Below are positions 1 through 64,000 of a stretch of DNA of 64,000 bases, piece by piece. A model generated the notes under the pieces. It had not been told where the DNA came from and ran no database searches. It worked only from the letters and a program-made list of their open reading frames with translations. The stretch covers positions 7,255-71,254 of the forward strand of contig CAYRVS010000007.1 in NCBI GenBank assembly GCA_964427725.1, in the 5' to 3' direction. The DNA comes from an uncultured Planctomycetaceae bacterium (GTDB lineage Bacteria > Planctomycetota > Planctomycetia > Planctomycetales > Planctomycetaceae). The position numbers and the translations under genes were made by a program. How positions within the stretch are numbered: the first letter of the stretch is position 1; every line of letters starts with the position of its first letter.

Positions 1-361
1 CGCCGATCGCCTGCTCCTCCGCGCCGGGAAGTTTGCCGAGGCCGCCGCCGGTCACATAGAGCAACGCATGTTCGGGGTGCTTGAGGTCGGCGGGTTCGTA
101 GAGATAGACCGGGTGGGTCCAGGTGATGTTCTGCCAGGTTTGCGAGACGAGCCGCAACCGGGTCGTCTTGACTCCGGCGACGAGGGTCGTGTCCTCGACG
201 CTCCAGGCGTAATCGGGTTCGGGACGGTTGATGTACTGAAAGAGGGCGTTGGGGATCGAGGCGTCGGCGGCGGCGACCGCTTCGGCGGCGAAGAGCGGGG
301 TCCCTGTCGCAAAAGAGACCACGATCGCCAGGATCCAGGTCCCGAAAAGGCGTAAGGTCAC
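1..361 (-). CDS. PhoPQ-activated pathogenicity-related (PqaA-type) family protein, N-terminal part; the gene runs off the left edge
   Basis: My own minus-strand translation from GTG at 361 gives VTLRLFGTWILAIVVSFATGTPLFAAEAVAAAD (signal-peptide-like). It continues PNALFQYINRPEPDYAWSVEDTT...LRLVSQTWQNITWTHPVYLYEPADLKHPEHALLYVTGGG, which resembles PqaA-family N-termini. It is absent from the ORF track because it is open at the window edge. Confidence 0.45.
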   Translation of the reverse strand, partial: MTLRLFGTWILAIVVSFATGTPLFAAEAVAAADASIPNALFQYINRPEPDYAWSVEDTTLVAGVKTTRLRLVSQTWQNITWTHPVYLYEPADLKHPEHALLYVTGGGLGKLPGAEEQAIG

Positions 362-460
362 GGCAGGCTTCCTCGAGTGAGCGGGATGGGTTGAAGAGTT
401 TTTCAAGATACCGCCGGATCGATCGATGTGCGACGGTCGGCGCGGAGGTGTGAATGCCCT

Positions 461-490
461 GATGGCCTGGGAAGGTCTTCCCGGGGCATC
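461..490. repeat. Degenerate copy of the 30-nt palindromic intergenic element (consensus GATGCCCAGGGAAGGCCTTCCCTGGGCATC)
   Basis: GATGGCCTGGGAAGGTCTTCCCGGGGCATC read directly. It has three arm mismatches relative to the perfect copies at 30731 and 53468. Confidence 0.5.
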
Positions 491-586
491 CCGGGATGTT
501 GATCCGCGTAAAACGGAATGCCCCCGGCGGCATGAATCTCCTATACTGATCCATGATCAATCGCATGGGGCCAAGGGTGATGCCGT

Positions 587-1198
587 ATGGCGATGAAACC
601 GTATGTGATGACCGTGATGGCGACGAATCGGGTGGGGATTCTCGCCGCGCTCGCCACCGCGCTCGATGAGCTGGGGGGAAGCTTCGTCGACATGAGCCTG
701 GCGATCATGCGACAGTACTTTACCGTGATCGCGGCGGTGGAGTTTCCCGAAACGCGCGACGCGGCGGTGATCATCGACCATATTCAAGCGGTCTGCCGAC
801 CGTTCGGCGGAGACGTAATTCTGAAGGACCCCGGCGAGGATCCGCTGCTCGAGGACGCGCCGATGTTGCCGCTGGAGACGACGAAGTATTTCCTGCGGAT
901 GGCGGGCGAGGATCGACCGGGAGTCCTGCGGAAAGTGTCGTTGCGGATGGCGCAGGAAGGGATCGACATCACCGACTTGTACGGCGAACGGGATGATGCC
1001 GCGGGGCGGTTCGCGTCGTGCCTGGAGTTGGCGGTTCCCGCGGGGGCCGATGTCAACGGCGTGAACCGCGATCTCAACGCGACGTATGCCGGACAAGGGG
1101 TGACATTCGAGTTGTATCGGGACGACGTGCTGCAGGCGATCGGCCAGCCGATGCCGCTCCATGTCCCGCCGCCGCGGAAGTTGACGCGGGTGGGGTGA
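587..1198 (+). CDS. ACT-domain protein (two ACT-like halves, GcvR/UPF0237-like)
   Basis: 203-aa ORF. YVMTVMATNRVGILAALATAL and FLRMAGEDRPGVLRKVSLRMAQEGIDI are typical ACT beta-alpha starts. It lies directly upstream of a UPF0210 gene, which is a known conserved pairing. Confidence 0.6.
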   Translation: MAMKPYVMTVMATNRVGILAALATALDELGGSFVDMSLAIMRQYFTVIAAVEFPETRDAAVIIDHIQAVCRPFGGDVILKDPGEDPLLEDAPMLPLETTKYFLRMAGEDRPGVLRKVSLRMAQEGIDITDLYGERDDAAGRFASCLELAVPAGADVNGVNRDLNATYAGQGVTFELYRDDVLQAIGQPMPLHVPPPRKLTRVG

Positions 1199-1248
1199 GT
1201 GGCGCGCCCGCCCGCGGCTCGCGGCCAAACGGAAGGATACATGGGACG

Positions 1249-2607
1249 ATGACACATCGCGCGCCGTTGCTGGCGGCTCCGCTCACCTGGTCGGGGCCGC
1301 CGTTGGAAGTGCGGACGATCACGTTGGGGATCAACGCGGGGGACTTGGCCAACCGCAATCTTCACGGGTTGTGCGAGTCGTTGTACCAGCGCGTGCTCGA
1401 GCGGGCGGGGAGCCTGTCGCGGGTCTGCGGCGAGGTCGCCGCGGAGTTGGGCGTCCCGATTCTGCAACGCCGGGTCTGCGTCTCACCGATCGATCGGCTC
1501 GCGGAAGGGCACGGCGGGGATGATCTGATCAACATCGGCCGGACGCTCGATGGCGCGGCGGCGAACGCCCATCTCGACCAGATCAGCGGGTTCTTCGTCC
1601 GCGCCCAGCACGGGTTGTCGAAAGGGACGCGGCAGATTCTCGGCGCGCTCCCGACGATTCTCGCGAACACCCAACGCGTCCATGCGGCGGTCGAGGCGGC
1701 GACCACCACAACCGGCGTCAATCTCGACGCGGTGACGCTGCTGGGATCGATGATCTCTCTAGCCGCCGTCGCCTCCGCCGACCGGAACGGCAGCGCCGCG
1801 GCCCGGCTCGCCGTACTGGCGAACGTCCCCGATGACGGTCCCCCGATCGCCGGCGCGTTCGGCGGCGACGGCTGGGGCGACAGCGTCGTCTTCGTCAGCG
1901 TCTCGGCGAGCGGCCCGATCCGGCATGCCGTCGCGCAGCGGCTCGAGACCGAACCGCGCGCCGACCTGCAAACGTTGGCGGGAGACATTCGGGCGGCGGC
2001 GTTCCAGGCGACCCGCGTCGCCGAGATGGTGGGGCGTCAGATCGCGCGCCGCATGAATGCCGAGTTGGGGCGGATCGACATCTCGCTCGCCCCGACGATT
2101 CGCCCGGGGCAGACGATCGCCGAGTTGCTGCAACTGTTGGGCGTTCCGGCGTTCGGGTCGCCGGGAACGGCGGCGGCCCTCGCGATGATCTGGAGCGCGG
2201 TTCGCGCGGGCGGACAATTCGCCTCGCCGCTCGCCGCCAGCCAAGTGGCGATTCTCCTGCCGGTGCTGCGCGATTCCGGATTGGTCTCGGCGACGGAGGC
2301 GGGCTCGCTCGAGCTGCAGCATCTGGCCTATTTGAGCGCGGTCGGCGGGCAAGGGCTCGATCTCGTGCCGATCCCCGGATCAACCGACGCGGCGACGATC
2401 TCCGCCCTCATCGCCGATCAACTCTCGACCGCCGCGATGAACAATCGGACCACGGTGGTGCGGCTGGTGCCCGTACCGGGCCGGCAGGCGGGGGAACGGG
2501 TCTCGTTCGATCGCGATCTGGGGGATGCGGTGGTGCTGGCGGTCCCGCCGACCAATGGGACGACGTTCCTGTCGCGCGGGGGGCGGTTGCCGACGATCAC
2601 GATGTGA
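1249..2607 (+). CDS. UPF0210 / DUF711 (PFL-like) family protein
   Basis: The track ORF 1018..2607 is trimmed to the in-frame ATG at 1249 (MTHRAPLL...), giving 452 aa, the usual UPF0210 length. The motifs RTITLGIN and ISLAPT, and the ACT-gene neighbour, fit the family. Confidence 0.75.
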   Translation: MTHRAPLLAAPLTWSGPPLEVRTITLGINAGDLANRNLHGLCESLYQRVLERAGSLSRVCGEVAAELGVPILQRRVCVSPIDRLAEGHGGDDLINIGRTLDGAAANAHLDQISGFFVRAQHGLSKGTRQILGALPTILANTQRVHAAVEAATTTTGVNLDAVTLLGSMISLAAVASADRNGSAAARLAVLANVPDDGPPIAGAFGGDGWGDSVVFVSVSASGPIRHAVAQRLETEPRADLQTLAGDIRAAAFQATRVAEMVGRQIARRMNAELGRIDISLAPTIRPGQTIAELLQLLGVPAFGSPGTAAALAMIWSAVRAGGQFASPLAASQVAILLPVLRDSGLVSATEAGSLELQHLAYLSAVGGQGLDLVPIPGSTDAATISALIADQLSTAAMNNRTTVVRLVPVPGRQAGERVSFDRDLGDAVVLAVPPTNGTTFLSRGGRLPTITM

Positions 2608-2639
2608 GGCCCCATGCGGCCGCAACGGATTGGGCGTGT

Positions 2640-2668
2640 GCCACTGGCTCCGCCAGTGGCTTCTTTTC
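2640..2668 (+). terminator. Intrinsic-terminator-like hairpin after the UPF0210 gene
   Basis: GCCACTGGC-TCC-GCCAGTGGC forms a 9-bp perfect stem and is followed by TTCTTTTC. It sits 33 nt after the stop at 2607. Confidence 0.55.
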
Positions 2669-2762
2669 GGAGGCTTTGTCGAGCGACCGCACTGGCGCAG
2701 CCGGTGGCACACGGTACTAAGCCCGTGGCACACCGCGGTTGCCGACGAACACGATGTAAGAA

Positions 2763-2784
2763 CCCCGGGGATGTCACCCCGGGG
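2763..2784 (-). terminator. Hairpin downstream of the DapA-family gene
   Basis: CCCCGGGG-ATGTCA-CCCCGGGG. On the minus strand it is followed by TTCTTAC. It sits about 35 nt after the stop at 2817. Confidence 0.4.
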
Positions 2785-2816
2785 CTTCATCAGGTGATGT
2801 GATCGTGACGTGGTGT

Positions 2817-3860
2817 TTACGCCATGCCGCGGCGTTTGAGTTCGCCGACGACCGCTTCCACGATGCGGCTGACCTCCGCCGGATTTCCTGACGGTTGACC
2901 GACTCCATGGGGTTGTCCCGAGACCGTGCAACCACCGGCCGGTTCGTCGGTGAAGCCATGCGCGGCGAGGAGGCATTGCAGGCGCTCGCCGAGTTTGGCG
3001 AGTTCGCGCTGTTGTTCCTCGGAGATCGGTTGGCGACCGACGCCGGTCTCGAACCCGCGCAGCCGGACCGCCGTGCGGAAGCCGTCGGGGAACTCGCTCG
3101 AAAGAATCATCGCGTCGAAGAGCTCGACGATGTCGTATTGCAGTTCCCGCGCCGCGGAAAGCTGCTCCGCCAGGGTCAACTCATACAGCTTGATGAGCAG
3201 TTCCGGGGCGACCCCGGAGGTGGCGTTGGTTCCGCCGTCGCAGCCCACGAGCAGCATCGGCATCAGGGCCGCGTCCCAACCGGTGAGGAAACTGAAGTCG
3301 GGCCGTTGCGGCCGGACGGCGCGAATCATCCGAATCATGTGCGGAATGTCGCCCGAGGAATCCTTGATGCCGATCACCTTGGGGCATTCGTCGGCGAGCC
3401 GCTGCACCGTGGGGACGTCGATCGGGCTGGCGAACAACGGAATGTTGTACAGGGTGACGTCGATCGGCGTGTGATCGGCGATCTCCTTGAAGTAGGCGTA
3501 AACCGCGCGGGGACTCAGCTTGAAATAGTACGGCGCGACGATGGCGACGGCGGCGGCCCCCAGTTCGTAATACTTCTCGCAGGCCCGCAGCGTCTCTTTG
3601 ACATTCGCCTCGGCGGCCCCCGCCAGGACCGGGACGCGGCCGTTCACCTGATCGCAGATGATCTCCATGATGCGGACCCGTTCCTCGACGGTGAACCGGG
3701 TGAATTCCCCGGTCGATCCGTTGGGGTAGAGTCCATGGATTCCCTTGGCGATCAGCCAATCGACGTAGCGCCGGAGTTCGCGCTCATGAATTTCGCCGTG
3801 GTCGTCGAGCGGGACGATGTTGGGGGTGAAGATCCCGCGGAGTTTGGCCTGACTGTGCAT
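2817..3860 (-). CDS. Dihydrodipicolinate synthase (DapA/NAL) family lyase
   Basis: 347-aa [21 protein letters not shown] and IGIKDSSGD (Schiff-base Lys context) are class I aldolase DapA-family signatures. Confidence 0.8.
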
Positions 3861-4291
3861 GGTAGGTCGATCTTACGGCGGGCGAAGGGGCTGGGTCGAG
3901 TTTGCCGGGCGGGGCGGGTTTGCCGATCGCGAAAAGTCGTGACGAATGTGCGGGCCGTGGTCGTCCGCGACCGCGTCATACCAGCCCTATCGGCAGGTCC
4001 CGGCGTGTGACCCAAGCTTTCCGCGGGCGGACGGTGTCTCCGGGAGATCGACAGGACGGGATCTCCGGCGTGTCCAGCCCGGTGGCGGATCAGTTGCCGG
4101 AGTGGGAAACCGTCGCCCTCGGTCCCTGACACCATGGTGTCGTGCCAACGCCGGGACACACTTGGTACATGAGTCGACTCAAGTCTCCCTCCGCTCATCG
4201 TACGCCGGGGTGACGCCGCGCCGCGCTTTGCGGGGTCGGACGGTCTTGGATGGAACCGGGGTATCCGACCGCGGGGACCCCCGACTAAGAT

Positions 4292-5236
4292 TTGTTCGGC
4301 GAAGCTGCTCCACATCATCATGCGGGCCCTGCGATGTCGTTCGCGGCACGACCACCCTCCACGCAATGGGAGCCGATTCCGGTCGGGGCCGGCGGATTGG
4401 CCGTTTGGGCCTGGTTCAAGCCGCCGCAAGCGCCGCAATCGGTCACCTTGCAGCTTCCGCCGGAAGCTTGGCGGCGCCCCGATTGGCTCGCGCTGTTGAC
4501 CCTGCGACATTTGGCGGCCGCCGTCGGTTTGCCCGCGCTGCAAGGCTGGACGTACGGCGGTCAGGCCGTCGCGCTCGATCCCGCCACCGCCGTGCTGCTC
4601 GATCAACCGCTCCCGCCGCCGGTCACGGGGCTCGACCCCTCACTGATTCTTTGGGTTCCCTGGGAAGTGACGGCGCAGCCGACCATGGTCGTGGCCCCCG
4701 GCGCGGCGGCGGTCACGGGCGACCAAGAGATCATGTTTCAGCAGATGGCCGGTTACTGGCAGGCGCTGCTGCAGCTTGAATCCGACCTTCGCCGGGTCCG
4801 CATGCAGCTCGAGCAAGCCGTCTCGCGACTATCGTCCCTGAATCGTGATCTCAACTCCGAAGAGGCCCTCGCCGCCGACAATCAGGACAAGAAGGATTGG
4901 CAGGACGCGCGACGGTGGCTCCGCGACTGCGCGCATGGACTCAACCGCTCGATCAAGGAAATCGACATCGGCATCATCAGCGGCGCGGGGCAGCGACATC
5001 GCTTCGACGACCTGATGAAGCAACATGTCATCCCCCGGATCCCGTTCGCGGGGATGCCGCAGGCGGTCGTCGATTTCGAGATGCTGCACAGGACGGCGAA
5101 AAACGTCCTCGCCGCCGCCCAAACGGTTCTCGCGAAAGGCTCGGCCGACGGCGAACGCCGCGCGCAGGCGGTCCTCAACCGCATCGGGCAGAAACAACGT
5201 CAACGCCGCAACAAAGCCCGCGGCGCGAACGCGTGA
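4292..5236 (+). CDS. Hypothetical protein with a coiled-coil C-terminal half
   Basis: 314-aa ORF (alternative ATG at 4334). The composition is non-repetitive (W/Q/L-rich, Lys/Arg tail), unlike the Arg/Pro-rich antisense frames. I recognise no family. Confidence 0.45.
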   Translation: MFGEAAPHHHAGPAMSFAARPPSTQWEPIPVGAGGLAVWAWFKPPQAPQSVTLQLPPEAWRRPDWLALLTLRHLAAAVGLPALQGWTYGGQAVALDPATAVLLDQPLPPPVTGLDPSLILWVPWEVTAQPTMVVAPGAAAVTGDQEIMFQQMAGYWQALLQLESDLRRVRMQLEQAVSRLSSLNRDLNSEEALAADNQDKKDWQDARRWLRDCAHGLNRSIKEIDIGIISGAGQRHRFDDLMKQHVIPRIPFAGMPQAVVDFEMLHRTAKNVLAAAQTVLAKGSADGERRAQAVLNRIGQKQRQRRNKARGANA

Positions 5237-5652
5237 GCCTGGGGATGTCCGCCGCCCCCGAGAGCGGCGCGGCGTCAGCCCCTCGCCGCTGCAAGCTGTC
5301 GAGAGTGGAAGGGCGGGTTAAGTTCGGACAGGGTTGAAATCACGACCAGCCATGAACAACGATCGCCGGCTGGACGAGTCCCTAAGGCCTTCGCCCCGCA
5401 AGCCTCCATCGCCACCCCTCTCCGCGCGGCGGTTAGCGCCGGCCGCTCCTTGGGCAAGTTGGTGGGCGAGTCTTCGTTCGAGACGGCCAATCCCGCTGAT
5501 CACTGGAAAAGCTGTCGTAGACTTGGTTTGACGGGCGGTGTTCAGGCTCGCCTCGACGAAGACCGGATGTTCGACTGGACAGAGGAACTGCGGTCTTCGG
5601 ATCATGCCCCTGATCCGTCGCCGCGATCTCTCCAAACACTCGGAGCCGAGTC

Positions 5653-6684
5653 ATGAGGAACCCACCCAGGCACCCGCGTTGGATCGCCGCGTGCCTGGGA
5701 GGGTGGCTCGCGTGCGTGGCCGCGGCCCGATCCGAGGATCGCGTCGTCTTTCAACCCGCCGGGCAAAGCGGTCGCGTCACGATGGCGGGGTTGATTCAAG
5801 ACTACACCGGCCGCGAGCTCGTCCTCCTCACGCGGGTGGGGGAAGGCCGCAAACGGATCCCCGCGCGCGAGGTCGTGGAAGTCACCACCAGCTATGTCGC
5901 CGCGCATGAACGTGGCCGCCGCGAGCTGGAATCGGGCGAGCTCGTCGCCGCGCAAGGGAGCCTCATGAAGGCGCTGGACGACGAAGAGCGGGCCTGGGTT
6001 CGGCGGGAAATCCTCGCCCTCCTCGCGCAGCTCGCGATTCGTCGCCGCGACTATGTGCAAGCGGGGACGCGGACGTTGGCGATCATCGAATCGGATCCCA
6101 CCACGCCCCATTATCAACTCTTGCCGCTCGTGTGGACCGAGACCCCGCCCGCCGCGGTCCCCATCGAAGCCCGCAGTTGGATTCGATCCGATGCCCGCGC
6201 CACGCGGCTCTTGGGGGCGAGCTGGCTCTTGACCAGCGACGAGCGGCCCCTCGCCGAACGGACGCTTGAAGACCTCGCCACCGACACCGACCCGGCGATC
6301 CAACGACTCGCCCAAGGTCAGCAGTGGCGGTTGCGACTCGGTCGCGACGACCTCTCGGTCGAGGGCCTCCGGCAATGGGAGCGGCAACTGGCATCGTGGG
6401 CCCCGGAATGGCGACCGGGGGGCTACTTCCTCATCGGGCGCGGATACGCCGAATTGCAGGAATGGCTCCCCGCCGCCGCCGCCTGGATGTGGCTTCCCAC
6501 CGTCTATCCGCAACGGCGTGATCTGACGGCGACGGCGCTCCTGTCGGCGGGCGTGGCCCTCGCGGCGGCCGGCGACACCCCCGCCGCGATCCGTCTCGCC
6601 CGCGAAGTCACCACGTACTACCCGGAGTTCCCGCAGGCCGAAACCGCCCGCGATCTGATCACGAAATGGATGGGCTCCCCTTGA
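5653..6684 (+). CDS. Hypothetical secreted protein (helical-repeat-like)
   Basis: 343-aa ORF with N-terminal WIAACLGGWLACVAAARSED, which looks like a signal peptide. The overlapping minus-strand ORF 5602..6690 is Arg/Gly/Pro-rich and looks spurious. Confidence 0.5.
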   Translation: MRNPPRHPRWIAACLGGWLACVAAARSEDRVVFQPAGQSGRVTMAGLIQDYTGRELVLLTRVGEGRKRIPAREVVEVTTSYVAAHERGRRELESGELVAAQGSLMKALDDEERAWVRREILALLAQLAIRRRDYVQAGTRTLAIIESDPTTPHYQLLPLVWTETPPAAVPIEARSWIRSDARATRLLGASWLLTSDERPLAERTLEDLATDTDPAIQRLAQGQQWRLRLGRDDLSVEGLRQWERQLASWAPEWRPGGYFLIGRGYAELQEWLPAAAAWMWLPTVYPQRRDLTATALLSAGVALAAAGDTPAAIRLAREVTTYYPEFPQAETARDLITKWMGSP

Positions 6685-6718
6685 TGCCACTCATGGCCAT
6701 GGGTGGGCCTCCGGGTGG

Positions 6719-9031
6719 TCATTTCACCGTCTCGACCTCCAACCCCACATCGATGAACTGTCCGCCGCCGGTTTGATGGCAATGGACCGCCAGCACGTTC
6801 GTCCCCACCCGCAACGCCTCCCGCGCCACTTCCGACAGCCGCAGCGACTTGTACTCGGTCGTGTACCCCCCGGTCTGCTTAATCAAGACGCCGTTGAGAT
6901 GGACGGTCGCCTCCTCATCGTGATGGATTCGTAACCGCAACGCCCCTTCCGGCAACTTCTCGAGCGTGAACTCGCGACGGGCCCAGATGTCGGGCGTTTT
7001 CCACTCGGTCCCCACCTTGCTCCCCGGCGTCGACGGTTCCCCGAATCCGCCGCGGCCTGCACGCCATGTCGCCGCGTCGAATTCGGGCTCTTCCCAGCCT
7101 TCCGCCGGTGTCTCGGTCACATACCGCCACATCGCGGGGGTCTCTTCGGCGGTCGGGACGAGCGTTCGCCGAACGGTCTCGCGCGGCGACCACAACGCCT
7201 GATGCGCCTTGGCCAGAACGTCGACCGGCAACTTCTCGATCGCCCGGTCATACGTCATCAGCCCGTTGACCTCGATCTCGACGTCGGTCGTCTGCGTGTA
7301 GATCGCCGCCGACAGGCCCTGCCGCACGAGCGCCGGGAGTTGATCGACGAGGTCGAGATAGGCGTCGGTCAGCGCCGCCTGCGTCGTGAAGCTGCGATAG
7401 CCCCAGTTCTGCTCGTCCTGCCAGGTGTGCCTCTTCAGCGGCAATCCCAGCCCGCCATATTCCCCCAGCACCCCCGCGCGAGTTGCCGACGGCGCGACCA
7501 TCGTCGGCCCCGGATAACGATGGATGTCGATCACGTCCCCCACCGGGAAGTCGTTTCCTCCCGATGCGCAATTCACCAGCCGTGATGGATCGTACTCTTT
7601 GGTCCACTGGGTGACGGCGACGGTGTCGGCCTGACCCCAGGCCTCGTTGAAGGGAACCCACATCACGATCGACGGATGGGGCCGCAGCGCGTCGATGATC
7701 CGTTGCCATTCGGTCCGATAGTTCGCCGCCGACTCCGCGGTCCGGGTGATCTCGGTCCCATCATGACCGCCGAACGGATCCCATGCCGCGTGGCGATCGC
7801 CGTTGGGCATGTCCTGCCAAACGAGCATCCCGAGCTCGTCGCAATACCGATACCAGCGCGCGGGTTCGACCTTCACATGCTTGCGGATCATGTTGAAGCC
7901 GTATCGCTTGGTCTGCTCGATGTCGAACTTCAGCGCGGCGTCGGTCGGCGCGGTGTAAAGCCCATCCGGCCACCACCCCTGATCGAGCGTCCCATATTGA
8001 AACAACGGCTCGTTGTTGAGCAGGATCCGCAGGATCCCCCGGTCGTCTTTTCCGAGCGATATCTTGCGGTGGGCGAAATAGGTCTGCACGACGTCAAGCA
8101 CCCGGCCCTGCTTGTCGAGGAGCTTCAGCTCCATATCGATCAGCCGCGGGGTCGCTGGGCTCCACAAGACCTTGCGGTACTCGGGCGAACTGCTCATCCC
8201 CACCGGCTGTCGATTCTTCGCCGGCAGCGTATAGGTTCCCTCGTACCGCGCGCCACCCAGCGAGTAACTCGTCCGGACGGCGATGTGCGTGACGTCCTCG
8301 CCGGCGTAATCGACCCACAACGACGCGGTGTCGCGATCGATGTCGGGGGTCACCACCACGCTGCGCACATGCGACTTCGGCACCGGTTCCAACCACACCG
8401 TCTGCCAGATCCCCGTCACCGAGGTGTACCAGATGCCGTTCGGCTTGCGGACCTGCTTGCCGCGCGGCTGGTACCCGTCGTCGGTGTTGTCGACGACCCT
8501 GATCACGAGCTCCTGCGTCGCGTTCGATTCGGGCCGAAGCGCCGAGGTGATGTTGAATGAGAACGGGTCATAACCGCCGCGATGTAGGCCGATTTCCCGA
8601 CCATTGACCCAGACCGTCGCCTCCCAATCGACCGCGCCGAACTGCAGCAGCACCTCTTGGCCGGTCCACGCCGCGTCCGTGGGAACCGTGAACGTGCGGC
8701 GGTACCACAGCGCCTGCCCGGGCGCGACCGGCTGCATCACCCCGGAAAGGGCCGACTCGATCGCGAACGGGACCAGAATCTCCCCCTCCCACACGGCGGG
8801 AGGCGTCCGCTCCGCGACGGGAGCGAGGGCGTACTGCCACAGCCCGTTCAAGTTGAGCCATGCGGGCCGGACCAGTTGCGGCCGCGGATATTCGAGATGG
8901 ACGGTCTCGGGCGCGACGTCGCCGGCCCAGCGGGTCATCAGCGGAGCCCGCTTCGGGGTCCATTCCGCGAACGCAACGGAAGTGCCGGCGACACTGACAA
9001 CCAGACTCAACAACCACGCGGAGGCGCGCAT
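6719..9031 (-). CDS. Glycoside hydrolase family 2 (beta-galactosidase/beta-glucuronidase-like) with an extra C-terminal jelly-roll-like domain
   Basis: The track ORF is trimmed to the ATG at 9031 (MRASAWLLSLVVSVAGTSVAFA signal peptide). GFNMIRKH, WVPFNEAWGQ and TDVEIEVNGLMTYDR are GH2 TIM-barrel-type motifs. Confidence 0.8.
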   Translation of the reverse strand: MRASAWLLSLVVSVAGTSVAFAEWTPKRAPLMTRWAGDVAPETVHLEYPRPQLVRPAWLNLNGLWQYALAPVAERTPPAVWEGEILVPFAIESALSGVMQPVAPGQALWYRRTFTVPTDAAWTGQEVLLQFGAVDWEATVWVNGREIGLHRGGYDPFSFNITSALRPESNATQELVIRVVDNTDDGYQPRGKQVRKPNGIWYTSVTGIWQTVWLEPVPKSHVRSVVVTPDIDRDTASLWVDYAGEDVTHIAVRTSYSLGGARYEGTYTLPAKNRQPVGMSSSPEYRKVLWSPATPRLIDMELKLLDKQGRVLDVVQTYFAHRKISLGKDDRGILRILLNNEPLFQYGTLDQGWWPDGLYTAPTDAALKFDIEQTKRYGFNMIRKHVKVEPARWYRYCDELGMLVWQDMPNGDRHAAWDPFGGHDGTEITRTAESAANYRTEWQRIIDALRPHPSIVMWVPFNEAWGQADTVAVTQWTKEYDPSRLVNCASGGNDFPVGDVIDIHRYPGPTMVAPSATRAGVLGEYGGLGLPLKRHTWQDEQNWGYRSFTTQAALTDAYLDLVDQLPALVRQGLSAAIYTQTTDVEIEVNGLMTYDRAIEKLPVDVLAKAHQALWSPRETVRRTLVPTAEETPAMWRYVTETPAEGWEEPEFDAATWRAGRGGFGEPSTPGSKVGTEWKTPDIWARREFTLEKLPEGALRLRIHHDEEATVHLNGVLIKQTGGYTTEYKSLRLSEVAREALRVGTNVLAVHCHQTGGGQFIDVGLEVETVK

Positions 9032-9204
9032 GGGGGTTTCCTCGAAGGATGGTTCCTTGGTGTGATTTCTCGGCATAGAGAGTAACCATTTCCGGCATTT
9101 CGGGCGAATCCCCCTCGCGACAACCATTCTCAATCCGTCTGTGATCTCGCGAAGGTCGAGAATCCCGAAGCTCGACAACGGACCGTGTCACTTCGAGATG
9201 GCTG

Positions 9205-9921
9205 CTATCGCGACGTCAGCCATGGCATGAGCCCCGGCAGACCGATCGACTCCCGGCTCGCCAGCGGTTCGCCGTACTTCTTGCCGATCGACCAGCCCCA
9301 GTAACGGGCCCGGTCGTGAATGTCATCCAGTGGCGTGGGGAACTCCGGTGACTTCCCGATGAGGAACTGACTCTCATAACAGCGGACCGCGTCCATTTTG
9401 CGGTCCATCACGTCGCTGATGTCGACGACGAACGCCGGTTGCGGATGAATCCGTAGATGGATGCTCCAGAAATAGAAGATCGTGGGGGGATGATACGGTT
9501 CCCCCGCGAGATCGGTCCGCGTCAACTTGGCCCAGAAGCGGGCGTCGTCACAGAGTCGACTCGCGACGACATGATCAGGATGGGCATCGTCCCAATACGG
9601 GGCGAGAATCACCCGGGGCCGCGTGACCCGAAAGACTTCCGCCAACAACCGACGCGCCTCGAGCGTCCCTTCCAGCTTGCGATTCGGCAGCCCGAGAGTG
9701 TGCCGCCAATCGAGCCCCAGCACCCGTGTGGCGGACGCCGTCTCCCGCGCGCGCAACGCGGGACTCCCATGCGGCGTCGGTTCCCCATCGGTCAGTTCCA
9801 CGACCCCCACGCGCAGGCCTTGCCCCTTCGAGACGAGGAGCGTCCCGCCGACGCTGATCTCGGCGTCATCGGGATGCGGCGCGACGACCAACACATCCAG
9901 CGGCGTCTCGGGCGGTTTCAT
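9205..9921 (-). CDS. PIG-L (LmbE/BshB-like) family N-acetylglucosaminyl deacetylase
   Basis: 238 aa. [19 protein letters not shown] and HPDH are the PIG-L zinc-binding motifs. Confidence 0.8.
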
Positions 9922-9940
9922 CGATTTCCCAATACAGAGT

Positions 9941-10124
9941 AGGAACCACGAAACACACGAAATGACACGAACGAATCTTCAACTGGTGCCACCGGAGGCT
10001 CGATGGTGATTCTCGGCAAATACGGTGAATCATTCGTCGTGTCGCGAATGTTGTCGCTGTGAGTGAGCCATCATCCCGTCGTCTCGGAGTTGTTCCATGC
10101 CGTTTCGCGTATTTCGTGGTTCAT
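9941..10124. repeat. CACGAAA-rich imperfect inverted repeat (MITE-like), family copy 1
   Basis: The left arm AGGAACCACGAAACACACGAAATGACACGAACGAATC pairs with the right arm ...CGTTTCGCGTATTTCGTGGTTC. The GGAACCACGAAACACACGAA core recurs at 63285-63310 and inverted at 63505-63527. Confidence 0.55.
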
Positions 10125-10140
10125 GAATCACCTCACGGGA

Positions 10141-11256
10141 TCACGCTCCCCGCAGGGCCTGATACAGCCGATGGATGAAGGTCGCGTTGTCGCATTGGGC
10201 GTAGTGCATCACCCCCCCCATCCGCGAGAAGCTTTTGCAGAACCGCAGGTAGTACGCCGGGTTGGTCTTCGGCGGCTCGCCTTGGGACCAATCCCACTTC
10301 CCGCCGTCCTGCAGGTCGACCACGTAAATCTGATGGTCCCGAATCACCGGTTGACCGCTTTGCAGCCGCAGGTTGTTGACGCAACTGAGGCTCTTCTCGA
10401 AGACCTGCGGGCCCATGATCGCCGAGCCGATCGACAACACGACGCCGCCGTCGAGTCCCGCGACCGAACCCCCGAACAGGCGAAAATCGAGATCGGCGGC
10501 GCGGCCGATCACCGCGCCGTTGAAGATCGGATGGTTCGCGATGATGTCGTACCCGATGCCGGGATGGACCGTCAGCGGAACACCGTGTCGCCAGGCTTGC
10601 GCGACGATCGACGCCTCCTTCCAACGATGCGTGATCGCGACCCGCCCGGCGGGGATGTCGCCGTGACGTAGCGCCTGCAACAGATCGGCCCGCGCGGCGG
10701 TGAGGGGATCCTCCGGTCGCGCGCGGATCGCCGCCGACAAATCCTCGATCGTCGGCACCGTGACGCCGTCCTCGATGATCAAGCGGCCGAGCGCGCGGCC
10801 GTACCCGAGTCCCTCCAGCGCGCCGACCAACATCGCGAGATGAAGATTGGTCGACGTTTCGTGCCAAGTGCCGAACCGGCCGTTCGCGACCCCCATCTCG
10901 ACGCTTTCGGTGCTCGCGCCGAACCAGGCGTACTCCCAATCGTGGATCGTCCCCGCCCCGTTGGTCGCCAAATGGGTCAGCCAGCCGTCGGCCATCAGCC
11001 GTTCGAGCACGGCGGCCGCGCCGTTCCGCAGCAGATGCGCCCCATAGATGAGCATCCGACTCGCGCCCCGCGCGCGCGCCGCGCGCAGCCCCGCGGCGGC
11101 CCGGGAAATCGTCTCGGCGACCTCCGGGGAACATGGACGCGGCGACGCATCGGGATCGAGCCGAATCTCGTCGACCCGCGTCAAACTCTCGCGACTCGCC
11201 AGCGGAGAAACCTGCAGCCGCCGCAAATCAATCGGTTCCACGAACATCGCATCCAT
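10141..11256 (-). CDS. Deoxyhypusine synthase-like family protein
   Basis: The track ORF is trimmed to the ATG at 11256 (MDAMFVEPID), giving 371 aa. GAHLLRNG, HLATNGAG and TVHPGIGYDI resemble the DHS-like NAD-binding fold. Confidence 0.65.
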   Translation of the reverse strand: MDAMFVEPIDLRRLQVSPLASRESLTRVDEIRLDPDASPRPCSPEVAETISRAAAGLRAARARGASRMLIYGAHLLRNGAAAVLERLMADGWLTHLATNGAGTIHDWEYAWFGASTESVEMGVANGRFGTWHETSTNLHLAMLVGALEGLGYGRALGRLIIEDGVTVPTIEDLSAAIRARPEDPLTAARADLLQALRHGDIPAGRVAITHRWKEASIVAQAWRHGVPLTVHPGIGYDIIANHPIFNGAVIGRAADLDFRLFGGSVAGLDGGVVLSIGSAIMGPQVFEKSLSCVNNLRLQSGQPVIRDHQIYVVDLQDGGKWDWSQGEPPKTNPAYYLRFCKSFSRMGGVMHYAQCDNATFIHRLYQALRGA

Positions 11257-11260
11257 CCCG

Positions 11261-11357
11261 TAGGGCAGGCTCCCGCCTGCCGCTGGCTTCAGACCGTGTC
11301 CCGCGCGGCTTTGGCGTCGTCTCCGTGGAGGGGCACGGCAGGCGGGAGCCTGCCCTA
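11261..11357. repeat. 97-bp element bounded by a perfect 22-bp inverted repeat
   Basis: TAGGGCAGGCTCCCGCCTGCCG (11261-11282) and its exact reverse complement CGGCAGGCGGGAGCCTGCCCTA (11336-11357). Each arm is also internally palindromic (GGCAGGC/GCCTGCC). Confidence 0.7.
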
Positions 11358-11457
11358 CGAAGGCGCGCCCACGTGTCGCTCGCGGCATCATGTATGATGT
11401 CCCGGCGCGCGTCCATCACACCGCTTCGACGGACTCGATCCGCACGGAACTTGCACC

Positions 11458-12486
11458 ATGTCGACCGATCGCCTGTGGCAACTGCAACCCGCCGGTGCCG
11501 CGTACCAACTCGTCGCGACGACCCGCCCGACCCCCACGCCGGGACCGGGCGAAGTCTTGATCCGAGTCGGCGCGGTCTCCCTCAATTATCGCGATCTGTC
11601 GAACCTGAAGAATCTCGCGCAACGCAACGTCGCGGGTCGCATCCCCACGTCCGACGGCGCGGGGGTCGTCGTCGCGATTGGTTCAGACGTGACCACGGTC
11701 CAACCCGGGGATCACGTCGCCGGCTGCTTCTTCCGCACTTGGGCAGAGGGTCGCTTCGACATGCGGCATCACAAGGCCGATCTCGGGGGGAGTTCGGACG
11801 GCATGCTCGCCGAGCATGTCGTCCTGCCGGAACACGGCGTCGTCCCGTTGCCGGACGGCTACAGCCTCCTCGAAGGGGCGACGCTCCCGTGTGCCGGCGT
11901 GACCGCGTGGCAAGCCTTGTTCCCGCGCGGGGGACTCCAACCGGGCGAGACGGTCCTCGCCTTGGGGACGGGCGGGGTCTCGATCTTTGCGCTGCAACTG
12001 GCGACCGCCGCCGGGGCGAAGGTGCTCATCACGTCGGGGAGTGACGAGAAGCTCGCCCGCGCGCGCAAGCTGGGGGCGTGGCAGACCATTAACTACCGCA
12101 CCACTCCCGATTGGGAGCAGACGGTGTGGCAGCTCACCGAGAAGCGGGGCGTCGATCACGTGATCGAAGTCGGCGGCCCGGGAACGATCGCCAAGTCGAT
12201 GGCCGCGCTCGCCGCCGGCGGCCATCTCGCCCTCATCGGCGTCCTCACCGGGTTCGGCGCGACCTCCGCCAGCCTGTTCCCGCTCATCGCGAAAAACATC
12301 CGCCTGAACGGCATCTACGTCGGCAGCCGCGCCGACTTCCTGGCCTTGAACCAATTCCTGACCAAGCACCGCCTCCGCCCGATCATCGACCGCGTCTTCT
12401 CGTTCGAGGAAACCCCCGCCGCCTACGACTACCTCGCATCCGGCGCGCACTTCGGCAAGGTGGTGATTCGGGTCTCCGACACGTGA
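11458..12486 (+). CDS. NADPH:quinone oxidoreductase / zinc-type alcohol dehydrogenase (MDR) family protein
   Basis: 342 aa. GEVLIRVGAVSLNYRD and LALGTGGVSIFALQLA (Rossmann GxGxxG) are typical of the MDR family. Confidence 0.85.
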   Translation: MSTDRLWQLQPAGAAYQLVATTRPTPTPGPGEVLIRVGAVSLNYRDLSNLKNLAQRNVAGRIPTSDGAGVVVAIGSDVTTVQPGDHVAGCFFRTWAEGRFDMRHHKADLGGSSDGMLAEHVVLPEHGVVPLPDGYSLLEGATLPCAGVTAWQALFPRGGLQPGETVLALGTGGVSIFALQLATAAGAKVLITSGSDEKLARARKLGAWQTINYRTTPDWEQTVWQLTEKRGVDHVIEVGGPGTIAKSMAALAAGGHLALIGVLTGFGATSASLFPLIAKNIRLNGIYVGSRADFLALNQFLTKHRLRPIIDRVFSFEETPAAYDYLASGAHFGKVVIRVSDT

Positions 12487-12764
12487 TTCGCGGGAGGCTC
12501 CCCACGCGATGGCATCATCGCCGGACCATCACCCTCAGCGCCATCGTCACCCCGGCAGCGGCGTCACCACCTTGCCGTGGACATGGCCGCCGCGAATCCC
12601 GCTCCCGGCCGGCCCCCGAAGCGTGCACCTTCGATCGCCGCCGCTCTGCGGCAAGAGTCCATCAACATCAACCAGTGCCTGATTGGGGCGCAAAGCCAAT
12701 GTCCGCGCTCACGTCCCCAAGGATCGCCGACACGCCGAACCTCGGTGTTAATCCCGAAACATGG

Positions 12765-13739
12765 TTACGGAGCCGCGTGCGCGAGTGGAACGACCGACAG
12801 TTCATGCCGACGGACGAACCGCTCAAGCTCCGCCGAGTTCGGGATGTTGGTCGTCGCGCCGACCCCCTGGACACAATAGGCTCCCATCGCGGAGCCCATC
12901 CTCAGACACTCCGCCGGGGATTGTTGTCGCAACAGCCCAAGGACATACCCCGCGACGAAGGCGTCGCCGGTCCCCGTCGGGTCGACCGTCGGGACCTGAT
13001 GGACGCCGGCCCGCCACGCCCCCTCCGGTCCGACGCTGACGGCGCCCGCGCCGCCGCACGTGATCACGACATGCCGGCAACCGGCGTCACGCAGCTTCCG
13101 GGCCTGCGCGACGACATCGTCGCCGCCGGCGATTTCACGCGCTTCGTCATGGTTCGGCAGAAAGTAATCGGTCTCCGGGAGAACCGGGCGGACCCAATCC
13201 CAGCAATTCGTCCGGGACCCGACCACCACATCGAGCATCGTCATCGCGCCGGCACGCCTCGCCCGGGCGAAGAGCGCGGCGACTCCGGAAGGTGTCAAAG
13301 AGTCCAGCAGACAATAGCCGCCCACGTACAGGATCTTGGTCTGGGCCAGGTCTTCGTCGGAGATCGACGCGGCATCGTAGTGGGCGTTCGCGCCGATCGC
13401 ATGGATGAAGCGACGATCCTCCCCTTGCACGTTGATCACGAACGTCCCGCTGGTCGACACCTCCGGCCGGGCGACGACTCCGGCGCAGTCGACCCCCGCG
13501 GCGACCAGTCGCTCCCGCAGCGCGCGGCCGAAGAGGTCGTCCCCCACGTAACCGCTGACGCCGGCCCGCAGGCCCAACTTCGCGAGATCGACCGCGACGT
13601 TCGCGGCGCAACCGCCGATGGAAAAGCTCAACCGCGGCGTCAGGGCCAAGCCTCCCGCCGGCGGCCACGCCGCGATCGGTTCACAGACCTGATCGGCGAC
13701 GATAATCCCGGCACACAGGCAGTCCCATCGGTGGGTCAT
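12765..13739 (-). CDS. PfkB-family carbohydrate kinase
   Basis: 324 aa. It has the GGCAANVA N-terminal motif and the C-terminal DPTGTGDAF PfkB signature. Confidence 0.85.
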   Translation of the reverse strand: MTHRWDCLCAGIIVADQVCEPIAAWPPAGGLALTPRLSFSIGGCAANVAVDLAKLGLRAGVSGYVGDDLFGRALRERLVAAGVDCAGVVARPEVSTSGTFVINVQGEDRRFIHAIGANAHYDAASISDEDLAQTKILYVGGYCLLDSLTPSGVAALFARARRAGAMTMLDVVVGSRTNCWDWVRPVLPETDYFLPNHDEAREIAGGDDVVAQARKLRDAGCRHVVITCGGAGAVSVGPEGAWRAGVHQVPTVDPTGTGDAFVAGYVLGLLRQQSPAECLRMGSAMGAYCVQGVGATTNIPNSAELERFVRRHELSVVPLAHAAP

Positions 13740-13980
13740 CAGGGGGGCTCTCTCAGCGGCGAACGGCCGACAGGTCGCGGGTCGAGGCGCGATCGTAACT
13801 CGTGAAGGGGGCGCGGCTCAACTTGAGAGCTGACGGTCACCCGTCAGTCCATCGCAGCGGTTCACGCATGGCTGACGAGCGTGTGGCTGGTCCCTAAACT
13901 ATGGCGGTGTTGGGGTTGGATGTCAGACCCCGAACGGATCGATCAGCCTACCCAATCCGTCATCGCCGGAAAGTCCCGCC

Positions 13981-14898
13981 GTGCCTTGGTCGATCCAAGA
14001 GGAACTGACACGCTGGGGACCGGAGGCGGCCGCGCGACCCGTCGTGAGTCAGGCCGACGCCGAAACGTATTGTCGTCGACTGGCGACGTCGCATTACGAG
14101 AACTTCCCGCTGGTCTCGTGGTTGCTGCCGCGACGGTTGCATCAACACTTTTACAACATCTACGCCTATTGCCGCTGGGCGGATGATCTAGGGGACGAGA
14201 CCGGCGACCCTGCGATGGCGCTGCGGCTTCTTGGATGGTGGCGCGAATCGCTCGAGGGATGCTACGCGGGACATGCCGGACATCCCGTATTCGTCGCGCT
14301 ACGGTCGACCATCGAGACCTTCGACATCCCTCGCGAACCGTTCGCCGATCTGATCTCGGCGTTCGAGCAGGATCAGACCGTCCATGAGTACGAAACGTTC
14401 GACCAACTCCGCGATTACTGTCGTCGAAGCGCCGATCCGGTCGGCCGGTTGGTGCTCCATCTCTGCGGGCGACATCGCCGGGAGCTGCTCGATTGGTCCG
14501 ACAGCATCTGCACCGGACTGCAACTCGCGAACTTCTGGCAAGACGTGGCGCGCGATTACCGCCTCGGGCGAATCTACTTGCCGCGCGAGGATTACGTACG
14601 ATTCGGGATGACGCGGGCCGATTGGGCGCGCCGGACCGAAACGCCGGAGTTTCTGGCGCTGATGCGCTTCGAGGTCGGGCGGGCCCGGGAGTGGCTGGAA
14701 CGTGGGCTGCCGCTCGCCAAGCGGATGCCGGGCCGATTGCGGTTCGACATCGAATTGTTCGCGCGCGGAGGGCTCAGGATTCTCGATCGGATCGAAGCGA
14801 TCGACTATCACGTCTGGCGGACTCGACCGGTCGTCACGAAATGGGACGCGGCGGGCCTGTGCATGCGGGTCTTGGGGAGATGGGCGCTGGGGATGTAG
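13981..14898 (+). CDS. hpnC: Squalene/phytoene synthase family protein, HpnC-like (presqualene diphosphate-converting type)
   Basis: 305 aa with a GTG start. SHYENFPLVS, YAYCRWADDLGDE and NFWQDVARD match the HpnC subgroup of trans-isoprenyl diphosphate synthases (head-to-head type). Confidence 0.7.
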   Translation: MPWSIQEELTRWGPEAAARPVVSQADAETYCRRLATSHYENFPLVSWLLPRRLHQHFYNIYAYCRWADDLGDETGDPAMALRLLGWWRESLEGCYAGHAGHPVFVALRSTIETFDIPREPFADLISAFEQDQTVHEYETFDQLRDYCRRSADPVGRLVLHLCGRHRRELLDWSDSICTGLQLANFWQDVARDYRLGRIYLPREDYVRFGMTRADWARRTETPEFLALMRFEVGRAREWLERGLPLAKRMPGRLRFDIELFARGGLRILDRIEAIDYHVWRTRPVVTKWDAAGLCMRVLGRWALGM

Positions 14899-14933
14899 TC
14901 CCCCGGCGAAGGCCTCCTCCGGGCAGACTCGAT

Positions 14934-17900
14934 TCAACGCCGCAGATCCAAAGTCAGCGGAAAATCGCGGTTCGACTCCGGCGCGGGGAGCTGGAACCGC
15001 CCCGGGGTGTACCCCATCTTGAAGAAGCGGTTCGTCCGACGACTTTCGGCTTCATAAGCATTGACCGGGAACGTGGTGTAGTTCCGCCCGCCGGGATGGG
15101 CGACATGGTAGGTGCAGCCCCCCAGGCTGCGTTCGAGCCAGGTGTCGAGGAGATCGAAGACCAGCGGAGTATGGACGCCGATCGTCGGGTGCAGGCACGA
15201 CGGCGGCTGCCACGCGCGATACCGGACCCCCGCGACGTACTCCCCTTCGGTTCCCGTCGGATGGAGCGGCACCTGGCGACCATGACAAGTGATGAGATGC
15301 CGATTGCCGGTCAGCCCGCGAACCTTCACTTGCAACCGTTCGACCGAAGAATCGACATACCGCACCGTCCCCCCGCCGCCCGGTTCTTCGCCGAGGACAT
15401 ACCACGGTTCGAGCGCGGTCCGCAGTTCGACCTGAATGTTGTCGAGCGTGAACTCGCCGATCTTCGGGCAGCGAAACTCGAAGTGAGGCGCGAACCAACG
15501 CTCCTCGAACGGGAACCCCGCGCGTTTCAGTTCCTCGATGACGGTGCAGAAATCGGCCTGCAGGAAATGGGGCAGGAAGAACCGATCGTGCAGCGTAGTC
15601 CCCCAATCGACCAGCGGTTCCAGGTACGGTTGCTCCCAGAAGCGACAGACAAGCGCCCGCACCAGGAGTTGCTGCGTGAGACTCATCCGCGCATGCGGCG
15701 GCATCTCGAACGCGCGGAATTCGACCAATCCCAAGCGGCCCGTGCTGCTGTCAGGCGAGTAGAGCTTGTCGATGCAGAACTCGGCGCGATGCGTGTTCCC
15801 CGTGCTGTCGACCAACAGATGGCGAAAGACCCGGTCGACCAGCCAGGGCGGACAATGCCCCCGCGCGGGGACCTGATCGAACGCGATTTGCAGCTCGTAG
15901 ATCGCGTCCCGGCGGCCTTCATCGACCCGGGGGGACTGACTCGTCGGCCCGATGAAGAGCCCCGAGAAGATGTACGACAGCGCGGGATGGTTGTTCCAAT
16001 AACCGACCAGACTGCGCAGCAGATCGGGCCGACGCAGGAACGGGCTGTCGGCCGGCGCGGCGGCCCCCAGAACGAGATGGTTCCCCCCGCCGGTCCCGGA
16101 ATGGCGACCGTCGAGCATGAACTTTTCGGTCCCCAACCGCGACAGCCGCGCGTCCTCGTAGACCCCGTTGACGATCTCGCCGAGCTCGTCCCAATCGCCC
16201 GCGGGTTGCACGTTGACTTCGATCACGCCGGGATCGGGGGTCACTTTGATCTGTTTGAGCCGCGGATCGTACGGCGGGGTGTAACCTTCCAAGGCGATCG
16301 GCAGATCGAGCTCGGTCGCGACGTCTTCGATCGCCGCGAGAAGCTCGATGAAATCATCGGCCGACTCCAGCGGCGGCAGGAAGAGGTAGAGCCGCCCCTG
16401 CCGCGGCTCGACGCACAAGGCCGTGCGGACGGAATAACTGTCAATCGGGGCGTCCGGGTCCTTCTCGCGTTCCTGTTTGCCGGGGAGCGTTTGCTCTCGC
16501 CGCCCTTGACCACCCCCGCCCGGACCACCGCCCGAGGTTCCCCCCGTGAGGGGCGCGCCGGCAATGGTCGCCTGTTTGACCCGCCGCGCGGGTTGCGGCA
16601 GCGGCGGGCGTTTCACGAGGGGATCGAACTCGTAGAACTGACCGAGCGGTCCGGATGTCGTCGCCAGCGGAATGGAATCGAGCGGCAACCGGAACCCGAT
16701 CGGGGAATCGCCCGGGAGCAGAAACATCTGTTCGCGACGAACGGGCCAGGGTCCACTCACCCAGCGGGGTCGACCTTGCCACCATTGACGGCGCAAGGGG
16801 AGCAGACAACCGACAGGGTTGCCGAGTCCTTGCTCCAAGACTCGGGCCAACCGGTCCCGTTCTTCCTTGTCTTTGAGATCGGTCTGTATCGAACGGAGAT
16901 CGATCGGCAACCGCCGCTCTTTCAGGAGGTAATGGGCCGCGTCCTCGTAACAGGGCACGACCCATCGCGGGCTGACCTCCAGCCGTCGCGCCAGCGCCGT
17001 CGTAAAGGCTTCCGCCTCGGCGAAACCGAAGCCGTAATGGGTGGCTTCATCGGCCATCAGCCGGGCGTCTTCCCACAAGGGAACGCCGTCGGCCCGCCAG
17101 TAACAGGTGAAGGCCCAGCGGGGGAGCGATTCGCCCGGGTACCATTTCCCCTGGCCGTAATGGAGCACGCCGCCGGCGCCGAAGCGTTCGCGCAACCGGC
17201 GGATCAACACATCGGCGCGGTGCCGTTTGGTGGGCCCCATCGCCGCCGTGTTCCATTCGTCCCCTTGCATATCGTCGATCGAGACGAAGGTCGGTTCGCC
17301 CCCCATCGTCAACCGGACATCACCCTGACGCAGGCGGCGGTCGACGTCGTGTCCCAGCTTGTCGATCGTCCGCCATTGCTCTTCGGTGTAGGGTTTGGTG
17401 ACCCGCGGGTCTTCGTGAATCCGCGTGACCGACATCGAGAATTGGAAATCGACCTCGGCCTCATCGACCGTCCCGGTGATGGGGGCGGCGCTGGCGGGAT
17501 CGGGGGTGCAGGCGACGGGGAGATGCCCTTCTCCGCACATCAGCCCCGAGGTGGCGTCGAGCCCGATCCACCCCGCGCCGGGCAGGTAGACCTCGCACCA
17601 AGCATGGAGATCGGTGAAATCGTGGTCGGTCCCGGAGGGTCCATCGAGCGCTTTGACGTCGGGCGTGAGTTGGATCAGATAGCCCGAAACGAACCGCGAC
17701 GCGAGCCCCAGATGACGGAGAATATTGACCAGCAGCCACGCGGAATCACGGCAGGAACCGGACCCCAGCGCGAGCGTTTCCTCCGGAGTTTGGACACCCG
17801 GTTCCAAGCGAATCAGGTAGCGGACTTCTTCATGCAGCCGACGATTCAGCTCGACGAGGAAATCGACCGTCCGACGCGGGCCGCGATCGATCCGACTGAG

Positions 17901-18290
17901 ATAAGCTTGCAACCGAGGCCCGGGGAATTCCGTCTCCAGAAACGGCTTCAGTTCCTTGGCCAGCCATGGTTCGTAAACGAAAGGGAACTGCTCCGCGGAC
18001 GATTCGACGAAGAAGTCGAACGGGTTGATCACCGTGAGGTCGGCGATGAGATCGACCTCGAGGACGAACCGCCGCGTCGGCTGGGGGAAGACGTACCGGG
18101 CCAGGAAGTTGCCATGGGGATCCTGCTGCCAGTTGCAAAACTGCTGGCTCGGTTCCACTTTCAGGGAGTAGCTACGAACCGGGGTCCGGCAATGGGGGGC
18201 GGGCCGCAAACGGACGACTTGCGGACCGAGCGAGACCGGCCGGTCATACAGGTAGGCGGTGCGATGGTGGAGCGCGACGCGGATGGTCAT
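14934..18290 (-). CDS. Large transglutaminase-family protein (N-terminal transglutaminase-like core plus DUF2126-type C-terminal region)
   Basis: The track ORF is trimmed to the ATG at 18290 (MTIRVALHHRTAYLYDRPV), giving 1118 aa. GSCRDSAWLL...DLHAWCEVYLPGAGWIGLD is the Cys-His-Asp transglutaminase core. Confidence 0.85.
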   Translation of the reverse strand: MTIRVALHHRTAYLYDRPVSLGPQVVRLRPAPHCRTPVRSYSLKVEPSQQFCNWQQDPHGNFLARYVFPQPTRRFVLEVDLIADLTVINPFDFFVESSAEQFPFVYEPWLAKELKPFLETEFPGPRLQAYLSRIDRGPRRTVDFLVELNRRLHEEVRYLIRLEPGVQTPEETLALGSGSCRDSAWLLVNILRHLGLASRFVSGYLIQLTPDVKALDGPSGTDHDFTDLHAWCEVYLPGAGWIGLDATSGLMCGEGHLPVACTPDPASAAPITGTVDEAEVDFQFSMSVTRIHEDPRVTKPYTEEQWRTIDKLGHDVDRRLRQGDVRLTMGGEPTFVSIDDMQGDEWNTAAMGPTKRHRADVLIRRLRERFGAGGVLHYGQGKWYPGESLPRWAFTCYWRADGVPLWEDARLMADEATHYGFGFAEAEAFTTALARRLEVSPRWVVPCYEDAAHYLLKERRLPIDLRSIQTDLKDKEERDRLARVLEQGLGNPVGCLLPLRRQWWQGRPRWVSGPWPVRREQMFLLPGDSPIGFRLPLDSIPLATTSGPLGQFYEFDPLVKRPPLPQPARRVKQATIAGAPLTGGTSGGGPGGGGQGRREQTLPGKQEREKDPDAPIDSYSVRTALCVEPRQGRLYLFLPPLESADDFIELLAAIEDVATELDLPIALEGYTPPYDPRLKQIKVTPDPGVIEVNVQPAGDWDELGEIVNGVYEDARLSRLGTEKFMLDGRHSGTGGGNHLVLGAAAPADSPFLRRPDLLRSLVGYWNNHPALSYIFSGLFIGPTSQSPRVDEGRRDAIYELQIAFDQVPARGHCPPWLVDRVFRHLLVDSTGNTHRAEFCIDKLYSPDSSTGRLGLVEFRAFEMPPHARMSLTQQLLVRALVCRFWEQPYLEPLVDWGTTLHDRFFLPHFLQADFCTVIEELKRAGFPFEERWFAPHFEFRCPKIGEFTLDNIQVELRTALEPWYVLGEEPGGGGTVRYVDSSVERLQVKVRGLTGNRHLITCHGRQVPLHPTGTEGEYVAGVRYRAWQPPSCLHPTIGVHTPLVFDLLDTWLERSLGGCTYHVAHPGGRNYTTFPVNAYEAESRRTNRFFKMGYTPGRFQLPAPESNRDFPLTLDLRR

Positions 18291-18618
18291 AAGGGTCGCC
18301 GAAAAGGTCGGGCCGATCGGTGGTGGTGGCGGTTTGGCGCGCAGCCGGTGCGCGATTGGACTGCACGATCCTCTAGCAAACGGCGTGCTGTCAAATGGGG
18401 GCTGACATCTGATCGACAATCCTTTCTAGTCGATATCCCGTATTCCATTACTAGAAATAGACTTGCGATGGAATCATGGGGCCACGATGTGACCGAAAGC
18501 CTGACGGCGAATGCGCAGCCTTTCGACATGACGCTCGTTGATTAGGCAGGTTGCGAAGGCCACGAAGGTTCCGAGGTCTCGTCCGACGGTTCCTGAAAAA
18601 AGATTTTGACATCACTTG

Positions 18619-18647
18619 TTGTGAATAATCAAAAGTCTGGCTATACT
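18619..18647 (+). promoter_or_regulatory. Sigma-70-like promoter candidate upstream of the sufR-like gene
   Basis: TTGTGA (18619-18624), a 17-nt spacer, then TATACT (18642-18647), inside an unusually AT-rich ~250-bp divergent intergenic region. Promoter rules for this phylum are poorly known. Confidence 0.3.
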
Positions 18648-18660
18648 TTGTCAGTCTCGC

Positions 18661-19374
18661 GTGGCGACGGTTGTTCCAACACGTGACACAACGAGACGTG
18701 GAATCGAGATACGTATGCGCCCCGCCCTCGATGAAGGTGATCAGGATTTCCTGCAACTTCTGCACGGGCGGGGCGATTCGACCATCCAAGAACTGTGTGA
18801 CGCGGCCGGGGTCACCGCGACGGCGATTCGGCAACGGTTGGCCCGACTCCTTGACCTGAATCTGGTCGAGCGAGTCGCCATTCGCACTGGTCGGGGTCGG
18901 CCCCACCATAACTATCGCTTAACCGATGTCGGCCGTCAGTCCCTGGGGGACAATTACGGCGAGCTGGCCCGGTTGTTGTGGGATCAGATCCAGGCGATTC
19001 CCGCCGGGCCGGTCCGGGATCGCCTGCTGGATGGCCTGAAGGACGAGTTCGCGAAGCGGCTCGGGGCGGCGGTGAATGGCGGGACGATCGATCAGCGGCT
19101 GGTTCAGCTCAAGTCGGCTTTGGAGGCTCGCGGCTTCGACGTGCAGGTGGATCAGGATTCGGAAGGCCCGTCGATTTTGCGCGAGCGATACTGTCCCTAT
19201 CACGAGCTCGCGGTCGCCGACCGGCGGATTTGTGATTTGGAACAGCAGGTCTTCGAGCAGATTCTGGGGGCCCCGCTGGAATTGCTGCAGAGTTGTCGTG
19301 ATGGGGGATCGTGCTGCGAGTTTCGGGTCGCCGAGCCGACGGCGGATTTGCGGGTCGGCCCATCGGTGGGCTAA
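18661..19374 (+). CDS. Winged-helix transcriptional regulator with a C-terminal Cys cluster (SufR-like)
   Basis: 237 aa (alternative ATG at 18715). The wHTH is STIQELCDAAGVTATAIRQRLARL. The C-terminal Cys residues are RYCPYHELAVADRRICD...QSCRDGGSCCEF. It sits at the head of the suf locus. Confidence 0.5.
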   Translation: MATVVPTRDTTRRGIEIRMRPALDEGDQDFLQLLHGRGDSTIQELCDAAGVTATAIRQRLARLLDLNLVERVAIRTGRGRPHHNYRLTDVGRQSLGDNYGELARLLWDQIQAIPAGPVRDRLLDGLKDEFAKRLGAAVNGGTIDQRLVQLKSALEARGFDVQVDQDSEGPSILRERYCPYHELAVADRRICDLEQQVFEQILGAPLELLQSCRDGGSCCEFRVAEPTADLRVGPSVG

Positions 19375-19466
19375 ACTGTAAGTCCGATCATGGCTGGGGT
19401 CTCCACCCACCGAAACCGCACACCGCCCGCCCGTCACCCCTCGTTCGACCCAAGAAGTGAGCGACC

Positions 19467-20024
19467 ATGACAACCTGGATCGAAGGCCGCTTCGAAGAAA
19501 ACGTGATCATGACGTCGCTGGAGCAGGCGACGAACTGGGCGCGGCAATCGAGCATTTGGCCGATGACCTTCGGCCTGGCCTGTTGTGCGATCGAGATGAT
19601 GGCGACCGGAGCGAGTCGGTATGACCTCGATCGATTCGGCGCGGGGGCCTTCCGCGCGACACCGCGGCAGGCCGACCTGATGATCGTCGCCGGGACCGTG
19701 ACCTACAAGATGGCGAGTCGCGTGCGACGGTTGTACGAACAGATGCCCGACCCCAAGTATGTGATCGCGATGGGGGCGTGCACCGTGGGTGGTGGTCCCT
19801 ATTTCAAGCATGGCTATCATGTGGTCAAGGGGGTCGACCTGGTGGTGCCGGTCGATGTGTATGTCCCCGGTTGTCCCCCGCGGCCGGAAGCCTTGCTCGA
19901 AGGCCTCATGCGGATTCAGGACAAGATCAAGGCGAAGAAACTGACGCGGTCGAGCCAGGAAATCCTGCCGATTCCGCATCACACCGGCCGCGTGCAACTG
20001 CCCGCCGACCTGGCGGGAGTCTGA
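19467..20024 (+). CDS. nuoB: NADH-quinone oxidoreductase subunit B (NuoB/NQO6) homologue, not next to other nuo genes
   Basis: 185 aa. [23 protein letters not shown] and [12 protein letters not shown] are the N2 [4Fe-4S]-ligating motifs of NuoB. Confidence 0.85.
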
Positions 20025-20143
20025 CCTCGACGACGTTTCGCCCCTCACGGCCGAGTGGTCGCGAACGAGCTTGGAAGTTGATCCCAAAACGGACGGCGGC
20101 AAGGACTGCAAGTCGCCGATGAGAGAGAAGGTACGTCCCGACC

Positions 20144-20968
20144 ATGACCAGCGTTCTGGAAATTCGTGATCTGCATGTCGCCGTCGATCAGGCTCCGATT
20201 CTGCGGGGCGTCAATTTGACCCTGCGGCAAGGGGAAACCCATGCCTTGATGGGGCCGAACGGCTCGGGCAAAAGCACCCTCGCTTATGCCCTTGTGGGGC
20301 ATCCCAAATACGAAATCACCGGCGGGTCGATCGCGGTCGATGGGACCGACATTCACGAATGCGATCCATGTGAGCGGGCCCGGCTGGGGCTGTTTCTCGC
20401 CTTCCAGTATCCGGTCACCATCCCCGGCGTGAAGGTGGCCGACTTCCTGCGGCATGCGGTGACGAACATCCGCAACCCGAACCGCAAGGAGGGGGAAGGC
20501 CTGATCCCGATGCGCGACTTCCGCAAGGAGCTCCGCGCGCGGATGGAAGAACTCAACATGGATCCCGAGTTCGCCCGTCGTTATCTGAACGAAGGCTTCT
20601 CCGGCGGCGAGAAAAAGCGGATGGAGATTCTGCAGCTTGCCATGCTGCAGCCGAAGTTCGCGATCCTGGATGAGACCGACAGCGGGCTCGACAGCGACGC
20701 CGTCCGCGTGGTCAGCGAAGGGCTGAAGAAGTTGTCGGGCCCGCAGATGGGTTCGCTGATCATCACGCATCACGAGCGGCTGCTGGAGTACAATATCCCG
20801 CAGTACACGCACGTGATGCTCGCCGGAAAGATCGTCGAAACCGGCGACGCCCAGTTGGCCCATGAGCTCCATAATCACGGCTACGCCGCCGTCCGCGAAC
20901 GGCATCCGGTGGAGGCCGCGGAGGAACAGGAACGCCAGAAAACGCTGATCGGGGCGGGAGCGGAGTAA
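20144..20968 (+). CDS. sufC: Fe-S cluster assembly ATPase SufC
   Basis: 274 aa. It has Walker A GPNGSGKST, NEGFSGGEKKR and Walker B AILDETDSGLD, the canonical SufC layout. Confidence 0.95.
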   Translation: MTSVLEIRDLHVAVDQAPILRGVNLTLRQGETHALMGPNGSGKSTLAYALVGHPKYEITGGSIAVDGTDIHECDPCERARLGLFLAFQYPVTIPGVKVADFLRHAVTNIRNPNRKEGEGLIPMRDFRKELRARMEELNMDPEFARRYLNEGFSGGEKKRMEILQLAMLQPKFAILDETDSGLDSDAVRVVSEGLKKLSGPQMGSLIITHHERLLEYNIPQYTHVMLAGKIVETGDAQLAHELHNHGYAAVRERHPVEAAEEQERQKTLIGAGAE

Positions 20969-20992
20969 GTTCGAGCCGCAAGGGAAAGGAGC

Positions 20993-21730
20993 TTGGAGAT
21001 GTCTCCTGTCATGACCAAGCATGTCGTAGCGAAACCTGCTCGGTCCCGAGTTGTCGAGACGTTGCGCGCCATGTCTACGGTCGTGACCATGCGTGACATC
21101 CTCACCCGACTGGGAGGGATCGCGCCGGAACGCGTGCGAATGAAGCCCGTGCCCGGGGCTGCTCGTCAAAAAGATTTGCTGGATCCCGAGCAGCGAGCCG
21201 GCGCGCGAATGGAGCTCATTGACGGCGTGCTGGTGGAGAAGCTTCCGATGGGTTGGTTTGAGTCGATCCTGGCAGGAGTTTTGGCCGGACGGATTCGGTC
21301 GTATCTTGAACTTCACAACATCGGCACGATGTCCGCCAGTGGTGATGGGTTCCTCAAACTGCGCCCGAATACCATTCGTGTTCCCGATCTGGCGGTCGTC
21401 CTCTGGGAACGAATTCCCGACCGAAAGAATGTACGGACACCCTGTCCGGAATACGTTCCGGATCTCGTCGTGGAAGTCTTAAGCAAGGGCAATCGTAAAC
21501 GCGAACTCGAACGGAAACGACAAGACTTTTTCGCCCACGGGACGCGGCTGTTCTGGATCGTTGATCCGCGGAAGCAGACCGTGACGGTTTATCACGAGGT
21601 CGAGCGCGGCGTGACGCTGGGACTCGACGAGGAATTATCCGGCGAAAACGTGTTGCCCGGATTCAAGCTGAGCATTCGGGAATGGTTCCAGGTCGCCGAG
21701 GATGGGACCAGGCCACCCAAGAAGAAATAA
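20993..21730 (+). CDS. Uma2 (DUF820) family PD-(D/E)XK nuclease-like protein, copy 1
   Basis: ELIDGVLVEK...VPDLAVV...PDLVVEVLSKGN...LFWIVDP...VTVY is the Uma2 pattern. The likely start is ATG 20999, preceded by GGAAAGGAG. Confidence 0.8.
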   Translation: MEMSPVMTKHVVAKPARSRVVETLRAMSTVVTMRDILTRLGGIAPERVRMKPVPGAARQKDLLDPEQRAGARMELIDGVLVEKLPMGWFESILAGVLAGRIRSYLELHNIGTMSASGDGFLKLRPNTIRVPDLAVVLWERIPDRKNVRTPCPEYVPDLVVEVLSKGNRKRELERKRQDFFAHGTRLFWIVDPRKQTVTVYHEVERGVTLGLDEELSGENVLPGFKLSIREWFQVAEDGTRPPKKK

Positions 21731-21790
21731 GCACCGCATTCATTCCCCTGACGATCGCGACGATCAGCAGGCCATGAAGGATCGAGCAGC

Positions 21791-23206
21791 ATGTCCACCG
21801 AAACTCCGACCGCCGATGCGATTGGCGTGGGCGACTATCAATACGGGTTCCACTACGGCACCGACGACTACGTCTTCCGGGGCCGCAAGGGACTCAACCG
21901 CGAAGTCGTCGCGCAAATCTCCGAGATGAAGCGCGAGCCGCAATGGATGCGCGACTTCCGGCTGGAGGCCTTGGAGATCTTCGAACGGAAGCCGATGCCC
22001 CACTGGGGGGGCGACATGTCGGAGCTCGATTTCCAGGACATTTTCTACTACGTCCGCGCGTCGGACAAACAGGAAAAGAGCTGGGACGATCTCCCCGCCG
22101 ACATCAAGAAGACCTACGACCGGCTGGGGATCCCCGAGGCGGAGAAGAAGTACCTCGCCGGCGTGAAGGCGCAATACGAGTCGGAAGTGGTCTACGGCAG
22201 CCTGCAGGAAGATCTCGCCAACAAGGGGGTCATCTTCACCGATACCGATTCGGCCTTGCGTGATCATCCCGACCTGATGCGGGAGCACTTCGGGACGGTG
22301 ATTCCGTCGTTCGACAACAAGTTCGCCGCGCTCAACTCGGCGGTCTGGTCGGGCGGGTCGTTCATTTATGTGCCGAAGGGGGTGCAGATCGAGTTCCCGC
22401 TGCAGGCTTATTTCCGGATCAACTCCGAGAACATGGGGCAGTTCGAGCGGACGCTGATCATCGTCGACGAAGGGGCCTCGGTCCATTACGTCGAGGGTTG
22501 CACCGCGCCGACCTACAGCTCGGAAAGTCTTCACTCGGCGGTGGTCGAGATCATCGTGAAGCGCGGCGCCCGCTGCCGCTACACCACCATCCAGAACTGG
22601 TCGAGCAACGTCTACAACCTCGTCACCAAACGGGCGATGGCCTACGGCGACTCGTTGATGGAATGGGTCGACGGAAACCTCGGCTCGAAGTTGACGATGA
22701 AGTACCCGGCGATCTACCTGATGGAACCGGGGGCCCGCGGCGAGACGCTGTCGATCGCCTTCGCCGGCAAGGGTCAGCATCAGGACGCCGGCGCCAAGAT
22801 GGTTCACTGCGCCCCGCACACGTCGAGCCGGATCATCTCGAAGAGCATCTCGAAAGGGGGCGGCCGTTCGAGCTATCGCGGCTTGGTGAAGGTCCAAGGG
22901 GACGCGCATCACTGCAAGTCGAACGTGGTCTGCGACGCGTTGATTCTCGATTCGGACAGCCGCAGCGACACCTACCCGTATATCGAGGTCGATCAAGACA
23001 ACGTGGCGATCGAGCACGAAGCGTCGGTCTCGAAGATCGCGGAGGAACAACTGCTGTACCTGATGAGCCGCGGCCTGACCGAGCCGGAGGCGTCGGCGAT
23101 GATCGTCACCGGGTTCATCGAGCCGCTGGTGAAGGAGTTGCCGATGGAGTACGCGGTGGAGATGAACCGGCTGATCGAACTGCAGATGGAGGGGAGCGTC
23201 GGCTGA
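21791..23206 (+). CDS. sufB: Fe-S cluster assembly scaffold protein SufB
   Basis: 471 aa. [10 protein letters not shown]...VEGCTAP...IQNWS...[11 protein letters not shown]...HCAPHTSS are highly characteristic SufB blocks. Confidence 0.95.
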
Positions 23207-23274
23207 TGGCGGGGGCATGATACCGTTCATCGGATGCGGCACCCATCATGGTCCGCAACGGGTGATCAAGGTCC

Positions 23275-23913
23275 GTGTCCCGCAAGGGAATCAGAGAGAA
23301 TTTCATGTCCGCCGTCTCCCTCCGAGTCATGAGCCTGCCGGAATACTTGGCGTTCGATCGCACCGCGACGGGACGACATGAGTTTCTTCGCGGCAAGATC
23401 TACGCCATGGCCGGTGCTTCGGCCAATCATGTGCGCATCAACCGCAACCTCACCACACAATTGACGGCCATCCTGCAAGGATGCGATTGCGAACATTTTC
23501 CGACCGACTTGCGCGTGGTGTGCCCATCGGGACTTTACACTTACCCGGACATGAGCATCGTCTGCGGTGAGCCGGAGTTCGCGGATGGAATCAAGGACAC
23601 CCTGAGAAACCCCACGGCCTTGATCGAGATCTTGTCTCCCGGAACGGAAAAGTATGATCGGGGCGACAAATTCGACAACTATCGGTCGATTGACAGCCTG
23701 CGGGAGTATGTCTTGATCGCGCAGGATCGGTGCCGGATCGAGGTCTTTCGCCGAGAGTCGACCCTCGCGGTTTGGGAATGGACCGCATATCACAATCTGT
23801 CGGAGACCGTGCAACTCGCCACGGGACACATTTCCATCCCCGTGGCCGCGATTTACCACCAAGTGACCTTCGAGACCGCATCCGAACCGACCGTTGAGAC
23901 CCTGCCGTCTTGA
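23275..23913 (+). CDS. Uma2 (DUF820) family PD-(D/E)XK nuclease-like protein, copy 2
   Basis: HEFLRGKIYAMAGASANH...YPDMSIVCGEP...ALIEILSPGTEKYDRGDKFDNYRSIDSLREYVLIAQD is the cyanobacterial-type Uma2 pattern. An alternative ATG lies at 23305. Confidence 0.85.
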   Translation: MSRKGIRENFMSAVSLRVMSLPEYLAFDRTATGRHEFLRGKIYAMAGASANHVRINRNLTTQLTAILQGCDCEHFPTDLRVVCPSGLYTYPDMSIVCGEPEFADGIKDTLRNPTALIEILSPGTEKYDRGDKFDNYRSIDSLREYVLIAQDRCRIEVFRRESTLAVWEWTAYHNLSETVQLATGHISIPVAAIYHQVTFETASEPTVETLPS

Positions 23914-23930
23914 TCTTTGATTGAAGCCCG

Positions 23931-25238
23931 ATGACGACCACAACCACAATGACACCTTGGTCCGCCCCCGCTTTCGAGGCGTCGCTCGCCGGTCGCGAGG
24001 AATCGCACTGGATGAGCGAGCGCCGCCAGGTGGCGTTCGAGATTTTCCAGGCGAAGCAGCGGGGGCCGCTCGATCCCGAGGAGTTTCGCCGGCTCGACCT
24101 GCGCGCCTTGCGGCCGGAGCGGTACGCCCCGCAAACGGTCGACGCGGCGTCCACCTTCGCCACGCTCATGGCCGATCGCGCGGAGTTCGCGGGCCTCGTC
24201 TCGCACGTCAACGGGCATTGCGTGAAAGCCCAACTGGCGGACGAGCTCGCGGCCCGGGGCGTCTTCTTCGGCAGCCTGCACACCTTCGCCGCCAAGCATC
24301 CCGAAGTTCTGCAGCAGAACCTCGGCCGCGCGGTGAATCTGGAGACCGACCGCTTCTCGGCGTGGCATTCCGCGTTCTGCACCGGCGGCGCGGTCCTGTA
24401 TGTCCCCCGGAATGTCGAGATCAAGTCGCCGCTCTACAGCCTGATCGGACTGGCGACCGACGGAGCCGCCGATCTATCGCATACGCTGGTGATCCTTGAG
24501 GACGGCGCGTCGGCGACACTGCTGGAGGAGACCAGTTCCGCTTCGCCGACGGCAAGCGGCCTGCATCTCGGCGCGGTGGAACTGCTGTTGGGTTCGGGGG
24601 CGAATCTGCGTTATGTGCAACTGCAAAACTGGAACGACAAGGTGTGGCATCTGGCGCATCAATCGGGCCGGGTGGCGCGCGACGCCGCGCTGCAATGGAC
24701 GGTCGGCGGACTCGGCGCGAAACTGGCCCATATCCATCAGGACATTCATCTCGATGGTCGCGGTTCCTCGGCGGAAGTGAACGGGGTCACGTTCGCGACC
24801 GAGCGGCAGGTGATCTCCTACTACACCCAGCAGGACCATCACGCCCCGGACACCCGCAGCGATCTCCTTTACAAGGACGTGCTCCGCGACCGGGCGCGGG
24901 TCATCTGGCGGGGGATGATCAAGGTCGATCCCGGGGCGCAGAAGACCGACGGCTATCAGCGGAACGATGGGCTGATGATGAGCGATACCTGCCGGGCCGA
25001 CCTCATTCCCGGGTTGGAAATCGAAGCGGATGACGTCCGCTGCACCCACGGCGCGACCGCCGGCCGGGTCGATGAAGAGCAGCTGTTCTACGGCATGTGC
25101 CGCGGTCTGACGCGGTCGGAGGCGATGCACATGATCGTGGAAGGGTTCTTCCAGCGGGTCTACGACCGGATCCCGGTCGAACTGGTCCGCGAGACGCTCA
25201 GCCAAGCCGTGCAGAAGAAGCTGGGGCTGGCGGAGTGA
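23931..25238 (+). CDS. sufD: Fe-S cluster assembly protein SufD
   Basis: 435 aa with the SufB/SufD beta-helix pattern (NLRYVQLQNW...HLDGRGSSAEVNGV...DTRSDLLYK...DVRCTHGATAG...LFYGMCRGL). It lies after sufB. Confidence 0.85.
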   Translation: MTTTTTMTPWSAPAFEASLAGREESHWMSERRQVAFEIFQAKQRGPLDPEEFRRLDLRALRPERYAPQTVDAASTFATLMADRAEFAGLVSHVNGHCVKAQLADELAARGVFFGSLHTFAAKHPEVLQQNLGRAVNLETDRFSAWHSAFCTGGAVLYVPRNVEIKSPLYSLIGLATDGAADLSHTLVILEDGASATLLEETSSASPTASGLHLGAVELLLGSGANLRYVQLQNWNDKVWHLAHQSGRVARDAALQWTVGGLGAKLAHIHQDIHLDGRGSSAEVNGVTFATERQVISYYTQQDHHAPDTRSDLLYKDVLRDRARVIWRGMIKVDPGAQKTDGYQRNDGLMMSDTCRADLIPGLEIEADDVRCTHGATAGRVDEEQLFYGMCRGLTRSEAMHMIVEGFFQRVYDRIPVELVRETLSQAVQKKLGLAE

Positions 25239-25260
25239 TGCCGAACACAAGGAGTCACCC

Positions 25261-25902
25261 ATGAGTGCCGAGCTGCTGACGATGCCGTCCGTGGTGACGG
25301 ACGATCCTCCCGTGACGTATCTGGACGCGTCGTGCAACGGGTTGGAGCTCTCGCCGGAAGAGTATGACGCGATCACCGATTACGACGAGGATTATCGTTA
25401 CGAGCTGATCCATGGGGTGGTGATCGTGAATCCGATTCCGTCCGAAGGTGAAACCGATCCCAATGGCCAGCTTGAGTACCTGCTGCGAACTTATCGTGAG
25501 CGGCATCCGCGAGGCGAGGCGTTGGACGCCACGATGTTCGAGCGTTACGTCCACTTGCCCGAAGGCAGCCGCAGGCGGGCCGACCGCGTCATCTGGGCGG
25601 GTTTGGGACGACGGCCGAACCCCGGCACCGACATCCCGACGATCGTCGTCGAGTTCGTCTCGCCGGCGAAACGCGATCAACACCGCGATTATGTGGTGAA
25701 ACGCCGCGAGTACCTCGCCGCCGGCGTGAAGGAGTACTGGATCATCGATCGGTTTCGCGGCACGCTGACCGTCTGCCGCGGCGATGCGGAAATCATCATC
25801 CGCCGCGGCGGGCAATACACGACGCCGCTGCTGCCTGAATTTATCCTGCCGCTGGATGCTCTCCTCAGCGTCGCCGATCGCTGGCGGGATGCGGACGCCT
25901 GA
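25261..25902 (+). CDS. Uma2 (DUF820) family PD-(D/E)XK nuclease-like protein, copy 3
   Basis: YELIHGVVIVNP...RRADRVIW...IPTIVVEFVSPAKRD...EYWIIDRF...LTV. An AAGGAG Shine-Dalgarno sequence lies 6 nt before the ATG. Confidence 0.8.
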   Translation: MSAELLTMPSVVTDDPPVTYLDASCNGLELSPEEYDAITDYDEDYRYELIHGVVIVNPIPSEGETDPNGQLEYLLRTYRERHPRGEALDATMFERYVHLPEGSRRRADRVIWAGLGRRPNPGTDIPTIVVEFVSPAKRDQHRDYVVKRREYLAAGVKEYWIIDRFRGTLTVCRGDAEIIIRRGGQYTTPLLPEFILPLDALLSVADRWRDADA

Positions 25903-25913
25903 GCTTTGAAACT

Positions 25914-26666
25914 TTGAGAACTGCGACAGACTCCATGACGAGCACTTGGGAACGTGTGGCTGACGTGTCGGAACTCCCGCCGGGGGGGCGGAAGTCGATT
26001 TTCGTCGATGACCTTCCCGTCCTGCTGGTGCGGATCGGCGAGCAATACTTCGCCGTCGAGGATCTCTGCACGCACGACGGACAGCCCCTCACCGACGGGC
26101 CGTTGATCGACGGGGCCATCAAGTGTCCGCGGCACGGCGCGCGGTTCGACCTGGCCTCGGGGAAGGCGTTGTGCATGCCTGCGACCGAAGGGGTGCGGAC
26201 TTTCGCCGTGGAGGTCCGGAGCGACGGCGTCTACGCCGCGCCGCACGGAGCGACGCCGACCGTCTTGGCGGCAAGTCATGTCGCGGCCGCTCCCGCGACC
26301 TCGTCCCCCACCACGACGACACCGGCGGCCCCCGCGACCGAAGATCCCAACGCGGGGAGCCTCGACGAGGTCAACGACGGAGAAATCATCGAAGCGTTGC
26401 GGCAGGTGATCGACCCCGAATTGATGGTCAACATCGTCGATCTTGGCCTGGTCTACGCGATCAATCACGGGAACCGCAAAGCCCAGATCGACATGACCCT
26501 CACCAGCCCCGCCTGCCCCGCCGGACCGCAGATCGTCTCGCAGGCGAAGATGGTGATCGAACGCCTGCCGGGGATCGACGAGGCGACGATCAAGCTGACG
26601 ATGTCGCCGCCGTGGACGCCCGATCGGATGACCGACGAGGCGCGTGATCAGCTGGGGTTCTTTTAG
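25914..26666 (+). CDS. Rieske [2Fe-2S] ferredoxin fused to a DUF59/SufT (MIP18-family) domain
   Basis: The N-terminal half has CTHDG...CPRHG (Rieske ligands). A Pro/Thr/Ala linker follows. The C-terminal half has IIEALRQVIDPEL.VNIVDLGLVY...LTSPACP, the DUF59 signature. An alternative ATG lies at 25935. Confidence 0.8.
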   Translation: MRTATDSMTSTWERVADVSELPPGGRKSIFVDDLPVLLVRIGEQYFAVEDLCTHDGQPLTDGPLIDGAIKCPRHGARFDLASGKALCMPATEGVRTFAVEVRSDGVYAAPHGATPTVLAASHVAAAPATSSPTTTTPAAPATEDPNAGSLDEVNDGEIIEALRQVIDPELMVNIVDLGLVYAINHGNRKAQIDMTLTSPACPAGPQIVSQAKMVIERLPGIDEATIKLTMSPPWTPDRMTDEARDQLGFF

Positions 26667-26671
26667 CTCAA

Positions 26672-26693
26672 ACCCCGGGAAGGCCTTCCCCGG
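26672..26693. repeat. Variant of the palindromic intergenic element (CCCCGGGAAGGCCTTCCCCGGG)
   Basis: Perfect 22-nt palindrome 6 nt after the Rieske-SufT stop. It has the same GGGAAGGCCTTCCC core as the copies at 30731 and 53468. Confidence 0.65.
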
Positions 26694-26749
26694 GCATCCG
26701 CGTGGTCACGATTGCAAAGGCCCCGCGCACCGGCGATCCTGCCCCTTGA

Positions 26750-28990
26750 GTGGGAGCATCGCCGGGCGGAAGGGGCATCTTGAACGGGGCTGGGGGGGAT
26801 CGAACGTGGGGCATCCACCAGGCACGGTGGTTGCCGGTCTTGGCGCTGGTCCTTGCCGCGTGGGCCGCTCCCTACGCCCAACGACTCACTTTCGATCAAT
26901 CGATCGAGTCCCTGTTCGCCGATGACAACCCGCGGCTCACCCAGTTCCGCCGCAGTCGCGCCTGGTTCGGCGGCGACGAGTTCGTCATCCTGGCCTATCG
27001 CGATCCGGAGCTCTTCACCGCCGAGGGGGACCTGTCCGACCGGGCGATCGAACGGCTCGACACACTGAAGAAACAACTCGCCGAGGTGCCGGGGATCGAT
27101 CCCGGAACGTTGCAGACCTTGGCCGACGCGCTGCGCGCCCCGTACGGCCGCCAACGGATTCGCGCCTTCGTCACGGGGTTGCTCGTGGGAGCCGATGGGA
27201 CATCGACGGCGATTGTCTCGCGGTTGCTGCCGGCGGATGAGTCCCCCGTCCCCCGCGCCGAGACCTTTCGCCGGGTCCGTGAAGTCGCGGCGAGTCACCA
27301 GCCCCCCGCCCTCGTCGTGGGCGAGCCGATTCAGGTCCACGACATGTTTCGCTACGTCGAAGAGGACGGAGCGACGCTCGGTTGGTGGTCGTGGCTGCTG
27401 CTCATGCTGGTGATCCTGATTCTGTTCCGCAGCCTGTGGTGGATGGTGCTGCCGCTGCTCGTGGTGTTTGTGACGCTGGAGTGGACGAAGGGGCTGTTGG
27501 TCATCGGTCGTTTCGAATTGAGCATGGTCAGCTCGATGCTCAATTCGTTGACGACGATCATCGGCATCGCGACGGCGATGCATTTCACGCTGCGGTTCCG
27601 CGATCTGCGCGCCGAGCATGACCGGCCCGAGGCGGTCAACCGGACGGTCCGGGAACTCGCCGGGCCGGTCTTTTGGACGGTGGCGACGACAGCGGCGGGG
27701 TTCGCGGCGCTGATGTCGAGCTCGATCGCCCCCGTCGCGAGTTTTGGACTGATGATGACCCTGGCGACAGTCCTTGTCTTGGTCGCGGCGGCGATGATTC
27801 TCCCCGGCGGCGCAATGCTCGGCCCGACTGCCGCCGTTCCCGCCATCGGGCCGGGCGAACGCTGGATCACGCGACGGTTGGGGGCGCTCGCCGAAATGTT
27901 GGAGCGCCGGCCGAAATCGATCGCCTTACTGATGCTGGTGATCGCGGTCGGGGCGTCGCTGGGCGTCGGTCGGCTCGAGCTGGAGACCGACTTCAGCAAG
28001 AACTTCCGCGCGAACAGCCCGCTGGTTCGGGCCCTCGACTTCTTCGAGACGAACCTCGGCGGGTCGGGGACGTGGGAGCTCAACTTCCCGGCCCCCGCCG
28101 AGCTGACCGAGGAGTATCTCGACCAGGTCCGCGCGATGGCCGAGAAACTGCGCGCCCTGGAGGCCCGCACCACGCCCGATCGGCTCACCAAGCTCGTGGT
28201 CCTGACCGATGGGCTCGACATGATTCCGACGAACGTCCTGTTCACGCGGCTGTCGCTGGCCACGCGCATGAATCTGCTGAACGCCGTGCAACCCGACTTC
28301 GCCGTCGGGCTGTACAACCCCGGCGAAGGGCGGATGCGGATCATGCTGCGGTCGCTCGAACGGCAACCCGCCGCGAGCAAACTGGCGCTCATCCGGGACG
28401 TGGAACGAATCGGCCGCGAGACCTTCCCCGAAGCGGAGGCGACCGGGTTGTTCGTGCTGCTGGCCTATCTCATCGAAAGCCTGATGGACGATCAGCTCAC
28501 GAGCTCGCTGCTCGCGGCGGCGGCGATCGTGATCCTCATGACCATCGCGGAACGAAGCCTGCGGCTGGCGGTGGGTTTGTTGTTGCCGAACGTCTTTCCG
28601 ATCGTGCTGGTGCTGGGGGCGATGGGCTGGCTCGACCTGAAGGTCAACATCGCGACGGCGATGATCGCCAGCGTGTCGATGGGGCTCACGATCGATTCGA
28701 GCATTCACTATCTGGCGGGCTATCGCCGGAGTCGCCGCGGCGGGGCGACCGTGGCCGCCGCGCTGAAGCGAACCCATGAGGATACGGGACTCGCCTTGGT
28801 GTGGGCGAATGTCGCGCTCATATTGGGGTTCAGCGTCCTCACGCTGTCGCACTTCATCCCGCTGGTCTATTTCGGGGTGCTGGTCAGCGTCGCGATGATC
28901 GGCGGCCTGATCGGCAACCTGATCCTGTTGCCGCTCCTCATCCGCTGGGTTGATCACGACGCGGCGGCGGGGTCATCCCAGGTCGTGTGA
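26750..28990 (+). CDS. MMPL / RND-superfamily exporter
   Basis: 746 aa with a GTG start. It has two repeated halves, each with a soluble loop followed by about 5 hydrophobic helices (LLMLVILILFRSLWWMVLPL... and AAAAIVILMTIAERSLRLAVGLLLPNVFPIV...), which is typical MMPL topology. Confidence 0.75.
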   Translation: MGASPGGRGILNGAGGDRTWGIHQARWLPVLALVLAAWAAPYAQRLTFDQSIESLFADDNPRLTQFRRSRAWFGGDEFVILAYRDPELFTAEGDLSDRAIERLDTLKKQLAEVPGIDPGTLQTLADALRAPYGRQRIRAFVTGLLVGADGTSTAIVSRLLPADESPVPRAETFRRVREVAASHQPPALVVGEPIQVHDMFRYVEEDGATLGWWSWLLLMLVILILFRSLWWMVLPLLVVFVTLEWTKGLLVIGRFELSMVSSMLNSLTTIIGIATAMHFTLRFRDLRAEHDRPEAVNRTVRELAGPVFWTVATTAAGFAALMSSSIAPVASFGLMMTLATVLVLVAAAMILPGGAMLGPTAAVPAIGPGERWITRRLGALAEMLERRPKSIALLMLVIAVGASLGVGRLELETDFSKNFRANSPLVRALDFFETNLGGSGTWELNFPAPAELTEEYLDQVRAMAEKLRALEARTTPDRLTKLVVLTDGLDMIPTNVLFTRLSLATRMNLLNAVQPDFAVGLYNPGEGRMRIMLRSLERQPAASKLALIRDVERIGRETFPEAEATGLFVLLAYLIESLMDDQLTSSLLAAAAIVILMTIAERSLRLAVGLLLPNVFPIVLVLGAMGWLDLKVNIATAMIASVSMGLTIDSSIHYLAGYRRSRRGGATVAAALKRTHEDTGLALVWANVALILGFSVLTLSHFIPLVYFGVLVSVAMIGGLIGNLILLPLLIRWVDHDAAAGSSQVV

Positions 28991-29018
28991 TGTAGGGGGC
29001 GTGAATCCTCAGATCGAC

Positions 29019-29040
29019 CGCGAGGGGCGGGTGCCCCTCG
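29019..29040 (+). terminator. Hairpin after the MMPL gene
   Basis: GCGAGGGGC-GGGT-GCCCCTCGC forms a 9-bp stem 29 nt after the stop. There is no clear U-tract. Confidence 0.35.
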
Positions 29041-29127
29041 CTATGTCAACGGTTGGTGTTTTGCGGTCCCATCAAAAGTGACCAGCGGCGGGGGACGCGT
29101 TCCCACCGATTCATCACGGCCCGCTGG

Positions 29128-30579
29128 TCAGGTCGCGATTGAGGGAGCGGTCTCCGTCCGCATCACCGTCATCGTGCGCCATTTCCCTTGCTGGAACCGG
29201 CCGAGGTAGATGAAGCCGAGCCAGATGACGTAGCCGGCGCAGATCGACCAGCTCCCGAAGAGGTTGGGGCCGTAGTACCGCCACAAGAGGTACGTCGGGG
29301 CGACCAGGATCAGCCACGCCGACAGGAACGAGACGAGCATCGCGAACCGGGTGTCCCCCGCGCCGCGGATCGCCGAGCCGAAGATGATCGCCATCGCGTC
29401 GAAGAACGAATAGATGGCGACGAACCGCAGCAGGACGACGACGACGTCGTACACGCCGGCGAACTCGGCGGGATCGGCCTTCGCGGCATAAGGAATCAGC
29501 AGCAGATTCGGCAGACCGACATAGATCGCGCCGAAGGCGAGCATGTAGCCCCCCGCAAGGGCGAAGCCTTTCCAGGTCGATTGGCCGGCGATGTCGGGCC
29601 GGCCTTCGCCGATCCGTTGGCCGACGAGGGTGGAGACGGCGATCCCCACGCCGATCACGGGAATGAAGGCGAGCGTGTTGAGGTTGAAGGCGATGTTGGT
29701 CGCCGCGAGTTCCCGTTCGCCGATCCAGCCGACGATCATCATGAAGGCCGCGAAGCCCGCGACGTCGATGAACATCTGCAGGCCGCTGGGACCGCCGAAC
29801 TTCACCAGGTCGAGCATCAACCCGCGGTCGATCCGCCAATGGGTGTGAAAGGGATAACGGGCGATGGTCGCGGGGTTGAACATCAGCAGCCCGAACAGCA
29901 GCACCGACAGCGTGCTGCCGAAGACGTCGGTCATGGCGGCCCCGGCGATGCCCCACTCGGGAATCGGCCCCCAGCCGAAGATGAAGACGTAGTCGAGGAC
30001 GGCGTTGATGCCGACGCAGACGACGTTGACGAGCAGCACCACGTTGGTCTTGCCGCGGCCGCTGAAGAAGGCGGACATCGCGGTGTTCAGAATCGCGGGG
30101 ATCCCGCCCAGACACAGCCAGCGGAAGTAGACCGCCTCGAGGGGGGCGATGGTCGGACCGTGACCGATGGCGGCGAAGATCCCGTCCGCGAAGGGGATCA
30201 TCAGCATCAGGAGCGCGCCGGCGATGACGGAGAAATAGAGTCCCTGCCAAACCGCGGCGGCGACACGATCGGGCTTGCCGGCCCCGTCGTACTGTGCGAC
30301 GAAGGTGTTGACGTACGACGCCATGCCGAAGGCGAAGCTGAGGCAGGTCCAATAGAGCATGCCGGCGGGCAACGCCGCGGCGAGTTCATCGCGGGAATGC
30401 CAAGTGAGGAAGACGCGGTCGATGACGTGCATCAGCGACTGCGTGGCGGCGGAGAGCATCAGCGGGACGGCGATCGCGAGGAGCTCGCCATAACTCCCGG
30501 CGGGATGGGCGCTCAGCGTCGTACGCGTCTCCGGAACCGAGTCTTCGGAGGGGGCGGCGCGCTCGGTGACGGCGGACAT
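29128..30579 (-). CDS. MATE-family efflux transporter
   Basis: The track ORF is trimmed to the ATG at 30579 (MSAVTERAAP...), giving 483 aa. It has 12 hydrophobic segments and a LAIAVPLMLSAATQSLMHVIDRVFL opening typical of MATE/NorM proteins. Confidence 0.85.
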   Translation of the reverse strand: MSAVTERAAPSEDSVPETRTTLSAHPAGSYGELLAIAVPLMLSAATQSLMHVIDRVFLTWHSRDELAAALPAGMLYWTCLSFAFGMASYVNTFVAQYDGAGKPDRVAAAVWQGLYFSVIAGALLMLMIPFADGIFAAIGHGPTIAPLEAVYFRWLCLGGIPAILNTAMSAFFSGRGKTNVVLLVNVVCVGINAVLDYVFIFGWGPIPEWGIAGAAMTDVFGSTLSVLLFGLLMFNPATIARYPFHTHWRIDRGLMLDLVKFGGPSGLQMFIDVAGFAAFMMIVGWIGERELAATNIAFNLNTLAFIPVIGVGIAVSTLVGQRIGEGRPDIAGQSTWKGFALAGGYMLAFGAIYVGLPNLLLIPYAAKADPAEFAGVYDVVVVLLRFVAIYSFFDAMAIIFGSAIRGAGDTRFAMLVSFLSAWLILVAPTYLLWRYYGPNLFGSWSICAGYVIWLGFIYLGRFQQGKWRTMTVMRTETAPSIAT

Positions 30580-30730
30580 CAAGACGGAACCTTGCAGCGG
30601 CGGTCGGCATGACCGCGTAGCGGTCGTTATCGCCCAGGGGTCCGCTGGGGACAACCTTCGCGCGGGGGAAGTTCGCGGGATTGATGGGAAATTGTTGTGC
30701 GGTCTCGCGGCAGGTGCGCGATGCGCGCGC

Positions 30731-30762
30731 AGATGCCCAGGGAAGGCCTTCCCTGGGCATCT
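30731..30762. repeat. 32-nt perfect palindrome AGATGCCCAGGGAAGGCCTTCCCTGGGCATCT
   Basis: Read directly. It sits between the lipoprotein-gene stop (30781) and the MATE start (30579), both on the minus strand. Confidence 0.8.
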
Positions 30763-30780
30763 TGAGCATCACGATACCGG

Positions 30781-31062
30781 TTACTTGTAACCCAGATTCC
30801 GTTCGATCGCGCGGGCCTCGTCGGACATCAGCCACGGTTTGAGAGGGTCGTGTTCATCTTCGAGCGCGCGGTTGCCGCGGGCCTCCTTACCAACGAAGCT
30901 CCAGCGATCGACCGGAGCGTCGACGTCGGGTTCCGATTGCTTGGGCGGGCCGCCGCCGAGTTTCTCGCCCAGCCCCTTGCCGCCGAAGGTCTGACACCCG
31001 GCGGGGATGGCGCACAGCCCGGCGACCACCAGGGACCACCCAATCCAGCGTGCGACGATCAT
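30781..31062 (-). CDS. Small putative lipoprotein
   Basis: 93 aa. MIVARWIGWSLVVAGLCAIPAGC is a signal peptide plus a lipobox-like Cys. I recognise no family. Confidence 0.45.
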   Translation of the reverse strand: MIVARWIGWSLVVAGLCAIPAGCQTFGGKGLGEKLGGGPPKQSEPDVDAPVDRWSFVGKEARGNRALEDEHDPLKPWLMSDEARAIERNLGYK

Positions 31063-31276
31063 CGCGCGACCCTTTCCGACGTACGGACCCGAACCGAAGC
31101 CGGGTTATCTCCGTCCAGGAGAGGGACGTCGAGCGGAATCGTGAGTCTACGCCGACCATCACGCCGGGAATCGCGAAAGTCCGATCCCCAACGGCAAGTT
31201 CTGCGGGATCACGTCCGGCGACCACGAGAAACCATCGTCTCAGGATTCGTCATCAGCCGGCGGCATCTCTTCGGCA

Positions 31277-34069
31277 CTACTTGGGCTTCGCTTCCTCCGC
31301 CGCCGCTTCCGTGGCAGCTTTTGCCTTGGCGAAATCGCCCGCGACCGCGACGAAGAGCTTCGCGGGGTCAATGTGTTTGCGGAAGGTGTTGACGACGTCC
31401 TCGGTGGTGAGCGCCGCGATGGCCGCTTCCTGTTGGGCGATGTAGTCCATCGTCCGGCCGGTGTAGAGGAGCTCCTCCCAGATGCGCGCCAGGGTGGGGT
31501 CCTCGGTTCGGGAGACTTCCTGACCTTGCAGGTAACCCTGCCGGGCCGCTTCGAGTTCCGCTTCGGTGACCCCCTCCTTCAGAAGCCGGACCAACTCTTC
31601 GCGGATCGCGGTCCGCACCTTCTCGATGTTGGCGGGGTTGGTGATCGCATACAGCGACAGCGACGCCCGCTCATCGAGCGAATTCGCGCGGAAGACCGAG
31701 CCGACGCCGTACGACAAGCCTTCCTGCTGCCGCACGCGATCCCCCAGCCGCGAGGAGAGGGCCCCCGCCCCGAAGATGTAGTTGGCGATCACCATCGCCG
31801 GGTAATCGGGATGCAAGTCGCTCATCGGGACGACTTGGCCCCCGAAGTAGAAGGCGTTCGCCTTGTCGGGGGTTTCGAGCTTCACAAGACGTTCCTCGGG
31901 AAGCGGGAAATCGGCCCGCCGCGGAATCCGCTGATAGGGCTGCTTCGCCGTCCAGTCGGCCAGCATCTCGCGCAGGGTCGCCAACGTGGCGTCGGGATCG
32001 AAGTCACCGACCACGCTGATTTGCCCCGCCTGCGTCCCCAGGAACTCGGCGTGCAGTCGCTTGATCGCCGCGAGATCCAACTCATCGAGCAGCTTGAGTT
32101 CTTCCTCGATCGTCGGGATGTACCGGACATCGTTGGCGGGATAGGGGCTCAACGTTCGCTGCACGGTCCGCACCGCCAGCGACTGCGGATCGGTGAGTCC
32201 CTGTTCGAGATCGGACCGCGATTGCCGCCGCAGGACTTCGAGTTCCGCCTTCGGCAACGAGGGCTCGCGAAGAATCTGTTGCAGAATCCCGAGCGCCACG
32301 GGGAGCTTGTCGCGCTTGGTCTGAATCAGGAACGTCGCCTGACCGGCTTCGCCGGAACCGCGCAACGTGGCGAGGTTCTGATCGAGCTGATCTTGAATCT
32401 GTTGCCGCGTAAGCTGCTTGGTCCCGCGGGTCATCAAGACCGGGAGGAACTCCGCCGCCTTGGTCAGTCCCGTCAGGTTCTCCAGGCCGCCGTACCGCAG
32501 CGTGAGCCGCAGGATGACGGTTTCGCCGCGGGTCTTCTTGGGGACGAACGCCACGTCGAGCCCGCCGATTTTGTGGCGGACCGTGCGGGCCTGGATGTTC
32601 GCCGGCGAGACATCGAACGCCTCGCCGACCGAGGCCGATTCCCGCCCCTTGTAGTCGCCGATCATTTCCGCGAGCGAGGGGGTCGCGGGAATCGTGGTCC
32701 GTTGGGGCTGCTCGGTGGGGATGTAGAGACCGACGGTGCGATTGCTCGCCGGCAAATAGGCCCGGGCCACGCGGTTCACGTCCTCGACCGTGACCTGTTC
32801 CAGCCGATCGCGATAGAGGAAATAGAGCCGCCAGTCCCCTTGCGCGGCCCACTCGCTCAACTCGACCGCGAGTTCCGCGGTATCGGCGGCGGAGAGCTCC
32901 CGTTGCTTGAGGAGTCGCTGCTTTGCGCGATCGACCTCTTCCGCCGTCACGCCGCGATCCATGACCAGATCGAGCGTATCGATCAGCGTATCGAGGACCG
33001 CCTCGGGCGAATTCCCCGCGACGACTTCCGCCATCAAGCGAATCACGCCGGGATCGTGCCAGGCGAATGCCGCTCCGGAAATGTCCGAGGCTTTCTTCTG
33101 TTCGACGAGGGCTTTGTACAACCGCCCGGCGGGCTGCGCGGTGAGGATCGATTCGAGGACGTCGATCGCGGGGAAGTCGGGGCTGGCGCCCGCCGGGATG
33201 TGATAGACCGCGCCGACGACCGAGACGTCCCCCACGCGGCGCAGCGTCACCATCCGCTCGCCGTCCTGCGCGGGTTCTTCGGTGTAGGTCGGGTCGAGGA
33301 CGCGGTCGGGCTTGGGGATCGACCCGAAATACCGCTCGATGTACCCGCGGGCCTTCGCTTCATCGAACCGCCCGGCGACGACCAGCATCGCGTTGTCGGG
33401 CTGATAGTACTTCACATAGAACTTCTTGAGGTTCTCGATCGGCACCCGCTCGATGTCGGCCCGGTTGCCGATGGTCGACTTGCCGTAGTTATGCCACTCG
33501 TAAGCGGTCGCCATCATTCGTTGACCGAGAACGTACGCGGGGGAGTTCTCGCCCCGCTCGAACTCGTTGCGGACGACCGTCATTTCCGAGACGAGGTCTT
33601 CCCCTTTGACGTAGCTGTTGATCATCCGGTCGGCTTCGAGTTTTAGCGCGAATTCCAGGTTCTCGTCGCTCGCGGGGAGGGTCTCGTAATAGTTGGTCCG
33701 GTCGACCCACGTCGTACCGTTGTAATCGGCCCCGCGGGCCTGCAATGCCTTGGGGATGGTCGGGTGATCGGGGGTTCCCTTGAAGAGCATGTGCTCGAGC
33801 AAATGGGCCATCCCGGCTTCGCCGTAACCCTCATGCCGCGACCCGACGAAGACCGTCAGGTTGACGGTGACGGTCGGCTTGGAGGGATCGGGAAAGAGCA
33901 GCACCTTCAGGCCGTTGGGAAGGTGGTATTCGGTGATGCCTTCGATGGTGGTGATCGTCATAAGCCGAGGTGCTTCCGCTCCCTGAAGGGCCGCCAGTGG
34001 CCGGCCGAAGATGGTCGCGAGCATCAGGGTGCCCCAGAGGGCTCGCGCACGGGAAAACCAAGACATCAC
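31277..34069 (-). CDS. M16 (pitrilysin/insulinase) family zinc peptidase, double-length (four M16 half-domains)
   Basis: 930 aa with a signal peptide. It has the inverted zinc motif GMAHLLEHMLFKG. Confidence 0.9.
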   Translation of the reverse strand: MMSWFSRARALWGTLMLATIFGRPLAALQGAEAPRLMTITTIEGITEYHLPNGLKVLLFPDPSKPTVTVNLTVFVGSRHEGYGEAGMAHLLEHMLFKGTPDHPTIPKALQARGADYNGTTWVDRTNYYETLPASDENLEFALKLEADRMINSYVKGEDLVSEMTVVRNEFERGENSPAYVLGQRMMATAYEWHNYGKSTIGNRADIERVPIENLKKFYVKYYQPDNAMLVVAGRFDEAKARGYIERYFGSIPKPDRVLDPTYTEEPAQDGERMVTLRRVGDVSVVGAVYHIPAGASPDFPAIDVLESILTAQPAGRLYKALVEQKKASDISGAAFAWHDPGVIRLMAEVVAGNSPEAVLDTLIDTLDLVMDRGVTAEEVDRAKQRLLKQRELSAADTAELAVELSEWAAQGDWRLYFLYRDRLEQVTVEDVNRVARAYLPASNRTVGLYIPTEQPQRTTIPATPSLAEMIGDYKGRESASVGEAFDVSPANIQARTVRHKIGGLDVAFVPKKTRGETVILRLTLRYGGLENLTGLTKAAEFLPVLMTRGTKQLTRQQIQDQLDQNLATLRGSGEAGQATFLIQTKRDKLPVALGILQQILREPSLPKAELEVLRRQSRSDLEQGLTDPQSLAVRTVQRTLSPYPANDVRYIPTIEEELKLLDELDLAAIKRLHAEFLGTQAGQISVVGDFDPDATLATLREMLADWTAKQPYQRIPRRADFPLPEERLVKLETPDKANAFYFGGQVVPMSDLHPDYPAMVIANYIFGAGALSSRLGDRVRQQEGLSYGVGSVFRANSLDERASLSLYAITNPANIEKVRTAIREELVRLLKEGVTEAELEAARQGYLQGQEVSRTEDPTLARIWEELLYTGRTMDYIAQQEAAIAALTTEDVVNTFRKHIDPAKLFVAVAGDFAKAKAATEAAAEEAKPK

Positions 34070-34247
34070 GCCTCACTCCTTGAGGGAACCGCCGCGGGAC
34101 CGGATCGCGTGATTCCCCACGCGATCGCTGGTCCGACACGCGGATTCCAAGTCGGAATCCTGACGCCGCGCGGACCCGAGACTTCGCTCCGCCGAACCCA
34201 CGCGACTGTTCAATATCGTAGCAGCGAGGAGCCATGTTGGGAACTTG

Positions 34248-34295
34248 GTCAGTTGTCAGTTGTCAGTTGTCAGTTGTCAGTTGTCAGTTGTCAGT
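34248..34295. repeat. Heptanucleotide microsatellite (GTCAGTT) x 6.9
   Basis: Six perfect GTCAGTT units (34248-34289) plus GTCAGT. It lies in the middle of the 345-bp divergent region between the M16 peptidase and BtpA genes. Confidence 0.9.
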
Positions 34296-34412
34296 CCATC
34301 GAAACCCCACGACATCCCTGAAGGATCTTCGCCTGCAGGCCTTTGCTACGGACCACGGACGATTTCCCTACGGTAGCCCCACTCGGTCCGCTATCGTGAT
34401 GCTGAGATACGC

Positions 34413-35270
34413 TTGGTATTTCCGGAACCGATCATGAGCGGCACCACGCCCGTCCTCCCGATCCCGCTGATCCCCGAATGGCGCGGCGTGCCGCACCCGA
34501 TCATCGGGATGCTGCATGCCCCGCCGCTGCCGGGTTCGCCGCGCTGTCGGCAGACGTGGTCCGAGATCGAAACCCATGTCTTGCGCGACGCCGCCGCGCT
34601 GATCGATGGGGGCGTCGATGGACTCATGCTCGAGAATTTCGGCGACACCCCGTTCTGCCCCGGCGCGGTCCCCCCCGTCACCAGCGCCGCGTTGACGCGG
34701 TTGGGGCTCGCCGTGCGACAACGGATCGCCAAGCCGCTGGGACTGAACGTGCTGCGGAACGACGCCGTCGCGGCGTTGTCGATCGCCACCGTGATCGGCG
34801 GATTGTGGATTCGCGTCAACGTCCTCAGCGGCACCCGCGTCACCGATCAGGGACTGATCACCGGACCGGCGTATGACCTGCTGCGGCTGCGCGCCACGCT
34901 GCGGGCCGAACACGTCAAAATCCTCGCCGATGTCGACGTCAAGCACTCCGCGCCGCTCGCGGCCCGCGCGCTCGCCGAAGAGACCGCGGAACTGGTCGAA
35001 CGGGCAGGTGCCGACGGCGTGATCGTCTCGGGCGCGGCGACCGGCCACCCCGTGAATTTGACCGATCTGCCGGAAGTCGCCGCCGCGTCGCAGGGCCGAC
35101 CCGTCTTCGTGGGGAGCGGTGTGCAACGCGAGACGGTGAATCGTTTGTTGCCGTTCTGTCACGGGCTGATCGTCGGCAGCAGCCTGAAGCAAGACGGCGT
35201 CTTGAGCGCGCCGGTCGACCCGTTGCGTGTGCGCGAACTCGTCGGGTTGGTGCGCGACAAGGCGCGCTGA
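34413..35270 (+). CDS. BtpA/SgcQ family TIM-barrel protein
   Basis: 285 aa (alternative ATG at 34434). GMLHAPPLPGSP...GVDGLMLENFGDTPF...LGLNVLRND...GVIVSGAATG match the BtpA family. Confidence 0.75.
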   Translation: MVFPEPIMSGTTPVLPIPLIPEWRGVPHPIIGMLHAPPLPGSPRCRQTWSEIETHVLRDAAALIDGGVDGLMLENFGDTPFCPGAVPPVTSAALTRLGLAVRQRIAKPLGLNVLRNDAVAALSIATVIGGLWIRVNVLSGTRVTDQGLITGPAYDLLRLRATLRAEHVKILADVDVKHSAPLAARALAEETAELVERAGADGVIVSGAATGHPVNLTDLPEVAAASQGRPVFVGSGVQRETVNRLLPFCHGLIVGSSLKQDGVLSAPVDPLRVRELVGLVRDKAR

Positions 35271-35365
35271 GAAGCCATGAGCGGGGGGGCGTCAGTCCCC
35301 CCGGTGATTGCGCGATGTGTGATCTATCACCGGGGGGACTCACGTCCCCCCGCTCGTGAAGCGCG

Positions 35366-36649
35366 CTACGACACGCCGAAGACCGTTTCGACGTTGCCGC
35401 GAAGCACCTGCTTGCCGAGCTCCACCGCGCGGGTTTCGCTCCACCCGCGATCCAGGACGAAGTCGTTCGCGAGCACCTTCCCCAGCGCCTGACGGTACAT
35501 CTGGAACTTCGGCCATGCGAATTCCAGTTTGTACATATCGCTATAGTAGCCGATCTGCTTGGTCCGCGGCGCGGCGGTCAACCGGGCCCGGGTATCGAGC
35601 TCGATATGACACGGGATATTCGAGTACCACCAGTGTCCATGCATCACCACGTTCGGGAAGATCCAACTGTAGCTCACCAACTCCTGATTGCTCGCCTGCG
35701 CGAGGACCGAAATGGGGAAGATCACCTGCGGAAAGTGATTGAAGAGCTCCTGATATTGAATCAGCGACACCCGCTGGTCGAAGAGGTCTTGTCCCTGATA
35801 CACGCCGTCGCGATAGACCCGCCGATTGACCCCGATCATCAGGTCGAACGGCAGCTTGTGCTCGGCGCAATATTCGGCCAGGGTCCAGAAGACGAACTCG
35901 CTCACCCGGGCCTGTTCGTCGGCCGATAGCGTCTCGTTCCCCAGCAGCTTCTGCAGCGGCGCGCGGACTTCATGCAGGCCGACGGGCCGCGGCGAAAACC
36001 ACGGCGGCAGCGAAATCGCGCACGCCTTCGCCTGATGCTTCACGAAGTGATGGAACAGGTGGCCGATCGCATCCTTCAGCGATTGCGTGTTGTGAAATTC
36101 GATCGACGTGGCCCGCGTTAACCGCTGCCGGACCTCCGGCTTCGCGAGATGAAACACCAGATCATCGGTCCGCAGGCAGGGGATGTACCGCGCGGTGTTG
36201 AAGCCGCTTAAGGGATCGTCAAAATCGTTCGTCAGAAAGACTTTCTCGATCCCGCTCGCCTCCAGACAGCGATCCTCCCAACCCGGGGCTTGCATCGTCG
36301 CGGCGGCGGCATCGTACAGTCGTTCCCAATTCCCCGGCGTGATGCGGTCGTCCTGAAAGCCGAAGAACTTTTGGCACAAGGCGACCAGCCAGCTCACCTG
36401 CACCGTGTTGTCGAGCTTGTCGAGCCATTCGACGAGCCTGCCGACCTTGGTCTTGGCGTCGAGGCCGGGCCCTTCGATCCGCGCTTTGGCGAGCCCCGCC
36501 GAGTGGGCCAGTTCGGTGTAGTAATGGTACCCCATGATGTCGGCGAGCGTCGTCGACGCCGGGCTGTGGGGGTTGATGTGCGTATGCGGATCGATGAGGA
36601 CCAGCCGATCGAGTTCGGCGGTGATCCGCCCGGCGAGTTCACGGGACAT
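35366..36649 (-). CDS. Uronate (glucuronate) isomerase-like amidohydrolase-fold protein
   Basis: 427 aa. IDPHTHINP (metal-binding HxH), GYHYYTELAHSAG and HGHWWYSN parallel the UxaC blocks DYHCHL, GDHYKWRAM and GSGWWFND. The assignment is tentative. Confidence 0.55.
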   Translation of the reverse strand: MSRELAGRITAELDRLVLIDPHTHINPHSPASTTLADIMGYHYYTELAHSAGLAKARIEGPGLDAKTKVGRLVEWLDKLDNTVQVSWLVALCQKFFGFQDDRITPGNWERLYDAAAATMQAPGWEDRCLEASGIEKVFLTNDFDDPLSGFNTARYIPCLRTDDLVFHLAKPEVRQRLTRATSIEFHNTQSLKDAIGHLFHHFVKHQAKACAISLPPWFSPRPVGLHEVRAPLQKLLGNETLSADEQARVSEFVFWTLAEYCAEHKLPFDLMIGVNRRVYRDGVYQGQDLFDQRVSLIQYQELFNHFPQVIFPISVLAQASNQELVSYSWIFPNVVMHGHWWYSNIPCHIELDTRARLTAAPRTKQIGYYSDMYKLEFAWPKFQMYRQALGKVLANDFVLDRGWSETRAVELGKQVLRGNVETVFGVS

Positions 36650-36915
36650 GGGTCGCGGCTTTCCAGCGGGTCGATCGGGGTTGATGTACGGCGTACGGCA
36701 GTGTCTCCCTCGCCGGAGGGGGAATCAAGCATCCGTCCGGCCCGCAGATTCACGCGGGGATCGGTCGGGTGGACTCGCGTTCGCCGTCATCCCAACCGGA
36801 GATCGGCCATGCCGCGAAGTTGGTGAGCGTCACCCCGGGCGTTATCGTCAATGGGAGATGGGATATCCCGGCGGGTGGAAGCCTGCCTGACCTCCATCAT
36901 CCACGGATCCATGGC

Positions 36916-37863
36916 ATGGCGCAGATCATCGACGTCATCGATTCGCATACCGCCGGGGAACCGACGCGCGTCGTCATCGGAGGTGGACCCGATTTGGGCG
37001 CGGGGCCCGCGACGGATCGGCTCGCCATCTTCCGCGAACATTGGGACCACTTCCGATCGGCGGTGGTCAACGAGCCGCGCGGGTCCGAGGTTCTGGTGGG
37101 GGCCCTGCTCTATCCGCCTGATGACGCCCGCTGCGTCACCGGCGTCCTCTTCTTCAACAACGTCGGGGTGTTGGGGATGTGCGGCCATGGCGCGATCGGT
37201 GTCGTCGAGACCCTGCGGTTTCTCGGTCGCTGCCCCGCCGGCGAGTTGCGGCTCGAAACCCCGGTCGGCGTCGTGACCGCCACGTCACATGCCGATGGCC
37301 GCGTCTCGATCGGCAACGTCCGCAGTCATCGCATGGCCCGGGATGTCCCCGTCACGCTGCACGACGGACGCACTTATCGCGGGGATGTCGCCTACGGCGG
37401 GAACTACTTTTATCTGGTGCGGGACGGGGCGCGCCCGACCCTGGAACTCGCTAATGTCGAGGCCTTGACGGAACTGGCTTGGGCCGTGCGTCAGGCGATC
37501 AACCAACAAGGCTATCCGCAGGTCGATCACGTCGAATTTTTCGGCCCCGGCATCGCGGGGGGGGACGCCCGCAACTTCGTCCTGTGTCCCGGGAAAGCCT
37601 ACGACCGCTCGCCCTGCGGCACCGGCACCAGCGCGAAACTCGCCTGTCTCGCGGCGGACGGCGAACTCGCCCCGGGCGAAATCTGGCGTCAGGAAAGCAT
37701 TCTGGGAACGATCTTCGAGGGCTCCTACACCCCTTGTCCGGAGGGCGAAGCCCAGGCCATACTCCCCCGCATCACCGGGCGAGCCTACATCACGGCCCGC
37801 TCGCAGTTGATCCTCGATGCCGCCGACCCGTTCGCGTGCGGCATCGGAGCGAAGCGCGGCTGA
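36916..37863 (+). CDS. Proline racemase family enzyme (4-hydroxyproline 2-epimerase or proline racemase; both catalytic Cys present)
   Basis: The track ORF is trimmed to the ATG at 36916 (MAQIIDVIDSHTAGEPTRVV), giving 315 aa. The catalytic contexts GMCGHG and DRSPCGTGTSA are both present. Confidence 0.8.
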   Translation: MAQIIDVIDSHTAGEPTRVVIGGGPDLGAGPATDRLAIFREHWDHFRSAVVNEPRGSEVLVGALLYPPDDARCVTGVLFFNNVGVLGMCGHGAIGVVETLRFLGRCPAGELRLETPVGVVTATSHADGRVSIGNVRSHRMARDVPVTLHDGRTYRGDVAYGGNYFYLVRDGARPTLELANVEALTELAWAVRQAINQQGYPQVDHVEFFGPGIAGGDARNFVLCPGKAYDRSPCGTGTSAKLACLAADGELAPGEIWRQESILGTIFEGSYTPCPEGEAQAILPRITGRAYITARSQLILDAADPFACGIGAKRG

Positions 37864-38119
37864 AGCCATCCCAGCATCATGAGGCGCGGCGTCCCCCGCC
37901 AGCGGGAGGCCCTCGCTCCACCCCGGTCAAGCCTCCGTTCGCACGGATCCCTCTCCGTAACGCCGTCACGAGGCGCGCGGCGAACCGATCCCCCCCAGAT
38001 TCGACATCGAACCACCCTCGGCTTCGCCGGGCAAGCATGCGTTTCTCATGCGGCGACTTGAACCTCCGGACACCGAATTCCGGAGATGGATCGATTGCGC
38101 CGCCCCGCAGCGGTCGACG

Positions 38120-40855
38120 TCAGCCCTCCAAGTCCACCAGGAACCGCTCCGCGATCCGACTCAGGTACCCGTCCCCCGCGCGTAAGGCCGCGAAGGTCAG
38201 CGACCCGAGCCCGCGATTCCAATGGGCGTGCTCCCACAAGTGATGGCAGATCGCCTCCGGGAAATCGGCATCCGGTCGATTCATCAACAGGTCGTACCCT
38301 TCCTGGTTCCAGGACGGCGAGTAACACGCCTCGCGGGGGAGGGTGTGGACCAGCTCCGGATGTTGCGTGGCGAGTTCGCCGTTCCGCGCGACCGAGATTT
38401 CGCCCCACATCCCCGGCTGAAAGTCGCGCTGGGCCTCCAGCATCTTCGCGACGAACTCCGAGCGGGGTTCCGCCAGGATGATCGCGTTGCAGAGCTGCTT
38501 GCGCTCCGCATCCTCCCACCCCATCACGCATCCATGCCGGCGCAGATCACCGAACGGCCGGAGGCACAGCGTATCGAGGTCGAGATAGATTCCGCCGTGT
38601 TCGTACAAGATCCGCAACCGCGCCACGTCCGCGCGATGGGCGTAGTGCTCGCGCGCGACATCGTGATAGGTGGCGAAATCCTCGATGCTCCGACACTCGA
38701 CCAACTCCCGCGCCAGGTCCCACCATGGTCCAGTCGGCTCATGATGGATCCAGACGGTCACCCGCTCCGGACGGTTCACCATGACCGCCGAGCGGATCGC
38801 CAGGTAATGCATCAGCCCGAACGGCCTGCCGCCGAAATCGGGCCGCAGTCCGAACACGAAGTGCAGGTGGTTGGGGACGCGGTCACGCGGTTTGGTGGCG
38901 ACGACCCGCAGATTGCGAATGGGGACGCCCTGGTAGCGCGCGCAGTCCTCCGGCAGGAATTCATCGATCATGTCGAACGACCACGCCCCGCCGTCCGTCA
39001 CCTGCGTCTCGAACCCCACGGCCGCGAAGTCCCGCGCCAACTCCTCGCCCGACCACATGTTGCAATGCGCGTGATACGGATTGAGCCGCAATCGATCGGC
39101 CGGCGTGAACAGCACCGTCCGCATCGCCCGAAACGACAGCTCGTCTCCCACCCATTGCCGGATCGCCGCGGCGGCGTCACTTTGCACCACGCAGACCCGG
39201 CCCCCTGGCGCGAGCTTGCGGTACAGCCCCCGCAGAAATTCGCCGTATTTCAGCGGCGACACATGCTCGAGCGTATGCGTCAAATGAAACTCGCGGACCG
39301 ACCGATCCTCCGCGACGAAGTCCTCGAGTCGCGTGATGTCCGCGAGGACATCGGCGGGCGCGGCCAAATTGACGGTCGTGCAACGGTCCCCGCCATGTCC
39401 GACACCTCCCAGGTCATACACCGGTCCCGTGACCGGTCCGTCGTGGAGACGACCCGGGACGATGTACTCCGTCCCCACGCCGATGAGCGCGACGATCTCC
39501 GTTTTCCAACAGAGTTTCCGTTGGGGATTGCGGGCCAGCGTCTCGGCGATGAACTGGTAATCCCCGCCATACACCGGCCGCCAACGACCAAAGTCGAGCG
39601 CCCGCGGATGGACGAACATCGGCGTGCCCACGGTGTTCGGCATCAGCCGCGGCTCGGTCCATAACCGCCGCCCGTCGGCGTATTGCATCCGGAAGACGAA
39701 GCACGCCCCCGGATCGGCGAGGATCGCGCGACGGACCGCCGCGAGCGCTCCCGGCGCGAGCCGATCGTCGTCGTCGAGATGCATGACGTACGGGCAGCGC
39801 GCCAAGGGCAACGCATGGTTGCGGGGAGTATGTCCCCAATCCCCATGCGGTCCCCCCGGCACTTCGATCAGCCGCCCCGGCAGCGCGAATCGCTCCCAGA
39901 GAGACCGCGTCAGCTCAACGACCGGTCCATCCGACAGCAGCAGCACCTCGTCCCCGGTCGCCAGTTGTTCCTTGACGCTCCGCAACGTCGCCTCGAGCGA
40001 ATCCCGGCCGATCGTGGGAATGAGGAGACTGAGGTTCGTCGCGCGGTTGCCGATCAGGTCCGCCCGCGATTCGTCGTCGACAACCGCCGCCGACTTCGAG
40101 GGTTGTGAGACTTGTTGGGCGGCCTCGGCCCGGACCAGCCGAGTCGCCACGCGGGTCAGATGCCGCGTCGGGCGATCCAGTTCCGCGACGAGCGCCTGCC
40201 GCGGCGCGTCGTCCCCCCACTCCCCACACTTCGCGTACCAGCCTTCGTCGCCCGCCCCCTGCATTGCATGCTGGGCGTGATACTGATTCGTCGTCCCCCA
40301 ACGATAAATGTACGACGGCGGGTGGCTGTCACACGGATCGCAACTCACCCCCAGCTCCGCCAATCGTCCCATCAGTTGTTGATCAAAATCGGCCCGCTGC
40401 GTCAGCGGCCAACCTCCCACCTGTTCATAAGCCCGTCGGGAAAAGGCGATCGAGCCGTGAAATCGTCCGGCCGTCGTTTCTTCCTGAATGCCGTGTCCGG
40501 TGTGACTCCACAACCGCGAGGGCTTCGAATACTCCCCTCGCGCAAGCGCCGCCGCATGGGCCGACAAATGCCAAGGGAGGTAGATGTCGTCGTCTTCCCA
40601 GATGACGAGGTGCGTTCCCTGCGCCAATCCCGCCAGCGCGTGATACTTCTCCGCCAGACTGCGAAACCGCGTCCGCAGACCGACCAGCTTCCAACCCGGT
40701 CCCTCACACGCCGGAAATTGATCGGCGTCATCCAGGATGATCAACTCGCGCCGGTCGGCGGGATAGTCCTGCGCCAGATAGCAGGCCAGCGCGTTCGCGA
40801 GCAGCTTCGGCCGACGATACGTGGGGCACAAACACGACAAAAAGGGAAGGGTCAT
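38120..40855 (-). CDS. Four-domain glycosyltransferase fusion: GT2-like, GT2-like, class I methyltransferase-like, GT32 (DXD sugar-binding type)
   Basis: 911 aa. Module 1: SCLCPTYRRPKLL...ILDDAD...WEDDD. Module 2: SLLIPTIGRDSL...HLDDDD. Module 3: LTHTLEHV...YRKLAPGGRVCV. Module 4: ADVARLRILYEHGGIYLDLD. Confidence 0.8.
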   Translation of the reverse strand: MTLPFLSCLCPTYRRPKLLANALACYLAQDYPADRRELIILDDADQFPACEGPGWKLVGLRTRFRSLAEKYHALAGLAQGTHLVIWEDDDIYLPWHLSAHAAALARGEYSKPSRLWSHTGHGIQEETTAGRFHGSIAFSRRAYEQVGGWPLTQRADFDQQLMGRLAELGVSCDPCDSHPPSYIYRWGTTNQYHAQHAMQGAGDEGWYAKCGEWGDDAPRQALVAELDRPTRHLTRVATRLVRAEAAQQVSQPSKSAAVVDDESRADLIGNRATNLSLLIPTIGRDSLEATLRSVKEQLATGDEVLLLSDGPVVELTRSLWERFALPGRLIEVPGGPHGDWGHTPRNHALPLARCPYVMHLDDDDRLAPGALAAVRRAILADPGACFVFRMQYADGRRLWTEPRLMPNTVGTPMFVHPRALDFGRWRPVYGGDYQFIAETLARNPQRKLCWKTEIVALIGVGTEYIVPGRLHDGPVTGPVYDLGGVGHGGDRCTTVNLAAPADVLADITRLEDFVAEDRSVREFHLTHTLEHVSPLKYGEFLRGLYRKLAPGGRVCVVQSDAAAAIRQWVGDELSFRAMRTVLFTPADRLRLNPYHAHCNMWSGEELARDFAAVGFETQVTDGGAWSFDMIDEFLPEDCARYQGVPIRNLRVVATKPRDRVPNHLHFVFGLRPDFGGRPFGLMHYLAIRSAVMVNRPERVTVWIHHEPTGPWWDLARELVECRSIEDFATYHDVAREHYAHRADVARLRILYEHGGIYLDLDTLCLRPFGDLRRHGCVMGWEDAERKQLCNAIILAEPRSEFVAKMLEAQRDFQPGMWGEISVARNGELATQHPELVHTLPREACYSPSWNQEGYDLLMNRPDADFPEAICHHLWEHAHWNRGLGSLTFAALRAGDGYLSRIAERFLVDLEG

Positions 40856-40861
40856 CGCGGC

Positions 40862-41875
40862 CTACCATCGTTCCAACCAGGTGAAAAATTCCGACCATCC
40901 TCGCCGCGCCTGTTCCAGCCCCCAATGGTCCTCCAACCACTGCCGCGCCTGAATGGTCATCATCCGGCGTTCGGTGCGCTCGAAGGCGGCGCGCGAGGCG
41001 TAGTAGACGAATTCACGCGGATCCTTGCACAGAAACCCCGTCTGACCGTGCACGACCTCTTCGCGCCATCCCCCGCGATCATCGACGATGAGCAGGCAGC
41101 CGCTCGCCATCGCCTCGAACCCCACCCGCGGCAGGTTTTCGTACGTCTCGCTCATCTGGATGACGCAGTGGGCCCCGCGGTAGACCTGCTGGACGGGCAG
41201 CCCCCCCGCCGGGTACGCCGTGATCCAGTTCGGTTCCCGGCCGATCTTCTCGCGGATGTGGTCGTTCACCCCCAGCATGATCCCCTCCTTCAGGACCGGG
41301 GCGACCATCGTCTCGTAGACCCATAACTGCGCGGGGTGATACTTGCCGGGATCCTCCCGCGAGACCCGCGCGAACCGGAAGCGATCTTCCGGCCGATCCG
41401 CATGAAACGGAAAGTCGTCGACATGAAAATAAGGCCGCACCTTGAACCAGCGAAAGTCGGGATTCAGCGCGATCAGTTCACCTTGCACCCGTTCGCGCGC
41501 GTGATCGGTCTGGTACAGAAACGCATCGATCAGCCCGCGGCGGTGGAGCTCCTTTTCCTGGTCGAACAGCCAGGTCATGCAGTTCACGAACGTGGCGGTT
41601 TTCGCGAACCGTTTGATTGTCTCCAAGTGCTTGAGAAACTCGCCGTTGCAATACGAGAGGACATGCATCCCGCGGCACGCCGCCCAATCACCCGGCGGGT
41701 GGACGACGCAGCCCCGGTCCTCCATCCGCATCGCCCGCAGGTGCTCATCGAGGGGCCCGGTGGGAATCAGATGGACCCGCAGCCCGAGCGCCTGCCAGAC
41801 CCGAATCTGATGATCGAGCTCCGTATCGGCCCCGCCGACCCGCGAAGGATACCCGATGATGCATAACTCCCGCAT
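40862..41875 (-). CDS. GT-B fold glycosyltransferase (GT4-like)
   Basis: 337 aa. The C-terminal ENLPRVGFEAMASGCLLIVDDRGGWREEVVHGQTGFL is the GT4 E-x7-E-type nucleotide-sugar-binding block. Its stop lies 6 nt before the start of the multi-domain GT. Confidence 0.75.
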   Translation of the reverse strand: MRELCIIGYPSRVGGADTELDHQIRVWQALGLRVHLIPTGPLDEHLRAMRMEDRGCVVHPPGDWAACRGMHVLSYCNGEFLKHLETIKRFAKTATFVNCMTWLFDQEKELHRRGLIDAFLYQTDHARERVQGELIALNPDFRWFKVRPYFHVDDFPFHADRPEDRFRFARVSREDPGKYHPAQLWVYETMVAPVLKEGIMLGVNDHIREKIGREPNWITAYPAGGLPVQQVYRGAHCVIQMSETYENLPRVGFEAMASGCLLIVDDRGGWREEVVHGQTGFLCKDPREFVYYASRAAFERTERRMMTIQARQWLEDHWGLEQARRGWSEFFTWLERW

Positions 41876-42007
41876 GCCGATTCAAGCTCCATGGGGTTTG
41901 GGCGAACATGGCGGACGGTGCGGGCGACAGGCCTGCCAACCCACGGCAACGCGGGGGAAGTGACGCGATGATGGTTCTGCCTCGAATGGCGGAACCGGCG
42001 ACATGTC

Positions 42008-43021
42008 TCAGTCCGCGCTTTCGTCGGGTTCCTCAGACTTCAGGAAATGATGATTGATGAGCGCGCCCACGAGAGCGGTCCATGCTCGACGTCGTTCGGC
42101 ATTCCGTGCCTCGCGCGCCGTGAGAATCACCTCCGGGCGCGGGACATCCATGACGTCCTCCTGGAACCAAGTTTCCGATTCCATGTGATAGCGCCACTTC
42201 CATAATTTGACGGTCCGCTGTTCGTTATTCCAGTCATGGGTGGAATGGGCTTGAATCCATAATGTCGAGCCCGCCTCGTCATCTTTGATCTCGGTGGTCA
42301 TGAAGGTCACCAGCTTCATGGGATTGTCACCGCCGAAACCGGATATCCAGCCGTTGAAATTAGGGTTGGCGCCGTTGAAACCCAAGGCGTGGGTGCCGAT
42401 GACCGGGTTGGTCTCCGCCGGCCTTGCGGTGGCGGCATCGGTCAAGAAGGCGGCCCGTGTGCGGGTCGTGTCTGCCCGCGGATCGATCTGGTAGAGCCAC
42501 CGGCGAATCTTTTCACCTCCTTGAATCAAGGTGATCCAGTACCGCTTCCGCTTGGAATCGTAAGCGATACTGGCTCGCAGTTGAGTGTAAGTCTCAAACT
42601 CGCTGGTGAGAAACTTGTATCCTAACACGGTGGCCTCCTCGAAAGGCCTGTGATGATCTCCCTTGAGAAACCACAGCAGGCAACTGCCGGGATTCCGATT
42701 CGTGGTCGGATCATGTTCATCGCGACGAACCAGGACGGGTTCTTGCACGACCAGGATCGAGCGCCCGGCATCCCCGGTTTCCGGCGGACATGGACACTCC
42801 GCGAGGGTCAGGGCGTACTCCGGCAACAGCTTGCTGATCAGAGATTGCAAAGGGGCTTGAGAAGGCGGCCGAACAGGCGTCTTGCGGTTCGCCTCTTGCC
42901 GCGATTCGGTCTGTTGGGACGAGGTGGTGACCCCAATGATCAGCGCCGCGATGACGATCACGGCCAGCAGCGGCAGATGCAGGCGATCAGTTGGCATAGG
43001 CCGCCCCTTTGGGAGGATCAT
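42008..43021 (-). CDS. Hypothetical membrane-anchored protein (orphan)
   Basis: 337 aa (alternative ATG at 42997). It has one N-terminal TM segment (LPLLAVIVIAALIIGV). The GC content is clearly lower than in the flanks. I recognise no family. Confidence 0.5.
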   Translation of the reverse strand: MILPKGRPMPTDRLHLPLLAVIVIAALIIGVTTSSQQTESRQEANRKTPVRPPSQAPLQSLISKLLPEYALTLAECPCPPETGDAGRSILVVQEPVLVRRDEHDPTTNRNPGSCLLWFLKGDHHRPFEEATVLGYKFLTSEFETYTQLRASIAYDSKRKRYWITLIQGGEKIRRWLYQIDPRADTTRTRAAFLTDAATARPAETNPVIGTHALGFNGANPNFNGWISGFGGDNPMKLVTFMTTEIKDDEAGSTLWIQAHSTHDWNNEQRTVKLWKWRYHMESETWFQEDVMDVPRPEVILTAREARNAERRRAWTALVGALINHHFLKSEEPDESAD

Positions 43022-43144
43022 CTCGCGCGAACAACAGTTACGGATACGAAACCTCGCCCATGACGACGAACATCAGTTCGGACCCCAACGCCGGATCGTT
43101 GCTTTTGGGTTTCAAATAGGTTCCCGTATCGATGGTCTTAGTCA

Positions 43145-43236
<92 letters not shown>

Positions 43237-43312
43237 TTGCTACTTGCTGCCCCAGTGACTCAACAGTCGGACTTTCAGGTCGCCGTGACCGTGGAGATAG
43301 ACATCCGGCTCA
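43237..43312 (-). pseudogene. 3'-terminal remnant of a DUF1080-like gene (paralogue of 48514..50259)
   Basis: About 70 nt here match 48563-48631 with two mismatches. That region encodes ...PDVYLHGHGDLKIRLLGHWGSK in the intact gene. No ORF continues on either side, and the remnant abuts repeat copy A. Confidence 0.65.
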
Positions 43313-43377
43313 GTTGTGTGAATTCTGACATTCCCATGGGCCGATCGAAGTCCGTCTGACCGATCGAAGAGCGTCGC

Positions 43378-44973
43378 TCATAACGCGATCCGCATTCGTT
43401 CATCCAGGAAGTCGTACTGCATGAAATGGAAATCATCCATGAGCTCCGCGCGAATCAGAATCTCCCGGATAATGTCCTTGCTGAGCAGCGGCAGACGCCG
43501 GAATAGCGACCGCACTTTCTCGTCCTGTTGCTGGTAACTGAGTCCAATCATGTTTAATCGTCGTAACGAAGGGAAGGCAAGCACTTGAAGATCGACATCG
43601 GTCAGATCAACAGTTCGCAAGTCGAGACCTTCCAACTCCCGGAGGCGCGTCAACTGCCCCAAACCCGCTTGGGTGATCACTGGTGGGCCGTGGTAGGGAT
43701 TCTCCTCGCCCAGACAGAGCACGCGCAGGTTTCGCTGGAACGGTTCATGCTCCGTCAGTCTCGCAAGTCCGACATCCGTCACTCGGTTACGTCTCAAGTT
43801 CAATTCGGTCAGACTCGGAAAACGCATCAGGCACTCGAGTCCCTCGTCGCTTATGGAATTCCCCGCCAGCGAGAGTGAGCGGAGCTGCGGCAACGGAGGG
43901 AGGCTGGCGAGGATTCCGTCGCTGAAGCTGGGTGAGTCTGAATTGGCAATCAGGCGTACATGATCCAGATTCAGGAATTCCAGCGACGGCCATCGCGCCA
44001 GCTCGTGCAACGACAGGTCAGGATCCGCATGGCCGATCCGCAGGTAGCGAAGTCGGGGTAACGAGGCCAAGTGCGCCAGCCCAGGTCCGCGGAGCTTCGG
44101 AGAGTTCAGGATCAGGGTCTCCAAGCCATTCAGTCTTGATAGCCAAAGCAGCCCGGCGTCATCGAAATCCCCGGTCAGCGACAGTCGCTCCAAGCGACTC
44201 AGCGCGCCTATGGAGCGCAAGGCGTCGTTGGTGAAGAAACCACTCAGCGTCAATGAGCGAAGGTCCGATGCGGCGGCGACGTTGTCCATTCCCTCGTCGG
44301 TCAGTCCGTCGCCGACCAACATCAGCTCGCGTAGCTGCGGCATATCGCGGACCGCCGCCAGTCCTGCAGCGGAAAAGGGGGCTGCTCGGTCCGGCCAGTA
44401 TCGGTTCGGAGCGCCCCAGCCGAAGTCACGATGCAACATTGACGCCAATCGCAGGATTTTCAGACTCGTGAACGACTTGAGACAGTGAAGATCCTCGTTG
44501 GTGATTTCACAGGCCGCCGTGGAGGAAAATGACTCCAGATCGGATAAACCGCGGACGTGAACCATGTCGGACGAACAGAAGAAACACTCTCCGTCGATTG
44601 TGCGGATGTCTGTGACCTCGGGGAACCGCGGGCTATTCCGGGATTCACCGACGAATAAACTCCATCCCCCACCTTTCTCCGGGGGCAAGGGTTCGAGGGT
44701 ATAGTTCACCGGACAATTCCGGTTCATGCGTTCGTCGCGAGCCGTCATAGCCGGGGAATCGATGCTTTCAGGGACTTTTCCGCCGGAAGCCGACACCGCG
44801 TGCATCGAGTCGACGCGCCTTACTCGAAGCCGCGCTTCTTGATCGCCGTGATCCCTTTCGATCAGCCACGCGCATGCCAGCCAAGTTACGACTAGGCAGC
44901 ACGTCAACAGCCCCAGCGTCGGCGCCGGGGATCGTGGTTTCGCTCCGAAACCCATGTTGTTTCCGTTCATCAT
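43378..44973 (-). CDS. Leucine-rich repeat (RNI-like) protein with an N-terminal membrane anchor/signal (LRR1)
   Basis: The start is set at ATG 44973 (MMNGNNMGFG...LLTCCLVVTWLACAWL), which overlaps the upstream TGA as ATGA. There are more than 12 repeats of the L..L.L....(I/V)(T/S)D.GL..L type. Confidence 0.75.
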   Translation of the reverse strand: MMNGNNMGFGAKPRSPAPTLGLLTCCLVVTWLACAWLIERDHGDQEARLRVRRVDSMHAVSASGGKVPESIDSPAMTARDERMNRNCPVNYTLEPLPPEKGGGWSLFVGESRNSPRFPEVTDIRTIDGECFFCSSDMVHVRGLSDLESFSSTAACEITNEDLHCLKSFTSLKILRLASMLHRDFGWGAPNRYWPDRAAPFSAAGLAAVRDMPQLRELMLVGDGLTDEGMDNVAAASDLRSLTLSGFFTNDALRSIGALSRLERLSLTGDFDDAGLLWLSRLNGLETLILNSPKLRGPGLAHLASLPRLRYLRIGHADPDLSLHELARWPSLEFLNLDHVRLIANSDSPSFSDGILASLPPLPQLRSLSLAGNSISDEGLECLMRFPSLTELNLRRNRVTDVGLARLTEHEPFQRNLRVLCLGEENPYHGPPVITQAGLGQLTRLRELEGLDLRTVDLTDVDLQVLAFPSLRRLNMIGLSYQQQDEKVRSLFRRLPLLSKDIIREILIRAELMDDFHFMQYDFLDERMRIAL

Positions 44974-46465
44974 GTTCTGGCAAGACAGCCGGATACGGTG
45001 TCGCGCTGCCAACCTCGGTCGAAAGACGTACCCGCGCCGGGGAGCCAAGTGGGGTTGATTTGGACCGCGCGGAATTGGACTGGCGTGTCGTGTTCTTGCA
45101 GCAGGATGATCCCGCTGGCCTTGCAGTAGTTTTTCGGATCGTCCGGTTCGTCATAGACCGAATCGCAGATCAGCCGGGCCTGTTCATCGAATCCCGACCA
45201 TCCCCTCGGGGCGAGACCGATGCGGTGATGCACTTGGATGTCGTTGATGATCACCGAAATCGTTGAGCACTTAATTTGTATATAGTTCCCGGAGTCCGGA
45301 TCAAGTTTATACCGGGCGGCCATGAATCCAATCTCCAAACGATTCCACTCGCCGTCCGGCTGATAGCTCGCGCCGGGGGAGTTGGCCGATGGTTTCAATT
45401 CCGGGTAAAGAATCGGGCCGCGCGTATGATAGATTGCACCGCAGACGTCACCCGTCGTTAAAGCGGCGGTTTGTCCAGCGCACATCAGCACCACACTCGG
45501 GTCGGCGGCGGCGGCCATGCCATAACTATCCATAATCTGCACTTCGTATCCCTTGGCCCCCAAAATCTTCACGCCGCTATTCCCCCAATTCTGGGCGGAT
45601 AGCAGCTTGTTCGTGCAGCTGGTAAAGATTGAGCGCATGTCCGGACACCGAAATTCCAGCGCGAGGTGAAAATCCGAATAGCAACATTTCGTTCCGATCG
45701 AATTCAAGTTGCGTCCGGTCGTTGATGGGTTTGTAGGATCCCCGGAAGTCGGGTTGACCTGCCATACCCCCGCAGAGACTTCCGGCCAATTCATGTCAGG
45801 GCTTGGATTACCCGGACGTAGGGGAAGATTCCAATAGCCAGGGTTCATCAGACTCCGGATCTGATTGCACCCCATGCTGATTTCTTGCCTGCCGTCACCA
45901 GCAGGGCAGTTGCAGCCAGAACCGCTGGAACTGCTGCTGGAGCTCGTCGGGGACGAGGAACTCGAAGGCTGTCCCGAGCTGCTGCTCGAGGGACCGCCGG
46001 AGCTGCTGGATGACGACGAGGAAGAGGACGACGACGAAGAGGCCGAACTGCTGCTGGAAGATGACGAGGCGGGCCCCGACGACGAACTGCTCGACGAACT
46101 CGTACTGCCGCTGGAGGAGGACGAACTCGCGCTCGACGACGAGCTGGAACTGGAGGCGCTTGACGAACTCGAGGACTGGCTGCTGCTCGAGGAACTGGGC
46201 CCCGACGAACTGCTGCTGGACGAACTGGGCCCGGAGGAACTGCTGCTGGACGAGAGCCCGCCCGAGGAGGACGAACCGCCGCTCGAGCTCGAGCCGGTGC
46301 TCGACGAAGGGCCGCCGGAACTGCTGGACCCGCCGGAACTGTTTGACGAGGACCAGCCCGACGACGAGGACCCCCGGAGCCGCTACTGGAGGAACTCCAG
46401 GGTATCGAGGAGGACGAGGAACTGGAGCCGGGGCTCGAGGACCACCACGACGAACTGCCGCTCAT
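44970..46465 (-). pseudogene. Poly-Ser / DUF1080-like protein gene, copy P1, interrupted by a 1-nt frameshift
   Basis: ATG 46465 opens MSGSSSWWSSSPGSSSSSSSIPWSSSSSGSGG. At the G5 run (plus-strand C5, 46371-46375) the frame slips into an Arg/Pro frame. I translated the Ser frame by hand; it stays open and runs in frame into ORF 44970..45875. That ORF carries the DUF1080-like motifs NSGVKILG..YEVQIMD and ILLQEHDTPVQFRAVQI. Confidence 0.6.
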
Positions 46466-46619
46466 CCCAACATCTCCAGGCGATCACTCATCGGCCCAAA
46501 AACAAACCTTGGCGGCCGCGACATCCGGCGCGCATCCTTCCCGAATGACGCCCCCCGCTCCGTCGCGGACTCACGTGGCGCCGCTGAACGACGACACTCA
46601 TTACGCACCACATGAATTG

Positions 46620-46654
46620 AGCATGCCGCGTGAACATCAGACCCGCAAGACCAA
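46620..46654 (-). promoter_or_regulatory. Conserved 35-nt element upstream of P1 (identical copy upstream of P2)
   Basis: The minus-strand sequence TTGGTCTTGCGGGTCTGATGTTCACGCGGCATGCT lies 155 nt upstream of the P1 ATG. The same 35 nt lie 139 nt upstream of the P2 ATG, while the surrounding sequence is not conserved. Confidence 0.35.
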
Positions 46655-46721
46655 GCTTGGCGAACGGCGCGCCGCACGCGGGTGGTCCCGGTGACCCATG
46701 ATCGGCGACCGGGGTCGCGTC

Positions 46722-46817
46722 AGTCTCGTAGGCAGTCTCGTAGGCTGGGTTAGCCGCAGGCGTAACCCGGCGATCGTCGGTTAGCTTGCTGGGTTACGCC
46801 TCGCTAACCCAGCCTAC
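46722..46817. repeat. ~95-bp nested-hairpin repeat, copy B
   Basis: It has the same sequence and orientation as 43145-43236, with one core mismatch and an extra AGTC in the leader. Confidence 0.85.
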
Positions 46818-46889
46818 ATGCTGATGATCCAATACCGTATCGGCCCCCCCGACCCGCGACGGATACCCGATGACGCATAGCTCCCGCAT
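46818..46889 (-). pseudogene. 24-codon 5' remnant of a GT4 glycosyltransferase gene
   Basis: Minus-strand translation from ATG 46889 gives MRELCVIGYPSRVGGADTVLDHQH. The intact GT4 at 41875 starts MRELCIIGYPSRVGGADTELDHQI. The homology stops exactly at repeat copy B. Confidence 0.7.
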
Positions 46890-46977
46890 GCCGGTTCGGC
46901 CTGGTGATTTGGGTGAGGGTCGTCGCGTGTCGGCGGTTTCCATGGCTGATGCCGACGTCGAAGGCATGGACCGGGCT

Positions 46978-48510
46978 TCAAGGCGTCGGGGGACGTGGGG
47001 AATCGGTCACGGAGGTCGAGCGTCCGCCGTAGCACGGCACGGCCCGCTCCAATCGCTCCCGCAAGTCACGATTGGCGGCTTCCCGGGCTTCCCAGTCGGG
47101 GTAGGCGGCATGCCGGCAAGTCGCCTCCAGGGATTTCAGTTTCGGGAGTTTTGCCAAGTGACCGATCCCTTCATCATCTAGCGGAAAATCGTGGATCGTG
47201 ACGGACTCCAACTCCGGAAAGCCGCGCAGCATCGCCAGCCCCGCGTTACTGACCCGGGTGCCGCTGAGACTCAGAAACCGGAGCCGCGACAGCCCCCGCA
47301 GCGCCGCCAATCCGGTGTCCCCCACCTGCGTTTCGTTGAGCGACACCCCCTGCAAGCCGGTCAGCCCGGCGAGATGCACGACTCCGGCGTCGCCGATCGT
47401 CGTCCGATCAAGCGAGACCGTCTCCAACTGACGGCAATTGGCCAGCGGCGCCAGATCCTGATCCCGCACCGCCGATCCCGACAAGACCAGCCACCGCAGC
47501 GCCGGAAACGCCGGGATCGCCGTCAGCTCCTTCACGCCGGGCCCCAGCACCAGGTGCGTCAACGCGGGCAACCCGGCCAGATGCCGCAACCCCGCGCCCT
47601 CGATCCGCGGCGCATGCAACTCCAGGGTTTGCAGCCGTTGCAAGGGGCCGAACGCCTCCAGCCCGGCATCGGTCATTCCGGCGGTCTCGTCGATAAACAA
47701 CCATTCGAGCGCCCGCAGCTTGGCCACGTGCCGCATCCCCGCGTCGTCGATCCGGCCACGACCGAATCGTCCGCCGAACTGCTTGAGCTGCTGCATCCCC
47801 TGCAGATGGACCAGCCCGTCGGCGGTCACCTCGTCGAGCGGAATGCGCAGCGCCTCCAGTTTCGTCAGAGGCCGCAGGTAGTACATGCCCCCGTCGTTCA
47901 ACCGGGTCCAAGAGAGGTCGAGCCGCGTCAGCGTCGGCATCGTCCGCAGGTACGCCAGATCCTCGTTGAGGATCCGCTCCGAGGGGCCGCGCTCCAGATC
48001 GGGCAGTCGGCTAAAATCGACTTCAGTCGCCTCATGGAAATGCGCGTCGCCCAGCAGCGCACGGACCTCCGGGTGGGTCTCGCAGAGCCGCTTGGGGACC
48101 GCGATTTCGTAGGCTAATCGCGCGAGATGACTGATCGCCAGCCGCTGACTGCGGAGCACCACGACTTCCGGCCGCGCGGCTTGAAACTCCGCCAGCGCCG
48201 CGTCGGGGAGATCGACGGAATCGAGCACCAAGACCCGCAGCGACGTGACCTTCGCCAAAGACCGGAGATGTTCGGCATGAAAGCGCGGTCCGCCGATGGC
48301 CAACGTCTTCAGTCGCGGCATCCGCCGGAGCATCATCATGGACTCCAAGGGATGCGGTTCATCCGAAAGGTCGACATGCACGGCCCGCTCGACCAAGTCG
48401 CCGTCACGGATGGTTTTGTCGCCGCGGTAGACGACTTTTTCCGCATCTTCCGCCGTGACCAGTTGGGCATGGAGCAGCCAGCCCGCCGCAAGGATCAGCC
48501 GGTAGATCAT
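46978..48510 (-). CDS. Secreted leucine-rich repeat (RNI-like) protein (LRR2)
   Basis: 510 aa with the signal peptide MIYRLILAAGWLLHAQLVTAED. It has repeated units such as L.GL..V.L..T.V.D.GL..L. The ATG lies 3 nt after the P2 stop (TAAGCCATG). Confidence 0.8.
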   Translation of the reverse strand: MIYRLILAAGWLLHAQLVTAEDAEKVVYRGDKTIRDGDLVERAVHVDLSDEPHPLESMMMLRRMPRLKTLAIGGPRFHAEHLRSLAKVTSLRVLVLDSVDLPDAALAEFQAARPEVVVLRSQRLAISHLARLAYEIAVPKRLCETHPEVRALLGDAHFHEATEVDFSRLPDLERGPSERILNEDLAYLRTMPTLTRLDLSWTRLNDGGMYYLRPLTKLEALRIPLDEVTADGLVHLQGMQQLKQFGGRFGRGRIDDAGMRHVAKLRALEWLFIDETAGMTDAGLEAFGPLQRLQTLELHAPRIEGAGLRHLAGLPALTHLVLGPGVKELTAIPAFPALRWLVLSGSAVRDQDLAPLANCRQLETVSLDRTTIGDAGVVHLAGLTGLQGVSLNETQVGDTGLAALRGLSRLRFLSLSGTRVSNAGLAMLRGFPELESVTIHDFPLDDEGIGHLAKLPKLKSLEATCRHAAYPDWEAREAANRDLRERLERAVPCYGGRSTSVTDSPRPPTP

Positions 48511-48513
48511 GGC

Positions 48514-50259
48514 TTATTCCACGCTCCCCACGGATCGAATCGTGATGTTTCGGTACTTGACCTTGCTGCCCCAGTGACCCAACAGTCGGATTTTCAGGTC
48601 GCCGTGACCGTGGAGATAGACATCCGGCTCAGGATCCTGCGCGCGATCACCCCCGGTGTGCCGCGATGACCTCGTCCCCGACTTGAGTTCACCTTGGAAC
48701 CCCCCGGCGTAGCTTTCAATCGGATTGACGCTGGTATGCAAGTAGGCGTTCAGGCATTTGTCGCCATTCGCCTTGTAACGTGCCGGCAGGAAACAGATCC
48801 GCAGCGAATTCCATGCACTTCGATCCAAATGATTGTGATGAACATACGGCTCCATCATCGGGGCCAGATTGTCGGCTCGATGGCCCCAATACATGTTCAG
48901 AGGTTCCTCGGTGCCACCAATGAGACGCAGCGGACTCTCGTTGGCCCCCAAAGGGATCGCGGAGCTAACGGCGGTTTCCGGCTTCGGGAAGTTTCCCTTG
49001 ATCGGGTCGGTCAAGAAGACATCCTGGAAATACGAGACCGGATAACCCGCGACGATCGCACAAATGCAATCGGCTCCACCCGTGTTAATCGCCGCCGTGA
49101 AGCCCGGTGACAACGTCGGGTTGAAAAAGGTCTTTTCATCCGCCAAGAGGATCCCTTCCTGCGCTTGATTACTCCCAAGCAAGGCCCACGTGCCGCGCTG
49201 CGTCCAGTCGCTGCCATAGTCCAATCGGACGAACCGATTCTTTGCAACGGACGCGAAGTTTCTCGCGCCTCCGGTCATCCCGCTGTTGTCCGTGACTTGC
49301 ACTTCGTACAGGTACTTGGACCGCGCATTCCCGTCCCATCCGTAGATTCCGACCCCGCTGTTGCCTAAAAACGTTGGACGGTGCTTGTTCTCGGCGACTC
49401 GATTGAGGGGAAAGATCGGCAGTTGCTCCGGGTCGAAGCGGTACTCCAGTTCCAGGATGAAACCATCAGGATAGGAACGCACGGTTGTCACGTGCTCATT
49501 GCACTCACGCTCCCAAGGATTGGCCTGTGTCGTCGTGGGCGTCGTGACGATTCCCGTGGCCGCATCGTATCCCCAAACGTAATCACCCGCTTGTGGGATC
49601 GTCCAATGACTCCAGCCCGCCTGCACGAGACCGCCTTGATGATCCGTGCATGATGGGCGGCCGGGGCAGCCTCCCCCCGAACTGCTGCTGGAGCTCGTCG
49701 GGGACGAGGAACTCGAAGGCTGTCCCGAGCTGCTGCTCGAGGGACCGCCGGAGCTGCTGGATGACGACGAGGAAGAGGACGACGACGAAGAGGCCGAACT
49801 GCTGCTGGAAGATGACGAGGCGGGCCCCGACGACGAACTGCTCGACGAACTCGTACTGCCGCTGGAGGAGGACGAACTCGCGCTCGACGACGAGCTGGAA
49901 CTGGAGGCGCTTGACGAACTCGAGGACTGGCTGCTGCTCGAGGAACTGGGCCCCGAGGAACTGCTGCTGGACGAGGAACCGCCCGAGGAGGACGAGCCGC
50001 CGCTGGATGAACTTGGTCCGGAGCTAGGGCTGCTCGACGAGGAGCCACCCGAAGAAGATGAGCCGCCCGAGGACGACGAACCACCGCTCGAGCTGGAGCC
50101 GGTGCTCGACGACGGCCCGCCGGAACTGCTGGAGGAGGACCACCCCGATGACGACGAGCCTCCGCCGGTGCCGCTGCTCGAAGAGCTCCAGGGGATCGCG
50201 GAAGAGGACGAACTGGAACCGGTGCTGGAAGACCACCACCACGACGAACTGCTGCTCAT
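48514..50259 (-). CDS. Poly-Ser / DUF1080-like protein, copy P2 (intact)
   Basis: The start is set at ATG 50259 (MSSSSSWWWSSS...) by homology with the P1 start; the track ORF extends to 50325. About 195 residues are almost purely Ser/Gly. After them comes a ~385-aa domain with the DUF1080-like blocks FILELEYRF, NSGVGIYG, YEVQVTDNSG and LLGHWGSKVKYRNITIRSV. Confidence 0.7.
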   Translation of the reverse strand: MSSSSSWWWSSSTGSSSSSSAIPWSSSSSGTGGGSSSSGWSSSSSSGGPSSSTGSSSSGGSSSSGGSSSSGGSSSSSPSSGPSSSSGGSSSSGGSSSSSSSSGPSSSSSSQSSSSSSASSSSSSSSASSSSSSGSTSSSSSSSSGPASSSSSSSSASSSSSSSSSSSSSSGGPSSSSSGQPSSSSSPTSSSSSSGGGCPGRPSCTDHQGGLVQAGWSHWTIPQAGDYVWGYDAATGIVTTPTTTQANPWERECNEHVTTVRSYPDGFILELEYRFDPEQLPIFPLNRVAENKHRPTFLGNSGVGIYGWDGNARSKYLYEVQVTDNSGMTGGARNFASVAKNRFVRLDYGSDWTQRGTWALLGSNQAQEGILLADEKTFFNPTLSPGFTAAINTGGADCICAIVAGYPVSYFQDVFLTDPIKGNFPKPETAVSSAIPLGANESPLRLIGGTEEPLNMYWGHRADNLAPMMEPYVHHNHLDRSAWNSLRICFLPARYKANGDKCLNAYLHTSVNPIESYAGGFQGELKSGTRSSRHTGGDRAQDPEPDVYLHGHGDLKIRLLGHWGSKVKYRNITIRSVGSVE

Positions 50260-50397
50260 GAAATCGGCCCACAACTCCAACCACGTCGGTTGCTTGATTG
50301 GATTACGGCAGGGACATGCGACCACTCCCGATCCGTGGCATCCCCCGGCGGCATCGAAGGTCGACCATGCTCATGTTCCGCAAGAATGTTTCAGCAT

Positions 50398-50432
50398 GCC
50401 GCGTGAACATCAGACCCGCAAGACCAATCTCG
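50398..50432 (-). promoter_or_regulatory. Conserved 35-nt element upstream of P2
   Basis: Identical to 46620-46654. Confidence 0.35.
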
Positions 50433-50481
50433 GGCGGTGCAGGGCCTTCGCTGATTTCATTGTGGGAGAGCAACTCGACCG

Positions 50482-50548
50482 GTCTAGTGTCTAGAGTCTA
50501 GAGCAAGAAATGCGGTGAGAATCAGGGGTTTTCCCTGGCACTAGACTC
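50482..50548. promoter_or_regulatory. TCTAGA-rich repeat/inverted-repeat cluster in the divergent region between P2 and the macro-domain gene
   Basis: GTCTAGTGTCTAGAGTCTAGAG (50482-50503), the hairpin CAGGGGTTTTCCCTG, then CACTAGACTC (50539-50548). CTAG-containing motifs are otherwise rare in this GC-rich DNA. Confidence 0.3.
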
Positions 50549-50740
50549 TTGGCTCTCGTCACGAGACGCATCACGAAGGCCCCAGTTTCCAACAAGCGAA
50601 GGCCCTGCGGGGGGTGGGGGTGCCCGCGGGTCGGTAGACGCCGCAACGCAAAGTCGGCCATGAATGGATCGCTCTCGGACCCAGCTTTCGACGACCAGTG
50701 CGGCGGCTGCGGTTTGACGCGGGTTTCCCGGTAGTTTCTG

Positions 50741-51295
50741 ATGCGGATCACCGAAGCGGCGGAGCGCTGCGCACCGCGTCTTGAGCCCGGAAGATTCCCT
50801 TGCCGTCGAGGAAAAACCGTGCCGCTGCTTGTCGTCGAAGGGGATCTGCTTGATCAGCCGGTCGAGGTGATCGTGAATCCCTGGAATCGGAACTGGATCC
50901 CGTGGTGGCTGCTGCTGCCGCAGGGGGTTTCCGGAGCGATCAAGCGACGGGCGGGGTATCAGCCGTTTCGGGAATTAGGTCGGTTGGGACCGCTCGCGTT
51001 GGGACAGGCGGTGGAGACAACCGCCGGTCGGCTGCCTTATCGGGCGATCATTCATGTCGCCGGGATTAATCTGCTGTGGTGCTCGACGGAATGGTCGATC
51101 CGGGAATCGGTCAGGCGGGCGTTGGCGCTGGCCCAGTCGCGGGGGTTTCGCTCGATCGCCTTTCCGCTGATCGGAGCGGGAACGGGGGGCGCGAACGCCA
51201 AGCGGGTACTGGCGTGGATGACCGCGGAGGTCGAGCAAGCCGACTACGCCGGGGACGTGCGGATTGTGCGGTTTCGGCCACCGGGGCGGACCTGA
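50741..51295 (+). CDS. Macro-domain (ADP-ribose binding/hydrolase) protein
   Basis: GDLLDQPVEVIVNPWN, GVSGAIKRRAG, AIIHVAGI and SIAFPLIGAGTGG are canonical macro-domain blocks. The likely true start is GTG 50819, preceded by GAGGAAAAACC. Confidence 0.75.
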   Translation: MRITEAAERCAPRLEPGRFPCRRGKTVPLLVVEGDLLDQPVEVIVNPWNRNWIPWWLLLPQGVSGAIKRRAGYQPFRELGRLGPLALGQAVETTAGRLPYRAIIHVAGINLLWCSTEWSIRESVRRALALAQSRGFRSIAFPLIGAGTGGANAKRVLAWMTAEVEQADYAGDVRIVRFRPPGRT

Positions 51296-51587
51296 TCGGA
51301 CGGGGCGGCCGATCTCCATGCCGTTGGGAATGTCACACGGAATCGTCGGGCCGAGGTCGTCGCGGCACCGGCGTCTCCGAAACCTTTCCATCTCGCAAGG
51401 TGTTCAATCGTTGGTGGGACGTGCCGAACTCGGGTTGGACGGGTGCGGCGGTCCTGCCTGATCCCGGTTCCGAACATCGTGGCGCGTGAGACAACCGGTC
51501 TGTTCGCGAGCGGCCGTGGCTGGAACACGGCGCGATGCAGCTCAGCATTCCGAGTCCCCGCCGGCGGGATCCTCCTTCCCAGCGACC

Positions 51588-53456
51588 ATGAGGTGTCTGA
51601 TGCGGATGCGTTGTTGGTGGCCCCTGATGGTCTGCGGGGCGTGCCTGATGGGGGGCGAAGCCCAGGTCGCCCTTGCGGCGAAGAAGTCTCCCGGTGAGCC
51701 CGCGCCGACGGCGATGGACGTCGCCGCGCGGGTCGATCGTCTGATCGAGCAGGAGTTGACCCAGGCGGGGGCGACGATCGCCGGTCCCGCAAGTACCGAG
51801 GATTTCCTCAGACGGATTTCGCTCGACATCACCGGCACGTTGCCGACCCCCGAGCAGGTGACGCTGTTCGGGCTCGATCCCGATCCCGGCAAGCGGGCGC
51901 GGAGGATCGAGCAACTGCTGGCGTCGCCCGCCTATGGCAAGAACTGGGCGAGTTATTGGCGTGATGTCATCTTCCTCAGCGCGACCAACATGCGCGGCCG
52001 TGGCGCGGCGGCGACCTTCGAAGGTTGGATGGTCGACCAGCTCAATCAGAATCGGCCCTGGGATGCGATCGTCACCGATCTGTTGACGGCGACAGGGAAC
52101 GTCAACGAGAACGGTGCGACCGCCCTCTTCTTCGCCCATGGCGCCGAGCCCGAAGAAGTCGCCGCCGAAGCCTGCCGGATCTTCCTCGGCATTCAGATTC
52201 AATGCGCGAACTGTCACGACCATCCGTCCGACATCTGGAAGCGCGAGCAGTTTCATGAGCTGGCGGCGTATTTTCCGCGCACGGCGGTCCGGCCGATTCT
52301 GGTCGACGGGATGCAGCGCGGGTTCGAGGTCGTTTCGGTCAATCAGGCCCGCCGCGCCCCGGGCGAGATGCTGAAGGAGAACCCCGAGCGGCTGTTCATG
52401 GTCGCCGACCGCAACCGCGATCGGAAGATCACCAAGGAGGAAGTTCAGAATCTGCCGCAACTCAACATGGTGGCCCGGATCTTCGACCGAATTCTCGAAA
52501 ACGGCGACACCAACAAAGACCACGCGATCAGTCTGGAGGAAATCCGCCAGCTCGAACTCCCCGGGATGCCGGGACAAGGGGCGACCGAGTACTACATGCC
52601 CGACCTGAAGGATCCCTCGTCTCAGGGGAATCTGATCCAGCCGAAGTTCTTCGTCGACAACTCGCGGCCCGGCAAGGGGCTCAGCGATGAAGACCGGCGA
52701 AAAGCGGCGGCCAAGGCCTTCACCGATGTCGACAACCCGTGGTTCGCCCGGGCGGTCATCAACCGCGTCTGGCACGAACTGTTGGGCGAAGGGTTCTACA
52801 TGCCGGTTGACGACCTCGGCCCGACCCGTACGCCGACCTATCCGCAAGTTCTCGACACCCTCGCCGACGGGTTCATCGCCAACCGGTACGACCTGAAATG
52901 GCTGGTGCGGACGGTGACGAACACGCAGGCTTATCAGCGGCAGGTGCGGCCGCGTTCCGCCTCGCCGGAAAGCCTGCCGTTCGCCGCGCAAACGCCGACC
53001 CGGTTGCGGTCGGACCAACTCTTCAACGCGCTGTCGAGCGTGCTGGGCTTCCGTGAGCGGGAACCCCCCGCCGCGATGAACGGCATGATGGGGATGTATG
53101 CGGCGATGCGGTCACCGCGGAATCAGTTCAACCAGCTCTTCACGTTCGATCCGTCGACGCCGCAGGAAGACCTGACCGGCAACGTCCAGCAGGCGTTGTT
53201 CCTGATGAATACGCCGCTGTTCCGCAACGCGGCGTCCGCGACGGGGAACTCGCGGTTGGGGCAACTGCTGCGGAAGTATCCCGACGACCAGGACGCCCTC
53301 GCGGAGCTCTATCTGCTGGTGCTGGCCCGCGAACCGAGCGATCAGGAACTGAAGGTCTGCCAGACCCACCTCAAGGAGGTCGGCAGCCGTGGCGAGGCCT
53401 ATGAAGACCTGCTGTGGACATTGATCAACAGCAGCGAGTTTCTGTCACGGCGGTGA
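51588..53456 (+). CDS. DUF1549/DUF1553 (PSD1-type) domain protein with an inserted EF-hand pair
   Basis: The track ORF is trimmed to the ATG at 51588 (MRCLMRMRCWWPLMVCGACLMG signal). DFLRRISLDITGTLPTPEQV and CANCHDHPSD are DUF1549 blocks, and the C-terminal half is DUF1553-like. The EF-hand loops are DRNRDRKITKEE and DTNKDHAISLEE. Confidence 0.85.
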   Translation: MRCLMRMRCWWPLMVCGACLMGGEAQVALAAKKSPGEPAPTAMDVAARVDRLIEQELTQAGATIAGPASTEDFLRRISLDITGTLPTPEQVTLFGLDPDPGKRARRIEQLLASPAYGKNWASYWRDVIFLSATNMRGRGAAATFEGWMVDQLNQNRPWDAIVTDLLTATGNVNENGATALFFAHGAEPEEVAAEACRIFLGIQIQCANCHDHPSDIWKREQFHELAAYFPRTAVRPILVDGMQRGFEVVSVNQARRAPGEMLKENPERLFMVADRNRDRKITKEEVQNLPQLNMVARIFDRILENGDTNKDHAISLEEIRQLELPGMPGQGATEYYMPDLKDPSSQGNLIQPKFFVDNSRPGKGLSDEDRRKAAAKAFTDVDNPWFARAVINRVWHELLGEGFYMPVDDLGPTRTPTYPQVLDTLADGFIANRYDLKWLVRTVTNTQAYQRQVRPRSASPESLPFAAQTPTRLRSDQLFNALSSVLGFREREPPAAMNGMMGMYAAMRSPRNQFNQLFTFDPSTPQEDLTGNVQQALFLMNTPLFRNAASATGNSRLGQLLRKYPDDQDALAELYLLVLAREPSDQELKVCQTHLKEVGSRGEAYEDLLWTLINSSEFLSRR

Positions 53457-53467
53457 GCTGACTTCCT

Positions 53468-53497
53468 GATGCCCAGGGAAGGCCTTCCCTGGGCATC
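53468..53497. repeat. 30-nt perfect palindrome GATGCCCAGGGAAGGCCTTCCCTGGGCATC
   Basis: Read directly. It sits between the DUF1553 stop (53456) and the DUF1501 start (53543). Confidence 0.8.
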
Positions 53498-53542
53498 CCT
53501 TCAACTTTCTTCCACATCCATCCATCCCGAAAGACATCCAGC

Positions 53543-54850
<1,308 letters not shown>

Positions 54851-54885
54851 TCGGTAGGGATACGCAAATGTGACGTAGACTGAAG

Positions 54886-54913
54886 AAGCCCACCCATGGC
54901 GATGGGTGGGCTT
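54886..54913 (+). terminator. Strong hairpin after the DUF1501 gene
   Basis: AAGCCCACCCAT-GGCG-ATGGGTGGGCTT forms a 12-bp perfect stem 36 nt after the stop. No U-tract follows. Confidence 0.4.
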
Positions 54914-55087
54914 CCCACGCGTCAGAAACGAATCCGACGGCCCTCCCGCCGACAACATGTGGGCCGCGATTCCAGATACCGAATCGGTCACATCGGACTG
55001 ACGCTCGAACGGGAATCGCGGACGGGGTTCTGCTTGAGGTTCCTCACTGGTCGTCTCTCAGAGGAGGGTCGTTTCTCAGGGGAGTAT

Positions 55088-55315
55088 TCACTCCGCTTCG
55101 ACCAGGGCATAGACTTTCCCGGCCTGCCGTAACCAAGCGAGATCACCCTGTTCGGCGTGCGTTTGAACTTCGCGGAGAAACTCGACCGTTTCGGCTTCCA
55201 AGCACGGTTCGGTCGGATCATCCAGTGGATAGACCCATTCCACATCCACCGCGACCACGTAGCGGGGTGACTGAATCCACTGAGTCCGCGTTTCTCGTTG
55301 CCCGTGAATCCGCAT
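55088..55315 (-). CDS. Small hypothetical protein; positional candidate antitoxin
   Basis: 75-aa acidic ORF that starts 31 nt downstream of the DUF4258-like gene. I recognise no family, so the call rests on context alone. Confidence 0.3.
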   Translation of the reverse strand: MRIHGQRETRTQWIQSPRYVVAVDVEWVYPLDDPTEPCLEAETVEFLREVQTHAEQGDLAWLRQAGKVYALVEAE

Positions 55316-55346
55316 GGGTCAGATTCCAAGATCGTTAACCTGTGGC

Positions 55347-55634
55347 TCAATCCACGAAGAACACCGTCACCAACTTCACGCACCGACTGCCCGACAGCAA
55401 GGCCCAAATCGCTTTGATCTCAGTCCCATCCGGCAACAGCTCCAAGACTTCGATCGTCGGGTTCGGCGAAGCATCGGGCCGCTCGGCAAGCAACTCGGCA
55501 TCCGCCAAGCCGTCCACGACTTGCCATTCCATGATGCCCCGTTCAAGCAGTCGCTCCGAGGCATGAAGTCCAATCAGATAACGCTCATCCGCAACGAGTT
55601 TACGAATGTCCCATCCAACGACATCATACGTCAC
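55347..55634 (-). CDS. DUF4258-like small protein (toxin-type domain)
   Basis: 95 aa. HASERLLERGIMEWQVVDGLADAELLAERPD...IEVL...KAIWAL...VKLVTVF follows the DUF4258 pattern (H..ER..ERGI....V...L.....I...). Confidence 0.5.
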   Translation of the reverse strand: MTYDVVGWDIRKLVADERYLIGLHASERLLERGIMEWQVVDGLADAELLAERPDASPNPTIEVLELLPDGTEIKAIWALLSGSRCVKLVTVFFVD

Positions 55635-55781
55635 CGAACGCCAGACCGGGAACGGACGAGAGATCGCCGTGAGGGTTCTTCCGGCGAACCCAAATCTGCT
55701 TCACTTCGCCGGCGCGATGCTTCCACAGGTCTGCGTACTGACGATTTGCCGTAGTCTCGCTTCAGCTGTTGCTCAGCGCCC

Positions 55782-58448
55782 TCAGTTCACCGAATTGACC
55801 GAGAACTCCGCGTTCAGGACCTGTTGCAGCTTGGTCTGCCTGTCGACCAGATGCGACTTCGTGTAGTCGTCGAGCTTCAGATCCTGCTTGGCGAGGGTCG
55901 CGTCGATGCGGCCTTTCAGCGTTTGCAGATGCATCCGGGCGAGGACCTTCGCGTCGCTGGGCGCGCCGCCCGAACTCCCCCCGCCGCCGAGGATGATGAT
56001 CAGCGAGGACGACCCGCCCGCCGGGACGACCATGCCGGCGAGCTGCCGCAACGCCGTCCGTTGCAGGTTCCGCCGGAAGCTCGCCACGAACGGTTTGCGA
56101 TTGGTGAAATCGCCCGCCGGCGGAGCGGTGAATTCCCCGAACACGCCGTCGGTGATGAGCTGCAGATGCTCGGCGAGCGTGTAGGCGTCCTGATCGGCGG
56201 GGACTTTGAGTTCGCCGTCATGAATCCGCGCCAGCATGCCGGAACTCAGGAGTTGCGACAGGACGATGTCCTGAAACTGCGCGACGGTCTGATGGATCGG
56301 ATAGTCGATCCGCGAGGCTTCATTGACACCCCAGTGACTCCACCGCGTCGCCGCCAACGAGTTGAGGAGATTGGGGTCGTAGACCGGGGGGACGAAGGCG
56401 ACTTCGGACATCAGTTTCATCGCCGCGCGCTGCTGCGCGGGGTCGATCACCTTGAACGGAACGCGGCCTTGCGGGTCCCCCTTGTGATCGCGATGGACCG
56501 AGACCCCGCCGGGGAGCCGCGCCGCGAACGCGACCGTCCGCCAGTACTCGCTGAGGAGCAGCCCGAACGCCTGCCGGGCCCGCTGGTAGCCTTCGCCGTC
56601 CTGCACGGCCCGTTCGAGAATCTTCGGCAGGAGCTCGTTGACCACCTTCACCTGCTGCTGCGCGTAGGCGACCGGGTCTTTTCCCAGGTCGAACCGGTTC
56701 GACAACGGATCGGGGTCGGACGACCGCGTGTCTTCATCGGTCGCATAGTCGAGCCCCGGTTCCGCCGCGCGGGCCGCGATCTTCGCCAGTTCGGCGGCCT
56801 CGTCCCCGGCGATCTCCTTGTAGCCGTACTCGATCGCCCAGTAATCGTACGGGCCGATGGTGGTGGTGTAATACGCAGTCTGCTTCACCCCCGTCGGGGC
56901 GAGGTTCACCGGGGCGTAATCCATCACGCTGGCGACGGTCGGCTCGCTGAGGGGCTTGTTCGGATCCTGAATCTCGGCGAGCGTCTTCCACGCCGACGCC
57001 TTGAAGTTGTGCCGCAGGCCCAGCGTATGGCCGACCTCGTGCATCGTCACTTCCTTGAGCGCCTGCTCGACGTATTCCGGCGGCAGTTCGCCGCGGGCGT
57101 CCATCAGGCCGCGGGCCATTAGCGCCGCGGCGGCGAAGCCCATCTGATGCTGCATCCCCACCGACAGCTTGCAGCCGTGCATGTCGTCCTTGAGGAACGG
57201 CAGCGTCTCGGCGGGGGTCGGGGTATAGCCGGGCACAATCAATTCGGCGGCGGTCTGCGTCGAGAAGTTCTCGTACTCCTGCTTCCAATACCGCAGGAAG
57301 CTGGCGTCGAAGATGATGTCGGCGTCGAGAATCTGCCCGGTCATCGGATTGACCCGCGACGGCCCCATCGCGAAACCCGCCTCGGCGGTGATCCAACGGA
57401 ACGTGTTGTACGAGACGTCTTCCGGATCCCAATCATCGTCGTCGCGCTGCTGGCGGACTTCGATCGCGTTGGCGTAACCGAGCTTCTCGAACGCCTTGTT
57501 CCATTCTTCGATCCCGCTCCGAACGATCGGCCGCAGCCCGATCGGCAGGGTCTTTTCGAGATAGAAAATGATCGGTTCCTTCGGCGGCGACAGCTTCGCC
57601 TTCGGATCGAGCTTCTGCAGATCCCACCGGGTGATGTACCGCACGAAGTTGCGGTCGTCGCTCATGTCCGAGAAGTCCTTCGACACCGCGAGGAAGTACC
57701 CCACGCGGTCGTCCGCCTTCCGCGGCTTGTACCCGGTCTGCGGCAGGGCGCTGATGCTGTAGTGGACCTGCACCTGCATGCCGCGGCTGTCGGGCACGGT
57801 CTCGAAGTCGTTCCCGGGCGACGCCTGATAGACCGCCGCGACCTGCAGTTCGACGTTGTCCTTGAACCCCTTGACCTTGTCGATCGTCGAGCGATCGATC
57901 ACGAACGCCGCGCCGAGATACCGGCCGATCTGCTCGTCGTCGCTGAGGAAAATCCGCGTGAAATCGACCAGATGGCCCCCCGGGCTGTCGACGACGATCG
58001 GCAGCGCGTAAAGGACGCTGTCGGTATAGGCCAGCTTGACGGCGCTCGCTTCGGGGCTGCCGGGGCGGGCTTTGAACCGGACGTTCTTGCGGATGACGTG
58101 AATCTTGTCGCCGACCTTGCGGAAGTTCCAGATGACGTCGTCCCCCCAGGTCATCCCGCCGATGACCATGCCGCTGCTGATCCCCTTGGCGATCGAGGTG
58201 AGGATCAGGAAGTCGCGATTGAGTTGCGCGGCCTTGAGATCGACGTAGACCCGCTGCTCTTTGAAGTAGACGGGCCACATCCCGTCGACCAGCTTCATCT
58301 CCTTGATGGCCTGATCGAACTTGGAAGGCTCGGGCGGGGTTTGGGCCGAGAGGGTCACCGGCCCGGCGACCAGCAGGCCCCCCAACAGTCCCAGCATCGC
58401 GGCGACCCGCAGGCCCCGGCCGTGACTCAGACGCGACATACCGACCAT
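55782..58448 (-). CDS. Secreted zinc-dependent metalloprotease (DUF5117/DUF4953-type)
   Basis: 888 aa with a signal peptide. It has the zinc motif MHEVGHTLGLRHNF followed by SVMDY. Confidence 0.85.
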   Translation of the reverse strand: MVGMSRLSHGRGLRVAAMLGLLGGLLVAGPVTLSAQTPPEPSKFDQAIKEMKLVDGMWPVYFKEQRVYVDLKAAQLNRDFLILTSIAKGISSGMVIGGMTWGDDVIWNFRKVGDKIHVIRKNVRFKARPGSPEASAVKLAYTDSVLYALPIVVDSPGGHLVDFTRIFLSDDEQIGRYLGAAFVIDRSTIDKVKGFKDNVELQVAAVYQASPGNDFETVPDSRGMQVQVHYSISALPQTGYKPRKADDRVGYFLAVSKDFSDMSDDRNFVRYITRWDLQKLDPKAKLSPPKEPIIFYLEKTLPIGLRPIVRSGIEEWNKAFEKLGYANAIEVRQQRDDDDWDPEDVSYNTFRWITAEAGFAMGPSRVNPMTGQILDADIIFDASFLRYWKQEYENFSTQTAAELIVPGYTPTPAETLPFLKDDMHGCKLSVGMQHQMGFAAAALMARGLMDARGELPPEYVEQALKEVTMHEVGHTLGLRHNFKASAWKTLAEIQDPNKPLSEPTVASVMDYAPVNLAPTGVKQTAYYTTTIGPYDYWAIEYGYKEIAGDEAAELAKIAARAAEPGLDYATDEDTRSSDPDPLSNRFDLGKDPVAYAQQQVKVVNELLPKILERAVQDGEGYQRARQAFGLLLSEYWRTVAFAARLPGGVSVHRDHKGDPQGRVPFKVIDPAQQRAAMKLMSEVAFVPPVYDPNLLNSLAATRWSHWGVNEASRIDYPIHQTVAQFQDIVLSQLLSSGMLARIHDGELKVPADQDAYTLAEHLQLITDGVFGEFTAPPAGDFTNRKPFVASFRRNLQRTALRQLAGMVVPAGGSSSLIIILGGGGSSGGAPSDAKVLARMHLQTLKGRIDATLAKQDLKLDDYTKSHLVDRQTKLQQVLNAEFSVNSVN

Positions 58449-58755
58449 ACCCGCGATCCTTCCGAACGATGCGACCCGAAATCAGCGTATCCGCGCGGCA
58501 CGCACGGACCAGTCAACAACACCGGGATGGGGACAAGCCCCATTCCCATCGTGTGAGACTCTTACGGATTATGGCCGCGCAAATGCTGGGAATGCACGCG
58601 CGAGCTTCACAAATCACCCAAGTTCCCCCGCTTCGCCCGAACCGCCCGGCATGCCCGGTGTTTCAGGCCATGCACGTTGCCGAAACGCCACAGTCCGCCG
58701 TCATGCCATGAACCGACAGATCACTTGCCACAATCACCAGCATCGTGGGGCCGAC

Positions 58756-58787
58756 AACGTTGATCCGCACAAACGTTGATCCGCACA
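58756..58787. repeat. Perfect 16-nt tandem duplication (AACGTTGATCCGCACA x2, then GTTGAC)
   Basis: Read directly, inside a 685-nt stretch with no convincing ORF. Confidence 0.8.
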
Positions 58788-59133
58788 GTTGACTCGCCGC
58801 TAACGTTTTGCCTGGATGGTAGTTCGGTCCCGACTCTGATTCCGAGGTGCAACCTCTCGACGCGGCGGTTGGAGCGTTCGTGGATTTCCCGTGGACCACG
58901 CCGAGTTTGATCGGCCGCCGAGAGTCAAGTGGCGTGCGTCGGAGAACCTCCCGGAAAACCGTGTGGCCGACTCGTAGCAGTCCTCCGCCAAAGGCCATCG
59001 CCTCCCCCGTGTCGACTTTGGCGAAGCACATGTCGCTTGGCGGTCGACTCCGGGCCAACGGATGACCCGTGACGGAACCGGCGGTAAGGTGAGCGATGAC
59101 AGCCGATGTTCGAGGCCGCCAAGCCCCGTGTGA

Positions 59134-59511
59134 ATGGAACCGTCGATGCCCACAATCATTCCCGCCCCCACCCTCATCACCGCCGCAGGCAACAAGCCGA
59201 AGCTGATCCGCGAGTATATCGGGCGGGTCAACTCACGAACGGCCGCGCTCAGCATCGCCCACATGCAGAGTCCCGGCGGGTGGATGGAGCCGGGGCAGCG
59301 GCCCGAGTTCGATGAGTACACCGTGGTCCTGCGCGGGATGTTGCGGGTCGAAAGCGAAGCGGGCACGTTCGATGTCGCCGCCGGCCAGGCGATCATCACC
59401 CATGCGGGAGAGTGGGTGCGTTATAGTACGCCGGAAGCCGAAGGGGCCGAGTACCTTGCGGTTTGTCATCCGGCGTTCGCCCCGACGACCGTTCATCGCG
59501 ATGCGGAGTAG
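59134..59511 (+). CDS. Cupin-domain protein
   Basis: 125 aa (alternative ATG at 59146). It has a single cupin beta-barrel pattern (GWMEPGQRPEFDEYTVVLRGML...AGQAIITHAGEWVRY). Confidence 0.6.
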   Translation: MEPSMPTIIPAPTLITAAGNKPKLIREYIGRVNSRTAALSIAHMQSPGGWMEPGQRPEFDEYTVVLRGMLRVESEAGTFDVAAGQAIITHAGEWVRYSTPEAEGAEYLAVCHPAFAPTTVHRDAE

Positions 59512-59550
59512 GCTTCGGGGGTGGCTCGACCCTCCCCGTGCGGTGCGGCT

Positions 59551-59692
59551 CGGAACTTGAAATCCGAAACTCGAAATCCGAAGCACGAAATCCGAAGGAC
59601 AACCCAAGCAGGAAGGGGAACACGCCAGCGGTTCGTCATGTTTTCCGCGGGTTGCTTCCTCCTTTCGGTTTCGTGCTTCGGATTTCGGATTA
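59551..59692. repeat. GAAATCCGAA-rich inverted repeat (related to the CACGAAA family)
   Basis: The left arm has three GAAATCCGAA-type units (CTTGAAATCCGAAACTCGAAATCCGAAGCACGAAATCCGAAGG). The right arm CCTTTCGGTTTCGTGCTTCGGATTTCGGATT is its imperfect reverse complement. Confidence 0.6.
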
Positions 59693-59744
59693 GCCTCCCT
59701 TGATCGCTTGTCATGCCGATCCAAGACCGACCGGTCCGCCCGCC

Positions 59745-61316
59745 ATGTCCGACATTGTCCTGACGACGCTCAACGCCCGATATCACCATGCGGCGTTCGG
59801 GTTGCGCTATCTCCATGCCAATCTGGGGGAGTTGAAAGCACGCGCGCGGATCCGCGAATTCACCATCCAGCAAGGTCCCCTCGAGATCGTCGAAACGCTC
59901 CTCGCCGAACGACCGCGGATCATCGGGTTTGGCGTCTACATCTGGAATGTCACCGAGCTGGAACGGGTCGTGTCGACGCTGCGGCGGCTGCGACCCGAGC
60001 TCATCCTCATCCTGGGCGGGCCGGAACTGACCGATCCCCAAGACCTGCCTCCGCTCTGCGCCGAAGCCGACGTCGTCATCACCGGCGAAGCCGATCTCGC
60101 GTTTGCGGAGTGCTGTCGCGCGTATTTGTCGGACGAGCCTCCCCCGCGCGGGACCACGCCGCGCGTCCTCGCGGCGCCGGTCCCCGATCTCGCGTCTGTG
60201 CGGCTCCCCTATGACGAATACACCGACGTCGATCTCGCCGACCGCGTGGTCTACGTCGAAGCCTCGCGCGGGTGCCCGTTCACCTGCGAATTCTGTCTCT
60301 CGGCCCTCGAGATTCCCGTCCGCCAATTCCCCCTCGAACCGTTTCTCGCGGCGGTTCAGCAACTGCTGGACCGCGGGTGTCGGCGGTTCAAGTTCGTCGA
60401 TCGGACGTTCAACCTGCAGCCTCGCGCGAGTCAGGCGATCCTGCGGTTCTTTCTGGAACGGCTGACCCCGGGCTTATTCCTCCACTTCGAGCTGATCCCC
60501 GATCGGCTCCCCGAGGGCCTGCGCGCGCTGATCACCCGATTTCCGCCCGGTGTCCTGCAGTTTGAAGTCGGGGTTCAGACGTGGAACGACGAGGTCTGCA
60601 TGTTGATCAGCCGGCGGCAAGACAACGCCGTCGCCGCGGCGAATCTCCGTTGGCTGCGCGCATCGACCGGTGTCCATCTCCATACCGATCTCATCATCGG
60701 CCTGCCGGGTGAAGACGTCGTCAGTTTCGCGGCGGGATTCGATCGGCTCGTCGCGCTCGCGCCGCAGGAGATTCAGGTCGGCATTCTGAAGCGGCTGCGC
60801 GGAACCCCGATCATCCGGCACGACGACAGCGGCCGGATGCGCTACAACCCCTATCCCCCGTACGAAATTCTCGCGACGCGTTGGATCGACTTCCCGACGA
60901 TGCAGCGGTTGCGACGGTTCGCCAAGACGTGGGATCTGATCGGCAACAGCGGCAATTTCGTCGAAACGATCTCCCGGTTCTGGCGTACTCGCCCCGGGTG
61001 CGACACCGCGGCGCGCTCACCATTCGCCGCGATCCTGGCCTTCAGCGACTGGTTGTATGAGGCGACCGGCCGCGTCCATGCGATCGCCTTGCCACGGTTA
61101 TTGGAACTGGTCTTCCGGTATCTCACCGAAGTCGACGGCCAAGCTCCGGCGGAGATCGCCCCGGTCCTTGAACGGGATTATCGTCACGGGGGACGCAGCG
61201 ATCGGCCGAAGTTCTTGGCCCCATGGCTCCCAAAGACGGAAGCCCGGCCGAAAGGCGCGACGGCGCCCGCCGGTCTCCCCAAACGCCAACAACGCCACCA
61301 ACAGGGGGCGGGTTGA
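59745..61316 (+). CDS. B12-binding-domain radical SAM protein with a DUF4080-type C-terminal region
   Basis: The track ORF is trimmed to the ATG at 59745 (MSDIVLTTLNARYHH), giving 523 aa. EASRGCPFTCEFC is the CxxxCxxC radical-SAM cluster motif, and an N-terminal B12-like Rossmann region precedes it. Confidence 0.85.
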   Translation: MSDIVLTTLNARYHHAAFGLRYLHANLGELKARARIREFTIQQGPLEIVETLLAERPRIIGFGVYIWNVTELERVVSTLRRLRPELILILGGPELTDPQDLPPLCAEADVVITGEADLAFAECCRAYLSDEPPPRGTTPRVLAAPVPDLASVRLPYDEYTDVDLADRVVYVEASRGCPFTCEFCLSALEIPVRQFPLEPFLAAVQQLLDRGCRRFKFVDRTFNLQPRASQAILRFFLERLTPGLFLHFELIPDRLPEGLRALITRFPPGVLQFEVGVQTWNDEVCMLISRRQDNAVAAANLRWLRASTGVHLHTDLIIGLPGEDVVSFAAGFDRLVALAPQEIQVGILKRLRGTPIIRHDDSGRMRYNPYPPYEILATRWIDFPTMQRLRRFAKTWDLIGNSGNFVETISRFWRTRPGCDTAARSPFAAILAFSDWLYEATGRVHAIALPRLLELVFRYLTEVDGQAPAEIAPVLERDYRHGGRSDRPKFLAPWLPKTEARPKGATAPAGLPKRQQRHQQGAG

Positions 61317-61603
61317 CGACGGGGTGAGAACTCGCCAAGCGAATGCCGGATCATCCCATCCACCGCGTCCTCGAGCGCGACAAGAAGCGGCGCGGCGTCA
61401 ACCCGCCGCACAGGCCGGAGCCGATGTCCGACGCAAGACCATGAGTCTGGGCTTCGCCGTCGCCACCGCGTTTCGACTCGTCCACCGAGTCGGTCGATTG
61501 AGACGGCGGGCGCTCGCGATGCAGGCGGGCGGGCGAATGGCTCGACGGGCTGACGCCACGCCGCTCCTCCTCGAGCTTCCGGCCCTCACATCGTCAGGGA
61601 TAT

Positions 61604-63223
61604 TCACGGCGATGGGGTGTACTCGAGCTTCGTCTGCGACAACCGCCGCTGCAATCGCTGCACATTCGCGGTGGTCACGCCGGTGTCCCGCAAATCGAGG
61701 TGCTGCAGCCGCGTCCACCGCGTGAGTCCCTCCAACGTCTGATCGGTGATCTTCGTGCCACGAAGCCGCAGCTCGACCACGTTCGTCAAGGGCTCGATGC
61801 GGGCGAGTATCCGACGCACGGCCTGATCATCGACCGCCGTCCCCTGGAGATCGACCACCACTCCGGCATCGTTCCGCACCAGCTTCCCGCCCGCGGAGGT
61901 GACCGCGGCGAGAGCGCGGCTGGTCTGGATCCCGGGGTAGGCCCGATCGAGACCGATCCCCAACACCAACGTCGCCACCAGCCAGCCGGCGGCGGCCCGT
62001 CGATACGTGGTCGGCGCGGACCCGAGCCGGCTGATGATCAACAGCGCCAAGACCGCCAGCATGGTGAAGCCGGCGAGCCACGCCGCGTTCATTTGCAACA
62101 CCCCGCTGAGGAGCCGGGTCCCGATGAGCGCCATCAGCGCCCCGGCGACCAACGTGAGATTGAGCATCGTCACCAGACCCAGCCCGCCGCTGAACATCGA
62201 GCGTTGTCGCCGTAAAGCGGCTTCCGTCTGCGTGAACAGGACCGCGAAGACCACCACCACGCCGACGATCAACCCTTCATAAACGTCGGCCCCCGTCTTG
62301 ATGATTTTCGAGACCCCGTCGATCACCGTCCGCAGGAAGAGCGCCCCGAGCAGCGTCCCGGGAATCGTCCCGATCCCCCCTTGCAGGCTGCACCCACCCA
62401 CCACGGCGGCGGCGATCGCGTTGAGTTCGTAACCCCGCCCCAACGTCTGCGGATCGGCGACGCTTTGATCGCAGATGTACAAAATCCCCGCCAGCGAGGC
62501 GAGAACCGAACTCAGGCAATAGGCGAGCCACTTCAACCGATCGGTCCGAATGCCGCTCAGCCGGGCCGCCTGTTCGTTCCCTCCCAGCGCATAGAGATGC
62601 CGGCCGTAGACCGTGCGGCTAAGCAAGAGCCAGCCCGCGACGCTGAGGACCAGCACCAGCACGACCGGCATCCAGACCGATTTGGCGAGATACCGCAGAT
62701 GGTCGTCGAAGACGCTGATCTGCGTGCTCGCCCCTCCTTGCACGGAGAGGGTGATCGATTCACAGATCGCCCGCGCGAGGCTCCGCAAGCCGACCAGCGT
62801 GGCGAGCGTCGCGACGAACGGCGGCAGGCCGATGACCGTGATCAGCCACGCATGCAGCGACCCGATGAGGAACCCGCTGACCAGTGTCCCGGCGATCGCG
62901 GTCGCGATCACCCACGTCGGCAACGGCTGCGACCGGGTCATCTCTTCGGGGGCGAGCCAGAGGAGCAGCGTCGCGCACAGCGTCCCGCTGAAGGCGATCA
63001 CCGAGCCGGTCGACAGATCGATCCCGCCGGCGATGATCACCACCGCCGAGCCGAGCGCGAACAGCGACAACATCGACCATTGCCGCGCGAGATCGACCAG
63101 CGACCCGCCGGGATTCCGCCAATAGTTGTGCTGGGCGTCGAGGACCGCCGTCAGGAGCGCGACGACGGCGATCGCCAAAATGAGGCTGGTTTCATGTCGC
63201 CGCCACAAAGACTGGCCCGTCAC
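61604..63223 (-). CDS. Sugar ABC-transporter permease (RbsC/AraH type) fused to a C-terminal LRR tail
   Basis: 539 aa. GGIDLSTGSV and about 10 TM segments are typical of ribose-type permeases. After one extra TM segment, the last ~95 aa read VVELRLRGTKITDQTLEGLTRWTRLQHLDLRDTGVTTANVQRL, the same RNI-like LRR type as LRR1 and LRR2. Confidence 0.8.
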   Translation of the reverse strand: MTGQSLWRRHETSLILAIAVVALLTAVLDAQHNYWRNPGGSLVDLARQWSMLSLFALGSAVVIIAGGIDLSTGSVIAFSGTLCATLLLWLAPEEMTRSQPLPTWVIATAIAGTLVSGFLIGSLHAWLITVIGLPPFVATLATLVGLRSLARAICESITLSVQGGASTQISVFDDHLRYLAKSVWMPVVLVLVLSVAGWLLLSRTVYGRHLYALGGNEQAARLSGIRTDRLKWLAYCLSSVLASLAGILYICDQSVADPQTLGRGYELNAIAAAVVGGCSLQGGIGTIPGTLLGALFLRTVIDGVSKIIKTGADVYEGLIVGVVVVFAVLFTQTEAALRRQRSMFSGGLGLVTMLNLTLVAGALMALIGTRLLSGVLQMNAAWLAGFTMLAVLALLIISRLGSAPTTYRRAAAGWLVATLVLGIGLDRAYPGIQTSRALAAVTSAGGKLVRNDAGVVVDLQGTAVDDQAVRRILARIEPLTNVVELRLRGTKITDQTLEGLTRWTRLQHLDLRDTGVTTANVQRLQRRLSQTKLEYTPSP

Positions 63224-63252
63224 GCTGGCACCGTTTCACATGGGGTTGATGC

Positions 63253-63562
63253 GAGGAACCACGGAACACACGGAACGGAAGGCGGGGAGGGAACCACGAA
63301 ACACACGAATGATCACGAAAAGGGAAAGGCGGGAGGGGATGAGTCAACACGTCGATGAAATGCCGGGAGGGTTCGTTCGCTCCACTTGAGCCAACACAGT
63401 CGCGGAAGGCATCGATGCCACCGTGGTTACCACCTTCACTTCCCGCGAAATGCCACATCAGCCGGCACGATGTTCGCCACCGACCCTTGCCTTCTTTCGT
63501 GACTTTTCGTGTGTTTCGTGGTTCCTCCCCGAATTCCTGCCGCGTCTTTCCGTGGTTCCCGC
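63253..63562. mobile_element. ~310-bp MITE-like element with ~80-bp imperfect terminal inverted repeats (CACGAAA family)
   Basis: The left arm is GAGGAACCACGGAACACACGGAACGGAAGGCGGGGAGGGAACCACGAAACACACGAATGATCACGAAAAGG. The reverse complement of the right arm (63485-63562) reads GCGGGAACCACGGAAAGACGCGGCAGGAATTCGGGGAGGAACCACGAAACACACGAAAAGTCACGAAAGAAGG. It has no coding capacity. Confidence 0.55.
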
Positions 63563-63573
63563 TCAGGCAAACC

Positions 63574-64000
63574 TCACGATCCCGACAGACCGTACTTGGC
63601 CAGCCATTCCTCGAAGGTCGACAGCGTCATGTGCTGGACCTTCGCCGGGAAGAGGTCGGCTTTGATCGGCGAATCCGCGCTCGGGACGACCACCTTCAGG
63701 CCGGTGTCGTAAATGTCGCCGTCGGGTTGGCCCAGGTTCGGCAGCATCTCCTGCAGCACCGGTTGCTCGTCCTTGAGGAGCGCCTTCAGGCAACGGACGC
63801 TTTGGTACCCCATCGCGTACGGATCCTGCACCACCATCACGTCGATGTCCCCCTGCTTCATCGCGGCGATGGCGAGCGGATCGGCGTCGAAGACCGTGAT
63901 CGCGAAGGTCTTGCGGTTCTGCTGCTCGCGCACCACGTCGACGATCGCCGGCGCGTTGTACGACCAGATCCCCACCAGCGTGTTGAGCCCCGGATGATTT
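63574..64000 (-). CDS. Periplasmic sugar-binding protein (type I PBP, RbsB-like), C-terminal part; the gene runs off the right edge
   Basis: ...IVDVVREQQNRKTFAITVFDADPLAIAAMKQGDIDVMVVQDPYAMGYQSV is the typical C-terminal lobe of ribose-type binding proteins. The frame stays open to position 64000. Confidence 0.7.
   Translation of the reverse strand, partial: NHPGLNTLVGIWSYNAPAIVDVVREQQNRKTFAITVFDADPLAIAAMKQGDIDVMVVQDPYAMGYQSVRCLKALLKDEQPVLQEMLPNLGQPDGDIYDTGLKVVVPSADSPIKADLFPAKVQHMTLSTFEEWLAKYGLSGS

Follow-up and report, generated by a model that had tools for sequence, protein, structure and literature searches.

Uma2 nuclease-like genes as probable accessory cassettes in three consecutive gaps of a Planctomycetaceae suf operon

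The suf operon of an uncultured Planctomycetaceae bacterium carries a different Uma2 gene in each of three consecutive gaps. On balance, these genes (U1, U2 and U3) are probably promoter-less, single-gene accessory nuclease cassettes, selfish or toxin/defence-like in nature, which are lodged in the gaps of an essential operon and do not belong to the machinery for Fe-S assembly. The DNA analysed, hereafter called the window, comprises 64,000 nt of assembly GCA_964427725.1 (contig CAYRVS010000007.1, positions 7,255–71,254, forward strand).

The nine ORFs described in the initial annotation were verified at their coordinates, all on the plus strand and in the order sufR-like, nuoB-like, sufC, U1, sufB, U2, sufD, U3 and Rieske-sufT. 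The first gene (18661..19374) encodes a winged-helix regulator with weak HTH Pfam matches, and its position is unchanged in related loci. The next, a stand-alone nuoB-like gene (19467..20024; Oxidored_q6, E 1e-29; nuoB_fam TIGR01957, 241.8 bits vs a cut-off of 142.7), lies between sufR and sufC in nearly all related loci covering the stretch, with an identity of about 79–96%. Family models were matched above their cut-offs by sufC (20144..20968; TIGR01978, 325.9 bits vs 212.8), sufB (21791..23206; TIGR01980, 727.8 bits vs 346.4) and sufD (23931..25238; TIGR01981, 255.8 bits vs 222). The Rieske-SufT fusion gene (25914..26666, with a possible alternative start ATG at 25935) matches Rieske (E 4e-17) and FeS_assembly_P (E 1.6e-18), both above the Pfam cut-offs. 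The names sufR-like and SufT depend on NCBIfam matches below the cut-offs (SufR_cyano, 48 bits vs 179; SUF_assoc, 97 bits vs 143). By ORF coordinates, the gaps around U1–U3 measure, in order, 24, 60, 68, 17, 22 and 11 nt; the gap range is 11–98 nt. The locus had been reported to lack sufS, and neither a tblastn search with one class-V aminotransferase nor the Pfam tally of the other ORFs (25 of 40 families listed) revealed a cysteine desulfurase in the 64-kb window.

Uma2 proteins (COG4636, DUF820, PF05685) are putative PD-(D/E)XK nucleases (Feder & Bujnicki 2005, PMC551604). U1 (20999..21730, sufC–sufB gap) matches PF05685, whose cut-off is 27 bits, with 106.6 bits (E 1.2e-30). Its ORF opens with TTG at 20993, and the likely start is the ATG at 20999, behind AAGGAG at 20986–20991. 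For U2 (23305..23913, sufB–sufD gap; E 1.5e-31, 109.7 bits), the ORF opens with GTG at 23275, and the likely start, ATG 23305, is implied by a 202-aa database protein (P0001) that is 100% identical over the shared residues; U2 orthologues likewise start M-S-A/T. U3 (25261..25902, sufD–Rieske-sufT gap; E 5.8e-20, 71.9 bits) has AAGGAG at 25249–25254. Each of the three has a ribosome-binding site of its own, and the Shine-Dalgarno-like sequences noted earlier were located for U1 and U3. The view that the three genes are highly diverged and not a recent tandem duplication was borne out: the best pair, U1 and U3, shares 30% identity over 132 aa (BLASTP, E 6e-9), while U1 vs U2 and U2 vs U3 gave no significant match (E 0.18 and 0.24).

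Across 25 aligned sequences of all three types, D82, E108 and K122 are invariant, as is G30 (U2 numbering). The initial annotation had proposed a check of the catalytic residues; the D/E/K residues are kept in U1, U2 and U3 and match the PD-EXX-K active site defined for the family (PMC551604). U2 carries the family's conserved His, and U1 and U3 a Ser/Thr variant. The alignment and substitution patterns identify all three as intact predicted PD-EXX-K Uma2 proteins of the PD-(D/E)XK fold under purifying selection. Decayed copies were found in relatives: a U1 without the E/K motif (L002), a frameshifted U2 (L003) and a U2 with a stop (L091).

A consensus scan of 18300–27000 gave a single plus-strand sigma-70-like match, at 18619..18647, upstream of the sufR-like gene and in AT-richer DNA (GC 0.51–0.56). 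Within the operon, the same scan revealed no plus-strand promoter match, and none of the gaps had a convincing terminator candidate; no Rfam elements were found at the operon. From the layout only, U1–U3 are predicted to be co-transcribed with the suf genes. GC3 is 0.66–0.77 in the Uma2 genes (U1 0.66, U2 0.73) vs 0.79–0.88 in their neighbours, with the same contrast in relatives. This composition, which may be foreign or weakly adapted, was counted in favour of accessory cassettes.

The comparison of suf loci across the family, suggested in the initial annotation, covered 149 distinct Planctomycetaceae loci and revealed Uma2 genes in the same gaps of relatives. Occupancy was 2/77 for nuoB–sufC, 8/90 for sufC–sufB (with three more at contig edges), 14/113 for sufB–sufD and 9/105 for sufD–sufT, so that Uma2 is missing from about three quarters or more of the related operons at each gap. 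The type of the gene matches the gap throughout: U1 type in 11/11 copies between sufC and sufB, U2 type in 14/14 between sufB and sufD, and U3 type in all 8 typed copies between sufD and sufT. As far as sequence types tell, this demonstrates that, in a group of Planctomycetaceae, each gap has a Uma2 lineage to itself. Every one of the 11 loci in the window's own group holds at least one Uma2 gene, in differing combinations; the suf gaps of the Schlesneria group hold none (0/13 loci). The flanks of the 149 loci contain four Uma2 ORFs in 1.30 Mb, and the density per base in the operon is about 17-fold higher, many of the copies counted across loci being related by descent and not independent events. 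At the flank density, about 0.025 Uma2 genes are expected per 8-kb operon, and the probability of three or more is about 3e-6. Chance, which had been thought a poor explanation of the alternation, is excluded as the source of the three genes, because relatives carry the same Uma2 type in the same gap.

Other genes occupy these gaps as well, namely those for a retropepsin-like protease (8), ParE (5), DUF4058 (2), DUF4258 (2), Fic, PhdYeFM and AAA_21/DUF4276, and one locus (L083) has five inserts in its suf operon. No repeats, transposase or integrase were found with the suf-gap Uma2 genes, and no Uma2 relics were found in the empty suf gaps of relatives.

The turnover of a cassette can be observed between the window and a near-identical relative, L081. 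Protein identity is 100% for SufB, 96% for SufD, 96% for SufT and 87% for U3, vs 56% for U2. At the nucleotide level the two loci are about 95% identical as far as the sufB stop; identity then falls to 35–70% over 23209..23957, a segment comprising spacer, U2, spacer and the first nine sufD codons, and returns to 92–95% from about 23958. The proportion of synonymous differences (pS) is 0.183 in sufB, 0.215 in sufD and 0.167 in sufT vs 0.705, a saturated value, in U2, where dN/dS is about 0.18. Because synonymous differences are saturated inside the segment and its edges are sharp, the sufB–sufD cassette has been swapped for a deeply diverged allele between the two genomes; this is the one sufficiently close pair, other pairs being near synonymous saturation in the flanks too. 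U3 differs from its L081 counterpart with a dN/dS of 0.18 and a pS of 0.34, about twice that of the flanks. The distances between U1 copies and between U2 copies do not follow the distances between their hosts.

Trees of the suf genes that flank the gaps conflict. L016 and L083 group with the window in the SufB tree (89% bootstrap), with L011 and L091 in the SufD tree (100%) and with L089 in the SufT tree (95%), which marks the operon as a mosaic of apparently different histories. U2/U3-type relatives were also found in other settings: in a PIN/HTH island with tandem Uma2 (L085), adjoining DarT-Macro (L087), near gyrA (L088), within plsX-fabD-[Uma2]-fabG-acpP-fabF (L169), between DUF1501 and PSCyt2/PSD1 (L170) and adjoining transposases (L173).

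Under the preferred reading as accessory cassettes, each Uma2 lineage would have entered its gap once. We infer this and do not read it from the Uma2 tree, because the grouping of the suf-gap U2 genes apart from homologues outside suf operons has a bootstrap of 23% there. After arrival, the genes would have passed down by inheritance, and homologous recombination, for which the conserved suf genes offered homology arms, would have moved them between lineages or removed them cleanly. A cassette bounded by sufB and sufD would land solely between sufB and sufD, and the perfect match of type and gap would arise because a suf-flanked cassette can recombine only into its own gap. The site may be a favourable one: the cassette would be transcribed by read-through from the operon promoter, its silencing by the host would silence SUF as well, and precise deletion would be its sole survivable removal. 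Nuclease action could mean toxicity, defence or recombination stimulated by DNA breaks. The comparison with relatives suggests that the suf gaps may long have housed selfish genes that can be exchanged for one another. Of the earlier proposal of repeated independent settling by selfish or hitch-hiking genes, selfish settling is favoured by the three lineages, the toxin-type co-occupants, the patchiness and the replacement, but recent independent hits are disfavoured, because each gap's lineage is common to the whole genome group, which fits one old arrival followed by inheritance, exchange and loss. The long retention with a dN/dS of about 0.18 is also compatible with a benefit to the host and is a point against the preferred reading.

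It is possible, though rather improbable, that the Uma2 proteins are free-standing homing endonucleases, each of which cuts the empty or rival-allele suf junction of incoming or resident DNA, repair from the filled copy then inserting the gene. The intact nuclease fold, the fixed intergenic sites with varying presence, the match of type to gap in every typed case, the lack of repeats, transposase and integrase, the sharp-edged replacement with tree conflicts around the gaps, and the few decaying copies, as in a cycle of gain, decay and loss, agree with homing, and a homing-like mechanism has been suggested for the family, for which selfish behaviour and horizontal spread were proposed in 2005 (PMC551604). 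However, cleavage by Uma2 proteins is putative, the four solved structures all being annotated as uncharacterised, and the ParE/Phd pairs, proteases and other non-nuclease genes in the same gaps imply that the hotspot needs no site-specific nuclease. Flank recombination by itself explains the match of type and gap. Among divergent hosts, no two Uma2 copies proved nearly identical, which argues against a recent sweep; no conserved motif was seen at filled vs empty junctions, and same-type relatives occupy quite different sites in other phyla.

Somewhat less probable still is a role as host-beneficial, stress-coupled toxin or defence genes, in which the nucleases, under SufR control, would appear whenever iron shortage or oxidative stress makes Fe-S clusters fail, and would then arrest growth or act against foreign DNA. 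U1, U2 and U3 all match the PADLOC family PDC-S03, but this is a candidate defence system; Uma2 has been counted among the likely solo toxins (Makarova et al. 2009, PMC2701414), but the window's suf gaps hold no antitoxin or immunity partner gene. The relatives beside DarT-Macro and in the PIN/HTH island, the purifying selection and the deep allelic divergence in a near-identical background, which recalls loci shaped by balancing or diversifying selection, are in line with such a role. Against it, the Schlesneria group does without Uma2 in the operon, and no relatives of U1–U3 were found in phage or viral collections, so that these offer no hint of a connection with phages.

That Uma2 proteins work with SufBCD as regulators, chaperones or repair factors for Fe-S-dependent DNA enzymes is very improbable: the conserved operon positions in a group of genomes, the purifying selection and the Uma2 genes of two other clusters encoding Fe-S enzymes (hox hydrogenase and Aquifex PFOR) speak for it, but most related suf operons, those of all Schlesneria loci among them, lack the genes, U2 was swapped for a 56%-identical allele while SufB stayed 100% identical, toxins and proteases occupy the same gaps elsewhere, the Aquifex protein (aq_1194) was not detected in the PFOR enzyme complex (PMC10052474), and no column with a cysteine conserved in all three types was found in the U1/U2/U3 alignment. 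The initial annotation's alternative, a functional connection of Uma2 with Fe-S or with iron stress, is not upheld, and nothing ties Uma2 specifically to Fe-S assembly, because related genes sit in unrelated contexts such as the fab and DUF1501/PSCyt operons, DarT-Macro and the PIN/HTH island.

At integration hotspots, accessory and defence genes turn over between core genes, normally between transcription units. The suf gaps resemble them in having variable cargo between conserved flanks, exchanged by flank recombination, but the slots here lie inside one essential operon, each taking a single promoter-less gene. The seg and mob genes of T4-like phages are free-standing homing endonucleases of the GIY-YIG and HNH families, for which cleavage and homing have been demonstrated experimentally. 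Like U1–U3, they are intron- and intein-free nuclease genes that lie patchily at specific sites between conserved genes, without repeats or transposase; they differ in belonging to phage genomes and other folds and in their demonstrated activity, compared with a putative nuclease on a bacterial chromosome here.

With the Uma2 family as first described (PMC551604), U1–U3 share Pfam matches well above the cut-off and the PD-EXX-K residues. Insertion there was 'virtually random', without recurrent neighbours, and the hosts were cyanobacteria, whereas here fixed gaps of one essential operon are filled, with one lineage per gap in many genomes of Planctomycetaceae. Type II toxin–antitoxin genes and solo toxins (PMC2701414) and PDC-S03 are likewise small, mobile and patchy, and ParE/Phd modules occur in the same gaps of relatives, but U1–U3 have no antitoxin partner beside them, and Uma2 toxicity or defence is putative. 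The hox operon of Synechocystis PCC 6803, hoxEF-sll1222(DUF820)-hoxUY-sll1225/ssl2420(TA)-hoxH, reported to be one transcription unit (Kopfmann et al. 2016, PMC4963859), is a precedent for the suf-operon Uma2 genes, having co-oriented Uma2 and toxin–antitoxin genes interspersed in a conserved operon for an Fe-S machine. Uma2 genes lie inside three Fe-S-related machinery clusters (hox, PFOR and suf), a recurrence that was weighed against the preferred reading. The hox and PFOR clusters contain a single Uma2 gene each, and the papers describing them report no gap-specific lineages, allele turnover or family-wide comparison, whereas in suf three consecutive gaps are filled, with five inserts in L083, and both replacement and mosaicism are documented here.

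The suf operon of the window comprises nine ORFs at positions 18661–26666, all co-oriented on the plus strand. The products of sufC (TIGR01978), sufB (TIGR01980) and sufD (TIGR01981) are NCBIfam equivalogs and score over the curated cut-offs, as does that of the NuoB-family gene; the HTH regulator bears a weak resemblance to SufR (48 bits; cut-off 179). The final operon gene, hereafter sufT, encodes a fusion of Rieske and FeS_assembly_P domains. Three Uma2 (DUF820) genes, designated U1, U2 and U3, occupy the consecutive sufC–sufB, sufB–sufD and sufD–sufT gaps, one in each, and the layout thus stands as the initial annotation described it. The likeliest start of U1 is ATG 20999, with AAGGAG at 20986–20991 ahead of it. 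That of U2 is ATG 23305; P0001, a 202-aa database protein that is 100% identical to U2 across the shared residues, has the same start, and U2 orthologues begin likewise. U3 starts at ATG 25261 and is preceded by AAGGAG at 25249–25254. Shine-Dalgarno-like sequences belonging to the inserted genes, part of the same description, were thus recovered for U1 and U3. The operon gaps measure 11–98 nt, and none beside U1–U3 contains another ORF. The sole promoter-like match of a consensus scan lies upstream of the first operon gene; no terminator-like site was found in any operon gap, and around the inserts there was no promoter above chance and no match to an Rfam family.

The absence of sufS, sufE and sufU from the locus, also remarked on earlier, agrees with tblastn, which detected no class-V aminotransferase (cysteine desulfurase) in the 64-kb window. 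Nor is a cysteine desulfurase among the 25 of 40 Pfam families listed for the rest of the window's ORFs; the sulfur donor (sufS, with sufE or sufU) is presumably encoded away from this locus. The remaining DNA of the window carries ordinary planctomycete housekeeping genes and no additional Uma2. The gene between the regulator and sufC (19467–20024) is a NuoB-like gene standing by itself, from the family of the 20-kDa complex I subunit. It holds the same position in the related loci L001–L080 and L089–L168, with about 79–96% identity, and is kept in nearly all Planctomycetaceae suf loci covering that stretch; the encoded protein may partner SUF in this family as an Fe-S carrier or scaffold that has gone unrecognised. 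Comparison with loci L004, L005, L009 and L034 showed a single gene for the Rieske and SufT-like domains in the window (25914–26666) and its closest relatives, and two separate ORFs for them in Schlesneria loci.

U1, U2 and U3 are ordinary members of the known Uma2 family. They match PF05685 (cut-off 27) with 106.6, 109.7 and 71.9 bits, covering positions 9–171, 2–160 and 2–170 of the 172-position profile, respectively. The proteins are as highly diverged as the initial annotation had it: U1 and U3 share 30% identity across 132 residues in BLASTP, a search that gave no significant match between U2 and either of them. In an alignment of 25 sequences of all types, numbered after U2 from ATG 23305, there is no variation at G30 or at the D/E/K residues D82, E108 and K122, and hardly any at S111. 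The Uma2 site has been described as an Asp after a beta-strand, a Glu in E-x-x(S) and a Lys shifted into the next helix (PMC551604), and this family-defining PD-EXX-K arrangement is present in all three proteins. U2 keeps the conserved histidine, and the Ser/Thr variant already reported in PMC551604 is found in U1 and U3. In sequence, U1–U3 look like working nucleases. The closest solved structures by profile (PDB 9y1l, 6okh, 3ot2 and 1wdj) are all deposited as uncharacterised; the best of them, 9y1l (profile E 3e-30), is titled only “putative restriction endonuclease domain-containing protein”, and no publication on it was found in the literature search. The GC-content at third codon positions of the Uma2 genes is 0.66–0.77, lower than that of their neighbours (0.79–0.88), and the same is seen in relatives.

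SufD scans of species-representative genomes and metagenomes, plus exact-protein look-ups, gathered 165 suf loci, of which 149 are distinct. Nearly all taxon-labelled loci belong to Planctomycetaceae (including Schlesneria, Planctomicrobium and Thalassoglobus), and the core order sufR, nuoB-like, sufC, sufB, sufD, Rieske/SufT is kept among them. The metagenome scan added no more close relatives of the window (best SufD identity 78%). Uma2 genes were present in 0 of 72 sufR–nuoB gaps, 2 of 77 nuoB–sufC gaps, 8 of 90 sufC–sufB gaps (plus 3 at contig edges), 14 of 113 sufB–sufD gaps and 9 of 105 sufD–sufT gaps; other inserts of at least 300 bp numbered 3, 2, 10, 22 and 2, respectively. Only 4 Uma2 ORFs lie in the 1.30 Mb of DNA flanking the loci, which makes Uma2 about 17 times as dense per base in the operon; many of the copies counted share descent and do not stand for independent events. 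Uma2 type and gap correspond with no exceptions. U1-type genes account for 11/11 copies in sufC–sufB, U2-type genes are found in all 14 Uma2-bearing sufB–sufD gaps, U3-type genes make up all 8 typed copies of sufD–sufT, and the two nuoB–sufC genes belong to a fourth type. Relatives thus carry same-type genes in the same gaps, and with the enrichment this places the arrangement far from chance, as had been supposed from the window.

In the tree built from SufB and SufD, the 11 loci that cluster with the window each have at least one Uma2 gene, in varying combinations. The adjoining Schlesneria group has Uma2 in none of its 13 loci, and three remoter loci carry one to four Uma2 genes each. A plain NJ tree clusters 11 of 12 suf-gap U2 genes; a separation of this cluster from non-suf homologues is not claimed because the bootstrap value is 23%. 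A tandem U2-type pair occupies one sufB–sufD gap of L010 (chromosome OW818684.1, 8720–9322 and 9356–9958), and since the two genes pair at 91% bootstrap, they were duplicated in place and have since diverged. Many Planctomicrobium-type genomes have a sufD homologue with no sufB or sufC inside 10 kb (L012, L014, L017–L020, L025, L026, L031, L032 and others), which means that the operon is split in those lineages.

The suf gaps are a general parking place for inserts. Besides Uma2, they hold retropepsin-like aspartyl proteases (8), ParE toxins (5), DUF4058 (2), DUF4258 (2), Fic, a PhdYeFM antitoxin and an AAA_21/DUF4276 pair, along with a few ordinary enzymes such as NUDIX and carbonic anhydrase. 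Locus L083 has five inserts, in the order sufC, protease, Uma2, sufB, protease, Uma2, sufD, Uma2, sufT. The retropepsin-like protease genes (PF13650/PF13975, about 130–170 aa) are the second commonest occupants and may represent another operon-dwelling accessory family. Those of L083 (2746–3165 and 5463–5981) each stand ahead of a Uma2 gene; others were located in L030 (7387–7869), L033 (1680–2162) and L055 (2263–2646). DUF4058 genes lie in the sufB–sufD gaps of L033 (4524–5459) and L021 (8465–8959). A “V-I-E-I-L-S-P...K” stretch of the DUF4058 protein aligns with the Uma2 catalytic motif; in a profile comparison this was a local E-x-L-S-P match of no significance (probability 3.9%). The Pfam tally, made without ORF assignment, has a single AAA_21 match and a single DUF4276 match; both probably come from the larger inserts of L116 (2525–6000 and 7336–9203). 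Pairs of ORFs of about 75–110 aa, resembling TA modules, occur in the sufB–sufD gaps of the metagenome loci L142, L145, L149 and L151. The otherwise empty 231-nt sufB–sufD gap of L009 contains an inverted repeat, GGTCATGGCGTCTTCGA / TCGAAGACGCCATGACC (about 9755–10000), which may be a small palindromic element.

The history of the inserts was followed by comparison with L081, a metagenome contig and the nearest relative retrieved. Amino-acid identity between the window and L081 is 100% for SufB, 96% for SufD and 96% for SufT, with proportions of synonymous differences (pS) of 0.183, 0.215 and 0.167, respectively. For U3 the values are 87% and 0.340, and for U2 they are 56% and 0.705, the latter being saturated. 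Nucleotide identity is about 95% as far as the sufB stop codon, drops to 35–70% at 23209–23957 and returns to 92–95% from nine codons into sufD. Divergence in place could not give one gene alone a ten-fold synonymous excess, and the U2 cassette (the gene with its spacers) has therefore been exchanged for a same-type allele of long separate descent. The dN/dS ratio is about 0.18 for U2 and the same for U3, and by this measure of their sequences the U2 alleles of both loci are under protein-level constraint. The synonymous-site test is informative for the window–L081 pair alone; in L016/L083, L001/L002 and further pairs the flanking genes are themselves near saturation. The middle of U3 (25413–25652) is 63–82% identical to L081, against 85–100% for the gene ends and flanks; this divergent centre could reflect partial gene conversion or local diversifying change.

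Among the relatives, the distances of U1 and U2 bear little relation to the host (SufD) distance; those of U3 are more clock-like, with one outlier. No recent Uma2 transfer between divergent hosts was seen in the distance comparison. Loci L016/L083 join the window in the SufB tree (89% bootstrap), L011/L091 in the SufD tree (100%) and L089 in the SufT tree (95%). These well-supported conflicts indicate that the operon is a recombination mosaic with breakpoints between genes. Three copies seem to be damaged: an in-frame deletion takes out the E/K motif of U1 in L002, and U2 carries a frameshift in L003 and a stop codon in L091. No Uma2 relics turned up when three-frame translations of relatives' gaps, empty or of medium size, were searched with an HMM (E < 0.01). 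Neither direct nor inverted repeats flank U1–U3, transposases and integrases are absent among the 25 of 40 families listed for window ORFs, and no junction motif common to filled and empty sites was seen in relatives. By these features U1–U3 do not look like transposons, IS elements or integron cassettes.

The best-supported explanation is a single arrival per gap followed by exchange via the suf genes. Every gap would have taken in its Uma2 gene one time; thereafter cassettes would be passed on by descent, exchanged among lineages and lost cleanly, with the conserved suf genes on both sides serving as homology arms. Such a process would account for the match of type to gap, the patchiness, the sharp edges of the replacement and the mosaic suf trees with no need for nuclease specificity, and also for unrelated toxin genes gathering in the same gaps. 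We infer that the site would favour a promoter-less gene, co-transcribed with an operon that the cell cannot silence, and that removal of a cassette would be survivable solely by precise deletion. The selfish or hitch-hiking alternative of the initial annotation is supported in a refined form, with arrival old and gap-specific and allele exchange since.

The most interesting alternative is putative homing, in which Uma2 proteins act as chromosomal free-standing nucleases, each lineage recognising its gene junction and inserting itself or ousting a rival allele during recombination. The fixed intergenic sites, filled or empty among relatives, and the site-specific types (11/11, 14/14 and 8/8) speak for it. 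Signs of a history apart from that of the flanks are mixed: there are one clear replacement (window–L081) and the tree conflicts on one side, and on the other poorly supported deep branches and no recent transfer seen between divergent hosts. Given that exchange through homology arms yields the same type–gap match and replacement edges, we regard homing as rather doubtful. A stress-coupled toxin or defence role beneficial to the host is possible but also doubtful. Makarova et al. considered Uma2 a likely solo toxin (PMC2701414), and U1–U3 all match PADLOC PDC-S03, a candidate single-gene defence family (E 1e-19, 3e-23 and 7e-18); of eight non-suf contexts sampled, two adjoin toxin or defence genes, two are clearly in operons and four are neither, and this sample does not establish a general preference of Uma2 for operon gaps.

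Homologues of U2 at 45–50% identity occur in Acidobacteria, Chloroflexi, Chlorobi and Pirellulales, and those of U3 at about 60% across Planctomycetota. Their contexts include a PIN/HTH island with tandem Uma2, a gene abutting DarT-Macro, positions beside gyrA, adjoining transposases and between DUF1501 and PSCyt2/PSD1, and two unremarkable sites. In Tautonia plasticadhaerens (CP036426.1, L169, 6001–6639) a U3-type gene lies within the fatty-acid operon plsX-fabD-[Uma2]-fabG-acpP-fabF, another essential conserved operon with Uma2 in a gap. U2-type genes were found on 50 plasmids, mostly cyanobacterial, and not in the phage collection; a scan of viral contigs with U3 gave no relative. The functional link to Fe-S or iron stress raised earlier is not supported, since close U2- and U3-type relatives sit in unrelated contexts (fab, DarT-Macro and others), and a direct part in Fe-S assembly is unlikely.

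To our knowledge, Uma2 is among the largest bacterial protein families without a known function. Feder and Bujnicki, who defined the family, proposed that it is selfish and possibly homing-like, and in 2005 its insertion appeared “virtually random” (PMC551604), which left the proposal without an experimental handle. The suf loci offer one: fixed sites both filled and empty, a lineage per site, diverged same-site alleles and a documented swap, so that the empty junctions of relatives are usable as candidate substrates for cleavage and homing tests. They also present an essential, highly conserved operon as a durable refuge and exchange point for Uma2, ParE, retropepsin-like proteases and DUF4058. 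A gene in a pathway operon may thus be foreign to the pathway, which calls for cautious annotation, and suf gene trees, being mosaic, are unreliable for phylogeny in this group.

Uma2 genes embedded in operons are already known. Kopfmann et al. described a DUF820 gene and a TA pair within the co-transcribed hox operon of Synechocystis, with similar neighbours near the hox genes of seven further strains (PMC4963859), and the PFOR cluster of Aquifex includes a Uma2 gene whose product is absent from the enzyme complex (PMC10052474). In Gloeobacter, Uma2 makes up more than 2% of genes (PMC551604). The literature search found no description of Uma2 genes in suf operons, nor of a multi-slot arrangement with one lineage per gap in an essential operon combined with cassette replacement. 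The suf inserts differ from a type II TA module, which needs an adjacent small antitoxin gene, in that U1–U3 are without one. Should the homing explanation prove true, the Planctomycetaceae suf operon would be a natural arena for three or four lineages with one junction each, and the very large Uma2 family would be to bacteria what the seg and mob elements are to phages.

Follow-up and report, generated by a model that had tools for sequence, protein, structure and literature searches.

Two tandem modules and their surroundings

The window, the whole stretch of planctomycete DNA that was analysed (64,000 nucleotides), carries two copies of a two-gene module in which a gene for a poly-Ser protein (P) precedes a gene for an LRR protein. 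All P and LRR genes of both modules lie on the minus strand in a tandem arrangement. The features of the locus are listed below.

50390-50433 (-): leader element, copy 2, some 130 nt before the P2 start codon; 93% identical to 46617-46660
49606-50259 (-): P2 N-terminal module, MSSSSSWWW..., about 190 residues of poly-Ser/Gly, with the Cys motif GGGCPGRPSC at its end
48514-49605 (-): P2 C-terminal domain, divergent DUF1080-like (ConA-like jelly-roll) with large insertions, rare family
46978-48510 (-): LRR2, predicted exported LRR partner of P2; Pfam LRR_14, LRR_8, LRR_4, LRR_6
46809-46889 (-): GT1 pseudo-fragment, the first 27 codons of GT1 (41875...); tblastn 81% over 27 aa, and nucleotide alignment
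46734-46822 (no strand): hairpin (REP-like), copy 2, 89 nt, perfect hairpin, downstream of LRR2
46617-46660 (-): leader element, copy 1, upstream of P1; 44 nt, 93% identical to copy 2
44970-46465 (-): P1, P2-like N-terminus and poly-Ser tract, canonical DUF1080 domain, 1-nt frameshift at a G5 run
45928-46223 (-): identical poly-Ser stretch in P1; 296 nt, 100% identical to 49679-49974 in P2 (repeat search, blastn)
43378-44973 (-): LRR1, predicted exported or membrane-anchored LRR partner of P1; clear Pfam LRR hits, ATGA overlap
43243-43356 (-): orphan P2-like 3' end (residues ~549-588); tblastn 65% identity, 40 aa
43153-43241 (no strand): hairpin (REP-like), copy 1, 89 nt; 97% identical to copy 2
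42008-43021 (-): 337-aa protein with an N-terminal TM segment
38120-41875 (-): two glycosyltransferase genes (Pfam)

P2 runs from an ATG at 50259 to 48514, although its reading frame reaches further up to a GTG at 50325. The ATG of LRR2 (48510-46978) lies 3 nt past the P2 stop, with the frame unchanged across the spacer, and the junction reads GAATAAGCCATG (TAAGCCATG in short form). At the other junction, the stop codon of P1 and the start codon of LRR1 share an ATGA (44973-44970); a longer LRR1 could start at a TTG at 45048. Both junctions agree with an earlier note on this DNA, which had placed each LRR start at the P stop. The same note had assigned export signals to both LRR proteins and none to the P proteins, and this was also found: the LRR2 N-terminus MIYRLILAAGWLLHAQLVTA-ED resembles a signal peptide and LRR1 has a hydrophobic signal or anchor segment (LLTCCLVVTWLA, score 2.34), whereas neither P1 nor P2 has a hydrophobic N-terminal segment (maximum hydropathy of the P2 N-terminal module, -0.1, with no signal peptide).

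The C-terminal domains of P1 and P2 share about 33% identity, in partial HSPs only, and LRR1 and LRR2 share 28%. GC content is lower in the P domains (0.56-0.57; 0.574 for the P2 domain) and in LRR1 (0.584), the AT-richer of the two LRR genes as described earlier, than in LRR2 (0.659) or the whole window (0.641). The two P-LRR pairs are old, diverged paralogous versions of one tightly coupled unit.

The locus also bears scars of rearrangement, namely the P2-like 3' fragment and the copy of the GT1 5' end, each with a hairpin next to it. The P fragment begins 22 nt past the LRR1 stop and is ended by one hairpin, its final 71 nt being 97% identical to 48562-48632, and the GT1 fragment is truncated by the other. 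Just two copies of the 89-nt hairpin occur within the window, and no Rfam family matched it. Copy 2 (folding energy -57.3 kcal/mol, z = -7.4) is probably a terminator or a recombination scar. The 337-aa protein, with no hit in Pfam or NCBIfam and no homologue in the related loci, may be part of an inserted block. Beyond it lie GT1 (41875-40862) and a 911-aa fusion of GT2, a methyltransferase and a DXD-type GT (40855-38120).

Constant and variable parts of the P proteins

The P proteins consist of a short N-terminus, a poly-Ser tract of 150-250 residues, a Cys motif and a DUF1080-type jelly-roll domain. [quoted passage not shown] P1 resembles them, with 59.1 bits against PF06439 (Pfam), an AF2 model that fits these structures, and the motifs NSG, YEVQ (E-x-Q) and LQEH (Q-x-H). 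In contrast to these enzymes, P has no signal peptide, no oxidoreductase or TIM-barrel neighbours, and a poly-Ser N-terminus. P2 departs further: it scores 25.8 bits, just under the 26.8 cut-off, carries about 100 residues of insertions and has L-G-H in place of Q-x-H. The P2 and P1 families align in hhalign with a probability of 81%, and the structure model of the P2 C-domain has a pLDDT of 38. Only 38 clusters among 1.84 billion representatives matched the P2 C-domain family, and scans of GTDB species and of JGI data gave just one locus each. The family is rare and patchy.

As assembled, P1 is not intact. The first 32 codons, counted from its ATG (46465), do not share a frame with the poly-Ser tract and domain (46382-44970); a single base added to the G5 run (46375-46371) would give back a protein like P2. 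From the ATG onward, P1 and P2 are 81% identical in DNA, and the stretch of 296 identical nt stops within 1-2 codons of the poly-Ser/domain boundary. This identity indicates recent gene conversion or recombination, and divergence is limited to the 3' parts. Taken as a whole, the earlier observation stands with corrections: the junctions, the divergence of the C-domains and LRR genes, the GC contrast and the signals are confirmed, and the P1 frameshift and the likeness of the 5' parts had escaped it.

The leader, probably a promoter or 5' UTR element, is likewise near-identical among paralogues inside each of two related loci (L001 and L012). Among paralogues of one genome, the leader, N-terminus and poly-Ser part are nearly the same, and the differences lie in the C-terminal cargo and the gene that follows.

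Whether the poly-Ser frame is translated at all bears on a further explanation, that of a decaying or mis-read locus in which translation of P begins only at the domain and the tandem is a duplication relic without present function. Gene callers do begin P2 at VQAGWSHW..., leaving out the poly-Ser tract, P1 is frameshifted, and there are mirror ORFs in other frames and on the plus strand. However, the called P starts are GTG/TTG codons within a conserved motif, and the P2 tract shares its frame with the C-terminal domain. An ATG and an uninterrupted in-frame poly-Ser tract of varied length and sequence precede the domain in four lineages (here and in L001, L008/L010 and L012). Since P2, LRR1 and LRR2 are also intact and conserved, we regard such a relic as very improbable.

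Related loci, Rhs genes and glycosyltransferases

The neighbourhood survey of homologues that the earlier note had proposed found a same-strand LRR-type gene after a DUF1080-like P gene in 10 of the 11 other lineages examined, a count that includes L017 and L020, whose LRR assignment is weak. Pairing was seen for P2-type genes (L001-6/16, L007, L008-10, L017, L018-19, L020) and for P1-type genes (L011, L012-13, L014), and L011 has two LRR genes behind one P gene. The survey excludes chance adjacency of the two genes. Every subfamily of P is matched by a separate LRR subfamily, and partner identity follows P identity. Orthologues of LRR1 come after P1-type genes in L011, L012 and L014. The LRR2 orthologue group comprises about nine proteins. 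LRR genes start 0-4 nt from the P stop, and a junction of the form GA(A/G)TAA-NNN-ATG, with its 3-nt stop-start spacing, recurs in five P2-type lineages. Conserved pairing, partner tracking and the recurring junction together indicate that P-LRR is an old, co-inherited unit, probably translationally coupled, and the interpretation in the earlier note is to this extent supported. A hydrophobic signal or anchor segment is present in every partner examined except that of L020, and in no P.

The dependence between the two genes is one-way: the LRR gene persists without P, and P decays while the LRR frame stays open. Intact LRR2 orthologues (50-58% identity) occur without P, and also without GT neighbours, in L021 and L022. 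In L023 the LRR gene follows a deleted P of which the last codons (RSVGSIE*) and the identical TAAGCCATG junction remain. P is frameshifted in two lineages, that of the window (P1) and L008-10, where three samples carry the same frameshift, and P0144 is a degenerate P half. Among the loci examined, no LRR reading frame was interrupted.

In two lineages, the leader and poly-Ser N-terminus of P also head a neighbouring Rhs/YD-repeat toxin gene, with DNA identity of 85-99%. The P gene of L001 and its adjacent Rhs gene (TIGR03696 at 42 bits; CT with an HExxH motif) have 502 nt in common at 99.4% identity, and 12 nt past the Rhs gene lies a HEAT-repeat gene whose product has a hydrophobic segment at its N-terminus. 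In L012, 811 nt are shared at 85% identity between the P gene and an adjacent YD-repeat/RHS-core gene. P0169 and P0176 have Rhs_assc_core ends above the cut-off (47.9 and 58.8 bits) directly followed by a PF06439 domain, with P0162 and P0171 as weaker cases of a PF06439-type domain after an Rhs core tip. By this domain order, related DUF1080 domains occupy the Rhs toxin slot.

Glycosyltransferase genes lie near modules in at least five lineages, downstream on the same strand in the window and directly upstream on the same strand elsewhere (GT2, pyruvyl transferase and GT2 in L001/2/4; GT9, methyltransferase and two ADP-heptose-type genes in L012). Homologues of GT1 (54%) adjoin P-LRR modules in L008-L010, and homologues of GT2 (41%) in L002/L004. 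The P domain of L007 is joined in frame to the C-terminal half of a GT2; because this GT2 is itself split by a frameshift, the fusion may be pseudogene read-through.

Such neighbours are what a cooperative surface module would have, in which P is a heavily O-glycosylated, serine-rich, lectin-like protein on show at the envelope, the exported LRR protein is its receptor, anchor or chaperone, produced in matching quantity by way of coupling, and the glycosyltransferases decorate the poly-Ser stalk. The conserved pairing and co-divergence, the homology of GT1 and GT2 between loci, Ser/Gly tracts that look like glycosylation substrates and the sugar-binding DUF1080 fold are consistent with it. The SRRPs (serine-rich repeat glycoproteins) of Gram-positive bacteria begin with a long signal peptide, carry an LPXTG anchor and come with SecA2/SecY2 genes of their own (accessory Sec). 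P is like them in its long Ser-rich tract and adjacent glycosyltransferase genes, but it has no export signal or cell-wall anchor of this kind, no accessory Sec genes nearby, and its Ser tract is N-terminal to a single globular domain. LRR2 orthologues that are intact without P or glycosyltransferases, the repeated inactivation of P beside an intact LRR gene, and the links to Rhs genes all argue against this explanation, which we consider unlikely. For the same reasons (solo LRRs, P decay, Rhs links), the earlier proposal of a fixed-stoichiometry complex, with the LRR protein as receptor, chaperone or anchor, sits poorly with part of the evidence.

Alternatively, P could be a carbohydrate-active enzyme or lectin that stays in the cytoplasm and belongs to a glycoconjugate biosynthesis cluster, and the LRR protein a periplasmic component of the same pathway, co-transcribed with P but never in contact with it. 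The lack of an export signal on P in any lineage, the adjoining glycosyltransferase genes and the fusion in L007 to an enzyme of a cytoplasmic type would suit this account, the last with the doubt about read-through given above. It leaves unaccounted for the subfamily-specific co-divergence, the orphan LRRs and P remnants, the constant 5' and variable 3' ends and the Rhs links, and we judge it improbable.

A proposed effector and immunity-like partner

In Rhs-type polymorphic toxin/immunity loci an immunity gene follows the Rhs-CT, and orphan CT-immunity cassettes occur as well (Zhang et al. 2012, PMC3482391). P-LRR loci share with them a constant N-terminal part with variable C-terminal cargo among paralogues, a cognate gene immediately 3' of P, orphan 3' fragments and stand-alone partner genes, together with the P leader on true Rhs genes (L001, L012) and DUF1080 domains after Rhs core tips. 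They differ in that P lacks YD repeats, the Rhs core and the DPxGL tip, the flanks examined contain no linked secretion system, the poly-Ser tract is not described in the 2012 catalogue (PMC3482391), and DUF1080 cargo is not among the listed toxins. LRR and HEAT immunity proteins have precedent as Imm-LRR and Imm-HEAT, the former reported beside T5SS toxins in other phyla (PMC3482391). Judged by gene order and description, the likeness lies in a repeat protein directly after a toxin-like gene, and the HEAT-repeat gene of L001 follows its Rhs-CT in the same way as LRR follows P.

The differing compartments predicted for P and LRR have a parallel as well. T6SS glycoside-hydrolase and amidase effectors that act in the periplasm pair with periplasmic immunity proteins (Tge/Tgi, Tse/Tsi). 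P-LRR is similar in its adjacent, presumably co-expressed genes, in the signal peptide on LRR but not on P, and in the predicted carbohydrate-active fold of P. It is dissimilar in that no Hcp, VgrG, PAAR or other T6SS genes are found in the flanks examined and that the partner is an LRR solenoid of 300-530 aa instead of a small globular protein.

Stand-alone LRRs, inactivated P genes and sharing with Rhs genes are more what one expects of an effector paired with a partner that neutralises it. We propose, with a probability of about one half, that P serves as effector-like cargo in a polymorphic-toxin-like family marked by a poly-Ser leader, and that its cognate partner, the exported LRR protein, is immunity-like. 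The poly-Ser part would be the common N-terminal module of the family, permitting recombination and perhaps trafficking or display. P would exit the cytoplasm by a Sec-independent route, and its carbohydrate-active domain would act on a glycan in the envelope or periplasm of target cells. The LRR protein would bind and block its own P variant in the producer's periplasm, with termination-reinitiation coupling ensuring that no P is produced without LRR. A cassette that is decaying or has been switched off, but has kept its immunity gene, could then explain the frameshifted P1 beside an intact LRR1.

Several observations sit less easily with a toxin. The C-domains of P1 and P2 are distantly homologous and each has orthologues elsewhere, which is not what swapped, unrelated toxin domains would show; characterised DUF1080 enzymes are not toxins; and the LRR partners are large for immunity proteins. 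The glycosyltransferase neighbours and the GT2-P fusion point towards glycoconjugate biogenesis and find no explanation in a plain toxin model. P has no recognisable trafficking domain (signal peptide, PAAR, VgrG, TPS, LXG or WXG), and no secretion-system genes are present in the flanks examined.

In summary, the gene order, decay pattern and shared leaders described here suggest that P-LRR is a previously undescribed system of the toxin-and-antidote type and not simply a two-subunit complex.

The P-LRR gene pair in the window and in other lineages

Two genes for poly-Ser proteins with a C-terminal DUF1080-like domain, P1 and P2, are each followed by the gene of a leucine-rich-repeat partner, LRR1 and LRR2, and all features of these modules lie on the minus strand of the window.

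Genes of the two modules
50259-48514, minus strand: P2, ATG to stop, in an ORF open back to a GTG at 50325
48510-46978, minus strand: LRR2
46465, minus strand: ATG of P1, whose first 32 codons share one frame
46382-44970, minus strand: Ser tract and domain of P1, in another frame
44973-44970, minus strand: LRR1 ATG and P1 stop, overlapping as ATGA

The P2/LRR2 junction reads GAATAAGCCATG, with a stop-to-start spacer of 3 nt and both genes in the same frame. Together with the ATGA overlap of the other pair, this bears out the earlier note, which had each LRR gene starting at the stop of its poly-Ser gene. The strong difference between the LRR genes that it described, with LRR1 the less GC-rich, is likewise evident in their 28% identity and their GC contents of 0.584 (LRR1) and 0.659 (LRR2); the two P domains have 0.57 and 0.56, and the window 0.641. 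LRR1 and LRR2 carry N-terminal hydrophobic signal/anchor segments. The P proteins begin MSSSSSWWW... or MSGSSSWW..., and inspection of sequence and hydropathy found no signal peptide or hydrophobic N-terminus in any P examined in the window and the related loci. The surroundings are planctomycetal, with a PSCyt2/PSD1 gene and a DUF1501 gene at 51486-54850, and just upstream of the P2 leader region a divergent gene (50741-51295, plus strand) codes for a Macro-domain protein (PF01661, 74 bits).

A gene-neighbourhood survey of homologues of the DUF1080-like domain, to which GTDB species genomes and JGI metagenome contigs, scanned under profile guidance, contributed one locus each, found the adjacency that the earlier note had proposed. 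An LRR-type gene directly follows P on the same strand in 10 of 11 other lineages, mostly across a gap of 0-35 nt, and chance adjacency of P and LRR is rejected on this count. The sole exception, L015, holds only the last 55 P codons at a contig edge, with no same-strand LRR, and L016 duplicates a known lineage. Wherever the downstream DNA could be read, the LRR-type partners carry a signal/anchor segment, apart from that of L020.

Stop-to-start gaps between P and its downstream partner in related loci (L numbers) of other lineages
P2-type, L001-6/16: 3 nt
P2-type, L007: 4 nt
P2-type, L008-10: 3 nt
P2-type, L017: 20 nt; partner truncated, no Pfam match, 35% identity to LRR2 by BLAST
P2-type, L018-19: 3 nt
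P2-type, L020: 200 nt; weak LRR_8 match only, no clear signal segment
P1-type, L011: 35 nt; two LRR genes in tandem
P1-type, L012-13: 168 nt as called
P1-type, L014: 12 nt

Across lineages the partner of a P2-type gene is LRR2-type and that of a P1-type gene is LRR1-type, and the pairing has thus been kept through divergence, as the earlier note held. Partner identity tracks P identity: the window's P2 and its counterpart in L008 are 64% identical and their LRR proteins 58%, and the corresponding values for P1 and L014 are 75% and 50%. The overall mirror-tree correlation of P with LRR (r = 0.65) restates co-inheritance only. A GA(A/G)TAA-NNN-ATG junction recurs in five P2-type lineages, in which the last P codons supply an SD-like GGA/GAG. 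Conserved pairing, subfamily matching and the recurrent junction all argue for an old, co-inherited pair that is probably coupled by termination-reinitiation.

In one P1-type locus, L011, genes for a Fic-domain protein and for a member of the SUKH-4 immunity family (4444-6492) lie about 4 kb upstream of the module, and FliD and FliS genes follow the two LRR genes at a distance of about 3 kb; this module may sit in a conflict-gene neighbourhood.

Decay of P and rearrangement around the modules

Both LRR proteins match LRR_14, LRR_8, LRR_4 and LRR_6 above the Pfam cut-off, and their sequence matches in the PDB are the LRRs of Roco, internalin and GALA proteins. About nine proteins are clear orthologues of LRR2 (44-58% identity, 485-497 aa); beyond them the matches drop abruptly to planctomycete LRR proteins of a generic kind. 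The DNA around three new orthologues was examined. No P-like sequence lies within 10 kb in L021 (53% identity to LRR2) or L022 (50%). The P gene is also absent from L023 (58%), and there a stub, RSVGSIE*, and the identical TAAGCCATG junction remain before the LRR ATG, which indicates that P was deleted at this locus.

Frameshifted P genes were found in L008-10, with the same frameshift in three samples, and in the window, where one base added to P1 at the G5 run 46375-46371 (C5 on the plus strand) gives back a P2-like sequence. The P1 frameshift at this homopolymer could be a sequencing error, a genuine pseudogene lesion or a slipped-strand on/off switch. In P0144, a homologue from the exhaustive profile search, the C-terminal half of P is in frame with an LRR2-type protein. 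It was rejected as a Rosetta-stone fusion because its P part is N-terminally degenerate, and it represents another decayed P, reading through into the LRR. No interrupted LRR reading frame was found in the loci examined. Solo LRR2 orthologues, and decay of P beside intact LRR genes, suggest that P depends on the LRR but not the reverse. A putative immunity-like role of the LRR protein towards the adjacent P draws its support from gene position, co-divergence and the survival of LRR genes where P is absent.

The stretch between and beyond the two modules carries scars of rearrangement.

Rearrangement features
43356-43243, minus strand: P2-like 3'-end fragment, beginning 22 nt past LRR1, its last 71 nt 97% identical to P2
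46889-46809, minus strand: copy, just after LRR2, of the first 27 codons of the glycosyltransferase gene GT1 and about 10 nt upstream (41795-41875), at about 90% nucleotide identity
42008-43021, minus strand: orf337, gene of a 337-aa protein
43153-43241 and 46734-46822: 89-nt near-perfect hairpin

The hairpin (-57 kcal/mol, z = -7.4) occurs only twice in the window and matches no Rfam family, and each copy abuts a truncated gene fragment, in one case a P 3' end and in the other a GT1 5' end. Its features suggest a REP/MITE-like element with a part in the rearrangement, and it may also be a terminator. Promoter and terminator consensus scans gave nothing informative, and Rfam matches to mir-449 and RsmY were rejected as chance. 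The duplicated GT1 start after LRR2 suggests an ancestral order P2-LRR2-GT1 with later insertion of the P1-LRR1-orf337 block, and the flanking scars point to recombination that placed the P1 module between LRR2 and GT1. Recent duplication in tandem is rejected as a simple origin, since each pair has orthologues in other lineages and the second module is bordered by scars.

The poly-Ser module, the C-terminal domain and Rhs toxins

Divergence of P1 from P2, which the earlier note had emphasized, holds for the C-domains (about 33% identity over partial HSPs) and fails for the 5' parts, where DNA identity is 81% from the ATG and 81-100% over the span of leader, N-terminus and poly-Ser. The last 296 nt of the Ser tracts (45928-46223 and 49679-49974) are 100% identical; identity then stops within 1-2 codons of the boundary between Ser tract and domain, beyond which it is about 30% in protein. 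A 44-nt leader element upstream of the two genes is 93% identical, and such leaders are conserved within a genome, without recognizable similarity between genomes.

In four lineages, namely the window, L001/L002 (MSSSMPDPSSS...), L008/L010 (MSSSSSSLPPV...) and L012 (MPSSFSSDSS...), the domain is preceded by an ATG and an unbroken Ser tract in frame with it, and these tracts differ in length and sequence. Gene callers place the starts of homologues at GTG or TTG codons inside the conserved motif VQAGWSHW, and the architecture is hidden in current annotations because poly-Ser N-termini are systematically clipped in this way. Competing ORFs over the Ser tracts were rejected as artefacts of codon repeats, the acidic, ELLLE-like ones on the plus strand (49646-50494 and 45865-46548) as mirror artefacts, and with them Arg/Pro/Ala-rich alternative-frame ORFs on the minus strand (49488-50084 and 45848-46465). 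Minus-strand genes called over the Ser tracts of L001 and L012 are the same mirror artefact, and such ORFs mislead ORF lists and gene callers.

Every poly-Ser tract is followed by a Cys-containing motif (about 49660-49610 and 45925-45870 in the window; also in L001, L008 and L012), which reads GC-P-x-R-P-x-C-x-[DE]-H in P2-type and GSGC-x-CPAG in P1-type proteins. In Rhs genes its place is taken by a CxxCGCxCGG block rich in Cys. Processing, metal binding or disulfide formation are possible roles of the motif. Pfam and NCBIfam searches of P1 and P2 found no PAAR, VgrG, TPS, LXG or WXG domain, and the flanks of the window and of the loci scanned hold no secretion-system genes. The poly-Ser tract itself is a candidate secretion or trafficking element of P.

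The same module heads Rhs genes. In L001, the gene after the P-LRR pair (5281-10935) opens with the leader and the MSSSMPDPSSS... N-terminus of P, at 99.4% DNA identity over 502 nt, and its product is an Rhs protein that exceeds 1,884 aa and scores 42 bits against TIGR03696, above the cut-off. Its 230-aa C-terminal region contains a HEAVH (HExxH) motif that suggests a metallopeptidase toxin, and 12 nt further on lies a HEAT-repeat gene (10948-11135; precomputed Pfam HEAT_2) whose product has a hydrophobic N-terminal segment, an order that parallels the P-LRR arrangement. In the P1-type locus L012, the gene after the pair likewise opens with the leader and Ser tract of P (85% identity over 811 nt) and continues as a YD-repeat/RHS-core protein, with an Rhs_assc_core/CT gene next. 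In L008 the Cys-rich N-terminal region of the Rhs proteins recurs in a poly-Ser protein of 359 aa, and another LRR gene comes after it. P and Rhs toxins thus have the poly-Ser module in common.

Among weak matches of the exhaustive profile search, which are relatives of the P family and not P1 or P2 themselves, P0169 (47.9 bits) and P0176 (58.8 bits) run from the end of an Rhs-associated core (Rhs_assc_core, above cut-off) straight into a PF06439 domain, and P0162 and P0171 are weaker cases of the same. A PF06439 domain directly after Rhs core ends indicates that a DUF1080 domain of the P clade occupies an Rhs toxin slot. Membership of P in the Rhs family is itself rejected: Pfam and NCBIfam searches found neither YD repeats nor an Rhs core ending in DPxGL in P1 or P2, and Rhs features are confined to the neighbours in L001 and L012 and to P0169 and P0176.

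P1 matches PF06439 (3keto-disac_hyd, DUF1080) at 59.1 bits, against a Pfam cut-off of 26.8; P2 falls just below it, at 25.8 bits over profile positions 38-107 only. The P2 family aligns with the P1 family in hhalign at 81% probability (E = 1e-5, 63 columns) and is rare, with 38 clusters at E <= 1e-3 among 1.84 billion representatives, many of them fragments. Its profile matched no PDB sequence, and a PDB search with the P1 sequence gave marginal matches only. Based on an AF2 model (pLDDT 64, pTM 0.71), the P1 domain is predicted to adopt a beta jelly-roll fold like that of BT2157/AL2. The top 11 Foldseek matches of this model are DUF1080 structures (3u1x, 3hbk, 4hxc, 9fbe, 8rr2, 8tda, 3osd), with TM scores of 0.44-0.54 on target length; among them are 8RR2 and 9FBE, which are 3-keto-glycoside eliminase/hydratases, and BT2157/BT2 (3OSD, 8TDA). 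The P2 model, built from a 10-sequence family alignment, was unusable (pLDDT 38).

Conserved channel residues of BT2 are Glu103, Asn134, Glu164, Gln166, Tyr190, Lys245, Gln273 and His275 (bioRxiv 10.1101/2024.03.25.586180). By a motif check, as distinct from a residue alignment to BT2, P1 retains NSG, YEVQ and LQEH, and P2 retains NSG, YEVQ and the His but has LLGHWG, in which Leu replaces Gln. Catabolic DUF1080 enzymes are periplasmic, carry a signal or lipoprotein peptide and share their operons with genes for a TIM-barrel lyase and an oxidoreductase of the Gfo/Idh/MocA type; P has no such peptide, and no such oxidoreductase or lyase gene neighbours it in the window or the loci.

A proposed effector-like P with an immunity-like LRR, and nearby glycosyltransferases

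At least five lineages have glycosyltransferase genes alongside their modules, and the Ser tract may be glycosylated.

Glycosyltransferase (GT) genes near the modules
Window: GT1 (41875-40862, minus strand) and GT2, with homologues in L008-10 and L002/4
L001/2/4: GT genes
L007: GT2 half fused in frame to the P domain
L012: GT9, methyltransferase and two ADP-heptose-type genes

The L007 fusion is weak evidence because its GT2 is itself split by a frameshift, and this GT2 is not homologous to the one upstream of P in L001. In L012, genes for a GT9 heptosyltransferase-like protein, a methyltransferase, a CTP_transf_like and a PfkB protein lie directly upstream of the poly-Ser P on the same strand (5196-9041); the last two are the halves of an ADP-heptose synthase type enzyme. 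Autotransporter serines are O-heptosylated in the cytoplasm, a modification that this gene set brings to mind. In the window, tightly coupled to GT1 across a gap of 6 nt, the gene of a 911-aa protein (38120-40855, minus strand) combines GT2, a methyltransferase and a DXD-type glycosyltransferase (PF04488; weak TcdA/TcdB GT match). PF04488-type domains include ordinary mannosyltransferases. They are also catalogued as a toxin glycosyltransferase fold (Zhang et al. 2012, PMC3482391).

Co-occurrence with glycosyltransferases keeps two rival readings alive, in which P and LRR form a cooperative complex or belong to the same pathway. Adjacent glycosyltransferase genes are all that P shares with SRRPs, accessory Sec substrates that go with SecA2/SecY2 genes, start with a long signal peptide and are anchored to the cell wall at the C-terminus. 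P has no hydrophobic N-terminus and ends in a DUF1080 domain, no Sec genes occur among its scanned neighbours, and membership in the SRRP family is rejected.

We favour a reading of P as effector-like cargo and of the LRR protein as its immunity-like partner, at a probability of about 0.5, because the combined features fit the logic of polymorphic toxin/immunity systems (PMC3482391). As in those loci, P genes join a recombining, conserved 5' module to variable C-terminal cargo, and a cognate gene, recognized for the LRR by position and co-divergence, lies directly downstream on the same strand. The first protein is signal-less and the second exported, decay is frequent in the first gene only, the leader also heads Rhs toxin genes and the same domain type stands in Rhs toxin slots. 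Orphan cassettes also have their likeness here, in the P 3' fragment at 43356-43243, the L023 stub, the solo LRR genes of L021 and L022 and the two LRR genes of L011. P departs from polymorphic toxin systems in having no recognizable trafficking domain or linked secretion genes. Toxicity, binding, a target and an export route of P are what we infer from this comparison.

In the proposed mechanism, a signal-less N-terminus with a poly-Ser tract would serve both Rhs toxins and stand-alone DUF1080-type effectors, and would allow recombination. The DUF1080 domain would act on an envelope or periplasmic glycan of target cells and be blocked in the producer's periplasm by its LRR partner, and translational coupling would guarantee that the LRR partner is made alongside P.

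The finding is real and is more than a conserved operon. Imm-LRR and Imm-HEAT are listed in the catalogue of toxin/immunity systems, and a poly-Ser leader and a DUF1080 toxin are absent from it (PMC3482391); in the literature searched we found no description of a DUF1080-LRR module, of planctomycete poly-Ser leaders or of DUF1080 as Rhs cargo. More tentatively, and with the odds against it, the poly-Ser N-terminus could be a new trafficking or display module of Planctomycetota polymorphic toxins, held identical between paralogues by recombination and perhaps O-glycosylated by the glycosyltransferases travelling with the loci (such as the GT9 and ADP-heptose-type genes of L012), and DUF1080 a new kind of antibacterial toxin directed at glycans, which dedicated LRR immunity proteins would neutralize in the periplasm.

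If the effector/immunity reading is true, a carbohydrate-active DUF1080 domain would join the bacterial conflict repertoire as an effector, and large exported LRR proteins would be its specific antidotes. A serine-rich, signal-less module shared by P and Rhs toxins would also hint that Planctomycetota, a phylum in which secretion is little understood, have an uncharacterized route of export or display, and the recurrent co-location of glycosyltransferase genes makes O-glycosylation of poly-Ser leaders open to direct test. In addition, a function would be assigned to part of the very large planctomycete DUF1080 and LRR gene families.
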